Shown: one piece after another, positions 1 to 64,000 of the stretch
Layout of the letters: the number at the start of each line of letters is the position of its first letter
Numbering within the stretch: the first letter of the stretch is position 1
Assembly: GCA_045807765.1 (NCBI GenBank)
Contig: JBJMGU010000011.1
Coordinates: 25,398-89,397, forward strand
Source of the DNA: Blastocatellia bacterium
GTDB lineage: Bacteria > Acidobacteriota > Blastocatellia > UBA7656
Direction of reading: 5' to 3'
DNA: 64,000 nt
The notes under the pieces: model-generated
What the model was told of the DNA's origin: nothing
Seen by the model: the letters and a program-made list of their open reading frames with translations, nothing else
Databases searched by the model: none
Program-made: the position numbers and the translations under genes

Positions 1-830
1 TCGATGCCGTCGCGCGTCTGATCGAGCGACGGTCGCTCAATCACCAGCTCGCCATCGCGCAGGCGACCGATGCTATAGCCTACCTGTCCATTACGATTCT
101 CAAAGACGATGCAGGTGGCGACGCGGTCGCGGCCCGCATTGTTGATCGCCAGCCGATTGCCGTCGAGCCTGACCGTGAGCGGCAGGTCGAACTGGCCGAC
201 GCCGCGATAAAAGAGAAACTTTTCGATCTCCTGATTCTGCTGGCCGCAAACCCGAACCAGCGCCGCATCCGTTTCGCGCGCCGCATAATAATGACTGGCG
301 CTGGCTTCGACCGGCAGCACCTGTGTGGCGTCGGGAACGACCGTGATGCGCCCCCAGGTAACGCTGCCGCCCGAGTCAACGTTCACAGTGCCGCGCGCCT
401 GCGGATACCATTCGGTGATCTTGCCCTGCGGAAACCAGACGCTGACCGATAGCGTCGTTTCGCGCGCCGCATAAAAATAAAGCACCGGCGTTTCCATGCG
501 AATCGTCGCCTCTTCGCATTTGAAACACTGGCGACCGTGGCGCAAGCCTTTGCCTTCGCGTTCGCTGTTGAGGTCATAGACGAACGACGGCAGGTCGCTT
601 GGCCCGGTCAGCGGACGCCATTCGACCGGCTTGCCGTCGCGCCCCGCAATCGATGTGAAGGTTCCCCATTCGTGAACCGTCAGCCGGCGGGCCGACAGGT
701 TCCACGACTTGCTGCTCGGCTGGCGCTGTGGCGCGCCGGGCGTGCGGCTTTCGGGCTGCGCCGCGACCAAGACCATCAGCATCATCGCCGCAAACAGCGG
801 CGCGAATCGGCGCGAAGGCTTATGCTTCAT
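1..830 (-). CDS. Secreted hypothetical protein (5' portion only; C-terminus lies beyond the window start)
   Basis: Manual translation of the minus strand from the ATG at 828-830 (RBS GGAGGAAAC upstream) gives MKHKPSRRFAPLFAAMMLMVLVAAQPESRTPG..., a signal peptide. The frame stays open to position 1 (more than 275 codons). It is missing from the ORF track because it is truncated by the window edge. It lies downstream of the ECF sigma/anti-sigma pair on the same strand. Confidence 0.6.
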   Translation of the reverse strand, partial: MKHKPSRRFAPLFAAMMLMVLVAAQPESRTPGAPQRQPSSKSWNLSARRLTVHEWGTFTSIAGRDGKPVEWRPLTGPSDLPSFVYDLNSEREGKGLRHGRQCFKCEEATIRMETPVLYFYAARETTLSVSVWFPQGKITEWYPQARGTVNVDSGGSVTWGRITVVPDATQVLPVEASASHYYAARETDAALVRVCGQQNQEIEKFLFYRGVGQFDLPLTVRLDGNRLAINNAGRDRVATCIVFENRNGQVGYSIGRLRDGELVIERPSLDQTRDGI

Positions 831-857
831 AGGTGTTTCCTCCTATTGGCAGGGTGG

Positions 858-1997
858 TTAAAACCACACCAGATCCAGCTCTTCTTTCCAGCAGTCGAGC
901 ATCTCGCGGTCGAGCTTGAGGATGCCTTTGCGAGTGACGCAGCGCGGCTTGCCGACGAGGGCGATCATGCGATTCAGCACGACGGCGCGCGTCGACGAGC
1001 CGACGCGCTGCAACAGGTGCCAGAGCGTCAGCGTGTCGCGGTCGCGCGCTTCCTGAAGCACGGCGCGCAAAGCCGCGTCGCCGCCATTCTCGAAGTCGTA
1101 ATGCGACAGCGCCGCTTTGAAGGCATCCGAGGCGTCTTCAAAAAACGGCGTGCCCGGCCCGACGCCGGGGCGCGTTTCGCACATCGCGTCAACCGGCACA
1201 TAAGACTCGCGCCCGTCGCGCACCAGCATCACCCAACCGAGCGTCACGTGTAACAGGCCAATGCCGGCGTCATCCACGGCGAGCGTATATTCGCAGCCCA
1301 GGTCAATGGCTTCCGCCGACGGCGTGTCAACGAAGAATAAGCGCGGCGGCGCGGTGATCAAGGCGTGCAGCTTGCCGCGCTCAAGCGCCATGCGGTGCTC
1401 GTTCTGATTTGTCGTCACCAGCCGCACACGCGAGTTCGGCGCAATCTCGACTTCGCCGATCTGCGGGATATCGATGTTGACGCGCGCCGTGTCATCGGTT
1501 TCAAGCAGCTCGCCCATTTCAAAGCAGCCGGTGGATTTAATGCGGTGGCCGTCAATGCGCGGCGCGCCCGCAAGGCTGGTGACCGGCCACGCCATGCAGG
1601 TCGTCGGCACAGGGTCAGTAATCGGAACGGGAGTCGTCCGCAGCCGGCGATAGATCATGAAGCTGCCGACGCCGATGAAGAGAACCAGCGCCGCCGCGGT
1701 CGCCCACTGAAGCGGTCTGCCGTAGGGAAGCCATGTGTCGGTCTTGGCCTTCACCGCCGGCTGACGGTCGCGAGCATCGAGCAGTGCTTCGATATCGCTC
1801 CACATCTCGGCGGGCGCGACGACCTGCGGCAACTGTTCGGCAAGCCGCACGCCGAGCCGTATGCGCTCGTATTCCTGGTTGCATCGCTCACATTTCAGCA
1901 GGTGCGCGGCGACGCGGCGCACCTGATCGTCGCCAAGCTCGCCGTTGCAGTAGGCCGAAAGTTTTTTGATAACGTGCTCGGTAAACATCTCTCTCAC
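858..1997 (-). CDS. Anti-sigma factor (zf-HC2 N-terminus, one TM segment, periplasmic FecR-like domain)
   Basis: N-terminal Cys/His motif (CNGEL...HLLKCERCNQE), a TM helix (AAALVLFIGVGSFMIY) and a C-terminal FecR-like beta-rich region. The start overlaps the sigma gene stop (ATGA coupling at 1994-1997). Confidence 0.7.
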   Translation of the reverse strand: MREMFTEHVIKKLSAYCNGELGDDQVRRVAAHLLKCERCNQEYERIRLGVRLAEQLPQVVAPAEMWSDIEALLDARDRQPAVKAKTDTWLPYGRPLQWATAAALVLFIGVGSFMIYRRLRTTPVPITDPVPTTCMAWPVTSLAGAPRIDGHRIKSTGCFEMGELLETDDTARVNIDIPQIGEVEIAPNSRVRLVTTNQNEHRMALERGKLHALITAPPRLFFVDTPSAEAIDLGCEYTLAVDDAGIGLLHVTLGWVMLVRDGRESYVPVDAMCETRPGVGPGTPFFEDASDAFKAALSHYDFENGGDAALRAVLQEARDRDTLTLWHLLQRVGSSTRAVVLNRMIALVGKPRCVTRKGILKLDREMLDCWKEELDLVWF

Positions 1998-2581
1998 TCA
2001 CTTCCGATGATTTCGCCGCGCAGGTGCTCAAGCTTTGCCGCAAGCTGTTTGTGGCCGCGATTGAGCCGCGACGACACCGTGCCAATCGAGCAATTCAAGG
2101 CCGCGGCGATCTCTTCGTAAGACAATCCCTCGACGTACTTCAACAGGATGGGCAGGCGCAGCTTCGGGCTCAGCTCGCTGATGGCGGCGCGCACCGAAGC
2201 GGCCAGTTGCCGGCGCTGATAAGTGTTTTCTTGTCCGCCTCCGGTCGTCATCGTCTTGACCTCAAGCTGCGGGCTGAACGGCACGAAGCGGCGGCGGCGG
2301 CGCTGTTCGTCTGTGCAGCAGTTGGCAACGATGCGATAGAGCCAGGTGGCGAATCCCGCATCGTGGCGGAACTGCGTGATGACCGTAAAGAGCTTTAAGA
2401 AGACCTGCTGGGTCACGTCGTGCGCCATCGCCTCGTCATTGCTGAAATGATAGGCGATGCTGTAGACGCGATCCTTATACTGTTCAAACAGCGCATGAAA
2501 TGCGTCGCGGTCGCCGGCCTTGCAGGCTTCGATAATTTGAGCTTCCGTCATGCGCTCGCTCATGCTGACCGCTTGCTCCAT
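1994..2581 (-). CDS. ECF (group IV) RNA polymerase sigma-70 factor
   Basis: 195 aa with sigma-70 region 2 (DAFHALFEQYKDRVYSIAYHF...VTQQVFLKLF) and a region 4 HTH (LSYEEIAAALNCSIGTVSSRLNRG). It is translationally coupled to the anti-sigma gene. Confidence 0.85.
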   Translation of the reverse strand: MEQAVSMSERMTEAQIIEACKAGDRDAFHALFEQYKDRVYSIAYHFSNDEAMAHDVTQQVFLKLFTVITQFRHDAGFATWLYRIVANCCTDEQRRRRRFVPFSPQLEVKTMTTGGGQENTYQRRQLAASVRAAISELSPKLRLPILLKYVEGLSYEEIAAALNCSIGTVSSRLNRGHKQLAAKLEHLRGEIIGSE

Positions 2582-2750
2582 CGCCTTGCCGTCCGTCGCG
2601 CTTCAGCACTTAGACGCGCGCGGCGGAGATTTTCTTCCGTTTACCCGCGAGGTCGCCATATCCCAGACCCGCATTGTATAATCACCGTCTTTTGTAGCAA
2701 ATGGTCACGCTGGAACGGACTACTATATTTGATTTCGATCAAGGGGAGCT

Positions 2751-5054
2751 ATGACGAAGGCAGTATTGCTGCGCGGCGGCCTGGCCGTCGCCCTTTTTTT
2801 GTCGCTGTTATTGCCGCCGGTGGCGTTTCGCGCCACGGCGGAGAGCGATGCGATTCAACTCGCCGTTGACACGGCGAATTTCAATCAAGACGGGCTGCTG
2901 GTGCTGTTCGGCAGCACCCGGCGACAGGGCGAGATCGGCTTACCGGTCGCTGCCGGCGACGTCACCGGCGATGGCCGCGCCGATGTGCTGTTTGGCGGCA
3001 TGTATGGCAGCAGCGACCCGTTCACCAATAACGGCACCGTCAACGTCTACCTGAGCGATGGCCGTGACAGCGGCTTCATCAATCAAGCCGACCACCCGGC
3101 CAATCTTTTTCGCATCCTCGGCAGCGGCTCAGGTGACCTGCTCGGCACCTCTTCTTCAATCAATGCGGACGTCAACCACGACGGCCTGCGCGACATCCTG
3201 ACCTGCGCGGCGTTGCAGGATGGGCCGAATGGTTTTAATGCCGGCGCCGCGTATGTCGTCTATGGCAAGCCGAATTTCAGCGGCGACATCAACCTTGCCT
3301 CATCGCCGGCGGGCGTTACTGCCATCTACGGCCCGCAGGCCGAGGGGCGCATGGGCATCTGGTGTGACGAAGGCGATGTGGACGGCGACGGCTTTGCCGA
3401 CATCGTGATCGGCTCGGATCAGATCAACACCGCCGCGGGCCATCACGTCGGCGGCGCGTATATCGTTTTCGGCGCGGCCAACCTGCCTGCTGAAATTAAT
3501 CTCGCCTCACCGCCCGCCGGTGTGCGGACGGCGCGCATCGTTGGCGTCCGCGAAGAAGATCACTGGGGCGGCGCCCTGCAAGTCGGCGACGTCAACAATG
3601 ACGGTATCAGCGACATCATCATCGGCGCTTCGATAGACCGTGACTCCGGCTCGTACGTCACCGTGCAAGACCAGGTGAGCGGGCATAACTTTTTTGCCGC
3701 AGGCAACAATGGCAGCCGACCGCTGTGCGGCGAAGTCTATGTCATCTACGGCCAGCGCAACTGGCCGGCTACGACCGACCTCGGCGCGCCGCCGGCGAAC
3801 GCCACGCACGTCATCGGCGCGCACGCCCATGACTTCCTCGGCTCGCAGGTGCATTTCGGCGACCTCAATGGCGATGGTCGCACAGACCTGGTGCTGGGAG
3901 CGTTGCTGGCGCTGGCGCCGGACGACCGCGGCCAGACCGGCGCGGTCTATGTCATCTATGGCTCGGCCAGCTTGCCGGGCGCAACGATTGATCTGCTGAA
4001 CCCGGATGCGTCGGGCCAGCGCGTCGCGACCGTCTACGGCGTCCATGCGCTCGACTGCGCCGGCGACTCTGTGCGCAGCTTTGACATCAACAAAGACGGA
4101 TTGTCTGACCTGTTCATCGGTAGCCCGGAGCGCACCTTTGAGCTAAACGGCGAAGACCGCGACGACGCAGGCATGACCGAACTCATCTTTGGGCGGCGCG
4201 ACTTTCTGCCGTCGGTCATCAAGCTCTATGATCCGCCGGCGGGCCTGCCGATCTATCAACTGGCCGGCGCGCACGGCGAAGACCAGGGCCTAGAGGGCGG
4301 CGACGAGTTCTCTTATCGCCTGACCGGCGGTGACGTCGACGGCGACGGTTATGTGGATTACATCGCCAACGCCATGCACGGCGACGGCTTGAACAACAGC
4401 GTGCTCAACGCCGGCAACGTTTACATCTTCAGCGGCAAGAAACTGTCGGCGCGGCTCGGTCAACTGGCGCAGGACCCAAGCCCGGCGCCGCAGCTTAGCG
4501 GCGCCACGCTGACCTTGAATGGCCAGCCGGTGCAGCAAGCGAACGCCGGACAGACAGGATTGCGGATCACCATCAGCGGCACCAACCTGCGCAGCGATAC
4601 CGAGATCACGATCAATGGCACAGTCGCCGTGTCGCACCTGCAAGCCGGGACGCCGGCGACGATCACCGTCGAGCTGGACGAAAACCCGAGCATCAGAAAC
4701 AGCGCCGGGCAGCTCGTCGTCAGCGCCCGCAACACGGCGCCGCCGGCTTCCGGCGCTTCCAATCAAGTGATAGCCGGCACGCTCGTTGGGCCGCACATCG
4801 ATTCAGTAAAGATCAAGAAGAAAGGCTCGGGAGCGCTGGTGCTGAAAATCTTCGGCTCGAACTTCCCGGCCAACGTCACCGTCGAGGTGCGCGGCGACAA
4901 CTTCAGCTCGAACATCGCCGTGTTTGGCGAAACCGATTTCATTTCGCTGAAGATCCCCGCCGCCGTGGCGCCGTCATCGGGTACTGTGCTGCGCATCATT
5001 GTGCGCACCCCCGCCGGCATCGCCTCGAACGAAGTGACGAAGACGGTTCCTTAA
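2751..5054 (+). CDS. Secreted FG-GAP/integrin-alpha-like beta-propeller repeat protein with C-terminal IPT/TIG-like domains
   Basis: Signal peptide followed by many repeats of the GDVxGDGxxDxxxG type (FG-GAP). The C-terminal region (ITISGTNL...TINGT; KIFGSNF) is IPT/TIG-like. 767 aa. Confidence 0.75.
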   Translation: MTKAVLLRGGLAVALFLSLLLPPVAFRATAESDAIQLAVDTANFNQDGLLVLFGSTRRQGEIGLPVAAGDVTGDGRADVLFGGMYGSSDPFTNNGTVNVYLSDGRDSGFINQADHPANLFRILGSGSGDLLGTSSSINADVNHDGLRDILTCAALQDGPNGFNAGAAYVVYGKPNFSGDINLASSPAGVTAIYGPQAEGRMGIWCDEGDVDGDGFADIVIGSDQINTAAGHHVGGAYIVFGAANLPAEINLASPPAGVRTARIVGVREEDHWGGALQVGDVNNDGISDIIIGASIDRDSGSYVTVQDQVSGHNFFAAGNNGSRPLCGEVYVIYGQRNWPATTDLGAPPANATHVIGAHAHDFLGSQVHFGDLNGDGRTDLVLGALLALAPDDRGQTGAVYVIYGSASLPGATIDLLNPDASGQRVATVYGVHALDCAGDSVRSFDINKDGLSDLFIGSPERTFELNGEDRDDAGMTELIFGRRDFLPSVIKLYDPPAGLPIYQLAGAHGEDQGLEGGDEFSYRLTGGDVDGDGYVDYIANAMHGDGLNNSVLNAGNVYIFSGKKLSARLGQLAQDPSPAPQLSGATLTLNGQPVQQANAGQTGLRITISGTNLRSDTEITINGTVAVSHLQAGTPATITVELDENPSIRNSAGQLVVSARNTAPPASGASNQVIAGTLVGPHIDSVKIKKKGSGALVLKIFGSNFPANVTVEVRGDNFSSNIAVFGETDFISLKIPAAVAPSSGTVLRIIVRTPAGIASNEVTKTVP

Positions 5055-5167
5055 ATGATGAACGATGAATGATGGATGATGAATTAAGAGAGGAAACGGC
5101 AGGGGATTGTCTATAGATAATCCGGCTTCCGCTTCCTCTTCCGTTCATCATTCATCATTCATCATTA
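5055..5167. repeat. Hairpin element, family A, copy A1 (more divergent)
   Basis: Left arm aatgatgaacgatgaatgatggatgatgaattaag begins 1 nt after the TAA stop of the FG-GAP gene. Right arm is ccgttcatcattcatcattcatcatt. Confidence 0.75.
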
Positions 5168-5175
5168 GCTTTCAG

Positions 5176-5204
5176 TTGACAGTATGGGAAGCGATGTGTA
5201 GGAT
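5176..5204 (+). promoter_or_regulatory. Putative sigma-70 promoter of cspA (-35 TTGACA, 17-bp spacer, -10 TAGGAT), giving a 5' UTR of about 150 nt
   Basis: The hexamers were read directly. Cold-shock genes typically have a long 5' UTR. Confidence 0.4.
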
Positions 5205-5351
5205 GTGCGAGTTTTGATTCGCAGTAGTGTGAGGAGGACTGAAGTGGAAGTTAAGGTTTTGCGCGTTTGGCAGTTTGACCGCAGACGCTCTTTGCTTTAG
5301 CTCCGATCATCCACGCTGCAACTCACTTCAGATGAAAAGGAGAAGAAAGCA

Positions 5352-5561
5352 TTGAGAGAATTAGGTACAGTTAAGTGGTTCAACGCGACAAAAGGGTATG
5401 GGTTCATCACGCGCTCGACGGGCGACGACGTCTTCGTCCACTATTCGGCGATCCAGGCCGATGGCTACAAGACGCTGAACGAAGGCCAGCAGGTCGAGTT
5501 CACGCTCATTGAAGGCCCCAAGGGCCTGGCGGCGCAGAACGTCACCGCTAGCGCTAGTTAA
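5352..5561 (+). CDS. cspA: Cold-shock protein, CspA family (TTG start)
   Basis: 69 aa with RNP motifs ([20 protein letters not shown]). SD AAAGGAGAAG lies upstream. Confidence 0.9.
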
Positions 5562-5576
5562 TCGATAAAATTTGGG

Positions 5577-5612
5577 GCGAGTCCGGGCGCATCGGACTCG
5601 CCTTTATCTTTT
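5577..5612 (+). terminator. Rho-independent terminator after cspA
   Basis: Hairpin GGCGAGTCCG-ggcgcat-CGGACTCGCC followed by TTTATCTTTT. Confidence 0.6.
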
Positions 5613-5725
5613 CCCTCCCACACCACCCGCATGCACGCAACACCCCGCCACGGCTGCTCATCCCCTCACTGATTGTGATAGACTTGTGGAGCGTTCAATC
5701 AGCAACCAACAAGGGGAGAGAATCG

Positions 5726-6145
5726 ATGATGGCAGATCAAGAGAACGACAAATTCATTGATGCAGGAAATGCCGAGAGCGAACTGGTCGAGGCCGACGCC
5801 GAGGTCTTGGAAGAGTTCGCTGAGGCGCAGCGCCTGGCTTCGGGCGGCCAGTTGTTGAGCCGCGAGCTGCGCGAACACCATTCGCGCACGCCCGAAGACA
5901 CCGCCGGCGACATTGACGCCGACTGGCGTCGCTCGGACATCGGCGAAGAGACGCCCGGCGGCTCGACGCCGACGCCCGACCAAGACGTTGTCGAAGAGCT
6001 TGGCGAAGCCGTCGGCCTGCGCTACGAAGACAACGAGCCGCTCGACACCGCTGAGAAGATCGCCGAGCGCGACCGCCATCGCTGGGAGCTTGACCCGGCA
6101 TCGTCGGAGGATTACAACAAGCGCGTCAATCACGAGGGCGAGTAG
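5726..6145 (+). CDS. Acidic hypothetical protein (about 140 aa, 30% or more Asp/Glu)
   Basis: ORF with RBS AAGGGGAGAG upstream of ATGATG. The composition is strongly acidic and I recognise no domain. Confidence 0.5.
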   Translation: MMADQENDKFIDAGNAESELVEADAEVLEEFAEAQRLASGGQLLSRELREHHSRTPEDTAGDIDADWRRSDIGEETPGGSTPTPDQDVVEELGEAVGLRYEDNEPLDTAEKIAERDRHRWELDPASSEDYNKRVNHEGE

Positions 6146-6318
6146 CCGGCATTACGAAAAGCAGGCGAGGGTTCAAAAAATGATCGGCGGCGCCAGCGGC
6201 GCGTGCCACGCCGGCTTTTGCCGCCGGCGCGCCTTGTTTCCTCGGCAAACCGGCGTTTGCTATAATACGCGCCCGTGAGCGAACCAATCCTTGATCCAAT
6301 TCCAGAAGCGGAGGCTTC

Positions 6319-7296
6319 ATGATGCATAAGCGGCAATTGATCCTACTGATGGTGCTGGCACTGCTGGCGCCTGTGGCCCAGGCTGACACCATTCACCTGA
6401 AAAACGGCAGTGTGCTCAAGGGCAAGGTGGCGAGCTTTGCCGACGATCAGTTCATCGTCATGCTCGACACCGGCTCTGGACGTTATCTGAGCCGGGCGAT
6501 GGTCTATGTCGGCGACGTGGCGCGCATCGAGTTCGAGGGTGCGCCCGCGGGAAGCGCCGAAGGTGCCATGCGGGACGCGTCGCCGGTGCGCCCGAGCGAA
6601 ACCAACAGCACGCGCCCGAGCGACGCCGTGCCCGTCCGCGACACACCGACCGAAGCCCGCGAAACGGCGCGCCCGACGGTCTTGCCGGACCTGCCGCGCA
6701 ACACGCAGCCAGAGCGGCCTACGCGCAACCCAGAAACCACCGAGGCCCAACCGACCGCCCAGCCCGATGTGACGCCTGCTGAAAAGCCTGCCGAGAGCAA
6801 GTCCACGAAACCGTTCGACCGCACTACGGATGCCGATAAGCCCGCGGCCAACCCGCCCGCCGACCAGCCGCCCGCCGAAACCGAGCGGCCCCCGGCGCGC
6901 AAGCTGACCGGCCAGGTGCGCTCGGCAACGATTGACGTGATCGGCAAGCGCGACTGGACGAGCACCGGCCTGATCGTCAAGCGCGGCGACCGCATCCGCA
7001 TTAACGCCAGTGGCGCGGTGACGCTCGACCCGGCAAGCGGACGCACGACGGGGCCGGAAGGCACCACCGATATCACAGACGGCAAGAAGCTGATGGCCGA
7101 ACAGCCTACGGGCGCGCTGATCGGTGTCATCGGCGCCGATAACGACGATTTCATCTTTATCGGCAAATCGTCGGAGTTCACGGCGACGCGCGACGGCCTG
7201 CTCTTCCTGTCGGTGAACGAAGGCAACCTCGGCGACAACGTCGGCTCTTTCAAAGCGCTCATCGAAGTGCAGTCGCAGAGCAAAGGTAGGCAGTAG
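6319..7296 (+). CDS. Secreted protein: N-terminal small domain, Pro/Thr/Glu-rich linker, C-terminal LecA/PA-IL-like lectin beta-sandwich
   Basis: Signal peptide (LILLMVLALLAPVAQA) and a low-complexity PT-rich linker of about 120 aa. The C-terminal region (GDRIRINASG...GALIGVIGADND...NLGDNVGSFKALI) matches the spacing of conserved residues in the PA-IL (LecA) fold. The stop codon TAG lies inside the repeat element at 7286. Confidence 0.6.
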   Translation: MMHKRQLILLMVLALLAPVAQADTIHLKNGSVLKGKVASFADDQFIVMLDTGSGRYLSRAMVYVGDVARIEFEGAPAGSAEGAMRDASPVRPSETNSTRPSDAVPVRDTPTEARETARPTVLPDLPRNTQPERPTRNPETTEAQPTAQPDVTPAEKPAESKSTKPFDRTTDADKPAANPPADQPPAETERPPARKLTGQVRSATIDVIGKRDWTSTGLIVKRGDRIRINASGAVTLDPASGRTTGPEGTTDITDGKKLMAEQPTGALIGVIGADNDDFIFIGKSSEFTATRDGLLFLSVNEGNLGDNVGSFKALIEVQSQSKGRQ

Positions 7297-7392
7297 GCGG
7301 TAGGCAGTTCGTAATGCACACCTGGATGGCGGCGACGCGGCGGAACGATTAAGGATCGGAAAACTGCCTACCGCCTACCGCCTACTGCCTAC
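7286..7392. repeat. Hairpin element, family B (tandem GTAGGCAG / CTGCCTAC arms), copy B1
   Basis: Left arm gtaggcagtaggcggtaggcag (7286-7308) and right arm ctgcctaccgcctaccgcctactgcctac (7365-7392) are inverted tandem 7-8-mers. The left arm supplies the last codons and the stop of the upstream gene. Confidence 0.8.
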
Positions 7393-7789
7393 TTCTCTGT
7401 AACACCTATTTTGCTTGACTTGCTCCATCCCTTAAAGTAGCCTGTGCTTCTCGCATTCCCTTTCTCAGATCTTTGCTGCGCCACGGGCCGGATGAGTTGA
7501 ATAGTTGCGCCGGTTGCGGCACGACAAACGGCAAGCTTCGGCTGCCGCTTTGAAGAAGGGGATTGTGGGACTGCTCATTATCAGGTTGTTTCGATTTCAC
7601 TCATGCTCGCACGACCGCAACGGCGTTGCCGTGCGCCAGGAGTGTCGGATCGGCGAGAGGCGGTCGCGCTGCTTCCATTCGTATGGCCCGCAACCTCGCG
7701 CGTCTCTCCCCGCGCCATCCGCCGGGTGGAGCGCGCACGCTTCACGTTGGAACCAGTGAGAAACATTTACATCACAGAGAGGCAGGAAT

Positions 7790-10700
7790 ATGTCGAGAAT
7801 AAAACCATTCCATTCACTAGGCGCGCTGCTCATGGCGCTCTGTCTGAGTCTGGCAAGCGTTCCGGCGTTTGCGCAGTCGCAGGCGAGTTCCGGACAAATC
7901 GCCGGCGCAGTCGTTGACAACCAGGGCGCGATTGTCGCAAACGCCTCGGTCAAGGCAGTCAACACGCAGACCGGTCTCGAACGCACGGTCACTAGCGGCG
8001 ACGATGGGCTCTACAGCCTCATCTTGTTGCCGCCGGGCGTCTACCGCGTCACGGCCACGGCCCAGGGCTTTACGGCGGTCACCGTCGATAATGTCGAAGT
8101 CGCCGTCGGGCGCACGATTGACGTCAAGATCACCCTCGGCGTCAGCGGCGTTACGGAAGTCGTCAACGTCACCGCCGGCACCATCCAGGTGCAGACGACG
8201 CGCTCGGAAGCCGACGCCGTCGTCAACGAGCGGGCGATTGAGAATTTGCCGATCAACGGTCGCCGCTTCCAGGACTTTGTCACCCTGACGCCGGCGGCCC
8301 AGGTTGACCCGCGCCGCCAGCAGATTTCGCTCTCCGGGCAGCTCGGCATTCACACCAACGTCAGCATTGACGGCGCCGACTATAACAACCCGTTTTTCGG
8401 CGGCATCCGCGGCGGCGAGCGCTCGAACAACGCTTACACCGTGCCGCAGGAAGCCATCAAAGAGTTCCAGGTCGTCGCTTCGGGCTACACCGCAGAATTC
8501 GGGCGCTCGACCGGCGGCATCGTCAACGCCGTGACCAAGTCGGGCACCAATGCCTATCACGGCTCGGGCTTCTACCTCTACCGGCCCAAAGACCTGTCGC
8601 GCAGCAACAACTTCATTGACGCCATCGAGCTGAGCCTGCGCAACAACCTGCTGCCCGGGCAGACGCCGCGCGAGATCACCGTGGCGCCGACCCAGCACCA
8701 GTGGGGCGCGTCGTTTGGTGGTCCGATCAAGAAAGATAAGCTCTTCTTCTTCGGCGCCTACGAACAGCAGCGCCAGCGCCAGAGCCGCGAAGTCTTCTTT
8801 GACACCATTGGCAGCGTCGCTTCGACCCCTGCCATCTCCGAGGCGCTCAGCTTCTATCACTCACTGGAAGGTCCGTTCACGCAGACCAATGACGCCATTG
8901 CCTTCATCGGTCGCGCCGACTACATCGTCAATGATCGTCACAATCTGAACGTCCGCTACAGCTACAGCCACAACGAGGCGCAGAACGCCGTCTCCAACGG
9001 CGTGCCGCTGTTCCCGACGATCACCAACGCGCTTTCCAACAACGGTACAGAGCTCGACACCACCAACACGGTGGTCGGACAGCTCAACAGCTTCTTCACG
9101 CCGACCGTGGTCAACGAATTCCGCGGCCAGTACTCGCGTGAAAAGCGACCGCGCCCGGCGAACGCCCAGCAGCCGCTGGTGACCGATTCCATCGGCAACT
9201 TCGGCACGGTATCGTTCCTCGGCGAAAACGTCGAGCTGGACTGGCGCGCGCAGATCATCGATAACATCACTTGGTCGCGCGGCAACCACACCTTCAAGGT
9301 CGGCGGCGAATACAATCACATCTTCGCCAACCAGACCTTCGGCTTCAACCAGTATGGCACCTACGGCGTCAGCGGCTCGGCGGGAACGCCAGCACAGGCC
9401 GCCGCGCTGCTCGCCCTGCTGAGCCACCCGGCTGGCGCCACCACCAACCGCTTCGACAGCACGGCGGTGACGCTGGCCCGCCAGATTGGCAACCTCCAGG
9501 CGACGCTGCCGGACAATGAGGGCGCCGCCTTCATTCAGGACTCATGGCGCATTCGTCCGAACTTCACGCTGAACGCCGGCCTGCGCTGGGAAGGTCAGTA
9601 CAATCCGCAGCCGGAAGTCGGCAACAATGCTCTGATCAACTTGATCAAAGGCTTCCGCTTCCCCTCGGGCCACGTCGTTGACCCGACCGAGATTCCCAGC
9701 GACACCAACAACTTTGGCCCGCGCCTCGGCTTCGCCTGGGACCCGTGGAGCGATGGCAAGACGGTCGTTCGCGGCTACAGCGGCATCTACTACTCGCGCA
9801 CGCCGGCGCTGTTGTTTGCCGCGCCGATCAACAACTTCCGCGACCCGGCGGGCGATCTCTCGGTGACCCTGCCGCTGCGCGCCGCGCCCCTCAACCCGAA
9901 TGCCTCGGCCAACACGGTCTACAAACAGTTGAAGCTGATCGGCATCGATCTGAACAACTTCACGCTCGACAAGCTGCCGGTGATCACCGGCGAGCAGGTG
10001 CAGCAGATCGCTAAGCTGCTCGGCGTTGACCCGCTGACCGCGGGCCTGGCACCGATCCTGATGGCGCCCGATTTCCAGAACCCGACCTCCGTGCAGTACG
10101 GCATCGGCATCGAGCGCGAGCTCAATCGCAGCCTGACGGTGGGCGCCGACTTCAGCTACGTCCACACGACGCACCTGCAACAGAATCGCGACATCAACCT
10201 GCCGCTGCCCTTCACCCGGACGACGGCTCCCGACCCATCGCAAAGGCCGTTCTTCGGGCTGCTGCTGCCGGTGGCTGACAAGGATCACCGCGACCGCCCG
10301 ATTGCGAACCTCAACAGCGTGCAGATTCGTGAATCAACCGGCAAGGCGCTCTTCCGCGCCCTGACGCTGCGCGCCAAGTTCCAGCGCCGCTGGGGCCAGT
10401 TCAATGCTTTCTACGTGCGCTCGAAGAATCTCTCGACGGTTGATAACGAGCGCGAGGCGGGCGGCGTTCTCTTCGAGAACGCTTTCAACACCGATAGCGA
10501 GTACAGCCTGTCGAACCTCGACATCAAGCACCAGTTCGTCGTCAACCCGGTCTTCTTCCTGCCGTTCGGGATTGACGTATCGAGCGCCGTTCGCCTGCGC
10601 TCGGGCCGTCCGATTGACGCTCGCATCGGCTCGGACGTTAACCAGGATCGCACCAACCTCGACCGTCCGTACCGCGCGCCGGGCATCCCGTTCGAGCGCA

Positions 10701-11023
10701 ATGCCTTCCGCAACCGCCCGGTCTACAACGTTGACATGCGCGTGCAGAAGCACTTCCAGGTGGGCGAGGGCCGTCGCCTGCTCTTCACCGCCGAGTTCTT
10801 CAATATCTTCAACATTGAGAACATCGAGTTGGCGGGCAGCCAAGTGACGAACTACTGCTCGAACACCGCCGACCTGACCTGCGGCTTTACCGGGCCGACC
10901 AACCCGAACTTCTTGCAGCTATATGATCGCAACCCGACCTCAACGCGCGTCGGGAGCCTGCTGCTCAACAACAACCCGGGCCAACCGTTCCAGGTGCAGC
11001 TCGGCGCGCGCTTCCAGTTCTAG
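7790..11023 (+). CDS. TonB-dependent receptor-like outer-membrane protein with N-terminal carboxypeptidase-regulatory-like (CarbopepD_reg) domain
   Basis: 1077 aa. Signal peptide, then an N-terminal CarbopepD_reg region (GxVVDxQGAxVANASVKAVNTQTG...DGLYSLILLPPGVYRVTATAQGF), then a plug/barrel region, with a C-terminal aromatic residue (...ARFQF). This architecture is typical of Acidobacteria. Confidence 0.8.
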   Translation: MSRIKPFHSLGALLMALCLSLASVPAFAQSQASSGQIAGAVVDNQGAIVANASVKAVNTQTGLERTVTSGDDGLYSLILLPPGVYRVTATAQGFTAVTVDNVEVAVGRTIDVKITLGVSGVTEVVNVTAGTIQVQTTRSEADAVVNERAIENLPINGRRFQDFVTLTPAAQVDPRRQQISLSGQLGIHTNVSIDGADYNNPFFGGIRGGERSNNAYTVPQEAIKEFQVVASGYTAEFGRSTGGIVNAVTKSGTNAYHGSGFYLYRPKDLSRSNNFIDAIELSLRNNLLPGQTPREITVAPTQHQWGASFGGPIKKDKLFFFGAYEQQRQRQSREVFFDTIGSVASTPAISEALSFYHSLEGPFTQTNDAIAFIGRADYIVNDRHNLNVRYSYSHNEAQNAVSNGVPLFPTITNALSNNGTELDTTNTVVGQLNSFFTPTVVNEFRGQYSREKRPRPANAQQPLVTDSIGNFGTVSFLGENVELDWRAQIIDNITWSRGNHTFKVGGEYNHIFANQTFGFNQYGTYGVSGSAGTPAQAAALLALLSHPAGATTNRFDSTAVTLARQIGNLQATLPDNEGAAFIQDSWRIRPNFTLNAGLRWEGQYNPQPEVGNNALINLIKGFRFPSGHVVDPTEIPSDTNNFGPRLGFAWDPWSDGKTVVRGYSGIYYSRTPALLFAAPINNFRDPAGDLSVTLPLRAAPLNPNASANTVYKQLKLIGIDLNNFTLDKLPVITGEQVQQIAKLLGVDPLTAGLAPILMAPDFQNPTSVQYGIGIERELNRSLTVGADFSYVHTTHLQQNRDINLPLPFTRTTAPDPSQRPFFGLLLPVADKDHRDRPIANLNSVQIRESTGKALFRALTLRAKFQRRWGQFNAFYVRSKNLSTVDNEREAGGVLFENAFNTDSEYSLSNLDIKHQFVVNPVFFLPFGIDVSSAVRLRSGRPIDARIGSDVNQDRTNLDRPYRAPGIPFERNAFRNRPVYNVDMRVQKHFQVGEGRRLLFTAEFFNIFNIENIELAGSQVTNYCSNTADLTCGFTGPTNPNFLQLYDRNPTSTRVGSLLLNNNPGQPFQVQLGARFQF

Positions 11024-11048
11024 ACGCAAGCGCAACTGACATTCACAG

Positions 11049-11089
11049 GCGGCGGCGAGAGTAGGTCTCGCCGCCGCTTTTTTGTTTTT
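11049..11089 (+). terminator. Rho-independent terminator after the TonB-receptor gene
   Basis: GGCGGCGGCGAGA-gtag-GTCTCGCCGCCGC followed by TTTTTTGTTTTT. Confidence 0.75.
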
Positions 11090-11205
11090 CCTGCAAGCTC
11101 GCCTTCGCGCTCCATTCCCTCACTCGTAAAGATTCCGGAACTCATGACCGGTTTCGGTGTCTAATCGATTAGCGCCGGCCTAATGCTCCATCCCTAGCGC
11201 TACCC

Positions 11206-13815
11206 GTGGCGCGCAAGATTCTAAGGAGGTGCGGACTGCAAGGAGAACACTTCGCAGTCCGACTGAAACATATGCAACGCAGGCTCGTCTTGTCATTCGC
11301 CATCTTGGCGGCACTTTGTATTGCAGGTTACATCGTGCTTGCCAAAGCCAGTAAACATTCGGGCACCGGCTTTGTCGCCGGCGCCGATACCTCTGCCGGT
11401 CAGGGGGCGCTTCAGATCATTGATCCCGAAAAAGGCGCCGTCGCCGGCTCGTGCCCGCTCAAACATACGGATGTCAAAGCCGAGATCAGCGGCTTTCTGT
11501 CGCGCGTCGTCGTGACACAGGAATTCGAGAACCCTTTCAAAGATAAGATCGAAGCGGTCTACACCTTCCCGCTGCCGCAGAACGCCGCGGTTGACGACAT
11601 GACCTTGCGCGTCGGCGACCACACGGTGCGCGGCAAGATCAAGCTGCGCGAAGAGGCGCGGGCGATTTATGAAGCGGCGCGCACGGCGGGCCACGTCGCC
11701 GGCCTGCTCGATCAAGAGCGGCCTAACATCTTCACGCAGTCGGTCGCCAACATCATGCCTGGCGAACGCGTCACCGTGACCATCAGCTACGTCGAGACTT
11801 TGAAGTATCAAGATGGCGCCTACGAGTTCGTCTTCCCGATGGTCGTCGGACCGCGTTACATTCCCGGCACGCCCACAGGCCAGCAAGCCGGAGGCTGGTC
11901 GCCCGACACCACGCAAGTGCCCGACGCCTCGCGCATCACGCCGCCGGTCGCGCCGCGCGGACTGCGCGCCGGCCACGACATCGCGCTCGAAGTGGCGCTC
12001 GATGCCGGCGTGCCGATTGATGAGCTGAAGGCGATCAATCACGAAGTCAATCTTGAGCGGCCTTCGGCTCACAGCGCCATTATCCGGCTCAAGAGCCAGA
12101 GCGAAATTCCGAATAAAGATTTCGTGCTGCGCTATGACGTTGCCGGTCGGCGTGTCGAAGACGCGCTGCTCTTGCACCGCGCCCCGCACGGCAACAATGC
12201 GGACGGCTTCTTCACTTTTATCCTGCAACCGCCCGACCGGGTCGCGGCTGAAGACGTGATGCCGAAAGAGATCGTCTTTGTGCTAGACACCTCCGGCTCG
12301 ATGGACGGCTTTCCAATCGAGAAAGCCAAAGAGTCTATGAAGCTGGCGCTCGACGGGCTCTACCCGCAGGACACCTTTAACCTGATTACCTTCGCCGGCG
12401 ACACGCACATCCTCTTCCCGCAGCCGGTGCCGGCAACCCGCGCGAACCTGCAAAAAGCGCAAGCGTTTCTCGCCACGCGCAGCGGCGCGGGCGGCACAGA
12501 GATGATGAAAGCCATCAAGGCGGCGCTCGATCCGTCGGATGCGCAGGATCATGTTCGCATCGTCTGCTTCATGACAGACGGTTACGTCGGCAACGATATG
12601 GAAATCGTCGGCGAAGTGCAGAAGCATCCCAATGCGCGGGTGTTTTCCTTCGGCATCGGCTCGTCGATCAACCGCTACCTGCTTGACAAGATGGCCGAAG
12701 AAGGGCGCGGCGAAGTCGAATATGTTTCGCTCAATGACAACGGCTCGGCGGCAGCGAAACGCTTCCACGAGCGCATTCGCAATCCGTTGCTGACCGACGT
12801 GGTGATTGACTGGGGTGGCTTGCCGGTGACCGACGTTTATCCGAAGCGCATCCCCGACCTTTTCAGCGCCAAGCCGGTCGTCGTCTGCGGTCGCTACGCG
12901 CAGGGCGGGCGCGGCACGATCAAGCTGAAAGGCCGAGTCGCCGGCCACGACTATGTCAGAGAAATTCCGGTCGAGTTGCCCGACGCCGAAGCGCGCCACG
13001 ACGTGCTGGCGACGCTGTGGGCGCGCACCAAGATTGACGACTTGATGAGCCAGGATTACACCGGCATGCAATATGGCGTGACGCGGCCCGACGTCAAAGA
13101 GCAGATCACGCAACTCGGATTGGATTACCGCTTGATGACGCAGTTCACATCGTTCGTCGCCGTCGAAGAAATGACCGTGACGGATGGCGGCGCGCCGCGG
13201 CGCGTCGAAGTACCGGTCGAGATGCCGGAAGGCGTCAGCCACGACGGCGTCTTCGGGAAAGAGGAAACCGAAAGCAGGGCCGTCGACTCGGTGGCCGTGA
13301 AGACAGCGCAGCCCTACATAGCGCCACCGCCACCGTCCCGGCCCGCCGACCCGCGAGGCGCGATTGGCGGCACTGACAATGGTACAGGTGTCGGCCCCGG
13401 TCGCGGCTATGGCACTGGCACCGCATCGCCCACGGTGGTGAATGCCGAAGCGCCGAAATCTAAGCGCGACGTTGACGAACAGCAGCGCAACCGACCATTG
13501 TCCGCGGAAGAGCAGAAGCGGCAGCAATTACTTGCCAAGCTGCACCCGGCCATCGCCGCGCTCGTCGAACGGTTGCAGAAGAGCGGCACGCCAGCCGCCG
13601 CCGAAGCCCGCTTCGTACGCGACGGCAAGGCCGAAATTCAAGTCTGGCTGACCGTGAAATCCGATGCCCTGATGGCTCGGCTCAAGTCGCTCGGCTTTGA
13701 AGTCGTGGCCGATCCGAAATCGGCGAAGCTGGTCATTGGTCGTATCGCACTCGATAAGCTCGCGGCGCTCGCCGAACTTGGCGAGGTGCGATACATCGCC
13801 CCGCAAACGCAGTAA
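11206..13815 (+). CDS. VIT (vault/inter-alpha-trypsin) plus von Willebrand factor type A domain protein, membrane-anchored or secreted
   Basis: N-terminal TM/signal segment, a VIT-like region and a vWA domain with MIDAS motif (VLDTSGSMDG). 869 aa. The GTG at 11206 and the ATG at 11272 are alternative starts. Confidence 0.8.
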   Translation: MARKILRRCGLQGEHFAVRLKHMQRRLVLSFAILAALCIAGYIVLAKASKHSGTGFVAGADTSAGQGALQIIDPEKGAVAGSCPLKHTDVKAEISGFLSRVVVTQEFENPFKDKIEAVYTFPLPQNAAVDDMTLRVGDHTVRGKIKLREEARAIYEAARTAGHVAGLLDQERPNIFTQSVANIMPGERVTVTISYVETLKYQDGAYEFVFPMVVGPRYIPGTPTGQQAGGWSPDTTQVPDASRITPPVAPRGLRAGHDIALEVALDAGVPIDELKAINHEVNLERPSAHSAIIRLKSQSEIPNKDFVLRYDVAGRRVEDALLLHRAPHGNNADGFFTFILQPPDRVAAEDVMPKEIVFVLDTSGSMDGFPIEKAKESMKLALDGLYPQDTFNLITFAGDTHILFPQPVPATRANLQKAQAFLATRSGAGGTEMMKAIKAALDPSDAQDHVRIVCFMTDGYVGNDMEIVGEVQKHPNARVFSFGIGSSINRYLLDKMAEEGRGEVEYVSLNDNGSAAAKRFHERIRNPLLTDVVIDWGGLPVTDVYPKRIPDLFSAKPVVVCGRYAQGGRGTIKLKGRVAGHDYVREIPVELPDAEARHDVLATLWARTKIDDLMSQDYTGMQYGVTRPDVKEQITQLGLDYRLMTQFTSFVAVEEMTVTDGGAPRRVEVPVEMPEGVSHDGVFGKEETESRAVDSVAVKTAQPYIAPPPPSRPADPRGAIGGTDNGTGVGPGRGYGTGTASPTVVNAEAPKSKRDVDEQQRNRPLSAEEQKRQQLLAKLHPAIAALVERLQKSGTPAAAEARFVRDGKAEIQVWLTVKSDALMARLKSLGFEVVADPKSAKLVIGRIALDKLAALAELGEVRYIAPQTQ

Positions 13816-13823
13816 AAAAGCCC

Positions 13824-13933
13824 GACGCGGCGACGCGGGGACGCGGGGACGCGGCGAGGGAAAGAGACAGAGCTAACCGCTTGTCTTCCTTTCCCTGCGT
13901 CCCCGCGTCCCCGCGTCACTCTTCCCGCGTCAC
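13824..13933. repeat. Hairpin element, family C (tandem GACGCGGG / CCCGCGTC arms)
   Basis: gacgcggcgacgcggggacgcggggacgcggcgagggaaag ... ctttccctgcgtccccgcgtccccgcgtcac. It follows the VIT-vWA stop directly and probably acts as a terminator before gltX. Confidence 0.8.
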
Positions 13934-13985
13934 TCCAGCCTTTTGCCTTGCGACGCAGCCGCCGGGTCGCTGATAATTTCAGTTT

Positions 13986-15470
13986 ATGGCTGAAACGGTC
14001 AGAGTTCGTTTTGCACCCTCGCCCACCGGTTATCTGCATGTCGGCGGCGCGCGCACGGCGTTGTTTAACTGGCTCTTTGCGCGCAAGCACAATGGCGTCT
14101 TCATCCTGCGTATCGAAGACACAGACGTGCAGCGCTCGTCTGAGGCGATGGTGCAGGGCATCCTCGCGGGGCTGCACTGGCTCAGGCTTGACGCCGACGA
14201 GGGGCCGTTCTTCCAATCGTCGTTCGGCGAAGCGCATCGCGCCGCCGCCCTCCGCCTCGTCGAAGAAGGCAAAGCGTATTACGACTTCACGCCGAAAGAA
14301 CAGGGTGACGACCGCACTGTCAAAGAGCGCATACGCGAGCAGGCGCGCGAAGGCCGTGAGCCCAACCCCTACCGCGACCTGCCGCTTACGGAAGCGCGCA
14401 CGCGCCTTCAGGCAGGCGAGACGGCGGCGATCCGCTTGAAGGTTCCCGAATCGGGTGTGTCGCGCTTTGATGATATGGTCTATGGCCCGCAGGAGCGCGA
14501 TTACACAGACATTGAAGACCTCGTGCTGATTCGCTCCGACGGCCACCCGCTCTATAACCTGTCGGTGGTCGTTGACGACATCGAGATGGGCATCACCCAT
14601 GTGATTCGCGGCCAGGATCATCTGACCAACACCCACAAGCAGGTTTTAATTTACAGTGCGCTTGGGGCCGCTGTGCCGCGCTTCGGCCACCTGCCGCTGA
14701 TCAACGCGCCGGGTAAAGAGAAGCTCTCGAAGCGCAAGCACGGCGAGATCGTTTCGGTGACGACCTACAGGGATCGCGGCTTTCTGCCCGACGCCTTTGT
14801 GAATTTCCTCGCCTTGCTCGGCTGGTCGCCGGGTGGCGATCAAGAGATCATGTCGCGCCAGGAATTGATTGAGCAATTCTCGCTCGACGGCGTCAACAAA
14901 GCGGCGGCGATCTTCAACTTCAAAGAGAGCGATCCCCTTGATTGGACCGACCCGAAGGCGCTGTGGATGAACGGCGAATACCTGCGCCGCATGCCGATAG
15001 ACGATCTGCTGCCGCTGGTCGCCGAGCAGTTGAAGAAGCACGGCATCTGGCGCGACGAGTTTGCAACCAATGAGCGCGACTGGTTCGCTCGCACAGCCGA
15101 GTTGTTGCGGGCGCGCTATCGCACGGCGGTTGATTTTGCCATACTGGGGCGGCCTTACTTTTCAGATGACTTTGAATACGAGCCGGCGGCGATAAAGAAG
15201 AATTTGAAAGACGAGCGGCTGAAAGACCTGCTGCCCGGCCTCGCCGACCAGCTTGCGGCGCTCGACACGTTCACGCACGACAGCGCCGAAGCGGCTCTCA
15301 GAGCCTATTCCGAGGCACAGGGCGTCAAGGCGGGGCTGTTGATTAACGCCTCACGCACGGCGCTCACGGGACAGGCGGTCGGGCCGGGGATGTTCGACAT
15401 TATGGTCGCGCTCGGTCGCGAGAAGAGCGTCGAGCGGCTGCGCCGCGCCGTCGAACAGGTCGGCAAATGA
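13986..15470 (+). CDS. gltX: Glutamate--tRNA ligase
   Basis: Class I aaRS with PSPTGYLHVGGARTALFNW (HIGH-type motif) and KLSKRK (KMSKS). 494 aa. Confidence 0.9.
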   Translation: MAETVRVRFAPSPTGYLHVGGARTALFNWLFARKHNGVFILRIEDTDVQRSSEAMVQGILAGLHWLRLDADEGPFFQSSFGEAHRAAALRLVEEGKAYYDFTPKEQGDDRTVKERIREQAREGREPNPYRDLPLTEARTRLQAGETAAIRLKVPESGVSRFDDMVYGPQERDYTDIEDLVLIRSDGHPLYNLSVVVDDIEMGITHVIRGQDHLTNTHKQVLIYSALGAAVPRFGHLPLINAPGKEKLSKRKHGEIVSVTTYRDRGFLPDAFVNFLALLGWSPGGDQEIMSRQELIEQFSLDGVNKAAAIFNFKESDPLDWTDPKALWMNGEYLRRMPIDDLLPLVAEQLKKHGIWRDEFATNERDWFARTAELLRARYRTAVDFAILGRPYFSDDFEYEPAAIKKNLKDERLKDLLPGLADQLAALDTFTHDSAEAALRAYSEAQGVKAGLLINASRTALTGQAVGPGMFDIMVALGREKSVERLRRAVEQVGK

Positions 15471-15505
15471 CCATAGAGTTTTTGCACAGGAGATAAAAGA
15501 GACCA

Positions 15506-17221
15506 ATGAGTTCGGAGAAATCTGGCGCCGACGCACCAGCGGTCGAATCCGGCGGCGCGTCTAACTTTGTTCGCGACATCATCATTCAAGACCTCAAGGA
15601 AGGCAAACACGACGGGCGGGTGCAGACGCGCTTTCCCCCTGAGCCGAACGGCTACCTGCACATCGGCCATGCGAAGGCCATCTATCTCGACTTTGGGCTG
15701 GCGGCGGAATTCGGCGGCAAATGCAATCTGCGTTTCGACGACACCAACCCATCGAAAGAAGAAACCGAGTACGTCGATTCGATCATGGAAGACATTCGCT
15801 GGCTGGGTTACGAGTGGGACGCGCTGTTTTATGCGTCAGACTATTTCGGTCAGCTTTACGAGTGGGCCGTCCATCTCATCAAAGCCGGGAAGGCTTACGT
15901 TGACGATCTGAGCGCCGCAGAGATTCGCCAGTATCGCGGCACGCTGACTGAGCCGGGAAGGGAAAGCCCGTACCGCAATCGCTCTGTCGAAGAGAACCTC
16001 GACTTGTTTGAGCGCATGAAGAAAGGCGAATTCCCCGACGGCTCGCGGACGCTGCGCGCCAAGATTGACATGGCGTCGCCAAACCTCAACATGCGCGACC
16101 CGGTGATGTACCGCATCCTGCACATGGAGCATCATCGCACGGGCGGCGAGTGGTGCATCTATCCGATGTACGACTATGCTCACGGCCAGTCGGATTCAAT
16201 CGAGCAGGTGACGCATTCGATCTGCACGCTCGAATTCGAAGACCACCGCCCGCTCTATAACTGGTTCATCGAACAGCTTGGGATCTTCCCGTCGCGACAG
16301 ATCGAGTTCGACCGGCTCAACATCACCTACACGCTGTTGAGCAAGCGCAAGCTGCTCAAACTGGTGCAGGATGATCACGTTACCAGTTGGGACGACCCGC
16401 GCATGCCGACGCTGTCGGGAATGCGGCGGCGCGGCTATACGCCGGAAGCGATTCGTAATTTCTGCTCCAACCTGAGCGTTTCGAAGACCAACAACATTGT
16501 GCAGTTGTCGCTGCTCGAATACTTCCTGCGCGAAGACTTAAACAAACGCGCACCGCGCGTTATGGCGGTGCTGCGCCCGCTGCGCGTCGTTATCGAAAAC
16601 TATCCCGATGATCTTGTCGAAGAGATGGAGGCGGTCAACAATCCCGAAGACCAGAGCGCCGGCACCCGCCGTGTGCCGTTCTCTAAAGTTCTCTATATCG
16701 AGCAGGACGACTTTCGCGAAGACCCGCCCAAGCAGTATTACCGGCTGGCACCGGGCCGCGAAGTGCGCCTGCGCTATGGCTACTTCATCACTTGCAAGGA
16801 AGCCGTGAAAGACGCCGAAGGCAATGTCATCGAGCTGCGCTGCACCTACGATCCACAGACGCGCGGCGGCAATGCTCCCGACGGGCGCAAGGTCAAAGCC
16901 ACCATTCACTGGGTCTCTGCCGCGCACGCCATAGATTGCGAGGCGCGGCTCTATGACAATCTCTTCATGAAAGAGAATCCCAACGAGGTTGAAGAAGGGC
17001 AGGACTTCACCGCCAACCTGAACCCGAACTCGCTTGAGGTGTTGACCGGCTGCAAGGTCGAGCCGAGCCTGCGCGACGCGAAAGCCGGCGCTGGATATCA
17101 GTTCGAGCGGTTGGGTTACTTCTCGATTGACCCCGACTCCGAGTCTAATCGGCTGGTGGTCAACCGGACGATTGGCTTGCGTGATAGCTGGGCGAAGATC
17201 GAACAACGCGGCAAGAAATAA
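15506..17221 (+). CDS. glnS: Glutamine--tRNA ligase
   Basis: [20 protein letters not shown] (HIGH), LLSKRK (KMSKS) and a GlnRS-type C-terminal anticodon-binding region. 571 aa. Confidence 0.9.
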
Positions 17222-17356
17222 AAGAGACCGCTTCCAGTTCGCACCGCTTGGAACGGTTTTCAAATTGGTGTGGCCATGTGGCGCAAGGCGGTTAGCTTGC
17301 GCCACGCCCGATTGAAATCCGCCTTAGCGCGACGAGCCGGGAGCGGTCTCTTTTAA
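17222..17356. repeat. Structured convergent intergenic spacer (long inverted repeat AAAAGAGACCGCTTCC...GGGAGCGGTCTCTTTT with inner hairpin GGCGCAAG-N8-CTTGCGCC); probable bidirectional terminator
   Basis: The inverted repeats were read directly. The spacer lies between glnS (+) and the ADOP permease (-). Confidence 0.5.
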
Positions 17357-17358
17357 TT

Positions 17359-20205
17359 TTACTCGTGGCGCAGGGCTTCTAGCGGATCGACGCGCGCCGC
17401 CTTGCGCGCCGGCAGCCAGCAGGCGACCAGCGCCACTATCGTCAGCAGCGAGGCGATGACTGCGAAGGTTATCGGGTCTGTCCCTTGCACGCCGTAAAGC
17501 TGCTCGGCCATCTGCGTCTGCCAACTGTCGTGCGCGAAATACTGGCTGGCCAGCAGGCGCTTGATGATGTAGCCGCTCACTGCGCCGACCGCCAGCCCCA
17601 GCAGCACCAGCTTCATCCCTTGCCAGATGACCAGTCGCAAGACGTTGGCCGGTTGCGCGCCGAGCGCCATGCGGATGCCGATTTCGTTGGTGCGCTGCGC
17701 CACCGAATAGGCGAGCACGCCCGACAACCCGATGGCCGCAAGCAGCAACGCCAGGCCGCTAAAGAAGCTCAAGAGCCGCGCCGACAAACGTTCTGCCCCC
17801 AACGTTGCCTGCGCGCGGGCTGTCTGCGTACTGACTTCGGTGACCGGCAGATTGCTGTCCAGCTCGCCGACGACCTGGCGCACCGCTGTCACGAGCGCGG
17901 TCGGCTCGCCCGCCGTGCGCAAGGCGAAATACATCTCGCCGATCTCGCTGCCTTCCTGCCGCCACGGCGTGTAGAGCAGCGGCGTGATCTCTTCGCGCTG
18001 GTTCGTGTATTTGGTATCGGCGACGACGCCGACGATCTCGACTTCGCGTTTACCCAGCCTGATGCGCTGGCCTAGCACGTCGGCGTTGGGAAAATACTTC
18101 TGTACGAAGCACTGATTGACAATGCCCACCTGGGGCGCGTGCTCATCATCTTGCGCCGTGAAGTCGCGCCCGCCGAGCCGCGGGATTTCCATCGTCGCGA
18201 AATAGTTCTCGCGCGCTATCTGGCGGTTGGCAGCGTGCCCCTCGGCTGTCTTTTCCATCTCGCCGGGCAGCAAAAAGCCGCTGACATGGTTTTCATCTGC
18301 GATAAGCGGGACGCGCCCAAAGGTCGCCGCGCGCACGCCCGGCAGGTTGTCCAATCGCGCAAAGAGCTGTTGATAAAACTGCGTCAACCGCTCGTCTTTG
18401 TAGCCGCCTTGCTGCGGCTGCAAGCGGAAGAGCAAGAGGTTCTCTTGATTGAAGCCCAGGTTGACGCGTTGCAAGTTGTCGAGGGTGCGAATGAACAGAC
18501 CGGCGCCGATTAATAACAACAACGAGAGCGCTACCTGCGCGACGATCAGCCCCTTGCTCAGCCGCGAGACGACGCCGGTCGTGCGGCGGCTCTGTTTGAG
18601 CGAGGAGGCGAGATCGGGGCGGGTGGCGCGCCACGCCGGCACCAGTCCAAACAGCACGCCGGTCAGTAGCGAGACCGCAACCGTGAACGCCAACACGCGC
18701 AGGTTCAGATTGAGATCAAGCTCATTGGGCAAAATCCCTGTGTCCTTGTCGGTCAGCGCCACCAGCGCGCTCTTGCCCCAGAGCGCGACTAGCACACCGA
18801 CCGCGCCGCCGACTGCCGCAAGCAGCACACTTTCGGTCAGCAGTTGCCGCACCAGACGCAAGCGCCCGGCGCCGACCGCCAGCCGGATGCTGATTTCAGG
18901 GCCGCGCAAGGCTGCCCGCGCCAGCAACAGATTGGCGACGTTGGCGCAGGCAATCAGCAACACCAGCGCCACCACGATAAACAGCCCGTAGATGGTAGTT
19001 GAATAACGTCTGCGGCGGTCCAACATCCCACGGCTGCCGGATTCCGCAATCAGGCGCGGGTAATCTTTCGGTTCGAGTTGCGCGGGCTCGTTTTCTTTGC
19101 GCGGCGGCGGCATGACTTCGAGGGCAGCGGCTTGAAAGATGCCGTCGAGGCTCGCGCGAGCCTGTTCATAGGTTGCGCCCGGTTTGAGGCGGCCCATCAA
19201 GTCCAGCCACCAGAAGCCCGGCGCTTTCGCCGTGCCCAAACGGCTGCGCTCGCCTCGCAACAACGGCTCACAGGCCAGCGGGATGGCAACGGCGGGATGA
19301 AAATCCACCTGCAACGTGCCGGTGAAAGCGGGCGGCGTGACGCCGATGATCGTGAATGCTTGCTTGTTGAGCTTGAGCGTCTGCCCAATGACGGCAGGGT
19401 TAGCGCCAAAGCGCTCCTGCCAAAACTGATGGCTTAGCACGACCACGGGCGCGGCACCTGGCTTGTCGTCTTCGCCGGTGATTGCGCGTCCCAGGCTCGG
19501 TTGCAATCTCAGCCCGGCGAAATAGCCGCCGGTCACGGCTTGCCCGTTGATGAGCTCTGCTTGATCGCCCACCGCCGCCGTCAATTGACTCAGCGGCGCG
19601 AAGGCGAAGAGGTCGCTGAGCGGGCTGTCCGGCGCTTGCGCCTGCGCCTGGCGCATCTTGTCGAAGACCTCGTAGCGAAACAGCGAAAGCCCGCGCGTGC
19701 CCGGCGGCGTCGGCACGTTCGACGTGCCGCTCATGCCATCTACCCTGAACGGCTGACCGGCCTGCCAGGCAAAGACCACCAACTGTTCCGGCTCGGCGAC
19801 CGGCAAGCTCCTGAGCAGCACAGCATCGACGACACTGAAGATAGCGGTGTTGGCGCCAATGCCTAAAGCGAGCGACAGCACGGCGACCAGGGTGAAGCCT
19901 TTGTGCTTGAGCAGCATGCGCATGCCATAGCGCAGGTCTTGAATCATGTCGTCCTCCCAGCGATAACTTTGCATCCAGAGCGCGTCCCAGAAAGCGCCGG
20001 TGCTGCGCCGCAGCAGTCCGAGTCGGGCGCGCCAGTTGAGCCGATGCCAGTCGGCCAACATCTGTTCGCGATATTGCAGCTCCGCCTGCCACTCCTGGCG
20101 CCAGTCGGCGCGCACGCGCCGAGGCACGATCAGGCCCAGGAATCGAATGAGCCAGAGCCAGAAGCGAAAACGTGGTGTGCGCGGCGGCTGCGCCATCGGT
20201 TTCAT
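17359..20205 (-). CDS. ADOP-family ABC transporter permease (MacB-like, duplicated FtsX domains, N-terminal permease-prefix domain), paralog 1
   Basis: 948 aa. Has the conserved N-terminal prefix ([21 protein letters not shown]), a MacB periplasmic core domain and two FtsX-like 4-TM modules. Its start overlaps the stop of paralog 2 (ATGA). Confidence 0.85.
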
Positions 20206-23039
20206 TCGTGGCGCAGGGCTTCGAGCGGATCAACGCGCGCCGCCTTGCGCGCCGGCAGCCAGCAAGCCACCAGCGCCACCAGCGCCAGTAGCCCCGCGAT
20301 CACCCCCAGGGTTACCGGGTCCATCCCTTTCACCCCGTAAAGCTGTTCGGCCATCTGCGCCTGCCAGGAGCTTTCCTCAAAGTACTGGCTGGCCAGCAGG
20401 CGCTTGATGATGTAGCCGCTCACTGCGCCGACCGCCAGCCCCAGCAGCACCAGCTTCATCCCTTGCCAGATGACCAGTCGCAAGACGTTGGCCGGTTGCG
20501 CGCCGAGCGCCATGCGGATGCCGATTTCGTTGGTGCGCTGCGCCACCGAATAGGCGAGCACGCCCGACAACCCGATGGCCGCAAGCAGCAACGCCAGGCC
20601 GCTAAAGAAGCTCAAGAGTCGCGCATACAACCGCTCCTGTCCGAGCGCTGCCTGCGAGCGCGCGGTTTGCGTATCGACTTGCGTAATCGGCAGCGTGTTG
20701 TCTAGCTCGCTAATGACCTGGCGCACGGTGGTCGCAAGCGCAGTCGGCTCGCCGAGGGTGCGCAGGGCGAAATTCATCTCGCCGATATTTTTCACTTCCT
20801 GTTGCCACGGCGTGTAGAGCAGCGGCTCAAGGTCGCTGCGCTGGCTATCATACTTGGCATCGGCAACGACGCCGACGATTTCGACCTGGTCTTTGCCGTC
20901 ACTGTCGCTGATGCGCTTGCCGAGCACCTCTTCATCGGGGAAGAATTTCTGCGCGAAGATTTGATTGACGATAGCGACTTTGGGGGCGCGCGCGTCATCC
21001 TGCTCGGTGAAAGCCCGCCCGCGCAGCAGTGGGATTTCCAGGGCCGCGAAATAGTTGCCGCGCACCATCTGGCGGTTGGTGATGTGTTCGCCGGCGGACT
21101 TTGCCGTTTCGCCGGGCAGCAGGAAATCAGTATTCCACATGTTGTGAGAGATGAGCGGGATGCGCCCAAAGGTCGCCGCGCGCACGCCCGGCAGGTTGTC
21201 CAATCGCGCAAAGAGCTGTTGATAAAACTGCGTCAACCGCTCGTCTTTATAACCGCCCTGCTGCGGCTGCAAAGTGAAGAGTAAGAGGTTCTCCTGATTG
21301 AACCCAAGATTGACGTGTTGCAGATTGTTGAGCGTACGAATGAACAGGCCGGCGCCGATCAGCAACAATAAAGAGAGCGCTACCTGTGCGATGACCAGCC
21401 CTTTGCTCAGCCGCGAGACGACGCCGGTCGTGCGGCGGCTCTGTTTAAGCGAGGAGGCGAGATCGGGGCGGGTGGCGCGCCACGCCGGCACCAGTCCAAA
21501 CAGCACGCCGGTCAGTAGCGAGACCGCAACCGTGAACCCCAGCACACGCAGGTTCAGACTGAGGTCAACATCTTTAGGCAGGAATTGCGTATCCGATTCG
21601 GTGATCGCCACCAGCGCGCTCTTGCCCCAGAGAGCGACTAGCACGCCGACCGCGCCGCCGACTGCCGAGAGCAGCACGCTCTCGGTCAGCAGTTGCCGCA
21701 CCAGCCGCAAGCGCCCGGCGCCGACCGCCAGCCGGATGCTGATTTCAGGGCCGCGCAAAGCTGCCCGCGCCAGCAACAGATTGGCGACGTTGGCGCAGGC
21801 AATCAGCAGCACGAGACCGACGACGATCAACAGCCCGTAGATCGTCGCCGAATAAGATTTGCGATGCTCCAGCAAACCGCGGCTGCCGGATTGCGCGACC
21901 AGATGCGGAAAATCTTTCGGGTCGAGCTGTGCCGGCTCATTGTCTCTGCGCGGCGGCGGCATGACTTCGAGGGCAGCGGCTTGAAAGATGCCGTCGAGGC
22001 TCTCGCGCGCTTGCTCGCGGGTCACACCGGGTTTGAGGCGGCCCATCAAGTTCAGCCACCAGATTTCGGGCCTGTCGGTTCTGGCCATGCCGCTACGATC
22101 ACCCAGCAGCAAGGGCTCGGCGACGACGGGGACGGTGACCGCCGGGTGATAATCAACTTGCAGCGTGCCGGCAAAGGCCGGCGGTGTCACGCCGATGATC
22201 GTGAAGGATAATTTGTTGAGCTTGAGCGTCTGCCCGATGACGGCGGTGTTGGCGCCAAAGCGCTCCTGCCAGAACTGGTGGCTCAGCACGACGACGGGCG
22301 GCGCGCCCGGCTGATTGTCTTCGTCGGTAATCACGCGCCCGGCAATCGGCTGCACGCCGAGCCCTGCGTAATAACCACCGGTCACGGCTTGCCCGTTGAC
22401 GATCTCTGCCTGTTCGTCGGTCATCGCCGTCACGCCATAGATCGGGCCGAAGGCGAAGAAATCCGTAAGCGGGCTGTCCGGCGCTTGCGCCTGGCGCAAC
22501 TTTTCAAAGATGTCGTGGCGGAATACCGAAGAATGGCGGGTGCCCGGCGGACTGGCAACGCCCGAGCCGCGCATGCCATTTGTTCTGAAGGCGCGCCCGG
22601 AATGCCATTCAAATAGCACCAGGCGGTCGGGCTCTTTGACCGGCAGGCTCCTGAGCAGCACGGCATCCATAACACTGAAGATGGCGGTGTTGGCGCCAAT
22701 GCCTAAAGCGAGCGACAGCACAGCGACCAGGGTGAAGCCTTTGTGCTTGAGCAGCATGCGCATGCCATAGCGCAGGTCTTGAAACATTTCGTCCTCCAGT
22801 CTGTAGGGTTGCAACCAGAGCGCGTCCCAGAAGGCCGCGAGACTGAGCCGCAATAAGTGCAGTTTGGTGCGCCAATCAAGGCGCTGCCAATCGGCGAGAA
22901 GCAACTCGCGGTACTGCAATTCGGCCTGCCACTCCTGGCGCCAGTCGGCGCGCAAGCGGCGCGGCACGATCAGGCCAACGAGCGCGATCAGCCGCAGATG
23001 CGGTTTCACGAAGAGGCGTTTGCAGCGAGCGAGCAAGGT
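20202..23039 (-). CDS. ADOP-family ABC transporter permease, paralog 2 (the ORF-track start at 23078 is probably too long; the GTG at 23037-23039, VTLLARCK, aligns with the paralog-3 start VSLLARCK)
   Basis: Same architecture as paralog 1, with stretches of 100% nucleotide identity to paralog 1 of more than 200 bp. Confidence 0.85.
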
Positions 23040-23082
23040 CACGCTTACGACCTCGGGCGCGAGAGAATTGTCGGGCACACTT

Positions 23083-23133
23083 CTATAGAATCCTATCTAG
23101 TCAGGATTCTACATAGGGTAGCACGAACGGTCA
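23083..23133 (-). promoter_or_regulatory. Promoter/operator for the ADOP pair: -35 TTGACC, 17-bp spacer, -10 TAGAAT overlapping palindrome TAGAATCCT-N8-AGGATTCTA (putative PadR operator)
   Basis: The 40-bp sequence is the reverse complement, with about 95% identity, of the sequence upstream of padR at 26043-26080. Confidence 0.6.
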
Positions 23134-23467
23134 AGCGACTTCTTTGGCATGGGCAGGGCTGTGGTCGGCCAGCCTTGATGCCGCGCCCCGGCGACCGGGC
23201 AGGCCCGGAGCGCGGCGGGCAACTGTCGGCTTTGCGGCCTTGACACTCGCTCGGCTTTTCGTTGAGATTCAAGTTCATGCTGTCGCCTTCTCACCCGTTC
23301 GGGTTAATCCTGGTATATCGCGCACATTCTCTATTTTATCAGGATGCGTGGTCAGATCGTTCAGTCTGCGCCCGATGAATGGCAAGCGAAACCACGACCG
23401 CAAATGGGTAATGAGCCGGGCGCGGCAATTCATGGCAAAGCCAGCCGGGTGGTGCGTTCAAAGAAAA

Positions 23468-25981
23468 ATGGATACGAAAGCCCCAAACCTGATTCCCAGC
23501 GGCATTGAGCCGGTTGATAAGTTACTGGGCGGCCTCGAAAGCGGCCAGTTGTATCTGGTTCACGGCGAGGGCGCGGGCAAGTCCCTATTCGGCATCAAGT
23601 TCCTCATTGAAGGTCTCAAGCGCGGCGAGCACGGCGCGCTGGTCATCCGCTATTCGCCCGAAGACGCCGTGCGCCGCTTCGCCCGCCTCGGCTACGATTG
23701 CCTCGAAGACGTTTACAGCGGGCGACTGGTCATCCTCGAATACTCGGACGACATCATTCAGCAGGTTTCGCGGCTGCGCGAGATGACGCCGGTGCTGCGT
23801 GAGCTGGAATGGCTGCTCGGCGAAACCAAGCCGCAACGATTGATCTTCGACCCGGTCACCAGCCTGATTGCCGGCGTCGGCAATCTGCAATCACGCGCCG
23901 GCGAGTTCACCGCCTGGTCGCGCTCATTCGGCGCAACGGTCGTCTACATCGCCAATGGTGACGCCGATGTGGTCGAAGCCGTCAAGCCGCAGACGGCGGA
24001 AGTTGTGCGCTTCGAAGTTAAAGACATCGGCGAGCGAGCCGCGCGCTTTATCAATTTTGAGAAGGCGGGCATCGCCGACCAGCCGATTGAAGTAGACCCG
24101 TCGCGCGGCATCTTTTTGCTCGACCGCGGGCGCGGCCCCGATCATTTCTTCTCGATCTTCCAGGCGACGCCGCCGGCAACCAGCGCGGCAACGCCTGAGC
24201 AAAAGCCAGCCGCGCCAATCGCGCCGCCGGTTTCAGAGATCACCGCGCCGCCTGTTGAAACCAGCGCGCCGGAGCCGGTCGTTGAATCTCCGGCGCTCGG
24301 CAAGCTAAGCGATTTCGATCTCGATAAGTTGCTTGAGCCCTTCGCTGAGATGGCTAGAACCGCTACGCACGCGACGATGGAGGCGACTAAGGAGACGACA
24401 GAGAGCGCGCCGCCAACCGAGCCAACGCCACGCGCCGCTGATGCACCGTCTGAGTCACAAACGACCACGCCGCAAGCCGACGCGCCGCAAGCCGCAGACA
24501 TCCAGACTCTACCGCAAGTGGCAGACACGACACCGCTGCCGCCGGCTGTGCCGCCTGTCGCCGTCGCGACGCCTGTGCAAGCCGTGAGCGATGCGCCAGC
24601 CGATCTCTTCGCCGATTTGATTGACGAATTATCCAAGTCCGAGTCACCGCTCGACATCGAAGTACCTGAAGCGGCGGCGACTCAGTCTGCCGGCCAGCCC
24701 CCAGCCCCCACGCTGCCGGCGGGCAAAGACCCGCGCGCAACCGGCGAGCTGACTTATCCGCCGGCGGCCTTCTCTGCCGACGAGCCGGCGACTGCCGACG
24801 AAGCAGCGTCTGCCGAAGCCTCAGCGCCTGCGACAGACGAAACGTCTGCAAGCGCCCCCGACGAAGCACCGCCGATGCCACATCGCCGCGCTGCCGACCT
24901 CAAGCTCGATTCGGCTCTGGCCGCGCACGCCACCGAAGCGCTATTGCGCCCACCCGACGCGCCGAGCGAGCCGCCTGCCGAAGCGATTGCCATCGAGCCG
25001 GTCGCGGAAGCCGCCGAGCCGGTCGCGGTTCAGCCAAAAGATTGCAAGGTGCTGGTCATCGATGATGACCTGGCCTCGTGTGCTCAGGTCGCGCAGACGC
25101 TCGACAGCTACACGCTCGATATCGTTCACGACGGCATGAGCGGGCTGGCCAAGCTGATCTCTTATAAGCCCGATCTCGTCGTCTTGAGCCTCGACCTGCC
25201 GATCATTGATGGCTTCAAGGTGCTGGAGCATATTCGCCAGGGCTTGAACGTGCCGGTTATTCTGACCACGGCGACGCGGATGCGCGCCGGTGACCGCGTG
25301 CTGGCGGCGGAACTGGGCGCAGACTACTACCTGGCGAAGCCTTACAGCCAGAACGAGCTGCGCCACAAAGCGCGGCAGTTGATCGCGCGCTATCGCGGCA
25401 TCAGCTCGTGGATCGCGGGCGCAGCGGCGACCGGCAAGACAGCGGAGCCGGCCACAGAGCCACAGCCCGAGCCGATGGGCGCTCCCGCCGCTGTTGATCA
25501 CTTCACTTCTTATCAGCAATTCACCGCGCAGGTCGAAGAGCGTGTGCGCGCGACACTGGAAAACAACGCCACCTTTGCCATCGTCGGCTGCCGGGTTCCG
25601 CAGATGACCGCCAAAGGCGGGCACGTTGCCTTGCGGTTGTATGATCTGGTGCGCCGGCTGGTGCGCGAGAACGATCTGCTATCAACCAACCCGCGCAATG
25701 ACATTGTGATCTTACTGACCGACGCCAACGCCAACGGCGCGCGGGCCTTCATCAACCGCCTGCGTGAGCGCGTCGTCAACGACCTGCACCAGGAGCCGGG
25801 CATCTGGCTGCGCAGCTTCCCTGACCTTGAAGAAGCGGCGGGCGCCAAAGACTGGACCTACCATTCGGGCAACGGCGGCAGCGCCAGCCGCCGCGCCAGC
25901 GACCGTTCCGCGGCCTCTGATGCTGCGCACACCGAAGACCACACAGAAGCGCCGCACCGTGATTTCTCCGAGACGCTGTGA
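23468..25981 (+). CDS. Multidomain signalling protein: KaiC/RecA-superfamily ATPase domain, about 300-aa Pro/Ala/Thr/Glu-rich disordered linker, CheY-like receiver, degenerate (inactive) GGDEF domain
   Basis: Walker A GEGAGKS and Walker B LVILE in a KaiC/RadA-like fold (IPSGIEPVDKLLGGLESGQLYLVHG). The REC domain has KVLVIDDD...DLVVLSLDLP...KPY. The C-terminal region matches GGDEF topology but has NPRNDIV in place of GGDEF. The start is uncertain: alternative ATGs at 23375 and 23411, and the ORF-track ORF begins at 23144. Confidence 0.65.
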   Translation: MDTKAPNLIPSGIEPVDKLLGGLESGQLYLVHGEGAGKSLFGIKFLIEGLKRGEHGALVIRYSPEDAVRRFARLGYDCLEDVYSGRLVILEYSDDIIQQVSRLREMTPVLRELEWLLGETKPQRLIFDPVTSLIAGVGNLQSRAGEFTAWSRSFGATVVYIANGDADVVEAVKPQTAEVVRFEVKDIGERAARFINFEKAGIADQPIEVDPSRGIFLLDRGRGPDHFFSIFQATPPATSAATPEQKPAAPIAPPVSEITAPPVETSAPEPVVESPALGKLSDFDLDKLLEPFAEMARTATHATMEATKETTESAPPTEPTPRAADAPSESQTTTPQADAPQAADIQTLPQVADTTPLPPAVPPVAVATPVQAVSDAPADLFADLIDELSKSESPLDIEVPEAAATQSAGQPPAPTLPAGKDPRATGELTYPPAAFSADEPATADEAASAEASAPATDETSASAPDEAPPMPHRRAADLKLDSALAAHATEALLRPPDAPSEPPAEAIAIEPVAEAAEPVAVQPKDCKVLVIDDDLASCAQVAQTLDSYTLDIVHDGMSGLAKLISYKPDLVVLSLDLPIIDGFKVLEHIRQGLNVPVILTTATRMRAGDRVLAAELGADYYLAKPYSQNELRHKARQLIARYRGISSWIAGAAATGKTAEPATEPQPEPMGAPAAVDHFTSYQQFTAQVEERVRATLENNATFAIVGCRVPQMTAKGGHVALRLYDLVRRLVRENDLLSTNPRNDIVILLTDANANGARAFINRLRERVVNDLHQEPGIWLRSFPDLEEAAGAKDWTYHSGNGGSASRRASDRSAASDAAHTEDHTEAPHRDFSETL

Positions 25982-26030
25982 ACTGAACCCGCCCGCACCG
26001 CGAAATCTTAGCGGCTGCCTTGACCCGCCA

Positions 26031-26080
26031 AGCTACCCTATGTAGAATCCTGACTAGATAGAATTCTATCTGCGAAATCT
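26031..26080 (+). promoter_or_regulatory. padR promoter/operator: -35 TTGACC (26031-36), -10 TAGAAT (26054-59), palindrome TAGAATCCT-N8-AGAATTCTA
   Basis: The hexamers and 17-bp spacing were read directly. The palindrome overlaps the -10 and the transcription start region, which is the classic arrangement for an autorepressor. Confidence 0.6.
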
Positions 26081-26094
26081 CTAAGGAGCAGGCA

Positions 26095-26421
26095 ATGGGC
26101 AAAGGCTTCCTCACTCATGCGACCGCGATTATCTTGCAAGCGGTCGCCAACGATTATCTCTACGGCTTCGACATCATTGACATCACAGGGCTGCCCGGCG
26201 GCACCGTCTACCCGGCGCTGCGCCGCCTGGAAGAGGCTGGCTATCTCGCCTCCAAATGGGAGAAGCCGGCGCTCGCGCAGCAGCAACAGCGCCCGCCGCG
26301 TAAGTACTACGAGCTGACCCGCGAAGGCCGTGAGGCGCTCGCCGAAGCCGTCAAACGTTTTCGCCTGCTCGAGCTGGCGCAGCCCCGGCGTGCCCGCCAA
26401 CCGCGCCCCTCGCGTGCCTGA
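26095..26421 (+). CDS. padR: PadR-family transcriptional regulator
   Basis: 108 aa winged-HTH protein (YGFDIIDITGLPGGTVYPALRRLEEAGYL...RKYYELTREG). Found immediately upstream of an ADOP permease, as is usual in Acidobacteria. Confidence 0.85.
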   Translation: MGKGFLTHATAIILQAVANDYLYGFDIIDITGLPGGTVYPALRRLEEAGYLASKWEKPALAQQQQRPPRKYYELTREGREALAEAVKRFRLLELAQPRRARQPRPSRA

Positions 26422-26432
26422 GGTCGTTCGCC

Positions 26433-29189
26433 GTGTCGTTGCTCGCCCGCTGCAAACATTTTTTCGATAAGCCGCACCTGCGCTTGATCGCGCTCGTCGG
26501 CCTGATCGTGCCGCGCCGCTTGCGCGCCGACTGGCGCCAGGAGTGGCAGGCCGAATTGCAGTACCGCGAACTGCTTCTCGCCGATTGGCAGCGGCTGGAT
26601 TGGCAGATGCGGTTCGGTTTATTGAGGCGGAGCCTGGGCGCGTTCTGGGACGCGCTCTGGATGCAAAGTTATCGCTGGGAGGATGACATGATTCAAGACC
26701 TGCGTTACGGCATACGAATATTGTTGAAGCAACCCGCCTTCACGCTGATCGCCGTGCTGTCGCTCGCCTTAGGCATCGGCGCCAACACCGCCATCTTCAG
26801 CCTGCTCGATGCCGTGCTGCTTAAATCGCTGCCGGTGCAAGAGCCGGACAAGCTGGTGCTATTCGGCAAAGGCGAGAGCGCCGGCTTAACCAACGGCTTC
26901 CCGAATCAGAGCAGCGATCTCTTTTCTTATCCCTTTTATCAAGAAGTGCGGCAGCGCAACGAAGTCTTTTCCGATGTGGTGGCGCTCTTGAGCATGACTT
27001 GGAACGTGCATGGCACAATCAGCGGCGACGGGGCAGGTGACATGCAGCCGATTCAGGTTCAACCGGTCTCGGGCACCTACTTCTCGACGCTCGGAGTCAA
27101 CGCCGGCCTCGGTCGCGTGTTTACGGAAGCCGACGATCTGATGCCCGGCGGCCATCCGGTTGCCGTCGTCAGCTACGCCTGGTGGCAGAGCCGCATGGGC
27201 GGCGACCCGGCAGCGCTCGGCAAGCTCATCACAATAGAGCAGACGGCTTACACCATCGTCGGGATTGCGCCGCGAGAGTTTTTCGGCACGTCCGTCGGGG
27301 TAGCTCCCGACATCTATGTGCCGCTGGCGATGCAAGCCGAATTGCCGCCGGCGCACTGGAACGGGCGTGACGACAAACTCTTCCAATCGCTCTACCTCAT
27401 CGGGCGGCTCAAAAACGATGTCAGCGCCGAGCAGGCCAACGCTGCCGTCAATCTGCTCTTCAAACAGTCCTTGCAAGAGCAGGCCGGGCTACAGCCTGCC
27501 GCCGACCGATTGCAGGACATCGAGCGGGCGAGCATCGAATTGACGCCGGCGGGCAAAGGCGTCTCGGAACTGCGGCGCGAGTTCTCGTTGTCGCTACGCA
27601 TCCTGATGGCGGTCGTCGGCGTCGTGCTGCTGATCGCCTGCGCCAACATCGCCAACCTGTTGCTGGCGCGCGCCGCCAACCGCAAGAAAGAGTTCGCCGT
27701 GCGCATGGCGATGGGCGCCGGGCGCATACGGTTGATTCGCCAGTTGCTCACCGAAAGCATCCTGCTGGCGAGCGTCGGCGGCCTGGCCGGCGTGATGCTG
27801 GCATGGTGGGGCAGCCGTTTGCTGATCGGCATGGCGTCTTCGAGCGCCGAGCCTTTGCCGCTCGACGTGACGCCGAATCTGCGCATCCTCGGCTTCACGT
27901 TGCTGGCGTCTTTGCTCTCGGCGGTGATCTTCGGGACAGCCCCGGCGTTGCGCGCTGCGCGCATCGAGCCGAACGCCGCGCTCAAAAGCGGCAGAGGCAC
28001 AGTACAGGCTGGGTCGCAGAGCCCGCTTGGCAAGGCGCTCGTAGTCGGGCAAGTGGCGCTTTCGCTTTTGCTGCTGGTCGGCGCGGGCCTCTTCGTGCGC
28101 ACGCTGATTAATTTGCAGAACGTGCCGACGGGATTCAATCAACAGAACGCCATGGTCTTTGAGATTGACACGGCGGCGACCGGTTACAAAGACGAGCAGT
28201 TTCCTGCTTTGCTGCGCGAGGTCGAAGAGAAAGTCAAAACGGTGCCGGGCGTTCAGGCCGACGGCTTTTCATTCTTGCTTTTCAATCAAGGCGGCTGGAC
28301 GAGCCTGGTGACGACCCGCGACCAGACGGCGACCGACATTGAGCGCCCCATCGTCAGGCAGAATGTGGTCGGCCCGGACTATTTCGCCGCAATGGGAATC
28401 CCGCTGCTGCTCGGTCGCGGCTTTGGCCCGCAAGACACCGAAAAATCGCAGAAGGTCGCCGTCATCAGCGAAACGATGGCGCAGCGCTTCTTCCCTGAGG
28501 GCTCGCCGCTCGGCAGACGTTTCGGCGTCAAGGGCCCGCAATCTCGCGACGACATCGAAGTCATCGGCGTCGTCAAAGACTCCAAGTACATCAGCCTGAC
28601 CGAGCAGGCGCAACCGCTGGCTTTCTACCCGTATTCGCAGCACGCCCAGCCGCTCGGCAACTTCGTCGTGCGCTATACGGGCGCGCCCGAAGCGGTCATC
28701 GCGCAGGTGCGGCAAGCGATACGTGAGGTCAATCGCAATCTGCCGATTAATGAAGTCGTCAGCCTTTCGGATCACATTGGGCGCTCGCTGGTTCAGCAAA
28801 AGCTGGTGGCGCGGCTCGCCGCCTTTTTTGGTCTGCTCGCCCTGCTGCTCGCCTGTATCGGGCTGTACGGCGTTCTGTCGTATGCGGTGGCGCGGCGCAC
28901 CAACGAGATCGGCATTCGTATGGCGCTCGGGGCGCAGAGTCGTGACGTGCTATGGCTGATGCTGCGCGAAGCGCTGACGCTCGTCATCATCGGCGTCGTC
29001 ATTGGTCTGGTGGCTTCACTGGCGGCAACGCAGACGGCTTCGAGCCTGCTCTTTAACCTGAAGCCAAACGACCCGCTGACGATTATCCTGGCGACGTTGC
29101 TGTTGCTGACCATCGCTATACTGGCGGGTTACCTGCCGGCTCGCCGGGCCGCCCGCCTCGACCCGATGGTAGCGCTGCGCGAGGAATAG
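26433..29189 (+). CDS. ADOP-family ABC transporter permease, paralog 3 (GTG start)
   Basis: 918 aa with the permease-prefix motif ([32 protein letters not shown]), a MacB periplasmic domain and two FtsX modules. Confidence 0.85.
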   Translation: MSLLARCKHFFDKPHLRLIALVGLIVPRRLRADWRQEWQAELQYRELLLADWQRLDWQMRFGLLRRSLGAFWDALWMQSYRWEDDMIQDLRYGIRILLKQPAFTLIAVLSLALGIGANTAIFSLLDAVLLKSLPVQEPDKLVLFGKGESAGLTNGFPNQSSDLFSYPFYQEVRQRNEVFSDVVALLSMTWNVHGTISGDGAGDMQPIQVQPVSGTYFSTLGVNAGLGRVFTEADDLMPGGHPVAVVSYAWWQSRMGGDPAALGKLITIEQTAYTIVGIAPREFFGTSVGVAPDIYVPLAMQAELPPAHWNGRDDKLFQSLYLIGRLKNDVSAEQANAAVNLLFKQSLQEQAGLQPAADRLQDIERASIELTPAGKGVSELRREFSLSLRILMAVVGVVLLIACANIANLLLARAANRKKEFAVRMAMGAGRIRLIRQLLTESILLASVGGLAGVMLAWWGSRLLIGMASSSAEPLPLDVTPNLRILGFTLLASLLSAVIFGTAPALRAARIEPNAALKSGRGTVQAGSQSPLGKALVVGQVALSLLLLVGAGLFVRTLINLQNVPTGFNQQNAMVFEIDTAATGYKDEQFPALLREVEEKVKTVPGVQADGFSFLLFNQGGWTSLVTTRDQTATDIERPIVRQNVVGPDYFAAMGIPLLLGRGFGPQDTEKSQKVAVISETMAQRFFPEGSPLGRRFGVKGPQSRDDIEVIGVVKDSKYISLTEQAQPLAFYPYSQHAQPLGNFVVRYTGAPEAVIAQVRQAIREVNRNLPINEVVSLSDHIGRSLVQQKLVARLAAFFGLLALLLACIGLYGVLSYAVARRTNEIGIRMALGAQSRDVLWLMLREALTLVIIGVVIGLVASLAATQTASSLLFNLKPNDPLTIILATLLLLTIAILAGYLPARRAARLDPMVALREE

Positions 29190-29197
29190 GTAAATCA

Positions 29198-29432
29198 GTA
29201 GCAGTAGGCAGTAGGCAGGCGATTTCTAAGCTCCGTTAGGAGCGTAATGTTTATAGTCGTCGCGGCGCTTAAACAATCAAGCTCCGTAGGAGCGGAATGT
29301 CAACATCGCGCTCCTACGGAGCTTGATCTTTATTGGAATGTCTTGACTATAAACATGGCGTCCCTACGGGACTAGGTAACTGCCTACTGCCTACTGCCTA
29401 CTGCGTACTGCCTGCTGCCTACTGCCTACTAC
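29198..29432. repeat. Hairpin element, family B, copy B2 with nested inner palindromes (gctccgtaggagcg motif three times)
   Basis: Outer arms are gtagcagtaggcagtaggcag (29198-29218) and ctgcctactgcctactgcctactgcgtactgcctgctgcctactgcctactacc (29380-29432). There is an inner perfect palindrome gatcaagctccgtaggagcg...cgctcctacggagcttgatc. The right arm overlaps the stop of the convergent gene at 29429. Confidence 0.8.
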
Positions 29433-31165
29433 CTCGTCACATTGCCGCAATCCATTTCGGTGCCGTTGTCGGTGCTGCTCCAGTGCAGGCGATTCCAGCC
29501 GCCATTGTTCTGCTCGGAGAAAGTCATTCCATAAAAGTAACAGGTGCCGTCGTTGCGTTTGACGGCGACCGCGCCGTTGATGGCGCGGCGCGTGATGATG
29601 CCGCTGATCGGATGACGGTAGAGCGTCCACTCGCGCTCGGTGATGACGGCGCGCACAGGTACGCCGGGCTTGCCCTGGTCGGTCAACATGCCGCGCGTCG
29701 CCTCGACCATGGCGCGCTCAAGAACCGGGTCGCTCTTGACCGCCCTGGGCAAAAAGACATTCTTCAATGCGATCTTGTGATAAGCGATGGCGCGCTCAGC
29801 CATCTTCTCTTGGCCGTTCGAGCAATCAATCTCGAACTCGCCTTCGGCAAGGTCGTGGCGGGAACTCATATAGATGGCGCTGACGCGGAAGCCGAGCGTG
29901 TGGCTGCGCGGTGAGCATTCGGCGAGCAGCCTGGCGTAACGTGACGAGCCTTCGCATTCTTTCGCCGTCTCAAGTGCCGGCAGCACCTCAATCGGCATGA
30001 ACGTCCACTGCTCCATTGGCTTAGTCATTGGATAATTGAAGCTGGTCATCTCGTTGCCGTCGAGGAAGACGGTCATCTGCATTTCGGTATCACCGGAATG
30101 CGCGCCGTCGGCCATCTCGGCAATCGTCCCTTTGAAGTAGGCCGTCGCATAAACTGTATCGGCGAGCGAAAACGTTTTGGCGACTGCCGACACCTCTTCC
30201 TGGCCGGCGACCAGCGGCTTGCGGCTGTAGACGACCTTCCCGGTGTTCTGCTTGTGGAATGCGCCGGCGTAGACTTTGCTGCCGAGATCGCGCTCGACCG
30301 CGCCGACAATAGCTTCGGCATCCTTGCGAATCCTGAGCGCCTGCGATTGATCGGGGAACGACAACAGCACGCCGTTGGCAAGCATCAGGGCGATGTCTGC
30401 GGCCTCGGTCGCTGCGCCGACTGCGCCGGCACCCTTCTTCTTTTCAACGTAGGCTTTCTCGATGGTGGCGTTGATCTCGCCGATCAAAAAGCTACGCACG
30501 AACTCGTCGTACTCTTTCGGGAATTTCGTCAGCAGTTGCTCGACGTGGTCGCTGATCTCGTTGTCGGTGCGCAGGCCGGGATGTTTGGCGAGCGCGTCCT
30601 TGACCTTCTTGATGGTCTCGCCATAGCCCAGCTCTTTGCACGATTCAAAATAGCGCTCGGCGTCGCCCTTCGTCTGTGTGTAGATGCCTTTCCAATAGGT
30701 CTGCGGAATCAGGTGCTCTGACGCGTAGGCCATTTTGCTGATGAAGGCTTTGATCTCGTCGAGCGAGTCGTCGTCGGCCTTGCGATCATTGGTCCGGCTG
30801 TCATTCGCCTTGCGGTCATTGACTGCGCTGTCATTCTCGTCTTCGCTCAACAACCGGCTGTAACCGGCGATCTCATGCTCATATGCCGCGGTCGAATAAT
30901 CGCGGTAGAGACTTTTGATGCCACCGATCAGCTCTTTGGCGTACTTCGCCGCGGCGCGTGCGCCTTCGATGTCGGGCGGATTCTCTTTTAGCTCTTTCCG
31001 CAGATCACTCATAGCCTGTTCGAGGCGGCGCACTTCGATGCGGCTGTCGGTTGAAATGCTTGGCTTGCGCTTTGGCACCGATACTTCGATCTTGATCTGT
31101 GTGGCGGCGAGCGGCTCTAAGGCGAACAGCACCGTCAGCGTCCAGATAGCAAATAAGCGTGTCAT
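29429..31165 (-). CDS. Hypothetical secreted protein (Lys/Glu-rich, lower GC than neighbours)
   Basis: The ORF spans 29429..31180. The probable start is MTRLFAIWTLTVLFALEPLAA, a signal peptide. I recognise no domain. Codon usage is AT-richer than the surrounding genes. Confidence 0.55.
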   Translation of the reverse strand: MTRLFAIWTLTVLFALEPLAATQIKIEVSVPKRKPSISTDSRIEVRRLEQAMSDLRKELKENPPDIEGARAAAKYAKELIGGIKSLYRDYSTAAYEHEIAGYSRLLSEDENDSAVNDRKANDSRTNDRKADDDSLDEIKAFISKMAYASEHLIPQTYWKGIYTQTKGDAERYFESCKELGYGETIKKVKDALAKHPGLRTDNEISDHVEQLLTKFPKEYDEFVRSFLIGEINATIEKAYVEKKKGAGAVGAATEAADIALMLANGVLLSFPDQSQALRIRKDAEAIVGAVERDLGSKVYAGAFHKQNTGKVVYSRKPLVAGQEEVSAVAKTFSLADTVYATAYFKGTIAEMADGAHSGDTEMQMTVFLDGNEMTSFNYPMTKPMEQWTFMPIEVLPALETAKECEGSSRYARLLAECSPRSHTLGFRVSAIYMSSRHDLAEGEFEIDCSNGQEKMAERAIAYHKIALKNVFLPRAVKSDPVLERAMVEATRGMLTDQGKPGVPVRAVITEREWTLYRHPISGIITRRAINGAVAVKRNDGTCYFYGMTFSEQNNGGWNRLHWSSTDNGTEMDCGNVTR

Positions 31166-31349
31166 TATCGTTTCCTCCAAAAAGTCGTTTTATCCATCCG
31201 TTTGATTGCGCCCCGAGGCGCAACGCGTTTTAACTGCACGCCGGTTGAAGGTGGCGCTCGCGGCGCGGTATTACTGGCGGGCAAAAAAAGTTTGGCAGTT
31301 GGGCGCGGCGCTAAGGCGGCGAAACGCTGTGCGCGCTTCAGGCGAATGG

Positions 31350-31379
31350 TTGACAATGGCAGAAGCGGCGCGGTCAAAT
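31350..31379 (+). promoter_or_regulatory. Putative promoter of the sigma gene (-35 TTGACA, 18-bp spacer, -10 TCAAAT)
   Basis: The hexamers were read directly. The call is weak. Confidence 0.3.
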
Positions 31380-31419
31380 CAGCTTCAGCGTTTTATCAGT
31401 GAGCGCATTGTGAGGGGCT

Positions 31420-32469
31420 GTGGCGATCCGAGAGCTTGACGACATTCTTCTGCCGCTGGTCGAAGCCGGCGACACGGATGAGGCCGACACGCGGCTGGCG
31501 GCGGTATTGGCCGAGCATGCCGCGCCGGTCATTCGCGGCGTCGTCAAGAGCAAGCTGCGCGTGTCGCTAAGCCCCGCAGATGGCAGCGCCGCCAATCAAG
31601 ATGCGCTTGAGCTTGCAAACGACGTGCAGGCCGCGCTCGTCACCGAGTTGCGGCGATTGCGGAGCGCCGAGTCGCGGGAGCCGATCAGCGACTTTCGCGG
31701 TTATGTCGCGGTGCTCGCCTTCCACGCCTGCTACCGCTACCTGCGCCGCCGCAACCCCGAGCGCCACTCGCTGAAAAGTAAGATACGTTATATCCTTTCG
31801 CACGCCCCTGAGTTCGCACTGTGGCAGGATGCAAACGGCGCATGGCTGTGCGACAGCGCGGCGCGGCGCCGTTCGCCAACTCAGGCGGCGCGCGCAAAGC
31901 CGAGCGACGAAGCGTTGTCGGCGCGCCTGTTGTCGCGGCTGACCGATCCGGCCAGCACAGGACTCACTGACCTGCTCGCCGCCATCGTCGAAGAAGCGGC
32001 GGGCGCGATGGAGCTTGACGAGGTGGTCAGCTTGGTGGCCGCCTTGCAGGGCATTCGCCCTATAGCGGAACAGGGCGAAGGCGACGCAGAGGGCGAAGAC
32101 CGGCAGCGCCAGGAGCTAGCTGACCCGCGCGCAGACGTGGCCGCGGAAGTTGACCATCGCCTCTACCTTGAGCAACTGTGGCGGGAGATTGGCGATCTGC
32201 CGCCGCGCCAGCGCCTCGCCCTGTTGTTGAACCTGCGCGACGCGCAGGGGCGCGACGTGATCGCCTTATTGCCCATCACCGGCGTCGCCAGCCTGCGGCA
32301 GATCGCCGACGTGCTCGGCATACCCGCCGAAGAATTTGCCGCGCTGTGGAACGACTTGCCGATGGATGATGCGCGCATTGCCGAACGACTGGGCATCACG
32401 CGACAGCAGGTCATCAATCTGCGCAAGTCGGCACGTGAACGATTGATGCGGCGGATGAAATATCATTGA
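31420..32469 (+). CDS. ECF-like sigma-70 family factor with extended linker (GTG start)
   Basis: Region-2-like N-terminus and a C-terminal region 4 HTH (DLPPRQRLALLLNL...SLRQIADVLGIPAEEFAALWNDLP...RQQVINLRKSARERL). 349 aa. Confidence 0.6.
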   Translation: MAIRELDDILLPLVEAGDTDEADTRLAAVLAEHAAPVIRGVVKSKLRVSLSPADGSAANQDALELANDVQAALVTELRRLRSAESREPISDFRGYVAVLAFHACYRYLRRRNPERHSLKSKIRYILSHAPEFALWQDANGAWLCDSAARRRSPTQAARAKPSDEALSARLLSRLTDPASTGLTDLLAAIVEEAAGAMELDEVVSLVAALQGIRPIAEQGEGDAEGEDRQRQELADPRADVAAEVDHRLYLEQLWREIGDLPPRQRLALLLNLRDAQGRDVIALLPITGVASLRQIADVLGIPAEEFAALWNDLPMDDARIAERLGITRQQVINLRKSARERLMRRMKYH

Positions 32470-32529
32470 AGCCGCAGGCCGCGCGGTAATATGCGAAGCG
32501 CGGCGCGCCCTTAACCAGATGGGGAACTG

Positions 32530-33903
32530 ATGGCAGAGCACCTTTCACAAGAGACGCTGACGCGCTACGCGGGCCGTGCCCTGTCGGCGACCGAGTTGCT
32601 GGCGGCGGACGATCATCTCGCTGCCTGCGCGGCGTGTCGCGAGCGCCTTGAAGTTAAGAGCGAGGCTCGCGCCGTCGTTCAGGCGTTGCGCGCCGAATCT
32701 GCCGCGACTCCTTTCATGCACCTCGACTACGAGCAACTGGAAGCGGTCGTTGACGGCACTGCTGCCGAGGTCGAGCGCGAGATCGTCAGCAGCCACACAC
32801 AGCTCTGCGCGGCGTGCGCCGACGAGTTGAATGAGCTGATGGCGTTGAAGTCCCAGTTGCAAGCCCGCAGCGCGTCGCGACACGCCGCGGACGATGCAGT
32901 GAGTCAGCCGGGACGAGACGGCAATGCAGAACCTGCGCCGGTGGTCTCTTTGAAGGCATATCGGCAACAGCGCGAGGTGCGTCGTCAGCCGCGCGCCTGG
33001 CTAACGCGATGGGCGGCGGTGGCGGCGGTGCTGGCTGTCTGCGCGCTGGTCGCGTGGATGGTGTGGCGTCCGTCGCCGTCTGAGCAGGTGGCCGGCGTGA
33101 ATCAGAATTCCGGCGTGAGCGAACCGGCAACGACCGGCACATCAACCAACGATCAGAAAGCAGCGGCGAATCACAATGCTTCGTCGGGAACCGCAGAGCC
33201 GCAGCCGCCGGCTTCGCCATCTGCGGTTGTCGCGCTTAACGATGGAGCGCGACGTGTAACGCTCGACGCCGAAGGCAGGCTTGCGGGTTTCGATGGTCTT
33301 GCGCCTGAAGCGGCGGAGGCTGTGCGGCTCGCGCTTAAGCGGCAACGGGTCGAAGCGCCCGCTGGCTTAGCGGCTATCACTGAGAACGCCGGCACGTTGA
33401 TGAGCGGGGGCGGTGACGGCATCGCTTTCAAACTCATCAGCCCCATCGGCACCGCCGTGCAGAGCGCGCGGCCCGTATTCCGCTGGCAACCGCTCGCGGG
33501 CGCAACAAGCTATGTCGTGAAGGTGTTCGACGCAAACTTCAACCGCGTGGCGATGAGCGAGCCGCTCGCGACAACGACGTGGACGCCGAGCCAACCGCTT
33601 GCCGTTGGAGCAATCTATTCGTGGCAGGTGACGGCGGCGAAGGATGGCGGCGAAACGACTTCGCCTGCGCCGCCTGCGCCGCAAGCCCGCTTCAAAGTGA
33701 TCGAGCGCGCAAGGCTCGCCGAGCTGCGCCGCGCCGAACAGAGCTACCCGGATTCGCACCTGCTGCGCGGCGTCCTCTATGCGCGGGCCGGATTGTTAGA
33801 CGACGCCGAGCGCGAGCTGCAAGCATTGCTCAAGGCCAACCCCGCGAACGAAGCCGCGAGAAAACTGCTGGCCAGTGTGCATGCGCTGCGGCAGAAGCGA
33901 TAG
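32530..33903 (+). CDS. Putative anti-sigma factor (zf-HC2-like N-terminus, single TM, extracytoplasmic Fn3-like and TPR-like C-terminus)
   Basis: The Cys/His pattern is HLAACAACRERL...CAACADEL. There is a TM segment (WAAVAAVLAVCALVAWMVW) and a C-terminal TPR-like helix pair. It is adjacent to the sigma gene. Confidence 0.55.
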   Translation: MAEHLSQETLTRYAGRALSATELLAADDHLAACAACRERLEVKSEARAVVQALRAESAATPFMHLDYEQLEAVVDGTAAEVEREIVSSHTQLCAACADELNELMALKSQLQARSASRHAADDAVSQPGRDGNAEPAPVVSLKAYRQQREVRRQPRAWLTRWAAVAAVLAVCALVAWMVWRPSPSEQVAGVNQNSGVSEPATTGTSTNDQKAAANHNASSGTAEPQPPASPSAVVALNDGARRVTLDAEGRLAGFDGLAPEAAEAVRLALKRQRVEAPAGLAAITENAGTLMSGGGDGIAFKLISPIGTAVQSARPVFRWQPLAGATSYVVKVFDANFNRVAMSEPLATTTWTPSQPLAVGAIYSWQVTAAKDGGETTSPAPPAPQARFKVIERARLAELRRAEQSYPDSHLLRGVLYARAGLLDDAERELQALLKANPANEAARKLLASVHALRQKR

Positions 33904-33917
33904 GTTCTGTTACCTGC

Positions 33918-36900
33918 TCATTGCGGATCACCGACGACGACGAAGCCTGCCCAGTAAAAGGGGTGCTTCCAGCGCTCGCCGCGCAGGACTTTCAACATTG
34001 CCTGCCGTAACGCCTGCGCCTTGCCTTCGCCATTCATGGCGCGGCGGTGGAACTCGACCATCAAATCGTTGGTGCTGGCCGCGTCTACTTTCCACTGGCT
34101 GACGACAGTGGTCGGGCTGCCGGCGACGAAGACCGACCAGGTCAGGCCGATGACGCCTTCGCCGGCGCCGACGCGACCGCGCGCCGTCTCGCACGCCGAC
34201 AACACGACCATCTCTGCCGGCAGGTCGAGGTTCATGATCTCCCACGCTTCGAGCAGTCCGTCTTCCTTGCTGTTGTTCTCATCCTGCGCCAGCACAAGCC
34301 GCGAATACATCGGGCTGTCATTGTCGAGAATGCCATGCGTCGCCAGATGCAGGACGCGGTACTTCGCGGCTTCGGCTTTGACGCGCGCCTCGCTCGCCTC
34401 GCGGCCCGTGTAGACGCGGCTATTCGCGACGCCATAAATCTGACTGAGCGTCTTGACCTGTGCTTCGGTCTCCGGCAAGGCGGCAAGCGGGCCGCCGAGC
34501 GTCGTCGCCTGGCCGGCGTGCCCGCTGAATGCCGGGTTGCCAATGGCCAACAGCGTCGGTGCCGATGTCTGCGCCCGCCGTTTATGTTGCCGGCGCATCT
34601 CGGACAGCGCCGTGAGCGAAGGCGCATAGGCGACCGCCTGACGCTCAATCAAGTAAGCCTCTTTCGTCATCAACGCTTGAAAGGGAAGATTCCAGAGCGC
34701 GCCGTCGGGGATGATGACGAGCGCATCTTTGCCGGCGAGTTGCTCCTGCGCCGGGCCGAGTAACAAATTGTAAAGCTCGCGCGCCGGGCCGCGGAATTCC
34801 AGATCGCGACTGGCGAGTTGATGGCGGAATTGCTCAGCGCGTGCTGTCAGCTCCGTCTCTTTGATGTTGAGCGTGTAGCTGCGCACATCGCTTGTGCCAT
34901 CGGCCTTGCGCGTGATGACGAAGAGAAATGTCTTTGCAGAAGTCACGACATATTCGAGCAAGGCACTGTGCGAATCAACCAGTAGGGCACCCGCCTGATC
35001 GGCGCTTAAGGCAGGCGATTGGCCGCGCTGGGTCTTCAGCTCGGGGTGCGAGGCATAGAGCGTGATCTGGAAGGCTTCATATTCAACACGCGCCTGCTGC
35101 AAGCGCGATTTGAGGTCGGCCAGTCGCGCCGCGTTCGGCTTACTGCTCGCCGACTCGCGAGCCACCTGCGCGTTGAGCAACGCGAGCGAGCCGGCCAAAC
35201 TGCTTTCGCGCTCGCGCTCTTCGCGGGTCATCGCTTTGGTGATGTTGGCCCGCCCGCCGCGCAACACGTCTAGCAGCACGCGCGCCTTGGCGCGCTCGGC
35301 ATAGGCGAGCGCTTCACCCGTCCGGTTGTCGCGCAACAACAATTCGATCATGTCGTGATAGGGGTCGAGCTTGTCTTCAAAGAATCGCTGCTGTTCTTGC
35401 TCGCCGCCCGCGACGCGCGCCCGCAGCGATTCGATGGCGCGGATCGCTTCGTCGAGCGACTGCCGCGCGCTTGTCGTTTGATTCAGCGCGCGGTACGCAT
35501 CGGCCATGTACTTTTCAGCGCGCCACAGCGTATCGGGGCTCTCGGTCTCGCGGGCCAGTTGGGCGGCGCGCCCGGCGGCTGTGAGCGCCGGTTCGGGACG
35601 GCTCGCGGCGAGATGTGCTTCGGCGATGTCGAGCAGCGCGCCCGCCATTGCGACTTTGTTCTTCATGCCTTCGGCGACCGCCAAGCTCTTTTCATAACTG
35701 GCGAGCGCCGCCGCCGGCGCGTTTTGCAGACGGTAACAGTTGCCGATGTTCTTCAGCGTGCCGGCAACGCCATCTTTGAAGTTGAGCGATTCGTAGAGCG
35801 AAAGGTTTGCTTCAAACTGCTTGAGCGCGGCGTCAACCTGACCCTGGACCATCAGGACGTTGGCGATGTTGCCTCGCAAGTCAGCGACCAGGCGCGGCTC
35901 GCCGAGCGGTTCGACAAGCGCGAGGCTCTTGCGATAAGCGGCGAGCGCCTGCTCGTAGTTCTGCTGGCGCAGCATCACGTCGCCCATATTCATCAAGGCC
36001 GTCGCCTGGCTGCGCACGTTCTTGACCGACTCGGCGAACTTCATGCTTTTTTCATAAAGCTCAAGCGCTTCGGCGTGGCGGCCCTGTTCGAGATAGATGC
36101 TGGCGATGTTATTCATCTGCTGAGCGCGCCCGGCGGCTGCCGTCGGGCCGCCGATGGCTTCGTACATCGCCAGGCTCTGCTGCCAGAGCGCCAGCGCTTG
36201 CTGAAAGTCGCCCTGATTCCAATACAGGTAGCCGACATTATTCAGCGTGTTGGCGACACCGAGATCGTCTTTCAATTGCTCGCAGAGCGCCAGCGCCAGT
36301 TGGTAAGCGTCCATCGCCGTCGCGTAGTCGCCCGCCTCCTGATACTGATTGCCGACGAGCTTAATCTCGTAAGGCAGCCGCAGCGTGATGAGGTTTTCTT
36401 CCTGCTTGAGCAAGGCGACGCGCTCAGCGCTGCTTTTCATCTTGACGAGCGCCGCCGCCAAATCTCTTTCGGCAGGCGAGTCGCTCCACAGCCGCCACTC
36501 GCCGGCCTCTTTGACGAACCGCATCGAACGCTGCATGCGATGAAACGGCGCGATCTCCTTGCCGCTCTCGGCATCGATCACGGTCAGGTCAGCGGCGACA
36601 CGAACCCGCGCGCCGTCAGCGCCGAACGTCACCCGCATCACGTTCAGATGATTCACCGTGATGCTCCGCGCGTCCTCGAACAGGCCGCCGATTGCATGGC
36701 GTATCGCCACATAGTCGGGCGACTGCGCGCTCCAGAGCGCGGCGACTGCATCGATCTCTTTGCGGGCGAAGGCGGCAAAGTATCGCTGCACCAGATCGCG
36801 CAGCCCCGCTTCGTCCGCTGCCTCTTGCATCACAAGGCGCGAAGGGGCGCGTGCGGCTTGCACGGGCAGCGCGCCGACGAGCGCCAGGATGATGATCGCT

Positions 36901-37007
36901 GAGATGATTCTTCGATGAGACACAGTAGCCCCCCGGTCATGCGCTTGCGAATCGGTCGCCGCGCAAGACTCACTTCTAAATGATTGGTTGGGATGGAGCG
37001 CCAACAT
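33918..37007 (-). CDS. TPR-repeat plus CHAT (caspase-like peptidase) domain protein with N-terminal NTF2/SnoaL-like domain
   Basis: Multiple TPR units (LNNVGYLYWNQGDFQQALALWQQSL and others). The C-terminal CHAT region has a His/Cys dyad context (VLHLATHG ... VVLSACETA). 1029 aa. A possible signal peptide follows an internal GTG (VSHRRIISAIIILALVGALPVQA). Confidence 0.8.
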   Translation of the reverse strand: MLALHPNQSFRSESCAATDSQAHDRGATVSHRRIISAIIILALVGALPVQAARAPSRLVMQEAADEAGLRDLVQRYFAAFARKEIDAVAALWSAQSPDYVAIRHAIGGLFEDARSITVNHLNVMRVTFGADGARVRVAADLTVIDAESGKEIAPFHRMQRSMRFVKEAGEWRLWSDSPAERDLAAALVKMKSSAERVALLKQEENLITLRLPYEIKLVGNQYQEAGDYATAMDAYQLALALCEQLKDDLGVANTLNNVGYLYWNQGDFQQALALWQQSLAMYEAIGGPTAAAGRAQQMNNIASIYLEQGRHAEALELYEKSMKFAESVKNVRSQATALMNMGDVMLRQQNYEQALAAYRKSLALVEPLGEPRLVADLRGNIANVLMVQGQVDAALKQFEANLSLYESLNFKDGVAGTLKNIGNCYRLQNAPAAALASYEKSLAVAEGMKNKVAMAGALLDIAEAHLAASRPEPALTAAGRAAQLARETESPDTLWRAEKYMADAYRALNQTTSARQSLDEAIRAIESLRARVAGGEQEQQRFFEDKLDPYHDMIELLLRDNRTGEALAYAERAKARVLLDVLRGGRANITKAMTREERERESSLAGSLALLNAQVARESASSKPNAARLADLKSRLQQARVEYEAFQITLYASHPELKTQRGQSPALSADQAGALLVDSHSALLEYVVTSAKTFLFVITRKADGTSDVRSYTLNIKETELTARAEQFRHQLASRDLEFRGPARELYNLLLGPAQEQLAGKDALVIIPDGALWNLPFQALMTKEAYLIERQAVAYAPSLTALSEMRRQHKRRAQTSAPTLLAIGNPAFSGHAGQATTLGGPLAALPETEAQVKTLSQIYGVANSRVYTGREASEARVKAEAAKYRVLHLATHGILDNDSPMYSRLVLAQDENNSKEDGLLEAWEIMNLDLPAEMVVLSACETARGRVGAGEGVIGLTWSVFVAGSPTTVVSQWKVDAASTNDLMVEFHRRAMNGEGKAQALRQAMLKVLRGERWKHPFYWAGFVVVGDPQ

Positions 37008-37246
37008 TCTAGCACGCCGGCGCTCTGCCGTGAACCGCTGAGCGCCCGCCTTTCATCAGTCGAAACGGACAAAAATCTTTTCTCGGCGGCGCCGGTAATA
37101 TCGCCTCGCCGCGCGCCCCTTACCTGATTGTGACGAGGTCAGCGCGGCGGCAGTGCAAACGGTTCACTAGGGATGGAGCGCCGTTTCACGCCTGCCGCGC
37201 CCTCTTTTTCCGCAGCGACGCTGTTCACCCAAGGAGAGTGTGACGC

Positions 37247-37423
37247 ATGGGGGAATACGATCTGCAACCCGGACTTGAATCATCAGACGGCGGCGGTCGG
37301 CCAGCGAATATCCGCCGACCTTGTAACGCCTCAGACGGCTTTTGCTATTGCGCCGGTATTGCCGGCAAAAACTTCACCGGCCCCTGTCTGCTTTATTCAA
37401 CCCCGTTAGAAAGGAACTGCTGA
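37247..37423 (+). CDS. Small Cys-rich peptide ORF (58 aa) with good SD (AAGGAGAG, 8 nt spacing)
   Basis: MGEYDLQPGLESSDGGGRPANIRRPCNASDGFCYCAGIAGKNFTGPCLLYSTPLERNC. Five Cys and no signal peptide. It is below the ORF-track size cutoff. Confidence 0.3.
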   Translation: MGEYDLQPGLESSDGGGRPANIRRPCNASDGFCYCAGIAGKNFTGPCLLYSTPLERNC

Positions 37424-37424
37424 A

Positions 37425-37493
37425 ATGTCTATGTCAAAGAGAATCGTCATCGCGACAGGTTTAATCGTCGCCAGTACGTTGCTGGCGGATTGA
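37425..37493 (+). CDS. Tiny hydrophobic peptide ORF (22 aa), start overlapping the stop of the previous ORF (TGAAATG)
   Basis: MSMSKRIVIATGLIVASTLLAD is a single-TM-like peptide. RBS AAAGGAAC lies upstream. Confidence 0.25.
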   Translation: MSMSKRIVIATGLIVASTLLAD

Positions 37494-37539
37494 TCGCGAT
37501 ATCTGCCCCTATAGCGGTTTGCAAATGCATGGAGCCTTA

Positions 37540-37611
37540 GCCACGAAGGCACGAAGCCACAAAGCCACACAATCTTTTTTGTGTTTCTTGGTGTCTTCGT
37601 GGCTTGGTGGC
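37540..37611. repeat. Hairpin element, family E (tandem GCCACGAAG/CACAAAG units), copy E1
   Basis: gccacgaaggcacgaagccacaaagccacacaa-tctttt-ttgtgtttcttggtgtcttcgtggcttggtggc. It lies between convergent genes and is a probable bidirectional terminator. Confidence 0.75.
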
Positions 37612-37644
37612 GATTCCTCTCACTAAGCTCATAGGAAATCCGCT

Positions 37645-38943
37645 TTAGGTGCGGTTGAAGCGCCGCGCTTTGAATTCGTAGCGCGGCAGCGAATTGGGCG
37701 CCGCTTGCTCAAGGCTGACGCGAATGCCAAACTGGCGGCGGAAGCCTGCGAGCAGGGCGCGGGCGGTTTCGGCAAACGGCGCGGCGTCTGCGGTTTCCAG
37801 GCGAATCAGCAGATCATCCATGCCGGCGACACGGTGGACGCGGACTTCGTATTCGATGACTTCGGGCAAGCCGCGGATCAGGTTATCAATGGCGCTCGGA
37901 TAAAGGTTGACGCCACGCACGATCAGCATATCGTCGGCTCGGCCCAGCACGCCGCCGCGAATGCGCGCAAAGCCGCGCCCGCAGGCGCACGGCTCGCGCG
38001 TCAGCTCGACCAGATCGCCCGTGCGATAGCGCAGCACAGGCATGCAGCCGCGCCCGAGGTTGGTGATGACCAGCTCGCCCCGCTCACCTTCTGCGACCGC
38101 CGCGCTGTTTGCCGGATCGATGACGTCAAAGATGAACTCGGCTTCGTTTAGATGAATCGCGCCCGCCTGCGCTTCGCAATCGAAAGCCCACGCGCCGACC
38201 TCTGTAGCGCCCGCGTGGTCGAAGCAGGTCGCGCCCCACGCCGTTTCAATCGCCTGCTTGACGGCGGGAAGACTCGCGCCCGGCTCGCCCGCGTGAATCA
38301 TCCGCCGAATCATTGAAGCGCGCAGATTGATGCCCTGCCGTTTGGCGACTTCGGCGAGGTGCAGCGCGTAAGTCGGCGTCGAGATCAACACCGTGCAGCC
38401 GTTATCAATCAATGCCTGTAAGCGTTGCTCGGAATTCATGCCGCCGCCCGCAACCGCCATCGCGCCGACGTGCCACGCGCTGGCAATCGCCGTCCAGTGA
38501 CTGATGAACGGCCCAAACGAAAAGGCGCAGAAGACGACATCGCCCGCATTGATTCCCGCACCGCGATAGACCATGCCCCAGCAGCGCGTCCACCAGTCCC
38601 AGCTCTCCTGCGTGTCGAGCCATCGCAGAGCGCGGCCTGTCGTTCCCGATGTCTGGTGAAGGTAACGATAGCGCGTCAGCGGATAGGTCAAGAGCCTGCC
38701 GAACGGCGGGTGCGCGGCCTGCTCTTCGACCAGCTCGGCTTTGGTCGTGAAGGGCAGGGCATCGAGGTCTTCGGGCTGCTCGATGCGCGCCAGCTCGACG
38801 CCTGCGGCGCGCGCTTTGGCTTGATAAAACTCGTTCGTTGCCAGCTCAGCCATCAGCAAGCGCAGCCGCTCGCTCTGCCACTGGCGCAGGCCGTCGCGTC
38901 CAAGCGTTTCAAGCTCGCGGTTGTAAAACTGTGACCCGTTCAT
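37645..38943 (-). CDS. Phenylacetate--CoA ligase family (PaaK-like / coenzyme F390 synthetase-like adenylate-forming enzyme)
   Basis: Adenylation motifs are YLHQTSGTTGRALRW and AGEPGASLP, with a C-terminal PaaK-type domain. 432 aa. Confidence 0.8.
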   Translation of the reverse strand: MNGSQFYNRELETLGRDGLRQWQSERLRLLMAELATNEFYQAKARAAGVELARIEQPEDLDALPFTTKAELVEEQAAHPPFGRLLTYPLTRYRYLHQTSGTTGRALRWLDTQESWDWWTRCWGMVYRGAGINAGDVVFCAFSFGPFISHWTAIASAWHVGAMAVAGGGMNSEQRLQALIDNGCTVLISTPTYALHLAEVAKRQGINLRASMIRRMIHAGEPGASLPAVKQAIETAWGATCFDHAGATEVGAWAFDCEAQAGAIHLNEAEFIFDVIDPANSAAVAEGERGELVITNLGRGCMPVLRYRTGDLVELTREPCACGRGFARIRGGVLGRADDMLIVRGVNLYPSAIDNLIRGLPEVIEYEVRVHRVAGMDDLLIRLETADAAPFAETARALLAGFRRQFGIRVSLEQAAPNSLPRYEFKARRFNRT

Positions 38944-39005
38944 GGCGATTTCGATTCAATCACAGGTCGGCTGAATTTGGCGAGGCTGGAAGCCGAATGG
39001 CGGGG

Positions 39006-39767
39006 TCATCCGCCTTTTGAAAGATCGCCGAGCCGATGCTGGATCAAGGTGACGGCGACAATGGCGGCGGTCTCGGTTCTCAGGATGCGCGGGCCAAGCG
39101 TGATCATTCGCGCGCCGCGCGCCGCCAGCAGGTCAAGCTCGCCGTCGGCCCAGCCGCCTTCAGGGCCGACCAGAACGATGACCTGCTGCGTGTGTTCCAT
39201 GTCACTGAGAGCATAGCTGACCGCCGCGCCGCCACGCTCGCTGAAGACCAGCAGCGCGGCGGCTTGTTCGTTTTGCGCAATGGCGGCGATGAAGTCAGCA
39301 AGCGTCACCGGTTGCCGTATATCAACCAGGCGGCGGCCCCCGGATTGTTTCAAGGCTTCAAGCGAAATGCGCCGCCAGCGTTCGGCGCGCTTCTCGGCGC
39401 GCTCGTCGCTCAACTTGACGTCGGCGTTTGCCGTGACGAGCGGCGCAATGGCGCGCACGCCAAGCTCTGTGGCTTTCTGCACAATCAGGTCGAACTTTTC
39501 GCCTTTCGCGAGCGCCTGTCCGAGCGTCAGGTCGAGCGATGATTCGATCTCGTTTGTAAGCCTTTCGACAATTTCAAGCTGCGCCTGCTGCGCGTGAACT
39601 ATGGCAACGCGGCAGCGGTACTCATGCCCGCAGCCGTCAAACGCAAATGCCTCGTCACCAGTGCGCAGCCGCAGCACACGCGCCAGATGATGGCTCTCTT
39701 CGCTTGAGAGTTGAATGATAGATTCGCCGATGACCGCAGGCGCGGCATAAAAGCGGCGGCGCTGCAT
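39006..39767 (-). CDS. rsmE: 16S rRNA (uracil1498-N3)-methyltransferase RsmE
   Basis: RsmE-family SPOUT fold (FYAAPAVIGESIIQLSSEESHHLARVLRLRTGD...QKATELGV). The start is probably MQRRRFY, overlapping the prmA stop. Confidence 0.85.
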   Translation of the reverse strand: MQRRRFYAAPAVIGESIIQLSSEESHHLARVLRLRTGDEAFAFDGCGHEYRCRVAIVHAQQAQLEIVERLTNEIESSLDLTLGQALAKGEKFDLIVQKATELGVRAIAPLVTANADVKLSDERAEKRAERWRRISLEALKQSGGRRLVDIRQPVTLADFIAAIAQNEQAAALLVFSERGGAAVSYALSDMEHTQQVIVLVGPEGGWADGELDLLAARGARMITLGPRILRTETAAIVAVTLIQHRLGDLSKGG

Positions 39768-40654
39768 CAGGCTTCTCCTCGCGCAGCGGCAATCGCCGTC
39801 CATTCGCCGGCGGTGCGCCGCTCGATGAGCCGCAGCCCCACGCCCTCAAGGGCCAGCTCAACGTCTGCGGCGAGCGTCGTCAGGATTCCCGAAAGAATCA
39901 TTCTGCCCGGCGTCGCCATACAATCGGCAAGGTCAGCCATCAACGCGATAATCACTTCGGCGGTGAGGTTGGCGACGACCACATCAAACGCGCCGAGCCT
40001 GTAGTCGGCTGGCTGGCCTTCGCGGATGGTAATCGTGTCAGCCGCCTGATTGATCTCGATGTTTTCGCGCGCCACGTCGACGGCGAGCGGGTCGATGTCA
40101 ATGGCAATGATGGCAGAGCTGAGTGCGAGCTTGCTTGCGGCAATCGCCAGAATGCCTGTTCCTGTGCCGACATCAAGCAAGCGCCCGCCGCGCCAGTAGA
40201 CTTCGAGCAGCTCAAGGCACATTCGCGTCGTTTCGTGGGTGCCGGTGCCGAATGCCATGCCCGGATCGATCTGAATGACAAGACGCTCGCTCGATTCGGG
40301 CAATTTCCATGATGGCGCAATCATCAGCCGCTCGCCGATATTGATAGCCGCGAAGCCCTCTTTCCACTTCTGCATCCAGTCCTGATCGGCGATGGTGGTG
40401 ATGGCAACGCTTGCAAGCGCCGACCGAATGCTGGCCCGCGCAAACGCCGCTTCGATGTCGCGGGCAATCGCTGCGGCGTCGGCTGCGGCGTCAAAGTAAG
40501 CGCCGAGCTTCACCGTGTCGTCGCTCTCTTCGAGCGTGATGACGCCGTTGGTGCCGGCCTCAAAGAGCAAGGCGCTGGCCATCTCTTCGGCGTCGCGCGC
40601 GATGGTCAGCGCCACTAGTTGCCAGGTTGTTTCAGTCGAGTCGTCGTTTGTCAT
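39767..40654 (-). CDS. prmA: Ribosomal protein L11 methyltransferase
   Basis: PrmA family with SAM-binding motif LDVGTGTGILAIAASKL. 295 aa. Confidence 0.85.
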   Translation of the reverse strand: MTNDDSTETTWQLVALTIARDAEEMASALLFEAGTNGVITLEESDDTVKLGAYFDAAADAAAIARDIEAAFARASIRSALASVAITTIADQDWMQKWKEGFAAINIGERLMIAPSWKLPESSERLVIQIDPGMAFGTGTHETTRMCLELLEVYWRGGRLLDVGTGTGILAIAASKLALSSAIIAIDIDPLAVDVARENIEINQAADTITIREGQPADYRLGAFDVVVANLTAEVIIALMADLADCMATPGRMILSGILTTLAADVELALEGVGLRLIERRTAGEWTAIAAARGEA

Positions 40655-40721
40655 GATGCTTCGTCGAAGCGATTATGACAGAACCGCGCTGCGCCACGCA
40701 TCCCGGCAGAATCGCAGCGAT

Positions 40722-40750
40722 AAAAAAAGCCCGCCACTTATGCGGCGGGC
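40722..40750 (-). terminator. Rho-independent terminator after era (reads GCCCGCCGCATAAGTGGCGGGCTTTTTTT on the minus strand)
   Basis: The GC-rich hairpin and a 7-T tract were read directly. Confidence 0.75.
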
Positions 40751-40779
40751 GGAGCGCGGGATGAATCAGTGAGCCGTGA

Positions 40780-41712
40780 CTAGCTTTGAATGCCAAGCTC
40801 GTCGAGAGTACGCTCGTCGTCGCGCCAGTGCTCGCGCACTTTGACGAACAGGCCGAGAAAAACATGGCGACCGAGCAGATGCTCAATGTCGTGACGCGCG
40901 CGGGTGCCGATCTCTTTCAGGAGCGCGCCGCCTCTGCCGATGATGATGGCGCGGTGCGACGGTCGCTCGACATAAATCAGGCAATGGATGCGCGTCACCT
41001 CTTCGCTCTCGTCCCATCTTTCAGTCACCACCGCCGTGACGTAAGGAAGCTCATCGCCGGTCGCTTCGAGAATCTTTTCGCGCACCAGCTCGGCGACGAT
41101 AGCGCGCTCGGGCTGGTCCGTCAGCTCGTCTTCGGGATAGAGCGGCGGCCCTTCGGGCAGGTACGGGAGTGCCTTCTCAATCAACAGCTCGACGCCGTCG
41201 CCGGTGAGCGCCGAGAGCGGAATGACTTCGGCGAACTCGCGCTCGCCTGTGTAAGCGGCGATGCGCGGCAGCAGGTGCGACTTGTCGGCGAGCGCATCCA
41301 CTTTGTTGAGGATCAAAAAGGCCGGCGTCGCGACCGGCTTCAGCATGTTCAGGACGAAGCGGTCGCCGGCGCCCATCGGCACCGAAGCGTCCACCATCAG
41401 CAGGATCAAATCAACCGTGGCGAGCGCGTCGCTGACGATGCTCATCATGCGGCGGTTGAGCCGATAGCCGGGCTTGTGAATGCCGGGCGTATCTAAAAAA
41501 ACGATCTGCCCCGTGGGCCGCGTCAGAACGCCGCTGATGCGCGTCCGCGTCGTCTGCGGCTTCGAGCTGACGATGGCGATCTTCTCGCCGATCAGGTGAT
41601 TGAGCAAAGTGGATTTGCCGGCGTTCGGGCGACCGATCAGCGCAACGACGCCCGATTTGTAGCCCGGTTTACTTTCGGAGGGTTGATTATCCTGGCTCTC
41701 CTGATTCGACAT
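40780..41712 (-). CDS. era: GTPase Era
   Basis: G1 GRPNAGKST, G3 DTPG and G4 NKVD motifs, plus a C-terminal KH domain (RAIIIGRGGALLKEIG). The start is at MSNQESQ; the ORF track extends upstream to 41781. Confidence 0.9.
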   Translation of the reverse strand: MSNQESQDNQPSESKPGYKSGVVALIGRPNAGKSTLLNHLIGEKIAIVSSKPQTTRTRISGVLTRPTGQIVFLDTPGIHKPGYRLNRRMMSIVSDALATVDLILLMVDASVPMGAGDRFVLNMLKPVATPAFLILNKVDALADKSHLLPRIAAYTGEREFAEVIPLSALTGDGVELLIEKALPYLPEGPPLYPEDELTDQPERAIVAELVREKILEATGDELPYVTAVVTERWDESEEVTRIHCLIYVERPSHRAIIIGRGGALLKEIGTRARHDIEHLLGRHVFLGLFVKVREHWRDDERTLDELGIQS

Positions 41713-41719
41713 AACTCGG

Positions 41720-43030
41720 CTATCCCTCGACCGGCTCGCGCCCCTGGATTTCAGTTTCACCGGCTGGCGTCGTGGCGTCAACCTCGCGCAGCCCGACGCG
41801 ATTGACGCGGTGCGCGTCGGCTTCGACGACTTCGAACTGGATGCCGGCGAAGTCGATCTTTTCGCCGGCTGCCGGCACGCGCCCCAGCTTACGGATCAGC
41901 AGCCCGGCGACGGTCGTAAAATCGTCAGCCTCGATCTCTTGGTGAAACAGCTCCTCGACCTTCTTGATCTCGGCGCTGCCATCGATCAGGTACGAGCCGT
42001 CTTCGTTGCGGATGATCTGGGTGTCGGCGGCGGCGCGGTCTTCGTCTTCGATCTCGCCGACGATCTCTTCGATGATGTCTTCGACCGTCACCAGTCCGGC
42101 GACTCCGCCGTACTCGTCAATGACGATGGCGATCTGCACGTTGGCCTTCTGCATGTCTTCGAGCAGGTCTTGAATCGTCTTGCTCTCCGGCACGCAATAG
42201 GCCGGGCGCATGCATTCGGTGACCGGGCGATTGATCTTTTCGTCTTCGCAAAAGGCGAGCAGGTCACGAACGTAGACGACGCCTTCGATGTTATCGATCT
42301 GCGCGCCGTAGACGGGAATGCGCGAATGCTTCGACTCAATGATGAGGCGGCGGGCCTCGGCGACTGTGGCCGTGGCTTCGATGGCCACCATCTGCAAGCG
42401 CGGGCGCATGATCTCAGAAACCAGTGTGTCGCGGAACTCGATGATCGACTGAATCAGCTCGCCTTCCGACTCTTCGATGATGCCTTCCTCTTCGCCGACA
42501 TCAAGGAAAGCCTGAATCTCGTCGAAGCTCTCTTCTTCGTCTGCTTCGGCGCTCGGCTCTTCTTCGGGCTCCGGCTTGCGCATGCGCTCAAGCAGCGCGG
42601 CGATGGGGCCGACAAAGATCGAGAAGAGGCGATAAAAGATTTTGAAGGGCGGCAGCAGTGCCCACAGCACGCCTTCGGGGTGATTGAGCGCAAGCAAGCG
42701 GGGCACGAACTGGCGGAACAGCACGATGACCAGAAAGACCGCGCCGAGCGTGAGCGGCACAACGCCGTGTGCCACGACGCTCGCCAGCATGTCGGCGACC
42801 ATGATGGCGATGGCGGCGATGGAAAGCTGCGTGCCGAGAATCAGCATCAGCTCGAAGCGCTGCCGATGTTCAAGCAACTCGTTGAAGAAGCGTCCGCGCC
42901 GCTGTGCTTCACGCTCGGCGGCCATCACCCGTCGCGCCACTTCGCTGAGCGATTCATAGGCGCTCTCGATGGTCGAAAGAAAGACCAGCACCACGAGCGC
43001 CGTGCCGGTCACAATTAACTCAGTCAACAT
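41720..43030 (-). CDS. corC: HlyC/CorC-family (CNNM-type) transporter: DUF21 membrane domain, CBS pair, CorC_HlyC domain
   Basis: 436 aa with an N-terminal 4-TM DUF21, tandem CBS domains and a C-terminal transporter-associated domain. Operon position ybeY-corC-era. Confidence 0.85.
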
Positions 43031-43043
43031 AACGCTTCGCTCA

Positions 43044-43122
43044 GGGGCTGGGGATTAGGGACTAGGGGCTAGTAAGAAAGAAGCGTTGAACGGCTGCTTT
43101 CCCGCTAGTCCCCAGCCCCTAG
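43044..43122. repeat. Hairpin element, family D (tandem GGGGCTN/ CTAG units)
   Basis: ggggctggggattagggactaggggctag ... cgctagtccccagcccctag. The right arm contains the ybeY stop codon (TAG). Confidence 0.75.
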
Positions 43123-43557
43123 AATCTTCTTCCGCAGTCGCAACTCCAGCCGATTCATCTCACCGTCGTCGGTTTCGTGGTCGTAACCGCAAAGGTGGAG
43201 CGTACCGTGGATGACCAGCTCGCTCAGTTCGCGGGCGAGCCCGTGGCCGGCTTCCCTGGCCTGACGCTGCGCCGTGTCGGTGGCGATCACAATGTCGCCG
43301 AGAAAGTCGGCGCTTTCAGATAAGCTGAAGCCCGCCTCGTCCTGCGCGTTTGCGACCGGGAACGATAGCACGTCGGTTGCGTAACCTTTGCCTCGGAATT
43401 CCCGATTCATTTTGCGGATGGCGCGGTCGCGCACAAAGGCGACGGTGAGTGCTGCCCCGCGCCAGCCCATCCCTTCGAGCGCGGCGGCGGCGACCCGCGC
43501 GATCTGCTCTGCATCTATGGCGCAGAGGCGTTGTCGGTTGACGACTTCAATCGCCAC
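43105..43557 (-). CDS. ybeY: rRNA maturation endoribonuclease YbeY
   Basis: 150 aa with the metal-binding motif HGTLHLCGYDH. Confidence 0.9.
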   Translation of the reverse strand: MAIEVVNRQRLCAIDAEQIARVAAAALEGMGWRGAALTVAFVRDRAIRKMNREFRGKGYATDVLSFPVANAQDEAGFSLSESADFLGDIVIATDTAQRQAREAGHGLARELSELVIHGTLHLCGYDHETDDGEMNRLELRLRKKILGAGD

Positions 43558-45907
43558 TGGCTTCCTTCAACGGCGCGACGGGCAACGCTTCGCTGCGTGT
43601 CGCCGCCGCCACATCAGCGGGCGTCACCTGCGACAGCACGGCGGGCGCGCCGGCGCGGTTGAAATCATAGCCCGGATAGGCGATGCGGTGATGATGAATG
43701 CCCATCAAAACTTTGACGAAGCTGTCGGCGATCATCTTCAACTCGCGTTGCGTGATGTCGCATTCATCGAACTGGCCGTCGTCGCGGATGCGCCCGATGA
43801 TCATCTCGATCATGTTGCGCAGCTTCGATGGGTTCGGCTCCTGCACCGTGCGCGCGGCGGCTTCGACCGAGTCGGCGATCATGATGATGGCGGCTTCCCT
43901 GGTTTGCGGCTTCGGGCCGGGATAACGGAACTCGCGCTCAAGCGCTGCATTGTCCATATCGCCGATCTGCTTGCGCGCCTTGTAGTAAAAATATTTCATC
44001 AGCCCGGTGCCGTGGTGCTGCGGAATGATGGCGATAATGCGCGGCGGCAGCTTGTGCTTGCGGGCCAGATCAACACCTTGCTTGACATGGTTGACCAGCA
44101 CAATCGATGACATCTTCGGCGATAACTGATCGTGACGGTTCTCCATGTAGGTCTGGTTTTCGACGAAGTAGGTGGGGCGCACGCTCTTGCCGATGTCGTG
44201 ATAATAGCAAGCGACGCGCGCAAACAGCGCGTCTGCGCCGATGGCTTCGGCCCCGGCTTCGGCCAGCAGTCCGACCATAATCGAGTGGTGATAGGTTCCC
44301 GGCGCACGCTCGGCCAGTTGCTTCAACAACGGCAGGTTGAGGTTTGATAGCTCCAGCAGCTTGATGCTCGTGGTAATCTCAAACAACCACTCGAACAGCG
44401 GCAGCAACAGCGACGCCACCATCGTCGCCAGCACGCCGCCCATAAAGCCGCAGACGACGTCGAAAAGCACCAGCCAGAAGCGCGCTTCGTTGGCGCCCAG
44501 CAGGTCGAGCGCCAGCGCCGTCGTCGCGTTGACGCCGCCGATCCATAAGCCCGCCCAGACCAGCGCCGTGCGGTCGCGGCAATCTTTCAGGTAATAGATT
44601 GCTCCGGCGCTCGACATCAGCGTGAACGCCGCCAGGTAGACATTGCCCGAATACATGCCGACGAAGACGGTCAGAAGCGCAGAGAAGACGAAGGCCGCGT
44701 GGGCGTCCGTAAGAATCGTCACCAGCACCGCGCCGACCGCCATCGGCGCGAGGTACTTGTAAGCGATCGGCGAATTGAACGGTGCGGTTGTCGCCCAACT
44801 GCTCATCGCCGCCGCCACCGCAAAGTATATCCGCCCGAGGCCCAGCGTGATGACGAAGCAGGCGATTTGCAAAAGGAAGTGGCGGCGCACGCGCAGATGT
44901 TGGCGCTGATAACGAACAAGGTACTGCCACAGCACCAGCGTTAGCATCATGACAATGATCACTGTGCCGCCGAATTCCAGGGCGCGCTGACCGATGGGCC
45001 GCGTGCGCGCCGCTTCCGCGAGCAGCAAGGCTTTTGCCGGGCTGACCGTTTCGCCGCGCGCAACAATCGGCTCGCCTTTTTTGGCGACGACGACGACCGG
45101 CTTGATCTGTTCGCGCGCGGCATCGCGGCGGCGTTGCGTTTCGCTTTCGTTGTACTCGATGTTCGGGACGATGAGCGAGCCGAGGATTTCGCCCATCAGC
45201 TTGCGCTCGCGCGGCTCGTAATCGGCGGGCCAGATGAGCTTCTCCGAGCGCAGCGAGGCGCTCGCCGTGAGCTTGTCGTTAATGCTGCCGAGATCGCTAA
45301 CGACGGTCTCCTGATCGTTACGCACGTCGCGGCGCATAATGGCGACGGCGCCGAGGCGGCGGAACTGGCTGCGGCTGCTGATGATCGGCGACATCGCCAC
45401 AGATTCCAGATGCTCGATCATCAGTTGTTCGAGCTCTGGGCTGAAGCGGTGGCGGGCGAGCACGGCGATCTGCTCGGGCTCAAGTGCGATGCCGCTGCGC
45501 TCTTCGATCTGGCCGTGCAGGTCGTCTATCGAAACGCCAGCCCCGGCTTCGCGCCCGGCGGTGAATAGCTCTTGCAGGCTGGCGACAGCGTCGCGGGCGC
45601 CCTTGGGATTGAAGTCAAAGACCAGCAGCATGGAGGCGGCAGCCTGATCGCGCAGCCGCCGGGTCTCGGCGGTGTCTTCGATCTTCACGTCTTCGGGCGC
45701 AATGATGTCGGCGGCGGCGACGCTGCCGACGGGAAGCTGTTGGATGAGTGGCCGCTGATAATCTCTGAGCAGCAGCATCGACAGCGCGACGATGATAAAC
45801 AACCCGACGCTGGCATCAATGATCGCCTGATCGGAAAGGCCCGCCGAAAAGCGTTTGACGCCATTGACGACCTCGCGCGGCTTCGATCTGGAAGATGCCT
45901 TTCGCAT
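43547..45907 (-). CDS. pgpH: Membrane-anchored HD-domain phosphohydrolase of the PgpH/YqfF (7TM receptor with intracellular HD hydrolase) family
   Basis: 7TM region followed by an HD/HDIG domain (HHSIMVGLLAEAG...YYHDIGK...IIPQHHGT). The true start is probably MRKASSRS at 45905-45907, because the ORF-track N-terminal extension runs into IS sequence. Confidence 0.8.
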   Translation of the reverse strand: MRKASSRSKPREVVNGVKRFSAGLSDQAIIDASVGLFIIVALSMLLLRDYQRPLIQQLPVGSVAAADIIAPEDVKIEDTAETRRLRDQAAASMLLVFDFNPKGARDAVASLQELFTAGREAGAGVSIDDLHGQIEERSGIALEPEQIAVLARHRFSPELEQLMIEHLESVAMSPIISSRSQFRRLGAVAIMRRDVRNDQETVVSDLGSINDKLTASASLRSEKLIWPADYEPRERKLMGEILGSLIVPNIEYNESETQRRRDAAREQIKPVVVVAKKGEPIVARGETVSPAKALLLAEAARTRPIGQRALEFGGTVIIVMMLTLVLWQYLVRYQRQHLRVRRHFLLQIACFVITLGLGRIYFAVAAAMSSWATTAPFNSPIAYKYLAPMAVGAVLVTILTDAHAAFVFSALLTVFVGMYSGNVYLAAFTLMSSAGAIYYLKDCRDRTALVWAGLWIGGVNATTALALDLLGANEARFWLVLFDVVCGFMGGVLATMVASLLLPLFEWLFEITTSIKLLELSNLNLPLLKQLAERAPGTYHHSIMVGLLAEAGAEAIGADALFARVACYYHDIGKSVRPTYFVENQTYMENRHDQLSPKMSSIVLVNHVKQGVDLARKHKLPPRIIAIIPQHHGTGLMKYFYYKARKQIGDMDNAALEREFRYPGPKPQTREAAIIMIADSVEAAARTVQEPNPSKLRNMIEMIIGRIRDDGQFDECDITQRELKMIADSFVKVLMGIHHHRIAYPGYDFNRAGAPAVLSQVTPADVAAATRSEALPVAPLKEASGD

Positions 45908-45919
45908 AAAATGATGAAT

Positions 45920-46984
45920 AGACCTCGTGCGCAGTAAGAATGACGGAGGCCCCAGCCTCACTAGTGGAGCATCAATCACTCAGGCTGCTGCTTGCATCAG
46001 TCGCTCCTGCGTCCGTAGATTCGCCAACCCGCACACCGTGCGGCAGACTTGATCGTATGCTTTTTCTCGATGCCGATACTTGCTGCCCATCACTTGATAC
46101 TTCTTCACTCGCGAGATCGCATGCTCAACGACGATTCGCCGCTTCGCCAGTCGCCGATTCCGCCGCTTCTGGCTGGCCGTCAATGGATGATGCTTACTTG
46201 GCTTCTTCGGCAATTCCACGGCCCGTTGCGGATAATGTTTGGCCAAGCCCATATATCCCTTGTCGGCAGCAATCTGCCAGTCGTCGGGCAAGGCGGCCTC
46301 CACCCCGGAGCGGTGAAACAAACTCAGGTCGTGGGTCCGCCCACCGACGCTCTTCGACACATGGCCAATCCAGCCGTTGGCCAAGACCGTCATCTGCACC
46401 TTGCGCGTATGCCGCTTCTTCTTGCCCGAATAGCGATGCTTGCGCTTGGTCTTGTTTTGCGGGCGGTTTATGGGCTGTTCGGTGGCATCAACAATGACCT
46501 CGCGCAACTCTGGATATTGCTTGAAAAGCTCGTCCAGGCTGCCAATCTTACGGCGGCGCTGGGCGGCGGGCGGCTTAGGGGCCAAGTGTCGGCGGGGCTG
46601 GGCTGGCACGGGCAACTGTTGTTCAAGAAGCGGCAAGAGCGTGCGCAGGTTGCGGGAGATGTTACTGGCATCAAGGCCAAAGAGATAGCCGAGCAGATCG
46701 TTGGTCAAGTAAAGACGCAAAAAGACCAGGGTGAGCAGGGTGCGGTCAGGCAGCGACAAGCGGAAGCCGCAGCCGCCACCGACTTGGCGCTGACGGTCTG
46801 GGCGGGCCAGGCGCTGGGCATTGAACTGTGGGTAGGCCTTGTGCATCTGGCTAAGCAAGCGATCAAACTGCGAGATGGACAGGCCCGCAAAGCGGAGAAA
46901 GTGCGGCGGACGTTTACGGAGCTTTTCGACGTTGAGCATGATTTTGTCAGTATGCAATAAGTTCGCTTATTGCGCACGAGGTCT
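45920..46984 (-). mobile_element. IS5-family (IS4/IS5 superfamily) insertion sequence, about 1065 bp, 19/20-bp terminal inverted repeats (TAGACCTCGTGCGCAGTAAG / CTTATTGCGCACGAGGTCTA), 3-bp AAT target duplication
   Basis: The TIRs and flanking AAT direct repeats were read directly. A single transposase ORF spans the element. The inner right end has the palindrome GCAATAAG-ttcg-CTTATTGC. Confidence 0.8.
45980..46957 (-). CDS. IS5-family DDE transposase
   Basis: 325 aa. The C-terminal signature RRNRRLAKRRIVVEHAISRVKKY (Y-R-E-K region) is typical of IS5/IS4 DDE transposases. The protein is basic and includes GKKKRHTRK. Confidence 0.8.
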   Translation of the reverse strand: MHTDKIMLNVEKLRKRPPHFLRFAGLSISQFDRLLSQMHKAYPQFNAQRLARPDRQRQVGGGCGFRLSLPDRTLLTLVFLRLYLTNDLLGYLFGLDASNISRNLRTLLPLLEQQLPVPAQPRRHLAPKPPAAQRRRKIGSLDELFKQYPELREVIVDATEQPINRPQNKTKRKHRYSGKKKRHTRKVQMTVLANGWIGHVSKSVGGRTHDLSLFHRSGVEAALPDDWQIAADKGYMGLAKHYPQRAVELPKKPSKHHPLTASQKRRNRRLAKRRIVVEHAISRVKKYQVMGSKYRHREKAYDQVCRTVCGLANLRTQERLMQAAA

Positions 46985-46985
46985 A

Positions 46986-47078
46986 ATGATGAATGATGAA
47001 TGATGAACTGCCGGAGCTAGCGCCTATTGCGGTGCCACCCGTCTCCTTAATTCATCATTCATCATTTCTCATTCATCG
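46986..47078. repeat. Hairpin element, family A (tandem ATGATGA / TCATCAT arms), copy A2; the outermost part of the left arm is displaced to 45901-45919 by the IS insertion
   Basis: aatgatgaatgatgaatgatgaactgccggagctagcgcc...ttaattcatcattcatcatttctcattcatcg. The loop and arm are near-identical, in reverse orientation, to copy A3 at about 62826-62924. Confidence 0.85.
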
Positions 47079-47331
47079 TTTTTCCCAGATGCCGGCGGCG
47101 CACCACTGCTCGTCTACCTTTGATTCAGCGGCCATCTTCTTCACATCATCGCTCGGCAGCCGGCGGCCAAAGCGCTTCTCCCGGTCAGCAATCAAAAATG
47201 TCGTTGCCGCCACCGTCGCCACACAGGTCGCGTAATCGCGCGCGTCGGCCTGAGCGGTTTCGCCGAGCGAATACGCATGTACAGGTGGACGGAGAGAATC
47301 TTAGCGGCGTGCCGCTGCGCGAGGAGGATTC

Positions 47332-47586
47332 ATGCTCAACACGCCTTATCCTTACCTGCAAGCGTCGGGCAATCACCTGGTTGATATGCTCGAAACCTTA
47401 ATTGATATGTATGCCAATGCCGCCGCCATCATCGGCGCGGTGTTGTTGATCGTGCTCGTGTGGCTTTGCCTTTCCGAATTGCAGCGGTCATCAATAGCAA
47501 AGCGCGCCGGCGGCTCTTTAGCTAAGCGTCCGCCCGCCCCGCGACGATTAGGCGAGCGGCGCTGGCTTGAAGAATCTTCGACCTGA
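47332..47586 (+). CDS. Small hypothetical membrane protein (84 aa, one TM helix)
   Basis: Strong SD GAGGAGG 4 nt before the ATG. Has a hydrophobic segment AAAIIGAVLLIVLVWLCL. It lies upstream of the ECF-STK pair. Confidence 0.35.
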   Translation: MLNTPYPYLQASGNHLVDMLETLIDMYANAAAIIGAVLLIVLVWLCLSELQRSSIAKRAGGSLAKRPPAPRRLGERRWLEESST

Positions 47587-47675
47587 GCAGCGGGCGGCGG
47601 GTTGTTGACTTCGACCCGGCCAGTGAATATGCTCTGGCAGGCTCAAGCCCCCTACTCGACACCACCTGTGAGGAG

Positions 47676-48248
47676 ATGATGCCCACACGGTCGCCGGCTG
47701 ATATCACCCAACTGCTCGCCGACTGGCGCAATGGCGACCGCGGCGCGCTCGACCGCCTGACGCCGCTCGTCTATGACGAGCTCAGGCGGCTGGCGAACGG
47801 TTACCTGCGCGGCGAGCGCCGCAATCACACGCTACAGGGGACGGCGCTGGTTAACGAAGCTTACATACGGCTGCTCGGTCATGGGAATCAGGACTGGCAG
47901 AACCGCGCGCATTTCTTCGGCGTCGCGGCACGCTTGATGCGCGAAATTCTGGTTGACCACGCGCGCCGTCACAACGCGGCCAAGCGCGGCAGCGGCCAGT
48001 CGCCTGTGTCGCTCAGCGAGGCGGCCATCTTTTCGGTCGAGCGCGCCTCTGAACTGGTCGCCCTTGATGATGCTTTGCAGAGGCTTGCCGAGCTTGACCC
48101 GGAGCGCAGCCGCATCGTCGAGCTGCGTTACTTCGGCGGCTTGAGCATCGAAGAGATTGGCGAAGTCGAGCATATCTCTGTGGCCACCGTGCGCCGCCGA
48201 CTGCGCATGGCTGAAGCCTGGCTACACCGCGAGATGAATCAAACGTAA
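47676..48248 (+). CDS. ECF sigma factor of the Sigma70_ECF (PF07638-like, kinase-associated) type
   Basis: 190 aa with N-terminal ITQLLADWRNGDRGALDRLTPLVYDELRRLA and a C-terminal region 4 (RSRIVELRYFGGLSIEEIGEVEHISVATVRRRLRMAEAWL). A Ser/Thr kinase gene follows it. Confidence 0.8.
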   Translation: MMPTRSPADITQLLADWRNGDRGALDRLTPLVYDELRRLANGYLRGERRNHTLQGTALVNEAYIRLLGHGNQDWQNRAHFFGVAARLMREILVDHARRHNAAKRGSGQSPVSLSEAAIFSVERASELVALDDALQRLAELDPERSRIVELRYFGGLSIEEIGEVEHISVATVRRRLRMAEAWLHREMNQT

Positions 48249-48332
48249 TCCCAGAGCCGTTCCCAATTGCATTTGCCATGTAGGGCAATCTAACGGATTG
48301 CCCTACACCGGATTGAAAATCGCTATAAGCGC

Positions 48333-51092
48333 ATGATGACACCGGAACAATGGAAACAAGTCGAAGCGCTCTTTGAAGCAGCGCTTGAGCACGAGCCTGA
48401 AGCGCGCGCCGCTTTTCTTGACGACGCCTGCGGCGATGACGCGGCATTGCGCCGCGAAGTCGAATCGCTGCTCGCGCATCAGCAGCCGACCGGCCACTTC
48501 ATCTCGACGCTCGTGCATGACGCGGTCAAGCTCTTTCCGCCGCCACCTGCTGCCGGCGAAGCGCGCTTCATCCCCGGCACGATTCTGGCTACTCGTTATC
48601 GCATCATCGGATTGCTCGGGCGTGGCGGCATGGGCGAAGTCTATCGCGCCGACGACCTGAAGCTGGGCCAGCCGGTCGCCCTTAAATTTTTGCCCGAAAG
48701 CGTCGCCAAAGATGTGGCCATGCTGGAACGCTTTCACCGCGAGGTGCGTATCGCGCGGCAGATTTCGCACCCGAACGTCTGTCGCGTCTTTGACATCGGC
48801 GAGGTCGGCGGTCATCACTTCCTGAGCATGGAATACATTGACGGCGAAGACCTGTCGTCGCTGTTGCGCCGCATCGGGCGATTGCCCGCCGACAAAGCGA
48901 TTGAGATCGCCCGCCAGCTCTGCGCAGGGCTCCAGGCGGCGCACGACGAAGGCGTGCTGCATCGCGATCTTAAGCCGGCCAACGTTATGATCGATGGGCG
49001 CGGCAAGGCGCGTATCACTGACTTTGGCCTGGCCGGGCTGGCCGACGAGTTTCACGGCAACGAAGTGCGCGCCGGCACACCCGCTTACATGGCTCCCGAA
49101 CAGCTCGCCGGGCGCGAAGTCACCAAGCGCAGCGACCTCTACGCGCTTGGCCTCGTACTTTACGAAATCTTCACCGGCAAGAAAGCCTTCGAAGCGGCGA
49201 CCGTCGAAGAGCTGATGCGCCAGCAGCAGACCAGCTCGCCGCCGAGCATCTCTGATTATGTGAAAGATGTAGACCCGCTAGTCGAGCGCGTCATCCGACG
49301 CTGTCTGGAGCGCGACCCGTTATCGCGCCCGCCGTCTGTCGCCCAGATAGCCGTGGCGTTGCCGGGCAGCGATCCGCTGGCGGCGGCGCTGGCGGCGGGC
49401 GAAACCCCTTCGCCGGAGATGGTCGCCGCCGCGCCTCGCGAAGGCGCATTGCGGCCAGCCGTCGCAATCATCTGCCTGACACTGTTTGTGCTTGAGCTGG
49501 CCGCGGTCATCTGGCTTTCGGGCAAGATCGCTTTGCACAACCGCGTGCCGCTCGAAAAGTCGCCCGAAGTGCTGGCCGACCGCGCTCGCGGCATCGTCGG
49601 CAAATTGGAATACGGCGGCGCTGTTGATACAGCCTACGGCATGGGCGACGACTTGAGCGCCTACCGTTATGCCACGGCGATGCCGGCGCTCGGACTTGCG
49701 GACAATCTCGACAGCGGCCAGCCGGCGGTTTATTACTTCTGGTATCGGCAAAGCCCGCGTCCGCTCGAAGCGTTCGGCGATAACGGAGTGGGGCCGGCGG
49801 ACCCGCCGCTTGAAGTCGCCGGCATGGTCAATGTCATTCTCGATACACGCGGGCGGCTACTCGAATTTCATGCCGCGCCGCCGCAGCTCGAACCGTACGC
49901 GCCGCAGAGCGCCGCGCCCGACTGGGGCGGGCTGTTTGCCGACGCCGGGCTCGACCCTGCCCGGTTGACCGCGACCGATTCCGAGTGGACGCCGCAGGGC
50001 TTTGCCGACACGCGAATGGCCTGGGCGGGGACATTCGCTGAGCGCCCGGAGCTACCCATCCGCGTCGAGGCGGCGGCTTACCGCGGACGGCTGGTTTACT
50101 TCCAGGTGATCTTTCCGTGGACGACGGCGACGCGGCAGGCAGAGGTCACGGCGCGGGCCAGCCGCCAGGCCGCCGGCGTGATTCTGGCGGCGGTCTTTTT
50201 CGCTTCGCTCATCGCCGCCACGTTGCTGGCGCGGCGCAACCTGCGATTGGGGCGCGGCGACCGGCGCGGCGCGTCCAGGGTGGCGCTCGCCGTTTTTGTG
50301 GCCACCTTGATCGGCTTGCTTTGTGGCGCGCACCACATTCCGACGCTCGGCGGTGAGCTGCGCATCTTAGCGAAAGCCACCGGCTGGTCGCTGCTGGTGG
50401 CGGCCTTCTTATGGATGATCTATGTGGCGCTTGAGCCTTATGTGCGGCGGCGCTGGCCGCGCTTGCTGATCTCCTGGAGCCGGCTGCTGGCGGGCGACTT
50501 CCGCGACCCGATGGTCGGGCGCGACGTGCTGGTCGGCAGCCTTCTGGGGCTCGGCCATGTGCTGTGCATCTATTCAGGAATCATGATTCTCAATCTGATG
50601 GGGCTGAAGGGAAAATCGGCGCCGGGGGCGGACGGGGTAATGCTCGAAGGGCCGCGCCGGCTGGCCATGCTGCTCCTGAGCGACAGCCTCTTGCAATGGC
50701 TGTTAAGCGGGCTGGGACTTCTCTTTCTGCTCTTGTTGCTCTACATCCTGCTGCGCCGGCAATGGCTGGCCATCGCGGTATTATGGACGTTAATTGCCAC
50801 GGTAGATGGCCTGGCGTTTATCGGGCCCGGCCCGCTCATCCTATGGCTAACACCGCTGGGGATTGCGACACTGATCGTCATCGCGGTGGCGCGATTTGGG
50901 TTGCTGACGACAATCGCGTTTCAATTCTTCTTCAACCTGAGCTTTCATTACGTGGTCACGACAAACTGGTCGAGCTGGTACGCTCAGGGCATGTACATCA
51001 CGCTCGGGCTGGTGGTGGCGGTGGCGGTTTACAGCTTCTCTGTGGCGCTCGCCGGCCAGCCGCTGTTTCGCAACGCTGTGCTTCAAGAATGA
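48333..51092 (+). CDS. Serine/threonine protein kinase with large C-terminal polytopic membrane domain
   Basis: Hanks kinase motifs GRGGMGEVY, VALK, HRDLKPANVM, DFG and TPAYMAPE, followed by about 550 aa containing at least 8 predicted TM helices. Confidence 0.85.
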   Translation: MMTPEQWKQVEALFEAALEHEPEARAAFLDDACGDDAALRREVESLLAHQQPTGHFISTLVHDAVKLFPPPPAAGEARFIPGTILATRYRIIGLLGRGGMGEVYRADDLKLGQPVALKFLPESVAKDVAMLERFHREVRIARQISHPNVCRVFDIGEVGGHHFLSMEYIDGEDLSSLLRRIGRLPADKAIEIARQLCAGLQAAHDEGVLHRDLKPANVMIDGRGKARITDFGLAGLADEFHGNEVRAGTPAYMAPEQLAGREVTKRSDLYALGLVLYEIFTGKKAFEAATVEELMRQQQTSSPPSISDYVKDVDPLVERVIRRCLERDPLSRPPSVAQIAVALPGSDPLAAALAAGETPSPEMVAAAPREGALRPAVAIICLTLFVLELAAVIWLSGKIALHNRVPLEKSPEVLADRARGIVGKLEYGGAVDTAYGMGDDLSAYRYATAMPALGLADNLDSGQPAVYYFWYRQSPRPLEAFGDNGVGPADPPLEVAGMVNVILDTRGRLLEFHAAPPQLEPYAPQSAAPDWGGLFADAGLDPARLTATDSEWTPQGFADTRMAWAGTFAERPELPIRVEAAAYRGRLVYFQVIFPWTTATRQAEVTARASRQAAGVILAAVFFASLIAATLLARRNLRLGRGDRRGASRVALAVFVATLIGLLCGAHHIPTLGGELRILAKATGWSLLVAAFLWMIYVALEPYVRRRWPRLLISWSRLLAGDFRDPMVGRDVLVGSLLGLGHVLCIYSGIMILNLMGLKGKSAPGADGVMLEGPRRLAMLLLSDSLLQWLLSGLGLLFLLLLLYILLRRQWLAIAVLWTLIATVDGLAFIGPGPLILWLTPLGIATLIVIAVARFGLLTTIAFQFFFNLSFHYVVTTNWSSWYAQGMYITLGLVVAVAVYSFSVALAGQPLFRNAVLQE

Positions 51093-51143
51093 AGCGCGAC
51101 ACCGAAAGCGAGCGACGAAAGGCAGCATCTCTCCCGCCGCTTT

Positions 51144-52361
51144 TTAATGACCAGGAACGATGGACGAAGGACGAGTGTCCTTTAACTGCTGGGCTTCATC
51201 GCGCACCAGCGGGTCGGGATCATTCAGGGCGCGCTCGATGAGCGGCGCGGCTTTGTCTGCCGCGAGCCGCGCCAGCGCCCACAACCCATGAGCGCGGATC
51301 AGCGGCTCAGCATCACACGTCACGCGCTCGTCAAGTGCCCGAACTGCCGCTGTGCAGCCGACATTGGCCGCGACGACTGCCGCATTGCGCAGCAGGCCGC
51401 GCCGCTTTGGGCGCAGAAGCGGCGTGCCTTTGAAGCGGGCGCGGAACTCGGCGTCGGTGGCGATGGACAGGACTTCGACCAGATCAAGGCGCGGCCCGAC
51501 ACCGGCTTCAGGGTGAAACTCTCGCCACTCAGTTTCGCTCGCGAAACGGTTGAAGGGACAGACCGATTCTGATTCTCCCCTCACGATCACCGGCAGCGAA
51601 CCCCGTCTGCCGGTTTCGGGACGCATCTCCTGGCAGGCGTCACAGCCGAACACCCATTCGCCGAGGCCGGCGCGCAACTTTGGCGGGATCGCTCCCCTAT
51701 GCTCAATCGTCAGGTAGGAGATGCAGCGGCGCGCGTCCAACTGGTACGGCCCGGCAAAGGCATTGGTCGGACAGGCGTCGAGACAGCGATGACAGGTGCC
51801 GCAACTGACGCGGACAGGTTGGTCGTCTGCGGGCAATTCCAGGTCGAGAAGAATCTCTGAGAGAAAGAACCACGAGCCGCGCCGCGGGTCTAGCAGATTT
51901 GTATTTTTGCCTACGAAGCCGATGCCGGCGCGCGCCGCCGCCGCGCGCTCAAGCAATGGCACGGCGTCCACGAAGCAGCGCGTGTGCAAGGGCCGCCCGG
52001 CCAGCGCTTCGATCTCTGTCGCAAGCGCGAGCAGCCGCGATTTGACGACATCGTGGTAATCGAGTCCCCAGGCGTAACGCGCCACGCGACCGTAACGGCT
52101 CTCGTGGATAAAAGGTGGCGCATCGGCGTAATAATTCACCGCCAGGGTGACGAGCGAGCGGGCGTCGGGCACAAGCGCACAGGGATGCGCCAGCAGCTCG
52201 GGCCGTCGCGTCATATAGCCCATGTCGGCAGCAAAGCCGGCTTCCATCCATGAATGATAACGTCGCTCGTCGTCCGCAAGCGGCGCGACCGAAGTGATGC
52301 CGGCGACTTCGAAGCCGAGCCGGCGAGCGGCCTCTTTGATCTGCGCGACGAGATGGCTCAC
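51144..52361 (-). CDS. queG: Epoxyqueuosine reductase QueG
   Basis: 4Fe-4S ferredoxin motifs (CGTCHRCLDACPT; CISYLTIE) and a C-terminal HEAT-like region. 405 aa. Confidence 0.85.
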   Translation of the reverse strand: MSHLVAQIKEAARRLGFEVAGITSVAPLADDERRYHSWMEAGFAADMGYMTRRPELLAHPCALVPDARSLVTLAVNYYADAPPFIHESRYGRVARYAWGLDYHDVVKSRLLALATEIEALAGRPLHTRCFVDAVPLLERAAAARAGIGFVGKNTNLLDPRRGSWFFLSEILLDLELPADDQPVRVSCGTCHRCLDACPTNAFAGPYQLDARRCISYLTIEHRGAIPPKLRAGLGEWVFGCDACQEMRPETGRRGSLPVIVRGESESVCPFNRFASETEWREFHPEAGVGPRLDLVEVLSIATDAEFRARFKGTPLLRPKRRGLLRNAAVVAANVGCTAAVRALDERVTCDAEPLIRAHGLWALARLAADKAAPLIERALNDPDPLVRDEAQQLKDTRPSSIVPGH

Positions 52362-52414
52362 TCCTACAAGCTACCTAATCTGACCAGCAAAAAGCAAAAG
52401 CCGCCGCTCGGCGC

Positions 52415-55400
52415 TTACTGCTGATTCAGTGCGTTCGGTAATGCCACGTCGCCCGCCTGTCCCCACTGCTTGAAGATATAGTTGCTATAGTTGGCCGACG
52501 ACTGCGGAATGATCCAGACGCCTTGCGAGGCGCGCCAGATGCCGGGGTCGGCCTTGCCATCACCATCGTAATCGGTCACGACCGGCGTATCGCCGATTGA
52601 CGGGAAGCCGGCGGGCACAAACAGCGGCTGGCCCGCCGCAAAGCTGTAGCTGTGGCTCGACAGCAGAATCGCATAGCTCGCGCTCTGGTTGCCGGCGGGC
52701 GGCTCAATGTAAGCCAGATCACTCAGGCCATCGCCGTCAAAGTCAGCGATGATGGGCGCACGCTCCGCCCCGCCCCAGTTGAAGAAGCGCGGGCTGCCGT
52801 AGCTGTAGCCTTGCGAGGACTGCAAGAAAGCCCACACGCCATTGCGGTAGTACCCGAAGTCGGCGCGGCCATCACCATCGATGTCGCCGACAACTGGCGT
52901 GTCGCCCGCCTGTCCCCACTGGCTGAAGATGTAGGTCGCGTAATTGGACGATGAGGTTGGGATCATCCAGACGCCCTGCGAGGCGCGCCAGATGGCCGGG
53001 TCGGCCTTGCCGTCGCCATCAAAGTCACCGACGACCGGCATATCGCCGATTGACGGGAAGCCGGCGGGCACAAATAGCGGCTGCCCGGTTGCGAAGCTGT
53101 AGCTGTGGCTCGACAGCAGGATGGCGTAAGCCGCGCTCTGGCCGCCCGCCGGCGGCTCAATGTAGCCCAGGTCAACTTTGCCGTCGCCGTCGAAGTCGGC
53201 GATGATGGGCGCACGCCCCGCCCCGCCCCAGCTATAGAAGAACCCGACATTGAAGCTCTCCGACGATTTGAGGAAGCCCCACAGGCCGTTGCGGTAATAG
53301 CCGATCTCCGACTTCAGATCGTCGTCGAAGTTGAGCTTGATCGACGGGCCAGCCTGCGTGACGGTGAAGGTCTGCCCGGCAATCGTCAGAGTGCCGACTC
53401 GCTGAGAGCCCGTCGTGTTGGCCATGACCGAATAATTGACTGAGCCGTTGCCTGTGCCGCTCGCGCCCGAAGTGATGGTGATCCAGGGCGTGTTGCTGAC
53501 GGCGTTCCAGTTGCAACCGCTGGCGGCGTTGACCATAACCGAGTTCGCGCCGGCATATTTGTTGAACATCGCGCTGCTGGTCGCTGGCGCGGCACTGCAT
53601 GCCCCCGCCTGATTGACCGTAAAGGTCTGGCCGGCGATGGTCATCGTGCCCTGACGCGCCGCGCTGCTATTGCCCGCAACGTTATAGTTGACGAAGCCAT
53701 TGCCATAATTGCTGCTGTAGGTAATGGTGATCCACGGCGCATTGCTGCTCGCCGTCCAGTTACACCCGGTCCCACGATTAACGTTCAACGAGCCGCTGCC
53801 GCCGCCGACAGGGAACGTCTGACTGGTCGGCGTCAGCGACGGCGGCGGGTTGGTCGCCGTCGAGGTCGTCATTGCTGAGTTGTTGTCGGGCATGGGATCG
53901 CTGCCCGAAGAAGTCACACTCACCGTGTTGCTGAACGTCGTGTTATCTGCCACTGAGCAGTTGACATAGGTGTAGATCGACATCGTCGCCGAAGCGCCGG
54001 ACTCTAATGTGGCGAAGGTGAAGGTGACATTGTTGCCGGCATGCGAACAATTATACGACGACGAATCGCAAGAATTGTAGACCACCGCCGACGGCAGATC
54101 ATCGTTGACAACGACGGACGAGGCGCGCTCTGGACCATTGTTGGTCAGCGTGATGCTATACATGAGGCCGTTGCCGGCGCTGATGGGGCTTGCAGTCGCC
54201 GTCATCGTGATGGCCAGATCCGAGGTGATGCTCGGCACCGCCACGAATTTCGAGATGAAGGCGTCGGAATTATAGTTGCTGCCCAACGTCGCCTGAAACG
54301 CGCCGGGCGTGACCGGGAAGTTCTGCGATTGTGTATTGCCGGTGACGTAAGCGTTGCCCCCGGCATCAATGGCAATGCCATAGGCGACATCACCATCATA
54401 GCCGCCGAGGTAAGACGAATAGCTCAGGCCGCTCGCCGTCGGGCTCAGCTTACTGACAAAGGCGTCGGTGCTATAGCTTGAGCCATACGACTGGTAGCCG
54501 CCCGGCGTCGTCGGAAAGTTTAACGATTGCGTATAGCCGGTGACATAGACGTTGCCGGCGCTGTCAGCGGCGAGCGCCGTTCCCTGATCGAAATTGCTGC
54601 CGCCCAGATAAGTGGAATAGCCGAGCGCCGTGCCCGTCGCATTCAGCTTGGTGATGAAGGCATCCATCGCGCCGCTCTCGCTGCCCGAATAGATCGCCGT
54701 CGGGGTCACCGGATCAATAGCCAGCGTGTTGATCACCAGGCCGGCCAGCCCTGCGCCGGCAGCCGCCCAGAGGTTGCCGCCATCGGTGGATTTAAAAACC
54801 CCGTTGCCGGTGCCGGCATAAAGAATCATTGAGTCGGTCGAAGACTGGGCGAGCGCATTCACCGACCGGTTGGTCAGACCATTATTGCTGCCGTTCCAGC
54901 TCTGGCCGCCGTCCGTGCTCCTGAATAAGCCATTTGCCGTGCCGGCGTAGATGACCGAAGACGCCGACGAATCGATCATCAAGGGCTTGATCCCGACGTT
55001 GATAAGGCCGGTGGGGCTCCAGTTGGTGCCCCCATTGGTGCTCTTATAGACGCCGCCATAACTGAGACCGGCGTAAATCGTCGCCGGTGCCAACGGATCA
55101 ATGGCCAGCGCGTTGATGTACGTCCCCTGCGACAGGCCATTGATCTTGGCCGCCCAGTTGGCGCCGCCATTGGTGGTCTTGAAGACGCCCTGATCGGTGC
55201 CGGCGTAGATGATCGAAGAGTTGGTCGGATCGATCACCAGGCTGTTGACCGTCATGCCATTCTCGCCGGTGTTGATCGCCCGCCAACTGGTGCCGCCATC
55301 GGTGCTTCTAAAGACGCCGCGCGAGTTCGTGCCCAGATAGATGGTCGTCGCCGTATTGGGATCAATGGCCAGCGACCGGATAGTCAAGTCGGTCAGGCCG

Positions 55401-57358
55401 GAATTAATCGCATTCCAGGTAGCGCCGCCGTTCGTGCTCTTGAACGCTCCGCCATTGTTGCCGTTGCCTCCTAAGGTGCCTGCATAGACGGTCGTCGGCG
55501 CCGAAGGGTGAATCGCCAGCGCCAGTATCGTGAAGCTGTTGATGCCGGTGTTGATCGCCGCCCAGCTCGCGCCGCTGTTGGTGGTCTTGGCGATGCCGCC
55601 ATCGGCGACGCGCACCACGCCCGGCGTCGTCGGGAAATTGACCGAGCTGGTCTGCCCAATCACGTAGGCTTCGCCCGTGGCCGACACATCAATGCCAAAT
55701 CCGCCGTCATCGCCACGGCCTCCCAGGTACGTCGAGTAGGCGAGCGCCGTGCCGATGTTGTTCAGCTTGGTCACGAAACCGTCACCGAGATTCGAATAAT
55801 TGCCGGACGCGCCGCCATAGGTCGTCTGGAACGCCCCCGGCGTCGTCGGGAAGCCGGTCGAAAGGGTCGTGCCGGCGACGTAGGCATTGCCCGAAGCGTC
55901 TACCTTAACGCCGTTCGCCGTATCGGCGCTTGTGCCGCCAAGGTAGGTCGAATAGGCCAGCGCTGTGCCCGCGTTGTTAAGCTTGGTCACGAAGGCGTCG
56001 CCATAGGGATAACTGCCGCTGGCATAGGTCGTCTGAAAGGCTCCGGGGGTCGTCGGGAAGTTGCCCGAATAGGTGTAGCCGACGACATAAGCGTTTCCCG
56101 ATGAATCCAGGGCAATGCTGTTCGCCTGATCGGAAGACGAGCCGCCCAAATAAGTCGAATAGATCAGCGCCGTGCCTGTCGGGTTTAGCTTGGTGACGAA
56201 AGCATCGCCGGGATACGAACCGCCTTGCAGCACCGTTTGAAATGCGCCCGGCGTCGTCGGAAAGTCGGTCGAACTGGTCGAGCCGGTGACATAAGCGTTG
56301 CCTGACGAATCAACGACCAGGCCATAGCCCAGGTCTTCTGACGCGCCACCGAGATAGGTCGAATAGACCAGCGCCGTACCGTCCGTATTCAGCTTGGTGA
56401 CGTACACATCCGAGGCGTTGGCATAGGTCGAGTCATAACCATCAATCGTGACCGGGAAGTTAAACGAGGATGTCCGTCCGGTGACATAGACATTACCCGA
56501 TGAGTCTACGGCGATGCTCCGGCCATCGTCGACGCTGCTGCCGCCGAGATAAGTCGAATAGCTCAAGACCGGATCGATCACCAGCCGCTTGCTGTGATCG
56601 TAAGCGCCCAGGGCAAACCCCACCTCGCGCCGCCCCTTCAGTTGGTAGCGCGCCTCGACCATCCGTTTGCCGCCGTCCGTCTCCTGATAAGCCACCGGCT
56701 TATGGAAACGCATCTCGCCGCCAGCCACACGCAGCACCAGATCGCCTTCAGCGCTGATGCGCAGCCGCCGCGCGCCTGTAAAGCCCAGCTTGATCGGCCT
56801 GGGATCGCTGCCCGCCGCGACGACGAAGTCATATTCGAGCTGCCGCTGATTGCCATAGTAGACGAGGCTGATGCCGGGATAGACATCGCCGTACTGCACG
56901 CGGGCGAAAGTCGGCACATCGGTATGCCAGTGGTTCGGGTCGCGTCCCGTGAAGTAATTGGCCGTGGCCGCGAGCGGCTCCAAGCCTTCGGGGCGAGCTG
57001 CCGGGTTGGCCTTGAGCATCTTCATGCGCACGGCGGCAGTGGTGGCGTGCGGCGGCGACAGGGCGAGGACGGCTTCGTCAGCAGTGAGAAAAAGCGTCGC
57101 CGCGCTGCTGCGCGAGATGAACTGGACGCGCGAGTCAATCTGGCCGCGATTGGCTTCAAAGCTCAGCGGCAGCTTGCCGTAAGCTTCGTCCAGCCGGGCG
57201 CGGTTTTGCGCGGCATTTAATGAAGCGGCCCTGGCAGGTGGGTGATCGGCTGTGGCGCGGTCAGACGCTTTGCCATGCCAGGCGACGAAACCAGTCAGGC
57301 CAAACAGTGTAAGCACAAGCAGACTGACGCGCCGATTCCAACGTCTTGTATTAAACAT
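52415..57358 (-). CDS. Giant secreted surface protein (1647 aa): SBBP beta-propeller repeats, BNR/Asp-box (sortilin-like) propeller, DUF11 domain, two BACON/Ig-like beta-sandwich domains, C-terminal FG-GAP/VCBS-like repeats (internally duplicated)
   Basis: Signal peptide. Repeated YSTYLGG...SGN.YVTG (SBBP). Six Asp-box repeats (STNGGATW, STDGGTSW, TTNGGANW and others). A DUF11-like segment (SITLTNNGPERASSVVVND). Two homologous modules of about 90 aa (C.W.A.S..PWITIT...GTLTIAGQTFTV.QAG). GDFDGDGKxD repeats. Confidence 0.8.
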   Translation of the reverse strand: MFNTRRWNRRVSLLVLTLFGLTGFVAWHGKASDRATADHPPARAASLNAAQNRARLDEAYGKLPLSFEANRGQIDSRVQFISRSSAATLFLTADEAVLALSPPHATTAAVRMKMLKANPAARPEGLEPLAATANYFTGRDPNHWHTDVPTFARVQYGDVYPGISLVYYGNQRQLEYDFVVAAGSDPRPIKLGFTGARRLRISAEGDLVLRVAGGEMRFHKPVAYQETDGGKRMVEARYQLKGRREVGFALGAYDHSKRLVIDPVLSYSTYLGGSSVDDGRSIAVDSSGNVYVTGRTSSFNFPVTIDGYDSTYANASDVYVTKLNTDGTALVYSTYLGGASEDLGYGLVVDSSGNAYVTGSTSSTDFPTTPGAFQTVLQGGSYPGDAFVTKLNPTGTALIYSTYLGGSSSDQANSIALDSSGNAYVVGYTYSGNFPTTPGAFQTTYASGSYPYGDAFVTKLNNAGTALAYSTYLGGTSADTANGVKVDASGNAYVAGTTLSTGFPTTPGAFQTTYGGASGNYSNLGDGFVTKLNNIGTALAYSTYLGGRGDDGGFGIDVSATGEAYVIGQTSSVNFPTTPGVVRVADGGIAKTTNSGASWAAINTGINSFTILALAIHPSAPTTVYAGTLGGNGNNGGAFKSTNGGATWNAINSGLTDLTIRSLAIDPNTATTIYLGTNSRGVFRSTDGGTSWRAINTGENGMTVNSLVIDPTNSSIIYAGTDQGVFKTTNGGANWAAKINGLSQGTYINALAIDPLAPATIYAGLSYGGVYKSTNGGTNWSPTGLINVGIKPLMIDSSASSVIYAGTANGLFRSTDGGQSWNGSNNGLTNRSVNALAQSSTDSMILYAGTGNGVFKSTDGGNLWAAAGAGLAGLVINTLAIDPVTPTAIYSGSESGAMDAFITKLNATGTALGYSTYLGGSNFDQGTALAADSAGNVYVTGYTQSLNFPTTPGGYQSYGSSYSTDAFVSKLSPTASGLSYSSYLGGYDGDVAYGIAIDAGGNAYVTGNTQSQNFPVTPGAFQATLGSNYNSDAFISKFVAVPSITSDLAITMTATASPISAGNGLMYSITLTNNGPERASSVVVNDDLPSAVVYNSCDSSSYNCSHAGNNVTFTFATLESGASATMSIYTYVNCSVADNTTFSNTVSVTSSGSDPMPDNNSAMTTSTATNPPPSLTPTSQTFPVGGGSGSLNVNRGTGCNWTASSNAPWITITYSSNYGNGFVNYNVAGNSSAARQGTMTIAGQTFTVNQAGACSAAPATSSAMFNKYAGANSVMVNAASGCNWNAVSNTPWITITSGASGTGNGSVNYSVMANTTGSQRVGTLTIAGQTFTVTQAGPSIKLNFDDDLKSEIGYYRNGLWGFLKSSESFNVGFFYSWGGAGRAPIIADFDGDGKVDLGYIEPPAGGQSAAYAILLSSHSYSFATGQPLFVPAGFPSIGDMPVVGDFDGDGKADPAIWRASQGVWMIPTSSSNYATYIFSQWGQAGDTPVVGDIDGDGRADFGYYRNGVWAFLQSSQGYSYGSPRFFNWGGAERAPIIADFDGDGLSDLAYIEPPAGNQSASYAILLSSHSYSFAAGQPLFVPAGFPSIGDTPVVTDYDGDGKADPGIWRASQGVWIIPQSSANYSNYIFKQWGQAGDVALPNALNQQ
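52440..53345. repeat. Tandem direct duplication (about 453-bp period, 2 copies) inside the 3' end of the giant surface-protein gene
   Basis: Protein segments ...GYYRNGLWGFLKSS...ILLSSHSYSFATGQPLFVPAGFPSIGD... and ...GYYRNGVWAFLQSS...ILLSSHSYSFAAGQPLFVPAGFPSIGD... are about 85% identical. Antisense ORFs 52652..52954 and 53105..53443 mirror the duplication. Confidence 0.8.
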
Positions 57359-57569
57359 GAATGATTTACTCCTTCAGGGCCGTGTTGAGCAGCAGCAAAG
57401 GTAAAAGTCTCTCATTGAATTAAGTATCGCGTCAAGCATGGACTTTTGGTCAATAGCACTTGACGGCTCGGCAGCGGGAAGCGGCTGTGATGGCGCTTGC
57501 CAATGAAATATTTTGTGATAAAACTCATATGTTCATTGGAATCAAACGTGGCGAAAGGAGGAAGTCAGT

Positions 57570-58382
57570 ATGCAGACTTTACGGCGTGGAAATACCGGCG
57601 CGGCAGTTGCCCAGTTGCAACAGCGGCTCAAAGACCTGGGGTTCAATCTCGGCGTGGTTGACGGCAATTTCGGGCCAGGCACCTAAGCCGCGGTGATCGC
57701 TTTTCAGAAGAGCAAGCAGCTTGGGGCCGATGGCGTCGCCGGGTCGCAGACGCTTGCGGCGCTCGACCTGACGACTGATGCTCCCGGCGATGCTCCCATT
57801 GAAGTCGGCGCTTCGGTCATCCCGCAGGTGACGGTCGAGGTGGTCTCAAAGATGTTCCCGCAGACCCCCGTCACCAATATCCGCACCAATCTGCCTTTTG
57901 TTTTGCAGGCGCTCGACGAGGCGGGATTGGCAGACAAGAACATGGTATTGATGGCGCTGGGGACAATTCGCGCCGAGACCGAAAGCTTCGAACCGATCAG
58001 TGAATTCAAGTCGAAGTTCAACACCTCGCAGGGCGGCCAGCCCTTCGACCTCTACGACAAGCGCAGCGATCTCGGCAATCAAGGCCGACCGGATGGTCCG
58101 AATTTCAAGGGCCGGGGGTTTGTCCAATTGACTGGCCGCAGCAATTACAAAACTCACGGCGCCGCCATCGGCGTCGACTTGATCAGTGTGCCCGACCGCG
58201 CCAATGATCCGATGACCGCCGCCCGCTTGCTGGCCAGTTTCATCAAGAGCCAGGAGCCAAAAATCAGACAGGCGCTGAATGCGGGTGACTTGAGGACCGC
58301 CCGCAAGCTGGTCAATGGCGGCTCGCACGGCCTGGATCGCTTTAGCGACGCTTATAACATCGGCCAGGGGCTGATCGATTGA
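57570..58382 (+). pseudogene. Peptidoglycan-binding (PG_binding_1) plus GH19-like muramidase/lysozyme gene interrupted by an in-frame TAA at 57684-57686 (possible pseudogene, sequencing error or readthrough)
   Basis: ATG at 57570 with strong SD AAGGAGGAA. N-terminal [64 protein letters not shown] matches the PG-binding motif with a stop where Glu/Lys is expected. The downstream ORF (57693..58382) contains GRGFVQLTGRSNY...DLISVPD, resembling the GH19 catalytic core. Confidence 0.55.
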
Positions 58383-58389
58383 GGCGCAA

Positions 58390-59784
58390 TCAATAAGGGC
58401 CGTTGAAGGTGCCGCGGCGCAGGAATTGGCCGGCACCCTGACGGCCCCGATACTCGCCGTCTTCGATCACCACCTGACCACGCGACAAGACGGTGCGTGT
58501 GACGCCGCGCACCGTCATTCCTTCATAACAACTGTAGTCAACGTTCATGTGGTGCGTGGCCGCAGAGATCGTCTGCTCCTGTTCGGGATCGAAGATAACG
58601 ATGTCGGCGTCACTGCCTACGGCAATCGTGCCTTTGCGCGGGAACAGGCCGAAGAGCTTGGCGGCGGCGGTCGAAGTCATCTCGACGAAGCGGTTGACGC
58701 TGATCCGGCGGCCCACGACGCCGCCATTGTAGACCAGGCTCATGCGATGCTCGACGCCGGGGCCGCCGTTGGGAATCTTGGTGAAGTCGTCGAGGCCGAG
58801 CGTCTTCTGTTCCTTGAAACAGAACGGGCAGTGATCGGTCGAGATGACTTGCAGGTCATTGCCCGCCAGTCCCTGCCAGAGCTTGTCCTGATTCCACTTC
58901 TCGCGGAGCGGCGGCGTCATCACGTACTTCGCGCCCTCGAATCCTTCCTGCTCATAATGCATGTAATCGAGGAAGAGGTACTGCGGGCAGGTTTCGGCGA
59001 ACGCCGGAAGCCCGAGGTCGCGCGCCTCGCGCACTTCCTGGAGCGCGTCATAACAACTGAGATGGACGATGTAGACAGGGGCCGCGGCCATCTCGGCGAT
59101 GGCGATGGCCCGATGCACGCCCTCGGCTTCGGCTTTGGTCGGGCGGGTCAACGCATGGTACTTGGGCGCGGTGTGGCCTTCGGCGAGCGCATGGCGGATG
59201 ATCTCATTAATGACGATGCCGTTCTCGGCGTGCATGCAGATCAGGCCGCCGCTACTGCCTGCGACTTTCATGGCGCGGAAGATGGTCGCATCATCTACAA
59301 GAAAGACGCCGGGATAGGCCATAAACATTTTGAAGCTCGTCACGCCTTCGCGGATGAGCTGCTTCATCTCAGGAATCTTCTCGTCGGGTAGATCCGTGGT
59401 GATCAGGTGAAAGCCGTAATCGACGACCGGCTTGCCTTCGGCCTTCTGATGCCAGTTGTCGACGGCTTGAACGAGCGACTCGCCTTTGTACTGCACGGCG
59501 AAATCGATGATCGTCGTCGTCCCGCCGTGGGCGGCGGCCCGCGTGCCTGTGTGGAAGTCGTCCGACGAAGAGGTGCCGCCGAAAGGCAACTCCATGTGAG
59601 TATGCGGATCGATGCCGCCGGGGATGACCAGCATGCCTGTGGCATCAATCGTCTTGTCGACTTCGCCGACGATCTGGGCAAGGTTCTTGCCGATCACGGT
59701 GATGGTTTCGTCTTCGACAAGCACGTCGGCCAGATAATCATCGACCGCCGTAACGATGCGTCCGTTTTCAATCAAAAGTCTCAT
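58390..59784 (-). CDS. Dihydropyrimidinase / D-hydantoinase (cyclic amidohydrolase)
   Basis: Metal-binding signature GGIDPHTHMELPF, carboxylated-Lys region VTSFKMFMAY and a full-length amidohydrolase fold. The start is at MRLLIENGRIV; the ORF track extends to 59847. Confidence 0.85.
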   Translation of the reverse strand: MRLLIENGRIVTAVDDYLADVLVEDETITVIGKNLAQIVGEVDKTIDATGMLVIPGGIDPHTHMELPFGGTSSSDDFHTGTRAAAHGGTTTIIDFAVQYKGESLVQAVDNWHQKAEGKPVVDYGFHLITTDLPDEKIPEMKQLIREGVTSFKMFMAYPGVFLVDDATIFRAMKVAGSSGGLICMHAENGIVINEIIRHALAEGHTAPKYHALTRPTKAEAEGVHRAIAIAEMAAAPVYIVHLSCYDALQEVREARDLGLPAFAETCPQYLFLDYMHYEQEGFEGAKYVMTPPLREKWNQDKLWQGLAGNDLQVISTDHCPFCFKEQKTLGLDDFTKIPNGGPGVEHRMSLVYNGGVVGRRISVNRFVEMTSTAAAKLFGLFPRKGTIAVGSDADIVIFDPEQEQTISAATHHMNVDYSCYEGMTVRGVTRTVLSRGQVVIEDGEYRGRQGAGQFLRRGTFNGPY

Positions 59785-59806
59785 GGTCTGCCCTCGCCGA
59801 GAATTT

Positions 59807-60268
59807 GCCACAAAGGCACCAAGGCACAAAGATTCACAAAGATTCACATGATGAATCTTCTGATGCCGCTCTTAATGAAAGTCACTCTGAAGTTGATAAG
59901 AAAACCCAACCGTTTACCGGTGAGTTTAAGGTGACTGAGTACTTGCGCTTCCCAAACTGGATTGACTTGTTCAACGGCCTTCAATTCGCAGATAACCAGA
60001 TCATCTACTAGGACATCTAGCCGAAGCCCTTCGTTGAAAACGATCCCATCGTAAACAATCGGTATATCAACTTGTCTTTTGTATGGCAGTCCGCGCTTGC
60101 TCAATTCATGACAAAAGCATATTTCGTAAACCTTTTCCAACAAGCCAGGGTCTAGCTGCTTATGGACTGTATAAGCCGCCCCCACAATCGCTTTGCCGAC
60201 GTCTTCTTCTTGATGGGATAAAGGTATAAATCCCATAGTGATTCTTTGTGCCTTTGTGTCTTTGTGGC
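59807..60268. repeat. Hairpin element, family E, copy E2, whose about 390-bp loop is exactly the GxxExxY gene
   Basis: Left arm gccacaaaggcaccaaggcacaaagattcacaaagattcaca (59807-59848). Right arm tgattctttgtgcctttgtgtctttgtggc (60239-60268) is its imperfect reverse complement. The interior is AT-richer than the flanks. Confidence 0.75.
59844..60236 (-). CDS. GxxExxY protein (PD-(D/E)XK nuclease-like small protein family)
   Basis: 130 aa: MGFIPLSHQEEDVGKAIVGAAYTVHKQLDPGLLEKVYEICFCHELSKRGLPYKRQVDIPIVYDGIVFNEGLRLDVLVDDLVICELKAV... It contains the eponymous G-x-x-E-x-x-Y (GLLEKVY) and a D...(D/E)xK-like core. The ORF track extends the N-terminus to 60341 through the repeat arm. Confidence 0.7.
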   Translation of the reverse strand: MGFIPLSHQEEDVGKAIVGAAYTVHKQLDPGLLEKVYEICFCHELSKRGLPYKRQVDIPIVYDGIVFNEGLRLDVLVDDLVICELKAVEQVNPVWEAQVLSHLKLTGKRLGFLINFRVTFIKSGIRRFIM

Positions 60269-60276
60269 AAGCTGTT

Positions 60277-61587
60277 TTACAGCGCCGCGAACGCGCCGTC
60301 GAGCGCCGTGACCAGCTCGTCAATATCCGCTTTGCTCGCAATCAACGGCGGCCCCAGGCGGATGACGTTGCCGTAAAGGCCGCCCTTGCCAATCAGCACG
60401 CCGCGCCGCCGCGTTTCTTCAAAGACACGCACTACCGATTCGGCGTCAGGCTGTTTGGTCGTGCGGTCTTTGACGCATTCAATCGCCTGCATCAAGCCCA
60501 TGCCGCGCACATCGCCAATCACCTGATACTTGTCTTTCAGCTCTTCGAGCCGTGCGCGCAAGTAGCCGCCGACTTCGCGGGCGTTGCGCGGCAGGTCGTT
60601 CTCTTCGATGACGCGGATCGTCGCCAGCGCCGCCGCCGCTGTCACAGGGTTGCCGCCAAAAGTCGAAAACGTCAGCGACGGGTACTTGTCGGCGATCTCC
60701 GACAGCGCCGTCGTGCAGCCGATGGGCGAGCCGTTCGCCATGCCTTTGGCAAAGGTCATCACTTCGGGCTCGACTTCCCAATGCTCGATGCCGCACCAGT
60801 GATCGCCTGTGCGTCCCCAGCCGGTCTGCACTTCGTCGCAGATGTAGATGCCGCCGTAACGGCGAACGATTTCAGTGACCACTTTGAAATAATCTTTCGG
60901 CGGCGTGATGAAGCCGCCGACTCCCATGATCGGCTCGGCGATGAAGGCGGCGATCTCTCCCGTTGTCGAAGTCTGAATCAGCTCTTCGACATCGCGGGCG
61001 CATTCCAGGGCGCACGATTCGGGATTGAGGTTGAACGGGCAGCGATAACAATAAGGCGCATGGGCATGGACGATGCCGGGGACCAGCGACGGCCCGTGCT
61101 TCCACGTCGAATGCCCGGTCGCCGTCATGTTCATCACCGAGCGCCCGTGATAGGCGTGGCGCAGGGCGATGATTTCGGTGCGCCCGGTGTAGAGCCGCGC
61201 CAGCACCATCGCGGTCTCGTCGGCTTCGGTGCCGCTGCTGGTGAAGAAGCTCTTCTGCAAGCGGCCCGGCGTAATCTCGGCCACTTTCGCGGCCAGATCG
61301 GCTTGCGGGCGGTTGATGTAGAGCGTCGAGGTATGAGCGATGGCGCCGGCCTGACGGCTGATGGCTTCGACGACTTCCGGGCGCGCGTGGCCGACCGATG
61401 TCGTCAACACGCCGCCAAAGCAGTCGAGGTAGCGGTTGCCTTCGGTATCCCAGACCTGCATGCCTTCGCCGCGTTCGAGCGCGATTGGCTCTTTATAATA
61501 AGTCGCAGCGCAGGGCCAGATGTACTCTTTCTGTTTGGCAACGAGGTCGTCGGTTGCAGGTTGCGTCGTCGGATTTTGTGCGGCCAT
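60277..61587 (-). CDS. Class-III PLP-dependent aminotransferase (beta-alanine/omega-amino acid--pyruvate transaminase-like, AGXT2-like)
   Basis: 436 aa with the PLP-lysine region TFAKGMANGSP and conserved DEVQTGWGRTG. Confidence 0.85.
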   Translation of the reverse strand: MAAQNPTTQPATDDLVAKQKEYIWPCAATYYKEPIALERGEGMQVWDTEGNRYLDCFGGVLTTSVGHARPEVVEAISRQAGAIAHTSTLYINRPQADLAAKVAEITPGRLQKSFFTSSGTEADETAMVLARLYTGRTEIIALRHAYHGRSVMNMTATGHSTWKHGPSLVPGIVHAHAPYCYRCPFNLNPESCALECARDVEELIQTSTTGEIAAFIAEPIMGVGGFITPPKDYFKVVTEIVRRYGGIYICDEVQTGWGRTGDHWCGIEHWEVEPEVMTFAKGMANGSPIGCTTALSEIADKYPSLTFSTFGGNPVTAAAALATIRVIEENDLPRNAREVGGYLRARLEELKDKYQVIGDVRGMGLMQAIECVKDRTTKQPDAESVVRVFEETRRRGVLIGKGGLYGNVIRLGPPLIASKADIDELVTALDGAFAAL

Positions 61588-61669
61588 CGAATCCTCCAGT
61601 CTGATGATTAATGCGATATGTGAAAGCGCGATTATTTAACTACAGGCGATGGCAGGCGTCAATCTAGGG

Positions 61670-62824
61670 CTAGACCTTGTTGGCCTTCAGCTCGGCGAGC
61701 GAGTAATGCGTATCGCGCCAGTTGATGCCGTCATTCTGTATCGTCTTGCGCGTCGCGTTCCACATCAGGTAGAGGAACAGCAAAACCGCAAAAGGGAAGA
61801 GCAGGGCATACCGGCGGCGCGCGCCGACCAGCCGCGCGCCGCGCGCGTAGCCCGCCATCACGATCAACACAGAGGCCAGGTTCAGCCACCGCGTCGCGCC
61901 ATGCGTCACAAACACGCCGATGAAAGGCCAGAGGAACCAGACGAGTTGCAGCAGCGCCCCACCCGCCACGAGCGCCAGGCTGTATTCAAGCCCCGCGAAG
62001 AAATTCTTCTCCGTGCCGGCAATCAGCTCGCGCACGGATGCGTACCATTCGACAGAGATCATGCCGACGCCATGCAACACCTCTTGCCGGTAGCCGCTCT
62101 GCTTAAGCACCTTGCCGAGCTTCATGTCGTCATCAGGCCGCATGCGAATCTTTTGATGACCGCCGATCTGACGATAGGCTTCCGCCCGCACCAGATTGAA
62201 TGCGCCAATGCCGATGAAGCGCGAGCTGCGCGGGTCCGCCGCCTTCCAGGGTTTCGCGAAAAGCGCAAAGAACAGGCCGAAGACGCCGAGAAAAGCATTC
62301 AACATCACGCCCGGCATATGTCCTTCCGGCCCCATCGTAATGTGGTCGCGGCGTTCGCGCTCGGCATAGCTCACGGCTCGCCGGATCGCCGTCGGATGCA
62401 TGATGATGTCCGCATCGGTGAATAGAAGAAAGTCGCCCGTCGCCTGCCGCGCCGCGAAGTCGAGCGCGTGATTCTTGCCGAGCCAGCCCGGCGGCAGCTC
62501 CGTGATGTGCAGCGGGCGCAGCCGCACGTTGCGTGCGGCCATGCGGTCGAGGATGCCGCCCGTCTCGTCGGTCGAGCGGTCGTCGGCGACAATGACTTCG
62601 AGCGGGGAGTAATCTTGATTGAGCACTGACTGCAAGGCTTCTTCGATGTGGCGGGCCTCGTTGCGGGCGGCGATGACGACAGAGACGCGCGGCCAGACCG
62701 TTTGTTCGAGCGATGCGATATCTTTAAGTGAACGGATGCGCCGGTTGCCCTGCCATAGATCGATGGTCATGAGGACGTAAGCTACGACCGTGACGGCGGC
62801 GAGATAGAACAGAAATTTTCCCAT
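61670..62824 (-). CDS. Family 2 glycosyltransferase (membrane-associated)
   Basis: GT2 motifs VSVVIAARNEARHIEEALQSVLNQDY, DDRSTDET and DADIIMHP, with C-terminal TM helices. The start is at MGKFLFYL; the ORF-track extension to 62908 is read-through of repeat A3. Coordinates +/-1. Confidence 0.8.
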   Translation of the reverse strand: MGKFLFYLAAVTVVAYVLMTIDLWQGNRRIRSLKDIASLEQTVWPRVSVVIAARNEARHIEEALQSVLNQDYSPLEVIVADDRSTDETGGILDRMAARNVRLRPLHITELPPGWLGKNHALDFAARQATGDFLLFTDADIIMHPTAIRRAVSYAERERRDHITMGPEGHMPGVMLNAFLGVFGLFFALFAKPWKAADPRSSRFIGIGAFNLVRAEAYRQIGGHQKIRMRPDDDMKLGKVLKQSGYRQEVLHGVGMISVEWYASVRELIAGTEKNFFAGLEYSLALVAGGALLQLVWFLWPFIGVFVTHGATRWLNLASVLIVMAGYARGARLVGARRRYALLFPFAVLLFLYLMWNATRKTIQNDGINWRDTHYSLAELKANKV

Positions 62825-62918
<94 letters not shown>

Positions 62919-62924
<6 letters not shown>

Positions 62925-64000
62925 GTAGTTGATGTAAACGGTCTTGGCCTCTGTGTAGAAATCCAGCACCGCGTCGCCGACTTCGCGCCCGCCGTAACCG
63001 CTCTCTTTGATGCCGCCGAACGGCGCGTGCGAATAGCCGCCGACGCCTGGGCGGTTGACATGCACCATGCCCGATTCGATGCGCTCGGCGAACTGGAAGA
63101 CGCGCCCGACGTCGCGCGTGAAGATCGAAGCCGTCAGCCCATAGCGCACCGCGTTGGCAATCCGCAGCGCTTCGTCCAGGTCGGCGGCGCGGATCACCGC
63201 CAGCACCGGCCCGAAGATTTCTTCGCGGGCAATTTCCATGTCGGGCTGCGCTTCGATAACCGTCGGCGGAAAGAAGAAGCCGCGCTCCAGGCCATCGCCC
63301 TGCATCGCTTCACCGCCTGTGCAGAAGCGCGCCTGTTCGCGGCGGCCCGATTCGATGTAGCGCGCCACGCCCGCCATCGCCCGCTCGTCCACCAGCGGCC
63401 CCATCTCGATGCCCGTTTGCATGCCTGGCCCTGTGCGAAACGCGGCGGCGCGCGCGACCAGCCGCTCAAGGAACTGGTCATAAATATCACCGACGACGAT
63501 GGCGCGGCTGGTCGCCGTGCAGCGCTGGCCGGTTGCGCCAAAAGCGCCCGCCGCCGCTCCCGCCACCGCCATGTCGAGGTCGGCGTCTTCGAGGATGATC
63601 TGCGGGTTCTTGCCGCCCAGCTCCAATTGCAATTTTAATAAGCGGTCGCTCGCGGCTCGCGCGATCAGCTTGCCGACTTTGGTCGAGCCGGTAAACGACA
63701 CACCGCGTACCCTTTCGTTGGTAATCAATTCTTCGCCCGGCTCGGCATCGCCATGCACCAGATTGACGACGCCTGCCGGCAGGCCGACTTCTTCGAGGCC
63801 GCGCACCAGCATTGCCGCGGTCATCGGCGTCAGCGGCGACGGCTTCAACACGCAGGTATTGCCGGCAACCAGCGCCGGTGCCAGCTTCCACACAGGGATG
63901 GCCACAGGGAAATTCCACGGGCTGATCAAGCCGACGACGCCGAGCGGCTGAGTGTTCGTGTAGCAAAAGATACTGTCGTCTTCCGAAGGAAGGACGCGCC
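62919..64000 (-). CDS. NAD(P)-dependent aldehyde dehydrogenase (C-terminal portion; N-terminus beyond the window end), possibly malonate/methylmalonate-semialdehyde dehydrogenase
   Basis: ALDH motifs ELGGKNP, the catalytic Cys region GQRCTATSR, and EEIFGPV. The ORF-track start at 63929 is an internal TTG and the frame is open to the window edge. Confidence 0.85.

Follow-up and report, generated by a model that had tools for sequence, protein, structure and literature searches.

A duplicated, inverted promoter-operator predicted to place three ADOP permeases under a single PadR regulator in a Blastocatellia bacterium

Few protein families of the Acidobacteria, which are abundant in soil, have expanded as much as the ADOP permeases; no description of their function or regulation was found in the literature. 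In the stretch of DNA analyzed here (64,000 nucleotides, hereafter the window; the source, a soil bacterium, is an uncultured MAG), three ADOP genes are arranged in two units of opposite orientation (Table 1). One unit, padR-ADOP3, carries a regulator gene, while the other, ADOP2-ADOP1, has none. The evidence described below makes it probable that one PadR acts on a dyad present at both promoters, and that the padR-less unit derives from a duplication followed by loss of padR.

Table 1. Features of the two ADOP units and of the region between them (positions refer to the window).
Feature	Position	Strand	Description
ADOP1	17359..20205	-	948 aa, tandem duplicate of ADOP2 (78% aa); TIGR03434 896.7 bits
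ADOP2	20202..23042	-	946 aa; TIGR03434 907.1 bits; GTG start at 23042 assigned by homology
Inverted repeat, left arm	22871..23135	-	P_B, padR remnant, ADOP2 codons 1-57; repeat pairs of 173 nt (90%) and 51 nt (88%)
ADOP2 leader	23043..23085	-	Putative remnant of padR 3' end plus padR-ADOP spacer; GAGG ribosome-binding site 8 nt before GTG
Operator B (putative)	23086..23111	-	TAGAATCCT-GACTAGAT-AGGATTCTA; 9-nt arms, perfect
Promoter P_B (predicted)	23106..23134	-	-35 TTGACC 23134-23129, 17-nt spacer, -10 TAGAAT 23111-23106
KaiC-like ATPase + receiver-domain gene (KaiC-REC)	23468..25981	+	Pfam PF06745, PF00072; between the arms; context, outside the PadR unit
Inverted repeat, right arm	26019..26604	+	P_A, intact padR, ADOP3 codons 1-57; evidence of concerted evolution
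Promoter P_A (predicted)	26020..26048	+	-35 TTGACC 26020-26025, 17-nt spacer, -10 TAGAAT 26043-26048
Operator A (putative)	26043..26068	+	TAGAATCCT-GACTAGAT-AGAATTCTA; overlaps -10 hexamer and predicted transcription start; one arm mismatch
padR	26095..26421	+	108 aa, short PadR-family winged-helix regulator; AAGGAG ribosome-binding site 26084-26089
ADOP3	26433..29189	+	918 aa, duplicated FtsX/MacB-PCD permease; TIGR03434 935.6 bits (cutoff 622.3)

The PadR protein matches Pfam PF03551 over residues 20-84 (51.6 bits, cutoff 27). Its closest solved relatives are 3l7w, 4ejo and 5h20, and short PadR structures match with E values of 1e-6 to 1e-4. Against TIGR03433 (padR_acidobact) the score is 43.9 bits, below the cutoff of 101.8. 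More than 120 ortholog clusters were found at 75-99% identity, nearly all of them 108 aa long. It is related to TIGR03433 but falls outside that paralog model, and belongs to a separate, tightly conserved ortholog group of the Blastocatellia. Across this class, its gene stands at the head of arrays that vary from 1 to 5 ADOP paralogs; padR and ADOP, here separated by 11 nt, are adjacent in all orthologous loci.

ADOP1, ADOP2 and ADOP3 each contain two MacB_PCD and two FtsX stretches, and all pass TIGR03434. ADOP3, 100% identical to P0121 (annotated as 'MAG: Blastocatellia bacterium'), is a mosaic, with codons 1-57 (26433-26603) belonging to the ADOP2 or 'first-gene' type and the body to a distant paralog. 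ADOP2, whose open frame extends to 23078, is orthologous to the ADOP found next to padR in relatives, with 80% aa identity to the ADOPs of loci L048 and L050. The overlap of its stop with the start of ADOP1 (ATGA, 20202-20205) points to co-transcription and, probably, to translational coupling of the two genes.

An element of the form TTGACC-N17-TAGAATCCT-N8-AGRATTCTA is found twice, in inverted orientation and about 2.9 kb apart: the copy ahead of padR-ADOP3, at 26020-26068 (+), has a single mismatch between its arms, and the one ahead of ADOP2-ADOP1, at 23134-23086 (-), is a perfect repeat. Both copies, and a 9-bp inverted repeat overlapping the -10 hexamer, had been described in the initial annotation and were located here, the 9-nt arms lying over the hexamer in either copy, so that the dyad-symmetric site overlaps padR's own promoter. 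Details of the copy upstream of padR had to be corrected: its start had been set at 26031, about 11 nt too far to the right, and its right arm reads AGAATTCTA, not AGGATTCTA. The shared block is longer than earlier described, with 37 of the 38 positions of GCTACCCTATGTAGAATCCTGACTAGATAGRATTCTAT identical; the likeness restarts in the ADOP2 leader and runs through codons 1-57 of ADOP2 and ADOP3 (89% nt). When up to 3 mismatches were allowed, the promoter-operator motif matched just twice in the 64-kb window, with a chance expectation of 0.01, and none of 100 shuffles contained two or more matches. P_A and P_B were also the two best sigma-70-like sites in a promoter scan of positions 17000-29600, each with 10 of 12 positions. 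No Rfam match was obtained for 22950-26500 at E<=1, so that neither leader contains a known RNA element.

PadR and LmrR operators are formed by an ATGT-N8-ACAT box. This canonical box is not present here: ATGT directly precedes the left half-site, and no ACAT is found 8 nt downstream. The half-site core AGAATTCT is a palindrome in its own right, and for this reason the array can be read equally well as 16-bp direct repeats, leaving the geometry of the putative binding, dyad or direct repeats, uncertain. Several orthologous loci carry 3-4 half-sites.

About 20 other Blastocatellia loci carry the same element, one copy each, directly ahead of the padR ortholog. All examined orthologous loci with a PadR identity of at least about 73% have a single copy, located 25-60 nt before the start of padR. 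This recurrence marks the element as a conserved putative promoter/operator tied to padR. A scan for exact matches of the motif in about 185,000 species-representative genomes, a set from which the source genome is absent, returned 47 loci, 6 of them in Acidobacteriota; in 5 of these 6 the motif immediately precedes a padR ortholog, with an ADOP gene next in line. The central TA at operator positions 13-14 is kept in 24/24 sites, although the search left these positions free. Operator variants track a single PadR residue. Where PadR reads NGY-L-YGFD, half-site position 7 is C or T; where the residue is R, Q or I, this position is A or G, or the repeats are divergent.

P_B, the promoter of the padR-less copy, is conserved in loci L057, L058, L059, L088 and L090. 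In five genomes it is a sharply conserved island, the surrounding intergenic DNA being unalignable. Neither the spacer CTAGAT nor the right half-site AGGATTCTA varies among the five P_B copies; in L088 the left half-site is changed to TAGCATTCT. The padR-less copy would accordingly seem to be functional, and not a decaying relic. Within the genome, the operator core is identical between P_A and P_B at 36 of 39 positions, against 0.80 at four-fold sites (P = 0.03), a conservation weakly above neutral for which gene conversion could also account. Since this selection test is both marginal and confounded by gene conversion, the cross-genome footprints were relied on instead.

The leader of ADOP2 bears on the origin of the padR-less unit. 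Its 43 nt align to the last ~35 nt of padR, the stop codon and the 11-nt spacer, with a best ungapped core of 16/19 and the padR stop mutated from TGA to CGA. Compared with random genomic 43-mers placed anywhere in a 364-nt target, the similarity has a probability of 3.6% (97/2686); compared with the collinear padR 3' end, about 0.1-0.2% (4/5000 and 8/5000). On its own, the putative remnant thus appears moderately significant, and it is the comparative data that make it convincing. Four genomes of the clade to which the window belongs agree at every position of the leader's first 40 nt (tagaag…ggtcgta). L088 and L090, diverged relatives which also have a padR-less copy, show the same junction in their leaders, with the padR TGA retained 11 nt before the ADOP start, and the remnant alignments in three genomes have p values of about 0.0002-0.002 each.

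Gene order in other relatives agrees with a lost regulator. In L048, L049, L050 and L062, AMP-ligase, padR and ADOP follow each other in one direction and face GlnRS, and the padR-adjacent ADOP shares 74-80% aa identity with ADOP1/2, versus 44-45% with ADOP3. The supposition of the initial annotation that the tandem pair ADOP2-ADOP1 once had its own padR, since lost, is supported by this synteny and orthology and by the TGA-retaining leaders of L088 and L090. The two observations proposed along with it fared likewise: the likeness of ~40 bp before ADOP2 to the padR 3' end and spacer extends over 43 nt and is firmed by the relatives, and a padR directly upstream of the ADOP1/2 ortholog was found in the four loci just named. 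The ADOP2 locus is then the ancestral padR site, and the surviving padR lies in an old inverted duplicate which now heads the distant paralog ADOP3.

The evolutionary history of the unit can be considered largely shown. The ancestral unit would have been P-padR-ADOP, adjoining GlnRS, in the older order GluRS, KaiC-REC, GlnRS, followed by ADOP and padR on the opposite strand. A head of about 0.6 kb, made up of P, padR and roughly 57 initial codons of ADOP, would have been duplicated in inverted orientation in a common ancestor with L088 and L090, after which the original copy would have lost about 320 bp of padR. What is left of the gene there, its last ~35 nt, presumably survived because the permease ribosome-binding site is located there, overlapping the padR stop codon. 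The duplicate with the intact padR would have come to head ADOP3, the left-hand ADOP would later have been duplicated in tandem, giving ADOP2-ADOP1, and gene conversion between the arms would have kept them alike; the 89% identity across the first 57 codons is attributed to such later conversion.

Other routes to the present arrangement were considered. The idea that ADOP3 had recently acquired the head by grafting was dropped, as the N-terminal identity matrix and loci L088 and L090 show an older duplication and, after it, B-to-A gene conversion; an intervening first gene, as in L088, may have been deleted. A single inversion, a tandem duplication with deletions, and a tandem-inversion duplication each need extra steps to reach the observed order. 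Neither a relic third promoter copy nor a breakpoint scar was found near the AMP-ligase gene, in 37008-37650.

In the permeases, the TIGR03434 match begins at residue ~87, after a conserved N-terminal region. The isolated N-terminal ~95 aa gave no Pfam or NCBIfam match at E<=10, and a 23-sequence profile found no match among PDB sequences. The AlphaFold2 model built from the same alignment is all-helical, with low confidence (pLDDT 62, pTM 0.28). Across the Blastocatellia, at least three types of permease 'body', 37-45% identical, are joined to the same head, and padR and the 'first-gene' ADOP N-terminus remain together while the permease bodies change. One might speculate that the head is a portable signalling cassette and the N-terminal coding region a recombination hinge for shufflon-like diversification or switching of permeases, but we hold this to be doubtful. 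If it were true, recombination between the arms of ~0.2-0.6 kb could invert the 2.9-kb segment, swapping which permease operon has padR.

Conversion between the arms is real, and the two regions might in principle be alike solely through recent gene conversion of ADOP 5' regions, P_B never having had a padR and the remnant being a chance similarity. Part of that similarity is indeed the ribosome-binding region GAGGTCGT, and the remnant alone stands at the 3.6% given above for genomic 43-mers. Yet relatives with the older order have padR exactly between P and the ADOP1/2 ortholog, L088 and L090 retain the padR stop and spacer at the same junction, and a tract copied from P_A would have brought padR along. 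The gene order and the two leaders largely refute this explanation, which we regard as very improbable. A vestigial operator at P_B has somewhat more in its favor: P_B would be an active promoter, ADOP2-ADOP1 would be constitutive or otherwise controlled, and the three permeases would not be co-regulated. Conservation of P_B could reflect -35/-10 function together with conversion from P_A, and one half-site is altered in L088 (TAGCATTCT). Against this, the invariant AGGATTCTA and CTAGAT lie downstream of the -10 hexamer, where they are dispensable for the promoter, and the palindrome of P_B is more perfect than that of P_A, so that a vestigial site seems unlikely.

The palindrome might also be the site of another regulator, a PadR paralog or the KaiC-like/receiver protein, with PadR merely neighbouring. 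The Acidobacteria encode many PadR paralogs, in line with the TIGR03433 description, and the motif is unlike known PadR boxes. However, the motif accompanies padR orthologs into varied neighbourhoods, has no further copy in those loci, and differs between loci in step with the sequence of PadR. Where relatives have the older order, KaiC-REC lies between GluRS and GlnRS, not adjacent to the motif, and no DNA-binding domain was detected in it with Pfam. Control by a regulator other than PadR is accordingly given a low probability.

We infer that PadR is the dyad-binding protein and that both promoters respond to it, one of them in trans. A short PadR dimer would most likely bind the 26-bp dyad TAGAATYCT-N8-AGRATTCTA, which lies over both the predicted start of transcription and the -10 hexamer of a strong promoter of the sigma-70 type. 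P_A would drive padR-ADOP3 as an autoregulated unit, and P_B would drive ADOP2-ADOP1, a unit without a regulator gene, repressed in trans. The inducing signal may reach PadR via the conserved helical N-terminal domain of the ADOPs, by analogy with the HAAS-PadR proposal discussed below.

A conserved and precisely placed putative operator for this PadR ortholog group offers a concrete experimental handle, and the padR-less second unit a natural test of trans regulation. The locus illustrates regulon growth with intermediates in relatives, in which a promoter-operator was duplicated, the redundant regulator was lost and the copies were homogenised by gene conversion. This is an ordinary case of an operon that was split, with a regulator of a familiar type; it is well documented and does not overturn current understanding.

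Among known systems, the TIGR03433/TIGR03434 pairs of Acidobacteria are similar in having a PadR gene beside ADOP duplicated permeases, and differ in that the PadR described here remains below the TIGR03433 cutoff; no operator described for these pairs, or for the Blastocatellia PadR group, was found in the literature. In Listeria monocytogenes, the PadR-like repressors LltR, LstR and LadR autorepress membrane-protein operons, the first gene downstream coding for a multi-spanning membrane protein that is FtsW/RodA-like or carries DUF1700 (PMC6624303). They belong to another phylum, have other effector proteins and act on a single operon each; their regulons were determined experimentally.

A dyad of HAAS and PadR-like wHTH has been described with FtsX/MacB-PCD fusions, including an Acidobacterium example (Ravi et al., mSystems 2024; PMC11237479). 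The HAAS domain consists of three helices with a GxP kink and is related to DUF1700, DUF1129 or DUF1048. This dyad, itself a computational proposal, resembles the present locus in the standalone padR directly upstream of a membrane protein with a putative helical, cytoplasmic N-terminal domain fused to FtsX-like TM and MacB-PCD regions, and the head here moves as padR plus the first ~57 codons. In contrast, the ADOP N-terminal ~95 aa match no DUF1700, DUF1129 or DUF1048 model, no GxP kink could be established in them, and two of the three permeases lie in a unit without padR. Co-inheritance of padR and the permease N-terminus lends the proposed signalling pair indirect genomic support.

A parallel in regulatory layout is LmrR of Lactococcus lactis, a short PadR-type dimer which binds and represses its own promoter and that of a second, membrane-transporter operon, lmrCD, at palindromic promoter sites (PMC4534193); the same layout is predicted here. 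LmrR recognizes ATGT-N8-ACAT and not TAGAATYCT-N8-AGRATTCTA, is released by drugs binding at the dimer interface, which differs from the present system, and targets a complete ABC exporter, whereas the ADOP permeases are ATPase-less. Also in contrast to LmrR, the second operator of the Blastocatellia locus would have arisen by duplication of the promoter-padR head and subsequent deletion of padR.

Coordinates of the genes and of the two promoter-operator copies in the window
Feature	Position	Strand	Details
GluRS	13986-15473	+
GlnRS	15506-17218	+
ADOP1	17359-20205	-
ADOP2	20202-23042	-
Copy B (P_B)	TTGACC 23134-29; repeat 23111-23086	-	TTGACC, 17 nt, TAGAATCCT-GACTAGAT-AGGATTCTA
KaiC-like ATPase + receiver-domain gene (KaiC-REC)	23468-25981	+
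Copy A (P_A)	TTGACC 26020-25; repeat 26043-68	+	TTGACC, 17 nt, TAGAATCCT-GACTAGAT-AGAATTCTA
padR	26095-26421	+
ADOP3	26433-29189	+
Four further genes	29429-37007		after ADOP3
AMP-ligase, RsmE, PrmA, Era, CorC, YbeY, 7TMR-HD protein	37651-45907	-

When the whole 64 kb were searched for the motif at up to 3 mismatches, only copies A and B were retrieved, against 0.01 matches expected. They also take the top two ranks among sigma-70-like sites in 17000-29600, and each of the two conserved promoter-like sites has a dyad overlapping it. The initial annotation had placed the motif at both loci, as was found here, and had taken the repeat to be perfect also in copy A; this overlooked one mismatch in its right arm, the arms of copy B being perfect. 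The alignment it had proposed, between the regions upstream of ADOP2 and of padR-ADOP3, produced four collinear segments: a 38-nt core (37/38 identical), a gap equivalent to padR, the 43-nt ADOP2 leader matched to the padR 3' end plus spacer, and 171 coding nt (89% identical).

All three permeases scored far above the TIGR03434 (ADOP) cutoff. The product of the single padR in the window scored above threshold for Pfam PadR, and at 43.9 against the acidobacterial paralog model TIGR03433, below its cutoff of 101.8. More than 120 PadR ortholog clusters were collected at 75-99% identity, nearly all of exactly 108 aa.

The association of the element with padR was evaluated by an exact scan for TAGAATCCT-N8-AGRATTCTA, covering about 185,000 species-representative genomes. 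Six of the 47 loci obtained belong to Acidobacteriota; in five of these six the next gene downstream is a padR ortholog, with an ADOP gene behind it. About 20 more orthologous loci repeat TTGAC(C)-N17-(C)CCTATG-TAGAATnCT-N8-AGnATTCTA, 25-60 nt before the padR start, none of them with a second occurrence. Positions 13-14, left unconstrained by the search pattern, are TA in 24/24 sites, and the N8 spacer is mostly CTAGAT. These results mark the element as a conserved promoter/operator that goes with padR. Some orthologs feature three or four half-sites with a 16-bp period. The half-site core AGAATTCT is a palindrome in its own right, so the array fits a dyad and a series of direct repeats equally well. 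At half-site position 7 the base follows one PadR residue: NGY-L-YGFD is found with C or T, and R, Q or I at this residue with A or G or else divergent repeats. Among loci that are phylogenetically non-independent, this covariation is suggestive.

The initial annotation had also held that the tandem pair once had its own padR, and the synteny of relatives bears this out. In L048, L049, L050-52 and L062 the order is AMP-ligase -> padR -> ADOP -> <- GlnRS <- KaiC-REC <- GluRS; their PadR proteins are 81-87% identical to that of the window, and their padR-adjacent ADOPs are 74-80% identical to ADOP1/2 and only 44-45% to ADOP3. The ADOP adjoining GlnRS in this older order is thus an ADOP1/2 ortholog standing directly behind padR, which makes the ADOP2-ADOP1 site the ancestral padR site. 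The suggested resemblance of the ADOP2 leader to the padR 3' end proved collinear, and was equalled in 8 (window), 11 (L088) and 1 (L090) of 5000 shuffles. The L088 and L090 leaders retain TGA, the padR stop codon, with the proper spacing of 11 nt before the ADOP start; its counterpart in the window has changed to CGA. That the deletion spared this piece is explained by GAGG, the ribosome-binding site of the permease, which lies in it and overlaps the padR stop. A common junction, …AGGATTCTATAGAA/nGTGCCC…, in the padR-less copies points to a single deletion of some 320 bp in a shared ancestor. Altogether, loss of a padR from the tandem pair is supported by these comparisons.

An in-frame GTG at 23076-23078, equivalent to the start of the L090 gene call, would lengthen ADOP2 by 12 residues encoded in the padR remnant. 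The start at 23042 is favoured, because L088 has an in-frame TGA within this extension and the conserved GAGG precedes the GTG at 23042.

P_B is found with an identical junction in L057/L060, L058, L059, L088 and L090. When the ADOP2-KaiC intergenic regions of five genomes are aligned, it stands out as a sharply conserved island, while DNA upstream of its -35 is unalignable in the two more distant genomes; its right half-site and spacer are invariant, though dispensable for promoter function. Judging from this pattern, the padR-less copy is maintained.

A second conserved island in the same intergenic region, 23236-23345, holds an imperfect hairpin, ATCCTGGTA…TATCAGGAT, and a block without differences among five genomes, and has no Rfam match. 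Its 23301-23346 portion is 87% identical over 46 nt to the region upstream of the L048 KaiC-REC gene, so that the island is the gene's own promoter or leader, carried along with it. In relatives with the older order the gene is located between GluRS and GlnRS. Its product has a KaiC/RecA-like ATPase domain (residues 9-195), joined by a low-complexity linker, some 300 residues long and rich in Pro and Ala, to a receiver domain (528-635); the last 190 or so residues are without Pfam match. A 33-nt inverted repeat pair (17216-17248/17326-17358), probably a bidirectional terminator, separates the convergent GlnRS and ADOP1. Directly past the ADOP3 stop, a composite palindrome (29197-29430) has (AGTAGGC)n heptamers (29197-29218) and inverted (ACTGCCT)n (29379-29430) as outer repeats, enclosing two inverted repeats, one inside the other (29232-29258/29345-29371 and 29276-29300/29303-29327), an arrangement reminiscent of a MITE- or REP-like element. 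In L049 and L089, comparable heptamers precede the padR promoter.

ADOP1 and ADOP2 are tandem duplicates arranged as an operon (78% protein identity, patches of 100% nucleotide identity), overlapping as ATGA at 20202-20205. About 150 nt (ADOP1 ~17505-17655, ADOP2 ~20350-20500) are 100% identical in genes otherwise at about 81%, which indicates gene conversion between the tandem copies. ADOP2 and ADOP3 share 48% protein identity, with third codon positions at 0.47, near saturation, versus 89% nucleotide identity and 0.79 over the first ~57 codons. By these values, their relation is a mosaic, not a whole-locus duplication. Codons 1-57 of ADOP3 match the padR-adjacent ADOPs of L048, L049 and L050 at 80-84% nucleotide identity, as do those of ADOP2, while its body is only 53-54% identical to theirs. 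The first ~20 residues separate two N-terminal types, 'internal' and 'first-gene' (beginning V[ST]), the latter always after padR. ADOP1 is also mosaic: its first ~25 residues (N-terminus at 19920-20205) are 'internal', its body is of ADOP2 type, and residues ~58-95 are identical to ADOP3, not ADOP2.

Across Blastocatellia, PadR orthologs stand at the head of one to five tandem ADOP paralogs, varied in type; bodies within the arrays of L004, L063, L069, L073, L074, L088 and L089 share only 37-51% identity. In L089 the gene order is the older one, yet the single ADOP after padR has an ADOP3-type body, not the ADOP1/2 type. Bodies are thus swapped between lineages behind a constant padR and N-terminal head.

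The derived clade (window, L053-L059, L088, L090; PadR of L053-L059 91-100% identical to that of the window) shows a leftward 1/2-type ADOP at P_B, a rightward KaiC-REC, and then P_A, padR and ADOP genes rightward. L090 has one left-hand ADOP, and AMP-ligase directly after the ADOP3-type gene. L088 shares the window's four extra genes, and carries an additional 885-aa third-type ADOP between padR and the ADOP3 ortholog, which keeps the 'internal' N-terminus. Within genomes, the 171-nt heads of the two arms are identical at 0.89 (window), 0.91 (L057), 0.96 (L058), 0.85 (L090) and 0.77 (L088). The window A copy reaches identities of 0.82 and 0.85 with the B copies of L088 and L090, against 0.78 and 0.81 with their A copies; the duplication is thus old, and exchange between arms, from B to A, came later in the window's clade. 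The metagenome contigs L057, L058 and L059 end symmetrically within both arms (320/231, 169/168 and 84/84 nt), an assembly collapse at the inverted repeat around the 2.9-kb KaiC-REC segment.

LmrR binds its own promoter and that of lmrCD (PMC4534193), and Listeria PadR-like proteins are autorepressors (PMC6624303). On these precedents, a PadR dimer would block the -10 and start region at both P_A and P_B; padR-ADOP3 would be autoregulated and ADOP2-ADOP1 regulated in trans. Ravi et al. (PMC11237479) proposed a helical N-terminal domain, HAAS, that retains or frees the adjacent PadR; FtsX/MacB-PCD permeases are among the proteins to which it is fused. A HAAS domain in the ADOP N-terminus was not confirmed by sequence or by model; HAAS-like signalling through it is proposed solely from the pairing of padR with the 'first-gene' N-terminus, which persists while permease bodies change. 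No earlier description of the operator motif, of how padR was lost or of the variable ADOP arrays turned up in the searchable literature; these findings are useful to specialists and leave current understanding unchanged. The analysis supports a putative PadR autorepressor, with a promoter-overlapping operator, over membrane-transporter genes, and a second promoter controlled in trans. It resembles LmrR/lmrCD, where a PadR-type regulator acts at its own and a second promoter; here, action at both is predicted.

Follow-up and report, generated by a model that had tools for sequence, protein, structure and literature searches.

A conserved Blastocatellia protein joining KaiC-like, receiver and degenerate GGDEF modules most likely senses c-di-GMP

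The window analysed here, i.e., a 64,000-nucleotide stretch of DNA from a Blastocatellia bacterium, carries a genuine gene, conserved in soil Acidobacteria of the class Blastocatellia, for a three-module signalling protein whose most likely ligand is c-di-GMP, a second messenger. We read its C-terminal domain as most likely a c-di-GMP receptor because the GGDEF motif is gone, yet the I-site residues R733-x-x-D736 and R764 are kept. The reading we favour, with about even confidence, is that the protein would act as a cytoplasmic signalling scaffold, in which a c-di-GMP-receptor dead GGDEF domain and a receiver domain (REC) are joined to an ATP-binding KaiC-like hub by a docking linker.

Results

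The product of the gene (Table 1) is identical to P0001, a Blastocatellia MAG protein catalogued at NCBI as an "ATPase domain-containing protein," and belongs to a Blastocatellia-centred family of more than 300 homologue clusters; family column counts given below (n/120) refer to the best 120 of these. The preliminary description had considered that two genes might be separated by a frameshift in the linker, an alternative that we rejected, as the reading frame is continuous, the best 120 listed homologues all run the full length, and conservation of the linker motifs is in frame. A longer reading frame from a TTG at 23144 was also rejected in favour of the ATG at 23468 because the N-termini of homologues align at M1 and the upstream alignment shows no coding sequence but DNA conserved in part. 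Mean pairwise identity is highest in the KaiC-like domain (79%); at 66%, versus 31% in the linker, it shows the GGDEF-like domain to be under selection as a unit.

Table 1. Positions in the window of the gene, its domains and motifs, and flanking regulatory elements
Feature	Positions	Strand	Remarks
Promoter and operator, leftward ADOP pair	23085..23135	-	TTGACC-17-TAGAAT; palindrome TAGAATCCTATCTAGTCAGGATTCTA; outside gene
Upstream element CTGGTATATC...CATTCTCTATTTTAT	23310..23345	+	Extended -10-like, ~150 nt before ATG; conserved
Complete signalling gene	23468..25981	+	837 aa + stop: KaiC-like domain, disordered linker, REC, degenerate GGDEF, short tail
KaiC/RecA-like domain	23492..24127	+	aa 9-220, single copy; Pfam PF06745 E 7.4e-17
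P-loop HGEGAGKS	23561..23584	+	aa 32-39; GKS kept, first Gly position non-canonical
R61-Y62	23648..23653	+	Position of KaiC catalytic Glu-Glu (tFEEsP -> iRYsP); alignments to four KaiC chains
Walker B-like strand RLIFD	23837..23851	+	aa 124-128; aligns to KaiC RVxIDS strand
Linker	24140..25027	+	aa 225-520, A/P/T/E-rich, predicted disordered (pLDDT <50)
Linker motif 1 ADLFADLIDELSKSESPLDIE	24599..24661	+	aa 378-398, conserved
Linker motif 2 HRRAADLKLDSALAAHATEALLRPP	24881..24955	+	aa 472-496, conserved
REC domain	25043..25402	+	aa 526-645; Pfam PF00072 E 1.1e-16; PmrA E 1.3e-17
Ser574 codon, phosphoacceptor position	25187..25189	+	PmrA alignment lvvlS vs lillD
Degenerate GGDEF-fold domain	25496..25837	+	aa 677-790
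REND, RxxD I-site motif	25664..25675	+	R733, D736; five residues before GGDEF slot
PRNDI in GG(D/E)EF slot	25691..25705	+	hhalign register; GcbC and SadC alignments
R764	25757..25759	+	Invariant Arg, 22 residues past GGDEF slot; aligns to Arg in P0176 and GcbC
Promoter and operator, rightward PadR-ADOP unit	26019..26069	+	Operator copy; outside gene

The C-terminal domain, previously described as a degenerate GGDEF, is not called as such by Pfam, with no match of PF00990 to the protein at E<=1 and GGDEF_2 at E 0.078, under its cutoff; it is the predicted fold and profile-profile comparison that assign it to GGDEF. A profile search against PDB sequences returned non-significant matches only (E ~1), the top three of which were GGDEF domains in the same register, and the domain profile matched only ~65 proteins among 1.84 billion representatives. 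Since Pfam misses the domain and its profile reaches so few proteins, the case for GGDEF homology is built on the predicted fold together with weak profile matches. Three independent alignments (hhalign, GcbC, and SadC) put REND on RxxD and PRNDI on GGDEF. The GG(D/E)EF active-site motif is thus absent, in agreement with the earlier view of a catalytically dead domain. The first strand of the domain, β1, reads FAIVGCRV at the place of the metal-binding Asp strand.

The presumed ligand-binding residues, by comparison, are strictly kept: R733, D736, and R764 do not change in any of 107 sequences, and we take R764 to stand where PleD R390, the third I-site Arg, does. In Blastocatellia, N744 and D745 are invariant as well; they vary in distant members, whose slot is PEHQS, ADRRP, or RDQRS with RxxD still kept. 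The proposal that the domain is a candidate c-di-GMP receptor is strengthened, at the level of sequence, by the invariant RxxD at canonical spacing and by the PilZ-fused paralogue described below, with RxxD conservation taken as suggestive of c-di-GMP binding and not as proof of it. The GGDEF hairpin carries a family-specific invariant block, S739-T740-N741-x-R743-N744-D745, which hints at a role beyond or instead of I-site binding.

The KaiC/RecA-like nature of the N-terminal domain, claimed in the preliminary description, was confirmed by a PF06745 score of 61.9 bits, above the curated cutoff of 26.6, and by a fold match to KaiC CI. In phmmer, the domain matched KaiC CI with E 1.7e-18, with KaiC sequence alignments ending near residue 138-166; AlphaFold2 (AF2) modelled it with a pLDDT of 82-94, and Foldseek aligned the predicted domain to KaiC CI (4tlb) with E 1e-15 and a TM score of 0.77 over 228 columns. 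KaiC CI and Pyrococcus PH0284/PH0186 are its nearest solved relatives, and FlaH chains were absent among its PDB sequence matches.

The Walker motifs of this domain, at first considered intact, are so only in part. The GKS of the P-loop is conserved (G37 invariant, K38 in 118/120, S39 in 119/120), along with H32 and G33, which are invariant, and so is the Walker B Asp, D128. The P-loop as a whole departs from Walker A GxxxxGK[ST], either because His occupies the first Gly position or because the loop is shorter by one residue, and phmmer introduces a one-residue gap when aligning HGEGAGKS with KaiC GTxGTGKT; the distant members P0170 and P0171 have the canonical GxxxxGKT. The catalytic glutamates after β2, which we take to be E77/E78 of KaiC, are missing and replaced by R61-Y62, with R61 found in 119/120 and Y62 in 120/120 relatives, and Arg present at this position in distant members too. 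Because both catalytic glutamates are lost, the autokinase or ATPase role once suggested for the domain is weakened. With its P-loop Lys/Ser and Walker B Asp kept, the domain would probably bind ATP but not carry out ordinary hydrolysis or autokinase reactions. Slow phosphotransfer could nonetheless occur, since euryarchaeal ArlH, in which Gln replaces the catalytic Glu, still autophosphorylates (bioRxiv 10.1101/2021.03.19.436134).

The receiver domain scored 61.4 bits with PF00072 (cutoff, 30.2) and was modelled with a pLDDT of 88-97. Its acidic pair D533 and D534, as well as T601 and K624, are present and conserved. The phosphoacceptor Asp, reported earlier to be retained, is not: by alignment with PmrA, the acceptor position is S574, and D576 lies at acceptor+2. 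Among the 120 relatives, column 574 is Asp in 98, Ser in 16, and Asn in 6; the 16 Ser574 sequences are the 16 closest relatives, with at least 63% identity, and the complete active site (D533, D534, D574, S/T601, K624) is present in 98/120. In most family members we read the domain as a regular phospho-receiver; in the window clade, with Ser in place of the acceptor Asp, it probably serves as a structural or regulatory module that works independently of phosphorylation. It resembles the aspartate-less receiver (ALR) class outlined in PMC4395418 in having a REC fold with the acceptor Asp replaced and the other four active-site residues remaining, and differs in that the loss is recent and clade-specific.

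The linker between these modules ranges from 207 to 368 aa across the family and contains two conserved motifs with predicted helices. Motif 1 (AF2 helix 380-389, block pLDDT 74) recurs in the tails of PilZ-KaiC-like paralogues, where it reads FFAMLDELKSFASAPDPD; motif 2 (AF2 helix 475-493) has an RRxS-like consensus in most family members. Both would probably serve as docking sites for partners or for the protein's own domains.

These paralogues represent the sole other architecture with the specialised KaiC-like domain, PilZ+KaiC-like, in about 60 clusters, beyond which scores fall from E 1e-44 to 1e-12, the level of true KaiC. In their PilZ domains, the RxxxR and DxSxxG motifs are both intact, and at five loci these paralogues are part of a conserved cluster, PilT-RecX-[PilZ-KaiC-like]-[PilZ-PatA_N]. 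The fusion provides an independent c-di-GMP link for the KaiC-like domain; in literature searches we found no published account joining a KaiC-like domain to PilZ or c-di-GMP.

As described previously, the gene is located between two copies of a PadR-type palindrome, an arrangement from which a functional link with the ADOP permeases had been proposed. ADOP/PadR cassettes are found near the gene in 6/6 examined members of the window's clade, in at least three arrangements, i.e., ADOP(-)/gene/PadR-ADOP, gene-GlnRS-ADOP(-)-PadR(-), and ADOP(-)ADOP(-)PadR(-)/gene. In Asp574 relatives (48-57% identity), gltX and a PaaK-like ligase flank the gene, and neither ADOP nor PadR adjoins it. Both operators overlap the -10 boxes of promoters firing away from the gene, and ~200 nt from the left operator is the gene's upstream element, whose TGGTA and ATT...TT do not vary across 12 loci, the distant L050 included; this element is the probable promoter/leader of the gene itself. 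On synteny and promoter orientation, we rejected a functional ADOP/PadR linkage, and as far as gene order and DNA motifs can tell, there is no conserved link between the gene and the adjoining permease genes. Neighbours seen around the gene were gltX, GlnRS, the PaaK-like ligase, and ADOP/PadR, with no conserved partner gene adjoining it across the loci compared; recX/recA neighbours were noted besides the gltX adjacency. Rfam at gathering thresholds gave 0 matches to a riboswitch or other known RNA in the whole window, leader included.

Discussion

The domain combination had been thought to be without a described counterpart, which is not the case: archaeal KaiC-REC fusions and inactivated KaiC domains ("iKaiC"; fusions of Methanosarcinaceae) have been described (PMC5847659), and Escherichia coli BcsE consists of a RecA-like (KaiC-overlaid) N-terminal domain, REC*, and GGDEF* and binds c-di-GMP at an RxxD I-site (PMC7439463). 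With BcsE, the window protein shares this order of modules and no detectable sequence relationship, with an hhalign probability of 1% and no BcsE/GIL family among Pfam matches at E<=1. Unlike BcsE, whose Walker A is severely diverged, it keeps the P-loop GKS; in its REC only the acceptor departs from the canonical state, and in most relatives not even that; its modules are separated by a disordered linker of 300 aa; and its C-terminal domain is closer to canonical GGDEFs than to BcsE. KaiC is the best sequence and fold match for the N-terminal domain, which is present once here and not as tandem CI+CII, with Arg-Tyr in place of Glu-Glu. Because there is a single KaiC-like domain and no Pfam match to KaiA or KaiB in any window gene scanned, the window protein is not a bona fide KaiC clock protein.

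In ArlH/FlaH and archaeal KaiC-like signalling ATPases, as predicted for the window protein, a single KaiC-like domain is an ATP-binding regulator and not a motor. ArlH binds ATP without ATPase activity in standard assays, and this binding is needed for engaging the hexameric PilB/PilT-like ATPase ArlI (bioRxiv 10.1101/2021.03.19.436134). The window family differs in being bacterial, in its fusion to c-di-GMP-type modules, and in the Arg that takes the catalytic place of Glu or Gln; its PilZ paralogue adjoins PilT, and the window gene itself does not. Among GGDEF proteins, PleD/WspR-type REC-GGDEF regulators are active cyclases with GG(D/E)EF, unlike the window protein with its PRNDI slot and, in its clade, no acceptor Asp. 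The RxxD five residues upstream of the slot is common to the PopA/PelD/BcsE-type receptors and the window protein, whose domain is shorter (~115 aa) and too divergent for PF00990 detection; PopA and PelD, like the GGDEF modules of FimX and LapD, have neither a KaiC-like domain nor a long disordered linker.

By the scaffold model, the C-terminal domain would be a GGDEF fold unable to make c-di-GMP that serves as a receptor via the I-site, as in PopA, PelD, and BcsE, while the N-terminal domain would be a hub for oligomerisation or partner binding, as ArlH and the BcsE N-terminal domain are. The protein might instead work as a conventional response regulator that has an active KaiC-like ATPase or autokinase for its output, with ATP turnover switched by phosphorylation of REC or, in the window clade, of Ser574, and with the GGDEF-like domain as a ligand-free dimerisation or regulatory appendage. 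The complete REC active site in most relatives, the conserved GKS and Walker B Asp, the canonical P-loop of P0170 and P0171, the residual activity of ArlH, and the RRxS-like consensus of motif 2 all fit this model; however, Arg-Tyr replaces both catalytic glutamates family-wide, distant members included, invariant RxxD and R764 in a dead cyclase are hard to explain without a ligand, and the PilZ-fused paralogue points toward c-di-GMP, so that we judge it unlikely.

A candidate output of the scaffold, suggested only by the paralogue's neighbours, is the type IV pilus ATPases. As a refinement, the protein may partner a hexameric secretion ATPase of the PilT/PilB type under c-di-GMP control and so regulate type IV pilus dynamics. 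The precedent is the ArlH-ArlI pair, and the evidence is the conserved PilT cluster of the paralogue, which shares both the KaiC-like domain and the linker motif; that evidence comes from the paralogue only, and at the loci compared the gene is never beside pilus genes, which makes this model doubtful at present. That the protein is a true, very divergent BcsE orthologue, assembling or activating a cellulose or other exopolysaccharide synthase complex, is very improbable, for all the likeness in module order: BcsE membership was rejected on sequence, and no bcs (cellulose) cluster accompanies the gene or lies nearby. We give hardly any credence to an energy-sensing or clock-like module that is PadR-co-regulated with the flanking ADOP permeases and gates efflux; the palindromes on both sides and the cassettes near every clade member examined speak for it, and against it stand the Asp574 relatives, the shifting cassette arrangements, the outward promoters next to a conserved upstream element of the gene's own, and a lone KaiC domain lacking catalytic Glu and KaiA/KaiB companions among the genes scanned.

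Acidobacteria are among the most abundant bacteria of soil, and we know of no experimental work on signal transduction in them. Current generic names in this family ("ATPase domain-containing protein," "response regulator") conceal the GGDEF-like domain entirely. The family is a natural experiment as well: one clade has lost the phosphoacceptor of its receiver and conserved all the remaining active-site residues. The family of more than 300 clusters and its PilZ sister of about 60 would add a KaiC-like pseudo-ATPase to the outputs of c-di-GMP effectors. BcsE, so far an enterobacterial oddity, would gain an independent architectural parallel, which suggests that a RecA-like hub with REC and a dead GGDEF is a recurrent solution. 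By a bolder analogy, which we consider a long shot, Blastocatellia would have evolved their own bacterial version of the "KaiC-like signalling hub" of archaea. In it, a specialised KaiC-like domain that binds ATP without hydrolysing it, and that has a docking motif of its own, would read c-di-GMP via interchangeable modules, PilZ in one paralogue and REC-GGDEF* in the other, and would act on hexameric secretion ATPases, e.g., PilT, much as ArlH does on ArlI. If true, this would be a previously undescribed class of c-di-GMP effector.

Architecture and conservation of the KaiC-like protein

The preliminary description had left room for two genes separated by a frameshift in the low-complexity linker. 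A homologue search with a cut-off of E ≤ 1e-3 returned 307 clusters and established that the gene is real and full length: the frame is uninterrupted, the best 120 clusters all encode proteins of 757-900 aa with both KaiC and receiver (REC) domains, and one homologue (P0001) matches the window protein at 100%. Homologues carry generic names ("ATPase domain-containing protein," "response regulator," "KaiC/GvpD/RAD55 family RecA-like ATPase"), and their taxon, where named, is Blastocatellia in every case. A longer version of the same frame, starting at TTG 23144, was disfavored, because homologue N termini align at ATG 23468, the gap to the upstream neighbor in relatives goes down to ~190-240 nt, and the DNA upstream of this ATG is conserved as noncoding sequence.

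As proposed previously, Pfam recognized KaiC (PF06745; aa 9-195, E 7.4e-17) and Response_reg (aa 528-635, E 1.1e-16); the sole Pfam trace of the C-terminal domain was a sub-threshold GGDEF_2 match (aa 702-769, E 0.078), and among the 25 best NCBIfam matches the receiver alone was recognized. An AlphaFold2 model built with a 107-sequence alignment contained confident domains at aa ~20-220, 525-645, and 680-785, with pLDDT below 50 over aa 225-520 except for short helices at 285-300, 380-389, and 475-493. Because of this low confidence and its composition (A 22.6%, P 16.9%, T 9.5%, E 9.5%), the 296-aa linker (207-368 aa across the family) may fairly be called PATE-rich and disordered. Averaged over sequence pairs in the family, identity is highest in the KaiC-like domain (79%), followed by REC (77%) and the C-terminal domain (66%), and drops to 35% in the tail and 31% in the linker; two linker motifs are strongly conserved (see the table). 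Within motif 2, the family consensus (RH.RASD.KID) includes an RRxS-like site, at which the window protein has Ala. A C-terminal motif, DPRESYIDFLExL, is kept in most relatives and recognizable in distant members, and is degenerate in the window protein (HRDFSETL, 25940-25978).

The KaiC-like domain appears to have lost its catalytic glutamates

KaiC was the best phmmer match in the PDB (E 1.7e-18, CI better than CII), and Foldseek of the predicted model retrieved KaiC CI (4tlb; E 1e-15, TM 0.77 over 228 columns) together with the Pyrococcus KaiC-like proteins PH0284 and PH0186, in agreement with the earlier domain call. The claim of intact Walker A and B motifs was half right. In the P-loop (HGEGAGKS), H32, G33, and G37 are invariant among the best 120 homologues, K38 is found in 118/120 and S39 in 119/120, and the Walker B residue D128 is invariant, but phmmer aligns this loop to KaiC GTxGTGKT only with a one-residue gap, and the catalytic Glu-Glu of KaiC (tFEEsP) pairs with R61-Y62 in all four displayed alignments. 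R61 is present in 119 and Y62 in all of the same 120 homologues, and distant members also have Arg at the first Glu position. The nucleotide-binding residues are thus under selection, but KaiC's general base, required for hydrolysis or phosphotransfer, has been lost, which weakens the autokinase idea. In standard assays no ATPase activity was seen for ArlH, an ATP-binding protein whose engagement of the hexameric ATPase ArlI depends on ATP binding (bioRxiv 10.1101/2021.03.19.436134). We propose a comparable behavior, ATP binding without normal hydrolysis, and by this analogy the KaiC-like domain would be an ATP-binding, poorly or non-hydrolyzing hub.

The receiver of the closest relatives lacks the phosphoacceptor

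Alignment of REC with PmrA (E 1.3e-17) paired kpdlvvlSldlpiidgf with kfdlillDlelpmmdgm, which places Ser574 at the phosphoacceptor position; the Asp previously taken for the acceptor is D576, at acceptor+2. Of the best 120 homologues, 98 have Asp at column 574, 16 have Ser, and 6 have Asn; D533, D534, S/T601, and K624 are conserved throughout. Ser574 occurs in precisely those 16 homologues that are closest to the window protein (≥63% identity). The family receiver is ancestrally normal, and that of the window's clade is aspartate-less, a class described in PMC4395418.

The C-terminal domain is a putative I-site receptor

At E ≤ 1e-3, a profile of the C-terminal domain matched just 65 of 1.84 billion representative proteins, nearly all of the same KaiC-REC family, with a weak tail of genuine GGDEF proteins. 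The proposed GGDEF kinship, sub-threshold in Pfam, was upheld by hhalign against one true GGDEF from this tail (94% probability, E 1e-7), as was loss of the motif: R733-E-N-D736 falls on RxxD, PRNDI on GGDEF, and R764 on the Arg 22 residues past the motif, a register identical in sub-significant PDB matches to GcbC and SadC. R733, D736, and R764 are invariant in 107/107 sequences. Because distant members (P0170, P0171, P0173, P0163, and P0174) keep RxxD while their GGDEF slot drifts (PEHQS, ADRRP, RDQRS, ESGDL), the domain is best read as a dead cyclase whose I-site is its best-conserved feature across the wider family. PopA belongs to the same I-site receptor group as PelD and BcsE. Receptors such as PelD and BcsE show a conserved I-site in a dead cyclase (PMC7439463), and we infer that the present domain would likewise bind c-di-GMP there.

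In three genomes (loci L043, L045, and L048), the gene coexists with a paralogue whose KaiC-like domain is 53-60% identical, has an HG…GKS loop, and lacks the catalytic Glu. Its partner is an N-terminal PilZ module with RxxxR and DxSxxG intact, and its acidic tail bears motif 1 (FFAMLDELKSFASAPDPD). This PilZ-KaiC-like architecture comprises ~60 clusters and was not found in the literature searched, in which no paper paired "KaiC-like" with "c-di-GMP" or "PilZ." Since scores drop from E 1e-44 to 1e-12 (true KaiC) beyond these two families, the specialized KaiC-like domain is virtually confined to proteins with c-di-GMP-type modules; the paralogue is an independent pointer to c-di-GMP and, with the invariant R733/D736/R764, strengthens the candidate-receptor idea. 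The cluster PilT(T2SSE)-RecX-[PilZ-KaiC-like]-[PilZ-PatA_N/DUF4388]-RlmN is conserved in five Blastocatellia loci, which suggests that the paralogue, and it alone, may relate to a pilus ATPase as ArlH does to ArlI.

The paralogue always follows recX, and recA adjoins the gene for P0170 (L052:1096-5259), a distant member that has a canonical Walker A, a short linker, and a long extension at its C terminus; RecA-superfamily regulators recur near KaiC-like genes of both kinds.

Genomic context

Features of the gene and its surroundings (window positions unless a locus is named)
Feature	Position	Strand	Detail
Gene	23468-25981	+	uninterrupted ORF, 837 codons + stop
51-nt repeat, left	23085-23135	-	promoter TTGACC-17-TAGAAT at 23134-23106
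51-nt repeat, right	26019-26069	+	promoter TTGACC-17-TAGAAT at 26020-26048
Upstream element	23310-23318		CTGGTATAT, then CATTCT.CATTTAAT-like
Linker motif 1	aa 378-398		ADLFADLIDELSKSESPLDIE
Linker motif 2	aa 472-496 (24881-24955)		HRRAADLKLDSALAAHATEALLRPP
ORF in insert	29429-31180	-	no Pfam match at E ≤ 1e-5
ORF in insert	31420-32469	+	no Pfam match at E ≤ 1e-5
ORF in insert	32530-33903	+	no Pfam match at E ≤ 1e-5
SnoaL/TPR/CHAT protein in insert	33918-37007	-	1029 aa
DDE transposase	45980-46957	-	DDE_Tnp_4 with HTH_Tnp_4; abuts 7TM-HD receptor gene 43547-45979
PilT-RecX-PilZ-KaiC-like cluster	L045:5743-9711; L048:5797-9859; L043:5577-9752; L054:5110-9035; L055:5137-9212

The gene does lie between two operator copies, as first described, and a functional linkage with the flanking permease (ADOP) and regulator (PadR) genes had been suggested. 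Both repeat promoters point away from the gene, with a palindrome (TAGAATCCTnnCTAGnnAGGATTCTA) covering each -10 box. Taking one genome per GTDB species, we obtained 45 loci, all from Blastocatellia or Acidobacteriota MAGs (a few titled "uncultured Clostridia"). Most have the order OMP-VIT/VWA-gltX (GluRS)-gene-PaaK-like AMP-ligase(-), gltX lying directly upstream in distant members included, and none with the gltX-gene-ligase order has ADOP/PadR beside the gene. Only members of the Ser574 clade, to which the window protein belongs, have these cassettes next to the gene, and their layout takes at least three forms: ADOP(-)/gene/PadR-ADOP (window, L001, L004), gene-GlnRS-ADOP(-)-PadR(-) (P0007, P0014), and ADOP(-)-ADOP(-)-PadR(-)/gene (L007). 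Moreover, an upstream element, CTGGTATAT plus CATTCTnCATTTAAT (23310-23345), is common to 12 loci, distant L050 included (upstream-DNA alignment A3); it appears to be the gene's own and, lying ~150 nt before the start codon, implies a long conserved 5′ leader. Rfam detected no known RNA in the window, this leader included. Altogether, the results leave the ADOP/PadR linkage unsupported.

In most loci (L002-L046, L050, and L051), gltX and the gene share a strand with a 190- to 330-nt gap; in the window, GlnRS and two ADOP genes split gltX (13986-15470) from the gene. The two ADOP units have in common an inverted ~160-nt block (promoter, palindrome, and the initial ~70 nt of the permease gene; coordinates also include 22975-23043/26432-26500), and such inverted repeats could mediate rearrangements among relatives. 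A PadR gene accompanies only the right unit; the left one would therefore need control in trans. An insertion of ~7.6 kb (29429-37007), missing from related loci, separates the right ADOP gene from the ligase. Genes around the DDE transposase are otherwise housekeeping (Era, CorC, PrmA, RsmE).

Relationship to known systems and proposed function

The earlier observation was largely sound, except for KaiC catalytic competence and the REC acceptor; of its interpretation, the c-di-GMP receptor idea stands. The view that no described family has such an architecture fails. Escherichia coli BcsE has a RecA-like N-terminal domain, once modeled and overlaid on KaiC, with a degenerate Walker A, followed by REC-like and GGDEF-like domains, the latter binding c-di-GMP at RxxD (PMC7439463), and archaeal KaiC-REC fusions and "inactivated KaiC" domains have been described (PMC5847659). 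The window protein shares the domain order of BcsE, but membership in that family was rejected: no sequence relationship to BcsE was found, bcs context is absent, and BcsE is a poorer match to the C-terminal domain than canonical GGDEFs are. The most likely ancestor is a REC-GGDEF protein of the PleD/WspR type, which would have become catalytically inactive and acquired the specialized KaiC-like domain by fusion; in this scenario, the protein parallels BcsE in architecture without being its orthologue. We consider the chances about even that it is a c-di-GMP-binding scaffold, in which the C-terminal I-site domain would bind c-di-GMP, the KaiC-like domain would form an ATP-binding pseudo-ATPase hub, and the receiver would work independently of phosphorylation in the Ser574 clade.

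Follow-up and report, generated by a model that had tools for sequence, protein, structure and literature searches.

Homologous recombination between copies of an insertion sequence (IS) is a general and well-documented cause of deletions and rearrangements. An IS can also drive the expression of the genes downstream from it, either from outward or hybrid promoters, as with IS1, IS2, IS10, and ISAba1, or by read-through from its transposase gene. The targeting of palindromic elements is known in five IS families, IS5 among them (PMC1525189), and within that family ISDge6 has been described as IS5 (ISL2)-like, with direct repeats of 3 bp (PMC7674623). In the 64-kb stretch of DNA analysed here (the "window," part of a contig from a metagenome-assembled genome, or MAG, of the Blastocatellia), a relative of ISDge6 occupies a hairpin, A2, just in front of the pgpH-ybeY-corC-era operon. 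The IS is intact, with a single DDE transposase, AGACC…GGTCT termini, and a 3-bp duplication. The element and the hairpin around it are made up as follows:

45920-46984, minus strand: complete insertion sequence of 1065 bp, assigned to the IS5 family, ISL2 group (terminal inverted repeats, AAT flanks, and recurrence on Logan contigs)
45920-45938, plus strand: inverted repeat at the transposase-distal end, on the pgpH side, AGACCTCGTGCGCAGTAAG (its AGACC terminus is common to ISDge6)
46966-46984, minus strand: inverted repeat at the transposase-proximal end, AGACCTCGTGCGCAATAAG (repeat search)
45980-46939, minus strand: transposase gene, 319 aa from ATG, or 325 aa if read from the TTG upstream, at 46957 (Pfam, and alignment with the L005 element and ISDge6)
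45917-45919, unstranded: target-site duplication, copy 1, AAT (the same AAT is present in L005)
46985-46987, unstranded: target-site duplication, copy 2, AAT (read from the sequence)
45908-45919, unstranded: 12-bp outer arm fragment, AAAATGATGAAT, between the IS and the pgpH ATG (pairs with 47071-47082)
46985-47083, unstranded: remainder of hairpin A2, with an (ATGATGA)n arm, a loop beginning CTGCCGGAGCTAGCGCC, and a (TCATCAT)n arm (BLAST to L016)

These boundaries, the AAT flanks, and the transposase are as the initial annotation had placed them. The IS ends read AGACCTCGTGCGCA(G/A)TAAG, and are identical over the first 14 bp and at 18/19 positions overall. Terminal repeats had been reported at 20 bp; they are present, and since 18 of 19 terminal positions match, their length is 19 bp with one mismatch. 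The transposase reading frame is self-contained and is not part of any longer host gene, in line with the initial reading. It is co-oriented with pgpH, both being on the minus strand, and exactly 12 bp separate the IS end from the pgpH ATG (45907-45905, minus strand), as first counted.

In Pfam, the transposase matches DDE_Tnp_4 (5.6e-33), DDE_Tnp_1 (2e-13), and HTH_Tnp_4 (2.4e-13), and the residues around its catalytic DDE positions (IVDATEQP, DKGY, and VEH) are conserved with ISDge6. The latter is the nearest named relative, with 39.6% amino acid identity over 98% of the query (tblastn against plasmids), and the plasmid match is annotated as "IS5-like element ISDge6 family transposase." The ISDge6 record runs from AGACC to GGTCT, with TCA on either side. 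The NCBIfam IS5 models match the transposase below their curated cut-offs, the best of them (NF033581) reaching 80.4 bits against a cut-off of 140; these equivalog models stand for other IS5 sublineages, and the match supports the superfamily rather than membership of the NCBIfam equivalogs. The DDE domain, the length of 1065 bp (in a range of about 0.85-1.2 kb), the short terminal repeats, the duplication of 2-3 bp, and the homology to a named ISL2-group element (ISDge6) are all those of IS5/ISL2 elements. On these sequence traits, membership of the IS5 family, and more precisely of the ISL2 group, is confirmed.

The exact 319-aa transposase is found on four metagenome contigs (Logan L001-L004), where the IS ends are the same; it was this form alone that gave contigs, an exact-protein look-up of the 325-aa form (TTG start) returning no record. 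A contig from another Blastocatellia MAG, L005, carries a related element with 85% amino acid identity, the same ends, and AAT flanks. This is the only relative found by a transposase search of genome contigs, and the search of viral contigs found none. At least three IS copies are present in this species and one in L005, and the examined set amounts to about five insertion events. In the window as in L001-L005, each IS end adjoins a sequence ending in …ATGATGAAT or …TTCATCATT. The distinct junction flanks number seven and stem from at least five insertion events; all of them (7/7) are within ATGATGA/TCATCAT arrays and in the same phase, as against 14 of the window's 1196 AAT/ATT sites (about 1.2%). 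Because all known ends adjoin heptamers in one phase, the arrays are a specific target. This bears out the initial annotation, which took the hairpin arrays to be IS targets and expected the terminal repeats and AAT duplication at other copies, where the ends and AAT/ATT flanks do recur. As shown by this recurrence, the IS lineage appears to insert sequence-specifically at ATGATG^AAT^GATGAA, the junction of two ATGATGA heptamers, and it is found in both orientations relative to the array.

The ATGATGA heptamers form the arms of an intergenic hairpin family in these Blastocatellia genomes. In the L005 flank, two heptamers with no long arm seem to be enough, and for this reason target recognition looks sequence-based rather than structure-based. 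In the window, the ATGATGA array that the IS interrupts belongs to a family-A hairpin, and the AAT duplication falls within it, as had been described. Removing the IS together with one AAT does give back an intact left arm, AAAATGATGAATGATGAATGATGAATGATGAAC, which contains four heptamers, one more than originally written. This reconstituted arm pairs with the right arm (47050-47083); the two are equal in length and phase, AAAA/TTTT closes the stem, and the predicted hairpin energy is -51 kcal/mol, vs. -41 kcal/mol for the present remainder. The loops of the other IS-flanking hairpins, those on the Logan contigs, gave no match in a search of the window and of all loci, and Rfam had none over 45000-48000.

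Pfam confirms the composition of the operon downstream from the IS, which is that originally proposed:

43547-45907, minus strand: pgpH, first gene of the operon, 786 aa, intact, encoding a 7TM receptor with an HD domain, of the cyclic-di-AMP phosphodiesterase type (Pfam)
43105-43557, minus strand: ybeY (Pfam)
41720-43030, minus strand: corC-like gene (Pfam)
40780-41781, minus strand: era (Pfam)
40750-40729, minus strand: strong intrinsic terminator after era (terminator scan)

Both ybeY and era are essential in many bacteria. PgpH homologues of 98-87% identity share the same start, and a Blastocatellia MAG encodes a protein identical to that of the window (P0244, NCBI MFL6273821.1). Exact-protein look-ups of corC, PgpH (786- and 810-aa forms), ybeY, and P0244 gave no record. 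The transposase stop codon is in frame with pgpH, and a transposase-PgpH fusion or read-through product was considered and rejected: the frame is probably coincidental, at a chance of roughly 10%, and the 24 extra codons of the putative product have no supporting feature.

In four relatives whose PgpH is 89-98% identical, phoH is followed by one hairpin and then by pgpH, with a spacer of about 80-105 bp and no IS. In L011 (PgpH 98% identical in amino acids and 96% in nucleotides), the phoH stop codon, one ATGATGA hairpin, and the pgpH ATG follow one another within 99 bp in all, and the order is the same in L017 (94.5% nucleotide identity), L013, and L006. The homology of the window to these loci begins at the pgpH ATG, and the 12-bp arm fragment aligns with the arm adjoining that ATG in L011. 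No PhoH match was found anywhere in the 64-kb window. On the far side of the IS, positions 46991-47249 align at 78% (BLAST) with positions 723-981 of L016, covering a hairpin and the 3' end of an M28 peptidase gene. The L016 hairpin lies between a PQQ/BamB-like gene and the M28 gene, and the M28 locus adjoins an ECF sigma gene. The far-side hairpin of the window is orthologous to this hairpin downstream of the M28 gene, and not to the phoH-pgpH hairpin. Next to it is what remains of the peptidase gene:

47079-47282, minus strand: M28 peptidase gene remnant, 68 codons, residues 212-279 of 279, with no start codon (tblastn, frame translations, the L016 gene, and Pfam)

About 800 bp of the M28 gene are deleted relative to L016. 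By itself, the 75-codon open reading frame at 47080-47305 has no Pfam or NCBIfam match, and it is identified only through L016. The IS flanks are thus not contiguous in IS-free relatives: the left one belongs to the phoH-hairpin-pgpH locus, and the right one to the L016 hairpin/M28 locus. Since phoH is missing and the far side is orthologous to another locus, the native upstream region is absent rather than pushed away. The proposal that the native promoter had been displaced by more than 1 kb is consequently unsupported. In the light of the relatives, the IS appears to be more than a plain insertion, sitting at the point where phoH, the operon's usual upstream neighbor, is missing, and it marks a junction that was produced either by rearrangement or in the assembly of this MAG contig. 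The duplication cannot separate a simple insertion from a recombinant IS, because every target shares AAT/ATT.

The explanation we favor, with a probability of about 0.6, takes together the identity of the IS, its targeting of the arrays, an IS-IS recombination junction, and expression by read-through. If the contig is assembled correctly, comparison shows that on the side of pgpH, the 12-bp arm fragment included, the ancestral phoH-hairpin-pgpH order is continued, while the other side consists of another locus's hairpin, which lies downstream of the now-truncated M28 gene. Two directly repeated IS copies, each in an ATGATGA arm, would have recombined, and the intervening DNA, including phoH and the native promoter of the operon, would have been lost. 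With the two flanks in direct orientation, IS-IS recombination with deletion is the simplest route; an inversion is less simple, because both flanks keep their native orientation.

In a MAG contig with a multi-copy IS, a false join at the IS would mimic such a rearrangement. The real IS would then be a simple insertion into the native phoH-pgpH hairpin, splitting phoH from pgpH, and a second copy would lie in the hairpin by the M28 remnant; we consider such a misjoin unlikely, although the data include several points in its favor. Contig L001 links the same IS-pgpH junction to a different far-side hairpin, with the type of flank that fits a simple insertion, and its arrangement could be the true one. 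The window's far-side flank is in none of the four Logan contigs (0/4), the IS copies of this species (at least three) are identical, and the PgpH of the window is the same protein as that of a Blastocatellia MAG contig of 96 kb. However, assemblers usually break at repeats such as a multi-copy IS and do not join across them. Contig L002 mixes flanks, which shows that Logan contigs can be chimeric and makes L001 unreliable. The coherence of the reconstituted hairpin also speaks against a misjoin, as does the neighboring M28 deletion, a real decay of the region that is independent of the join.

Less likely, and in our estimation rather improbable, is arm-arm recombination with IS insertion afterwards: recombination or slippage of directly repeated ATGATGA hairpin arms would have brought pgpH up against the M28-side hairpin, with loss of phoH, before the IS arrived. 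The equal, in-phase arms ending in AAAA/TTTT fit such an insertion into a hairpin that was already complete, many loci have identical arms, and the hairpins sit exactly at the gene boundaries where synteny breaks between relatives. However, the arms measure about 25-30 bp, against 1065 bp of identical IS, and in RecA-dependent recombination short repeats recombine far less readily than long ones. The presence of an IS in the junction hairpin would moreover be a coincidence, as only one of the three family-A hairpins of the window carries one. Finally, a simple insertion into the native hairpin, which would leave the native promoter about 1.1 kb upstream, just beyond the IS, and have the operon driven by an outward or hybrid promoter of the IS terminus, is very improbable: it accounts for the clean 3-bp duplication and the reconstitutable hairpin, and with 12 bp to the ATG transcription must indeed come from or through the IS, but what lies beyond the IS is not the operon's native upstream DNA, which contains phoH in four relatives, the far-side hairpin and open reading frame remnant are orthologous to another locus, and no promoter-like hexamer pair was found, either within the IS terminus or between the hairpin and the sigma gene on the pgpH strand.

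The IS-IS recombination explanation includes a source of transcription for the operon. No sigma-70-like promoter was found on the pgpH strand over 45908-47675, save for one weak 8/12 match deep inside the IS. Near the pgpH-side terminus there is no hexamer pair of at least 8/12 by the sigma-70 consensus, which may not be the host's, Acidobacteriota promoters being poorly defined; read with that consensus, the outward or hybrid promoter that the initial annotation had placed in the terminus is unsupported by the sequence. A 9/12 match at 45819-45792 falls within pgpH itself and is no better than chance. Because only 12 bp without promoter-like sequence precede the ATG, transcription of the operon would have to start inside the IS or pass through it. 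Along this path there is one more feature:

45946-45959, minus strand: weak terminator-like stem, GAGGCTGGGGCCTC then CGTCATTCTT, located after the transposase stop codon and before the IS end (terminator scan)

This stem has five pairs and a poor T tract, and the whole region scored at chance level. The likeliest source of transcription would be read-through from the co-oriented transposase gene, past the weak stem and into pgpH-ybeY-corC-era.

The phylum Acidobacteriota has been little studied, and this is a clear case from it (class Blastocatellia) of an IS homing to a short repeated intergenic element. The target is an unusual one, made up of AT-rich arrays of heptamers whose long hairpins stand between cistrons. 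When all targets are identical, a tidy target-site duplication is no proof of simple insertion. The IS marks a break in the widely conserved phoH-pgpH-ybeY linkage and, if the contig is correct, the ybeY/era operon no longer has its native promoter, and its transcription has to begin in a mobile element or cross one. A wider view, which we regard as doubtful, would make the IS a dedicated parasite of the heptamer-array hairpins in Blastocatellia operon spacers. By recognizing the ATGATGA repeat or cruciform it would land between cistrons, surviving only in the orientation in which its transcription feeds essential downstream genes; IS-IS recombination would have deleted phoH and made ybeY/era IS-dependent, and the IS and hairpins together would be a main engine behind the break-up of operons and the change of gene order in the lineage.

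Among known systems, ISDge6 of Deinococcus geothermalis resembles the present element in having one DDE transposase, about 320-335 aa long and carrying HTH_Tnp_4 and DDE_Tnp_4 domains, in its size of about 1.1 kb and its AGACC…GGTCT termini, and in a 3-bp direct repeat that is constant at every copy (TCA for ISDge6, AAT/ATT here). The two differ in that they share only about 40% amino acid identity and come from different phyla, the present IS being from the Acidobacteriota (class Blastocatellia); ISDge6 has no reported homing to a repeated hairpin, and inserts into coding genes (PMC7674623). As in IS-mediated deletions and rearrangements, the IS here is exactly at a synteny breakpoint, with flanks from two ancestral loci in direct orientation; unlike in those, the event is reconstructed from the junction itself rather than from parental or reciprocal copies, and the duplication is uninformative, all targets being AAT/ATT. 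Systems of IS-driven expression differ in that the present terminus has no recognizable outward -35 or full promoter; like them, the IS lies directly in front of a gene with which it is co-oriented, 12 bp from the start codon, so that transcription of the operon would have to come from or through it. The target also sets this IS apart from those directed at REPs, since it is no GC-rich REP but an AT-rich ATGATGA array with hairpin arms of about 30 bp. Compared purely by insertion site, the REP/BIME-targeting IS (IS1397, ISKpn1, ISPpu9/ISPpu10, ISRm22, and ISNm1106/IS1106) likewise sit inside short, repeated, intergenic palindromic elements, with all or most of their copies at a fixed position.

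By sequence comparison, the insertion sequence (IS) in hairpin A2, upstream of pgpH-ybeY-corC-era, is not a simple insertion, and two ancestral loci appear to meet at it. The comparison with IS-free alleles proposed in the initial annotation can be made in four relatives' contigs. In L011, whose PgpH is 98% identical (96% at the nucleotide level), the empty site consists of the phoH stop, one ATGATGA-arm hairpin and the pgpH ATG, spanning 99 bp with no IS. The arrangement of phoH, one hairpin and pgpH is also found in L017 (94.5% nucleotide identity), L013 and L006, with spacers of about 80-105 bp. Homology between the window and these relatives starts at the pgpH ATG, and tblastn finds no phoH anywhere in the window. 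Beyond the IS, positions 46991-47249 align with 723-981 of a relative's contig, L016, where a family-A hairpin, its loop recognisably orthologous, precedes the 3' end of an M28 peptidase gene in convergent orientation. The ECF sigma gene of L016 is 88% identical to the window gene at 47676-48248, and residues 212-279 of 279 are left of the window's M28 peptidase (47282-47079, without start codon). Since the pgpH side matches the phoH-pgpH locus and the far side matches L016, the IS would divide DNA of two ancestral loci.

Other differences accompany these loci. Relative to L016, a deletion of about 800 bp has cut the M28 gene to its last 68 codons (window 47079-47331). The start of the gene is lost with it, as is most of the divergent intergenic region beside a small ORF at 47332-47586. 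In four relatives (L011 2-1150; L012 and L013 1840-3894; L017 3826-5898), phoH encodes 684-690 aa and has a LAGLIDADG homing-endonuclease (intein-like) insert inside the PhoH domain, while that of L006 (2936-3919) encodes 327 aa without it. After era, prmA-rsmE-paaK are apparently missing in L006 (9324-9461 compared with window 37509-37647), and an extra ORF of 126-127 aa lies between era and prmA in L017 (11422-11802) and L013. These downstream differences in gene content add to the synteny changes at intergenic sites.

The IS extends from 45920 to 46984 (1065 bp), starting with AGACCTCGTGCGCAGTAAG and ending with the reverse complement of AGACCTCGTGCGCAATAAG. The initial 14 bp of its terminal repeats are identical, 18 of 19 positions agree, and AAT is present on either side (45917-45919 and 46985-46987). 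The boundaries, AAT flanks and transposase of the initial annotation are thus confirmed from the sequence. The IS has a single long ORF:

45980-46939, minus strand, transposase ORF, 319 aa from ATG

The transposase has the Pfam domains HTH_Tnp_4, DDE_Tnp_4 and DDE_Tnp_1, and NCBIfam IS5 transposase models match it below their curated cut-offs (80 bits vs 140). In the plasmid collection, its nearest annotated relative is a Deinococcus geothermalis "IS5-like element ISDge6 family transposase" (98% of the protein aligned, at 39.6% identity). Together, the domains and this relation support the IS5 assignment made initially. In the D. geothermalis record, ISDge6 reads AGACCCGCTGCG…CGCAGCAGGTCT between two TCA; like the window IS, it has AGACC…GGTCT at its ends and duplicates 3 bp. 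PMC7674623 classes ISDge6, 1122 nt long, as IS5 (ISL2)-like and gives TCA as the direct repeat of every copy. The termini, the 3-bp duplication and this classification indicate that the window IS belongs, as a new member, to the ISL2 group within the IS5 family. The window IS is intact and probably active.

Four short Logan contigs from metagenomes (SRR17459144, SRR17459146, SRR17459148 and SRR17459151) also encode the exact 319-aa transposase. Their IS ends are those of the window, all their flanks are ATGATGA or TCATCAT arrays, and one flank is the same IS-pgpH junction. In L005, from another Blastocatellia MAG, the transposase is 85% identical and the ends are again the same. There the IS, which faces the other way with respect to the heptamers, sits in GAAAATGATG-AAT-GATGAAAG with AAT duplicated, so that both the terminal repeats and the AAT duplication recur at other copies. 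The seven distinct junction flanks represent at least five insertion events, and all have the identical phase ATGATG^AAT^GATGAA. Because so few AAT/ATT trinucleotides lie inside such arrays (14/1196 in the window, outside the IS), this association is not due to chance, which bears out the earlier proposal that the arrays are IS targets. As two heptamers are enough in L005, target recognition looks sequence-based. The genome has several hairpin families, and the ATGATGA family is the only one seen with this IS. In L002 (SRR17459151), both junctions read …TTCATCATT towards the IS, which is impossible from one 3-bp duplication; either two IS copies are mixed in the contig, or copies have recombined in that population.

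The hairpins look more unusual than the IS. At the same site the heptamer differs between close relatives, having changed in both arms together. The orthologous phoH-pgpH spacer is one hairpin from stop to start, built on ATGATGA/TCATCAT in L011 (1151-1249), GTGACAA/TTGTCAC in L017 (5899-6000), GTGACCA/TGGTCAC in L013 (3895-4000) and GTTGTCA/ACTGGTT in L006 (3920-4000). The L006 arms pair mostly through G-U, hence on the sense RNA strand only (RNAfold -32.8 vs -26.7 kcal/mol). These observations point to concerted turnover and a role at the RNA level. Two further family-A hairpins in the window have no IS (5054-5166 and 62827-62923) and directly adjoin codons: TAA at 5050-5052, a minus-strand ATG at 62823-62825, and a stop in the arm near 62925. 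The loop of hairpin A3 is homologous to that of A2, although reversed with respect to the genes on either side. Further inverted arrays with a unit length of 7 or 8 bp occur at 7286-7393, 29196-29434, 13823-13917, 37539-37611 and 43043-43072, with units including GTAGGCA/ACTGCCT, CGACGCGG/TCCCCGCG and AGCCACGA/CTTGGTGG, and the ybeY-corC spacer holds an AGGGACT x4 array.

The pgpH ATG (45907-45905, minus strand) is the same start as in homologues of 87-98% identity. On this strand pgpH is followed by ybeY, a CNNM-CBS-CorC gene and era, and the operon ends at 40750-40729 in a strong intrinsic terminator. The relatives' spacer between phoH and pgpH is taken up entirely by the hairpin, with no space left for a promoter, so judging from this anatomy pgpH is most likely co-transcribed with phoH. 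The initial view that the native promoter was displaced by more than 1 kb is therefore not borne out: the phoH-side promoter is absent from the window, not merely moved. The gap between IS and ATG is exactly the 12 bp first reported (AAAATGATGAAT), which cannot accommodate a promoter. An outward-reading or hybrid promoter had been proposed at the IS terminus, but sigma-70 scans on the pgpH strand detect no sigma-70-like pair there, nor in the hairpin or M28 remnant, the sole match being weak (8/12) and deep within the IS. Since the transposase gene and pgpH are co-oriented and the transposase is followed by only a weak terminator-like stem (45959-45946), we tentatively prefer read-through from the transposase promoter, which would transcribe the operon. 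Possibly, an unrecognised outward promoter in the IS drives it instead, or internal promoters serve ybeY and era. The transposase stop TGA (45982-45980, minus strand) is in the pgpH frame, with no later stop across the IS end, giving a nominal 810-aa ORF (43547-45979); this shared frame (45905-45982) is probably a coincidence.

Excising the IS with one AAT gives an arm that pairs with 47050-47083, and the predicted hairpin energy changes from -41 kcal/mol in the present state to -51 kcal/mol. The intact arm expected from such excision is thus recovered, with four ATGATGA units, one more than originally counted. As both IS flanks retain their native orientation, the simplest event would be a deletion between two direct repeats, which may have been either the ATGATGA arms or two IS copies that each lay in one. 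We favour recombination between IS copies, because identical sequence extends over 1065 bp in these but about 30 bp in the arms, and because this explains why the IS lies in the junction hairpin. Alternatively, recombination of the arms preceded the arrival of the IS, an order that fits restored arms of equal length closed by AAAA/TTTT but that relies on the shorter identity. The AAT duplication is uninformative here, since all targets share AAT.

A chimeric assembly is unlikely, although a false join at this multi-copy IS would give the same picture; in that case the IS would simply have inserted between phoH and pgpH and separated them. The Logan contig L001 joins the pgpH junction to a different hairpin, but the incompatible flanks of L002 mean that short Logan contigs mix copies, so this is not decisive. 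NCBI MFL6273821.1, encoded on a 96-kb contig of a Blastocatellia MAG, has the same sequence as the window PgpH. Either a rearrangement junction or a join made in assembly takes the place of the promoter-displacement account, while the IS family and its targeting of hairpins are supported overall.

The IS is a new element of a known kind: homing to palindromic repeats is well known for ISs, as are the deletions that they mediate. ISs with repeated intergenic palindromes (REP) as targets are known in five families, IS5 among them (PMC1525189), and the window IS likewise lies in a repeated intergenic hairpin element.

Follow-up and report, generated by a model that had tools for sequence, protein, structure and literature searches.

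A premature TAA codon in the peptidoglycan-binding domain of a chromosomal GH19 peptidoglycan hydrolase gene of a Blastocatellia bacterium: probably a recent nonsense allele

The closest described relatives of the gene analyzed here belong to the endolysin subfamily of glycoside hydrolase family 19 (ELYS in the GH19 Engineering Database), which includes the SPN1S endolysin (PDB entry 4ok7), PaGH19Lys from a P. aeruginosa pyocin cluster (9eoi) and PWe2 from a soil metagenome (9ms7). Residues E49, E58 and T130 of the SPN1S endolysin serve as acid, base and water-coordinating residue in this subfamily, and PG_binding_1 is among the accessory modules known from ELYS groups (PMC8547705). Experiments have identified PaGH19Lys as a muramidase (PMC12329726). 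With these enzymes the protein under study shares the α-helical GH19 fold, the Glu/Glu/Thr core and the lack of a signal peptide, yet it is only 17–22% identical to the solved ELYS structures and does not contain the inserted three-helix bundle of the SPN1S endolysin. Its gene lies in a stretch of 64,000 nucleotides (hereafter, the window) from a Blastocatellia MAG, where, unlike the genes of the described enzymes, it stands alone in chromosomal synteny, outside any phage, prophage or pyocin cluster and with no holin or spanin evident. Furthermore, it differs from them in being interrupted by a stop codon.

The gene forms one frame of 270 codons on the forward strand, running from ATG 57570 to TGA 58380–58382, whose sole internal stop is the TAA at codon 39 (local peptide FGPGT*AAV; Table 1). 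In the ORF list, which was made mechanically, this frame appears split into an ORF of 38 and an ORF of 229 amino acids, the latter comprising the final helix of the peptidoglycan-binding domain along with the linker and the complete GH19 domain. With the stop read as X, the Pfam profile PG_binding_1 matches with an E-value of 4.4e-19 and 68.8 bits (gathering cut-off 23) over all of its 57 positions and hence on both sides of the TAA, which excludes a chance juxtaposition of two ORFs. The protein is thus a member of the PG_binding_1 family, and in the encoded form the stop divides its domain. The original prediction of an in-frame TAA within the peptidoglycan-binding motif of an endolysin-like gene is thereby confirmed, as is its second part, that the frame runs on past the TAA into a GH19-like region, since it stays open up to the terminal TGA.

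Table 1. Positions within the window of the interrupted hydrolase gene, its domains and its upstream signals
Feature	Position	Strand	Remarks
5′ fragment	57570–57686	+	38 sense codons (first half of PG_binding_1), then the premature TAA
Premature stop TAA, codon 39	57684–57686	+	GAA (Glu) in orthologues; G→T at 57684
PG_binding_1 domain, interrupted by the stop	57594–57764	+	Residues 9–65 of the joined product; Pfam PF01471
Downstream ORF, same frame, 229 codons	57693–58382	+	Starts at GTG, 6 nt past the stop
GH19 endolysin-type catalytic domain (predicted)	57831–58379	+	Residues about 88–270; Pfam, PDB profile matches, Foldseek
Catalytic codons (predicted)	Glu136 57975–57977; Glu145 58002–58004; Thr188 58131–58133	+	
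143-aa remnant ORF	57951–58382	+	Starts at ATG 57951; public annotation NCBI MFL6273829.1
Shine-Dalgarno sequence AAGGAGG	57555–57561	+	8 nt before ATG 57570
Conserved upstream block, putative promoter/operator	57493–57530	+	Near-invariant in the window, L002 and L005

For the region downstream of the stop, the Pfam profile GH19 (PF00182) gives a marginal match (26.4 bits; gathering cut-off 25.5) that is restricted to profile positions 103–148. The family profile matches the SPN1S endolysin 4ok7 (4e-16), LysA (9hqw) and PaGH19Lys (9eoi) in the PDB, whereas classical GH19 chitinases are matched more weakly (1dxj, 2.4e-6); PHROG 181, 'endolysin', is matched at 5e-31. Residues E136, E145 and T188 align with E49, E58 and T130 of the SPN1S endolysin, once the 15 residues by which a tag shifts the numbering of the 4ok7 chain are taken into account, and are invariant across 121 sequences. 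An AlphaFold2 model of the 229-aa ORF has a mean pLDDT of 91.6, and its 50 best PDB matches in Foldseek are all GH19 or GH19-like, the best being 9ms7 (PWe2) with a TM-score of 0.70 when normalized to the query and 0.88 when normalized to the target, and an rmsd of 2.1 Å. By profile, catalytic triad and modeled α-helical, lysozyme-like fold the region is a predicted GH19 domain, and the combination of PG_binding_1 with a GH19-type, lysozyme-like domain, as first read, is supported by Pfam, PDB profiles and Foldseek alike. Judged from its sequence, the restored product is a chromosomal peptidoglycan hydrolase composed of PG_binding_1 and an endolysin-type GH19 domain; the latter is probably a muramidase, given its closer likeness to endolysin-type than to chitinase-type members. 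The N-terminus leads directly into the peptidoglycan-binding domain, with no signal peptide, and signal peptides are likewise absent throughout the GH19 hydrolase family examined.

A search with the 270-aa product in which Glu had been restored at position 39 yielded more than 4,700 homologues, which are uninterrupted and about 265–290 aa long. The best 120, named 'peptidoglycan-binding protein' or 'putative chitinase' at their source, are all uninterrupted, measure about 261–338 aa and nearly all span the whole query. Orthologues of the gene, found in Blastocatellia, Pyrinomonadaceae, Accumulibacter, Desulfuromonadaceae and Kiloniellaceae (for example HKQ08044.1, P0002 in GCA_035248905.1), are 60–91% identical over the full 270 residues and show the same two-domain layout, all without interruption. 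Within Blastocatellia they also keep the same neighbours, and the TAA at codon 39 is peculiar to the copy in the window. Among the best 120 homologues, this column holds E in 53, K in 47, T in 9, R in 7, Q in 2, and G and A in one each, which bears out the motif FGPxT[EK]AAV that had been expected here. The sense codon itself is GAA in all three of the closest orthologues for which DNA is at hand, L001, L002 and L005 (91%, 82% and 79% identity), so that the change in the window is a single G→T; the proposed origin of the TAA from a sense codon by one base change thus holds, with GAA as its starting point.

Two proteins that cluster at 90% identity with the closest homologue, P0001, date and locate this change further. 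P0131, from a protein-level soil assembly (SRR5947208), is identical to residues 10–163 of the window copy except for Glu at position 39 and carries the window-specific residues S59, A81, T102 and D116; the change hence post-dates even a very close relative. Past residue 163, P0131 diverges, switching to the sequence of another lineage, and is perhaps a chimeric protein-level assembly. The other member, P0121, is MFL6273829.1 itself ('MAG: glycoside hydrolase family 19 protein [Blastocatellia bacterium]'), is encoded on a contig of 96 kb and is 100% identical to residues 128–270. As the public annotation of what is evidently the MAG analyzed here consists of the 143-aa remnant only, the stop is present in the deposited assembly; by all appearances the interruption is part of that MAG, and nothing but the remnant passed through its annotation pipeline. 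Going by the model, this remnant would miss the first GH19 helices and is unlikely to be functional. Exact-pattern scans of genome and metagenome contigs, with NNN in place of the codon, gave no match, and neither did exact-protein look-ups of the 229-aa, 38-aa and 143-aa ORFs and of the neighbouring aminotransferase in the collections searched. Protein-seeded scans found nothing above 90% identity at the DNA level.

The family varies in its N-terminal part. In L022 and L090–L098, the same GH19 domain is joined to an SH3-like module (RFVVIARDGLRLRSGPS...LVDLEGDGKADGF) instead of PG_binding_1, and L086 consists of the GH19 catalytic domain with no N-terminal module. The orthologue from a Pyrinomonadaceae MAG at L020:6876–7675 extends over two frames and contains query residues 179–214 twice, which reflects a frameshift or duplication, be it in another disrupted copy or as an assembly artefact.

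The hydrolase gene is surrounded by genes for an ECF sigma factor, a Ser/Thr kinase, QueG, a giant surface protein (divergent) and a dihydropyrimidinase-like amidohydrolase (convergent), followed by genes for a PD-(D/E)XK protein, a class-III aminotransferase, a GT2 and an aldehyde dehydrogenase. The same gene order surrounds the orthologues L002 and L005 in two other Blastocatellia assemblies, the conserved series being QueG, giant SBBP protein, hydrolase, dihydropyrimidinase-like amidohydrolase and aminotransferase, and no phage genes were found within 10 kb of the hydrolase gene. Members of the family from Accumulibacter and from a further genome of 5 Mb likewise stand alone in non-phage surroundings. 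This conserved synteny, together with the lack of nearby phage genes, identifies a chromosomal gene. An endolysin of a prophage or lysis cassette, as which the gene had originally been framed with a prophage context in mind, is rejected on account of its kinase, QueG, SBBP and amidohydrolase neighbours and of the synteny in L002 and L005. No paralogue that could compensate for the hydrolase was found within the window. Upstream of the hydrolase gene in Accumulibacter lies a chemoreceptor gene, which is split into ORFs of 227 and 353 aa in L064:6114–7855 and forms a single gene of 680 aa in the near-identical L063:5813–7855.

The giant gene (52415–57358) encodes an SBBP/DUF7948/DUF11/BACON/FG-GAP surface protein of 1,647 aa, stands between QueG and the hydrolase gene and is found there in L005 also. 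It is absent at that position in L002; its adjacency to the hydrolase gene thus carries no functional weight, and the link that the original prediction had drawn between the two did not hold.

Other features of the window were noted in passing. The PD-(D/E)XK_3 gene (59844–60341, reverse strand) sits between the amidohydrolase and aminotransferase genes and has a GC3 of 0.49, compared with 0.71–0.85 in all its neighbours. Since the same slot holds a PIN/NikA-like toxin-antitoxin pair in L005 and is empty in L002, it has the appearance of a small hot spot for insertions. An IS-type transposase gene (DDE_Tnp_4 and HTH_Tnp_4; 45980–46957, reverse strand) abuts a 7TM-HD receptor gene (43547–45979). 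The region 31420–33903 contains a long forward-strand ORF with no Pfam match (31420–32469), and its reverse strand shows a coding-like GC3 (0.77–0.86) in stretches between stops, so that the gene calls are uncertain there.

Upstream of the hydrolase gene, the Shine-Dalgarno sequence AAGGAGG is the longest such match among the 35 candidate ORF starts in the window, in agreement with the claim that it ranks among the strongest, and it is kept in the orthologous loci L002 and L005. That the gene has a promoter of its own, as had also been proposed, finds divided evidence. A strict scan for consensus sigma-70 sites upstream of the gene found none, but a block of 38 bp is almost invariant across the window, L002 and L005, where the proteins are only 79–82% identical and the intergenic DNA flanking the block has diverged. 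The block contains TTGCCA (57497–57502) and TAAAAC (57519–57524), separated by a 16-nt spacer, and, by this pattern of conservation, may serve the hydrolase gene as promoter or operator. A CRP/FNR-like motif, TGTGA-N6-TCATA (57514–57529), overlaps it.

Apart from its stop codon, the gene looks intact. The dN/dS ratio between the window copy and L001 is 0.17, with 0.175–0.276 for pairs of intact orthologues, and changes polarised by an outgroup amount to 9 synonymous and 13 non-synonymous on the lineage of the window, compared with 11 and 12 on that of L001. There is no second stop and no frameshift in the 270-codon frame, and every residue that is invariant in the family is kept. With a dN/dS like that of intact pairs and no second lesion, the change is either very recent or an artefact. 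In terms of pseudogene status, a disabling lesion is thus present (codon 39 of 270), and neither relaxed selection nor secondary lesions were found. The gene resembles ordinary nonsense pseudogenes in that a single premature stop contrasts with intact orthologues in a non-essential accessory gene, but it differs from them in lacking any secondary decay; if real, the lesion is extremely young.

We favor the reading that the TAA is a real and very recent nonsense allele of a chromosomal GH19 peptidoglycan hydrolase gene, to which we assign a probability of roughly 0.6. A single, very recent G→T transversion would have turned the Glu codon GAA at position 39 into TAA in this Blastocatellia (Acidobacteriota) MAG. 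Ribosomes loaded at the strong Shine-Dalgarno sequence would then terminate after 38 residues, and the full-length enzyme would not be made; reinitiation at GTG 57693 might at most yield small amounts of an enzyme that is truncated at its N-terminus and retains its GH19 domain intact. The gene would thus be a young pseudogene or a null or hypomorphic allele, possibly still segregating in the population. We infer that the change is present in cells beyond the assembly and that it affects expression in this manner. Two considerations speak for a real allele, namely that young nonsense alleles of accessory genes are common and that the comparable genes of the window are full length. When ORF lengths across the window were compared with those of syntenic orthologues, the kinase (919 aa), QueG (405 aa), the giant protein (1647 aa), the amidohydrolase (485 aa), the aminotransferase (436 aa) and the GT2 (412 aa) all proved full length, and no gene splits of the frameshift type were seen in the 64 kb; the assembly is hence not generally error-prone. 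Window-wide scans of composition and codon usage for further in-frame stops did not discriminate, since antisense frames appear coding at 62% GC, and the known stop itself was not flagged by them. Against an inactivation counts that the hydrolase is conserved in position and sequence and under purifying selection, so that its loss is not obviously neutral. A recent inactivation, one of three explanations originally offered, is on this view the most probable of them.

The second of these explanations, an error of sequencing, assembly or consensus, survives next best, and we regard it as a serious though distinctly less probable alternative; its weight relative to the favored reading is an estimate, not a measurement. 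According to it, the organism has GAA and an intact gene for 270 aa, and the T at 57684 stems from low coverage, a damaged base or a strain bubble that was resolved wrongly in the MAG. The observations fit such an error just as they fit a young allele, since a consensus error would produce exactly this picture, with one lesion, a gene otherwise free of decay and GAA in the closest relatives. Indeed, the lesion consists of a single base, the gene is otherwise perfectly conserved and under purifying selection, the nearest relatives, including P0131 with its identity over residues 10–163, encode Glu at position 39, and the window comes from a MAG. G→T is a classic oxidative-damage artefact of short-read libraries, and likely artefactual splits occur in other MAGs, as in the frame change and duplicated segment of L020 and in the MCP gene of L064. 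However, no other broken gene was noticed in the 64 kb, which implies a low per-base error rate, and at such a rate we estimate a stop-creating error to be rarer in one window than a genuine nonsense allele. Furthermore, the depositor's pipeline kept the stop.

A real mutation at a locus that is nevertheless functional appears improbable. Here, translation would terminate at the TAA and reinitiate at GTG 57693, giving a 229-aa enzyme that keeps the GH19 domain but has no working peptidoglycan-binding module, that is, a hydrolase of lower dose and no longer targeted. The GTG is suitably placed, in frame and 6 nt past the stop, and the product is predicted to fold confidently as a complete GH19 domain (pLDDT 91.6) with the E/E/T triad. 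Natural relatives without PG_binding_1 exist, both in catalytic-only form (L086) and with the SH3-like module (L022, L090–L098), so the GH19 catalytic domain does not need the module. Yet no sequence resembling a Shine-Dalgarno site precedes the GTG, with only an AGG 13 nt upstream, and none of the three DNA orthologues (L001, L002, L005) and none of the 120 homologues shows a split arrangement. The lack of decay downstream of the TAA, which would suit a functional product, is equally explained by the youth of the lesion. Less probable still is the broader proposition that a real TAA is tolerated because a small dose of enzyme is supplied by either reinitiation at the GTG or rare readthrough of UAA; if true, the gene would be a natural dose-attenuated allele of a chromosomal GH19 autolysin with no signal peptide.

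The third original explanation, deliberate low-level readthrough, is very improbable. It holds that a programmed or selected readthrough or recoding of the stop keeps the dose of a potentially lethal autolysin low, and the circumstances that suit it are a strong Shine-Dalgarno sequence, a potentially toxic product with no signal peptide and a frame that is open and conserved past the stop. However, a TAA at codon 39 is absent in every relative examined, P0131 included, and 120 of the 120 homologues have a sense residue there. The UAA-G context is the very signal that ends the neighbouring giant gene, and UAA ends 9 of the 31 ORFs of the window. In bacteria, the known cases of readthrough mostly concern UGA or UAG. 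Neither a tRNA nor a suppressor was found in the window; the 87 nt that follow the stop show no more structure than shuffled sequences (z = +0.44), and no Rfam element is present. The stop is thus unconserved and has neither a leaky context nor a stimulatory RNA structure downstream, and deliberate readthrough was not borne out. A reassigned genetic code or a suppressor is rejected, since TAA serves as a normal terminator in the window and no tRNA is encoded there.

Altogether, what we describe is a known family, already so named in the public record, with an ordinary single-base disruption. The locus should be labeled as a disrupted PG_binding_1/GH19 peptidoglycan hydrolase, either a pseudogene or a possible assembly error; its present entry as a 143-aa 'GH19 family protein' is not an apt label, and the locus should not be taken for a prophage marker. 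While this matters little beyond annotation, the wider point concerns the family, which constitutes a large group of chromosomal endolysin-like GH19 enzymes that have no signal peptide and no nearby holin.
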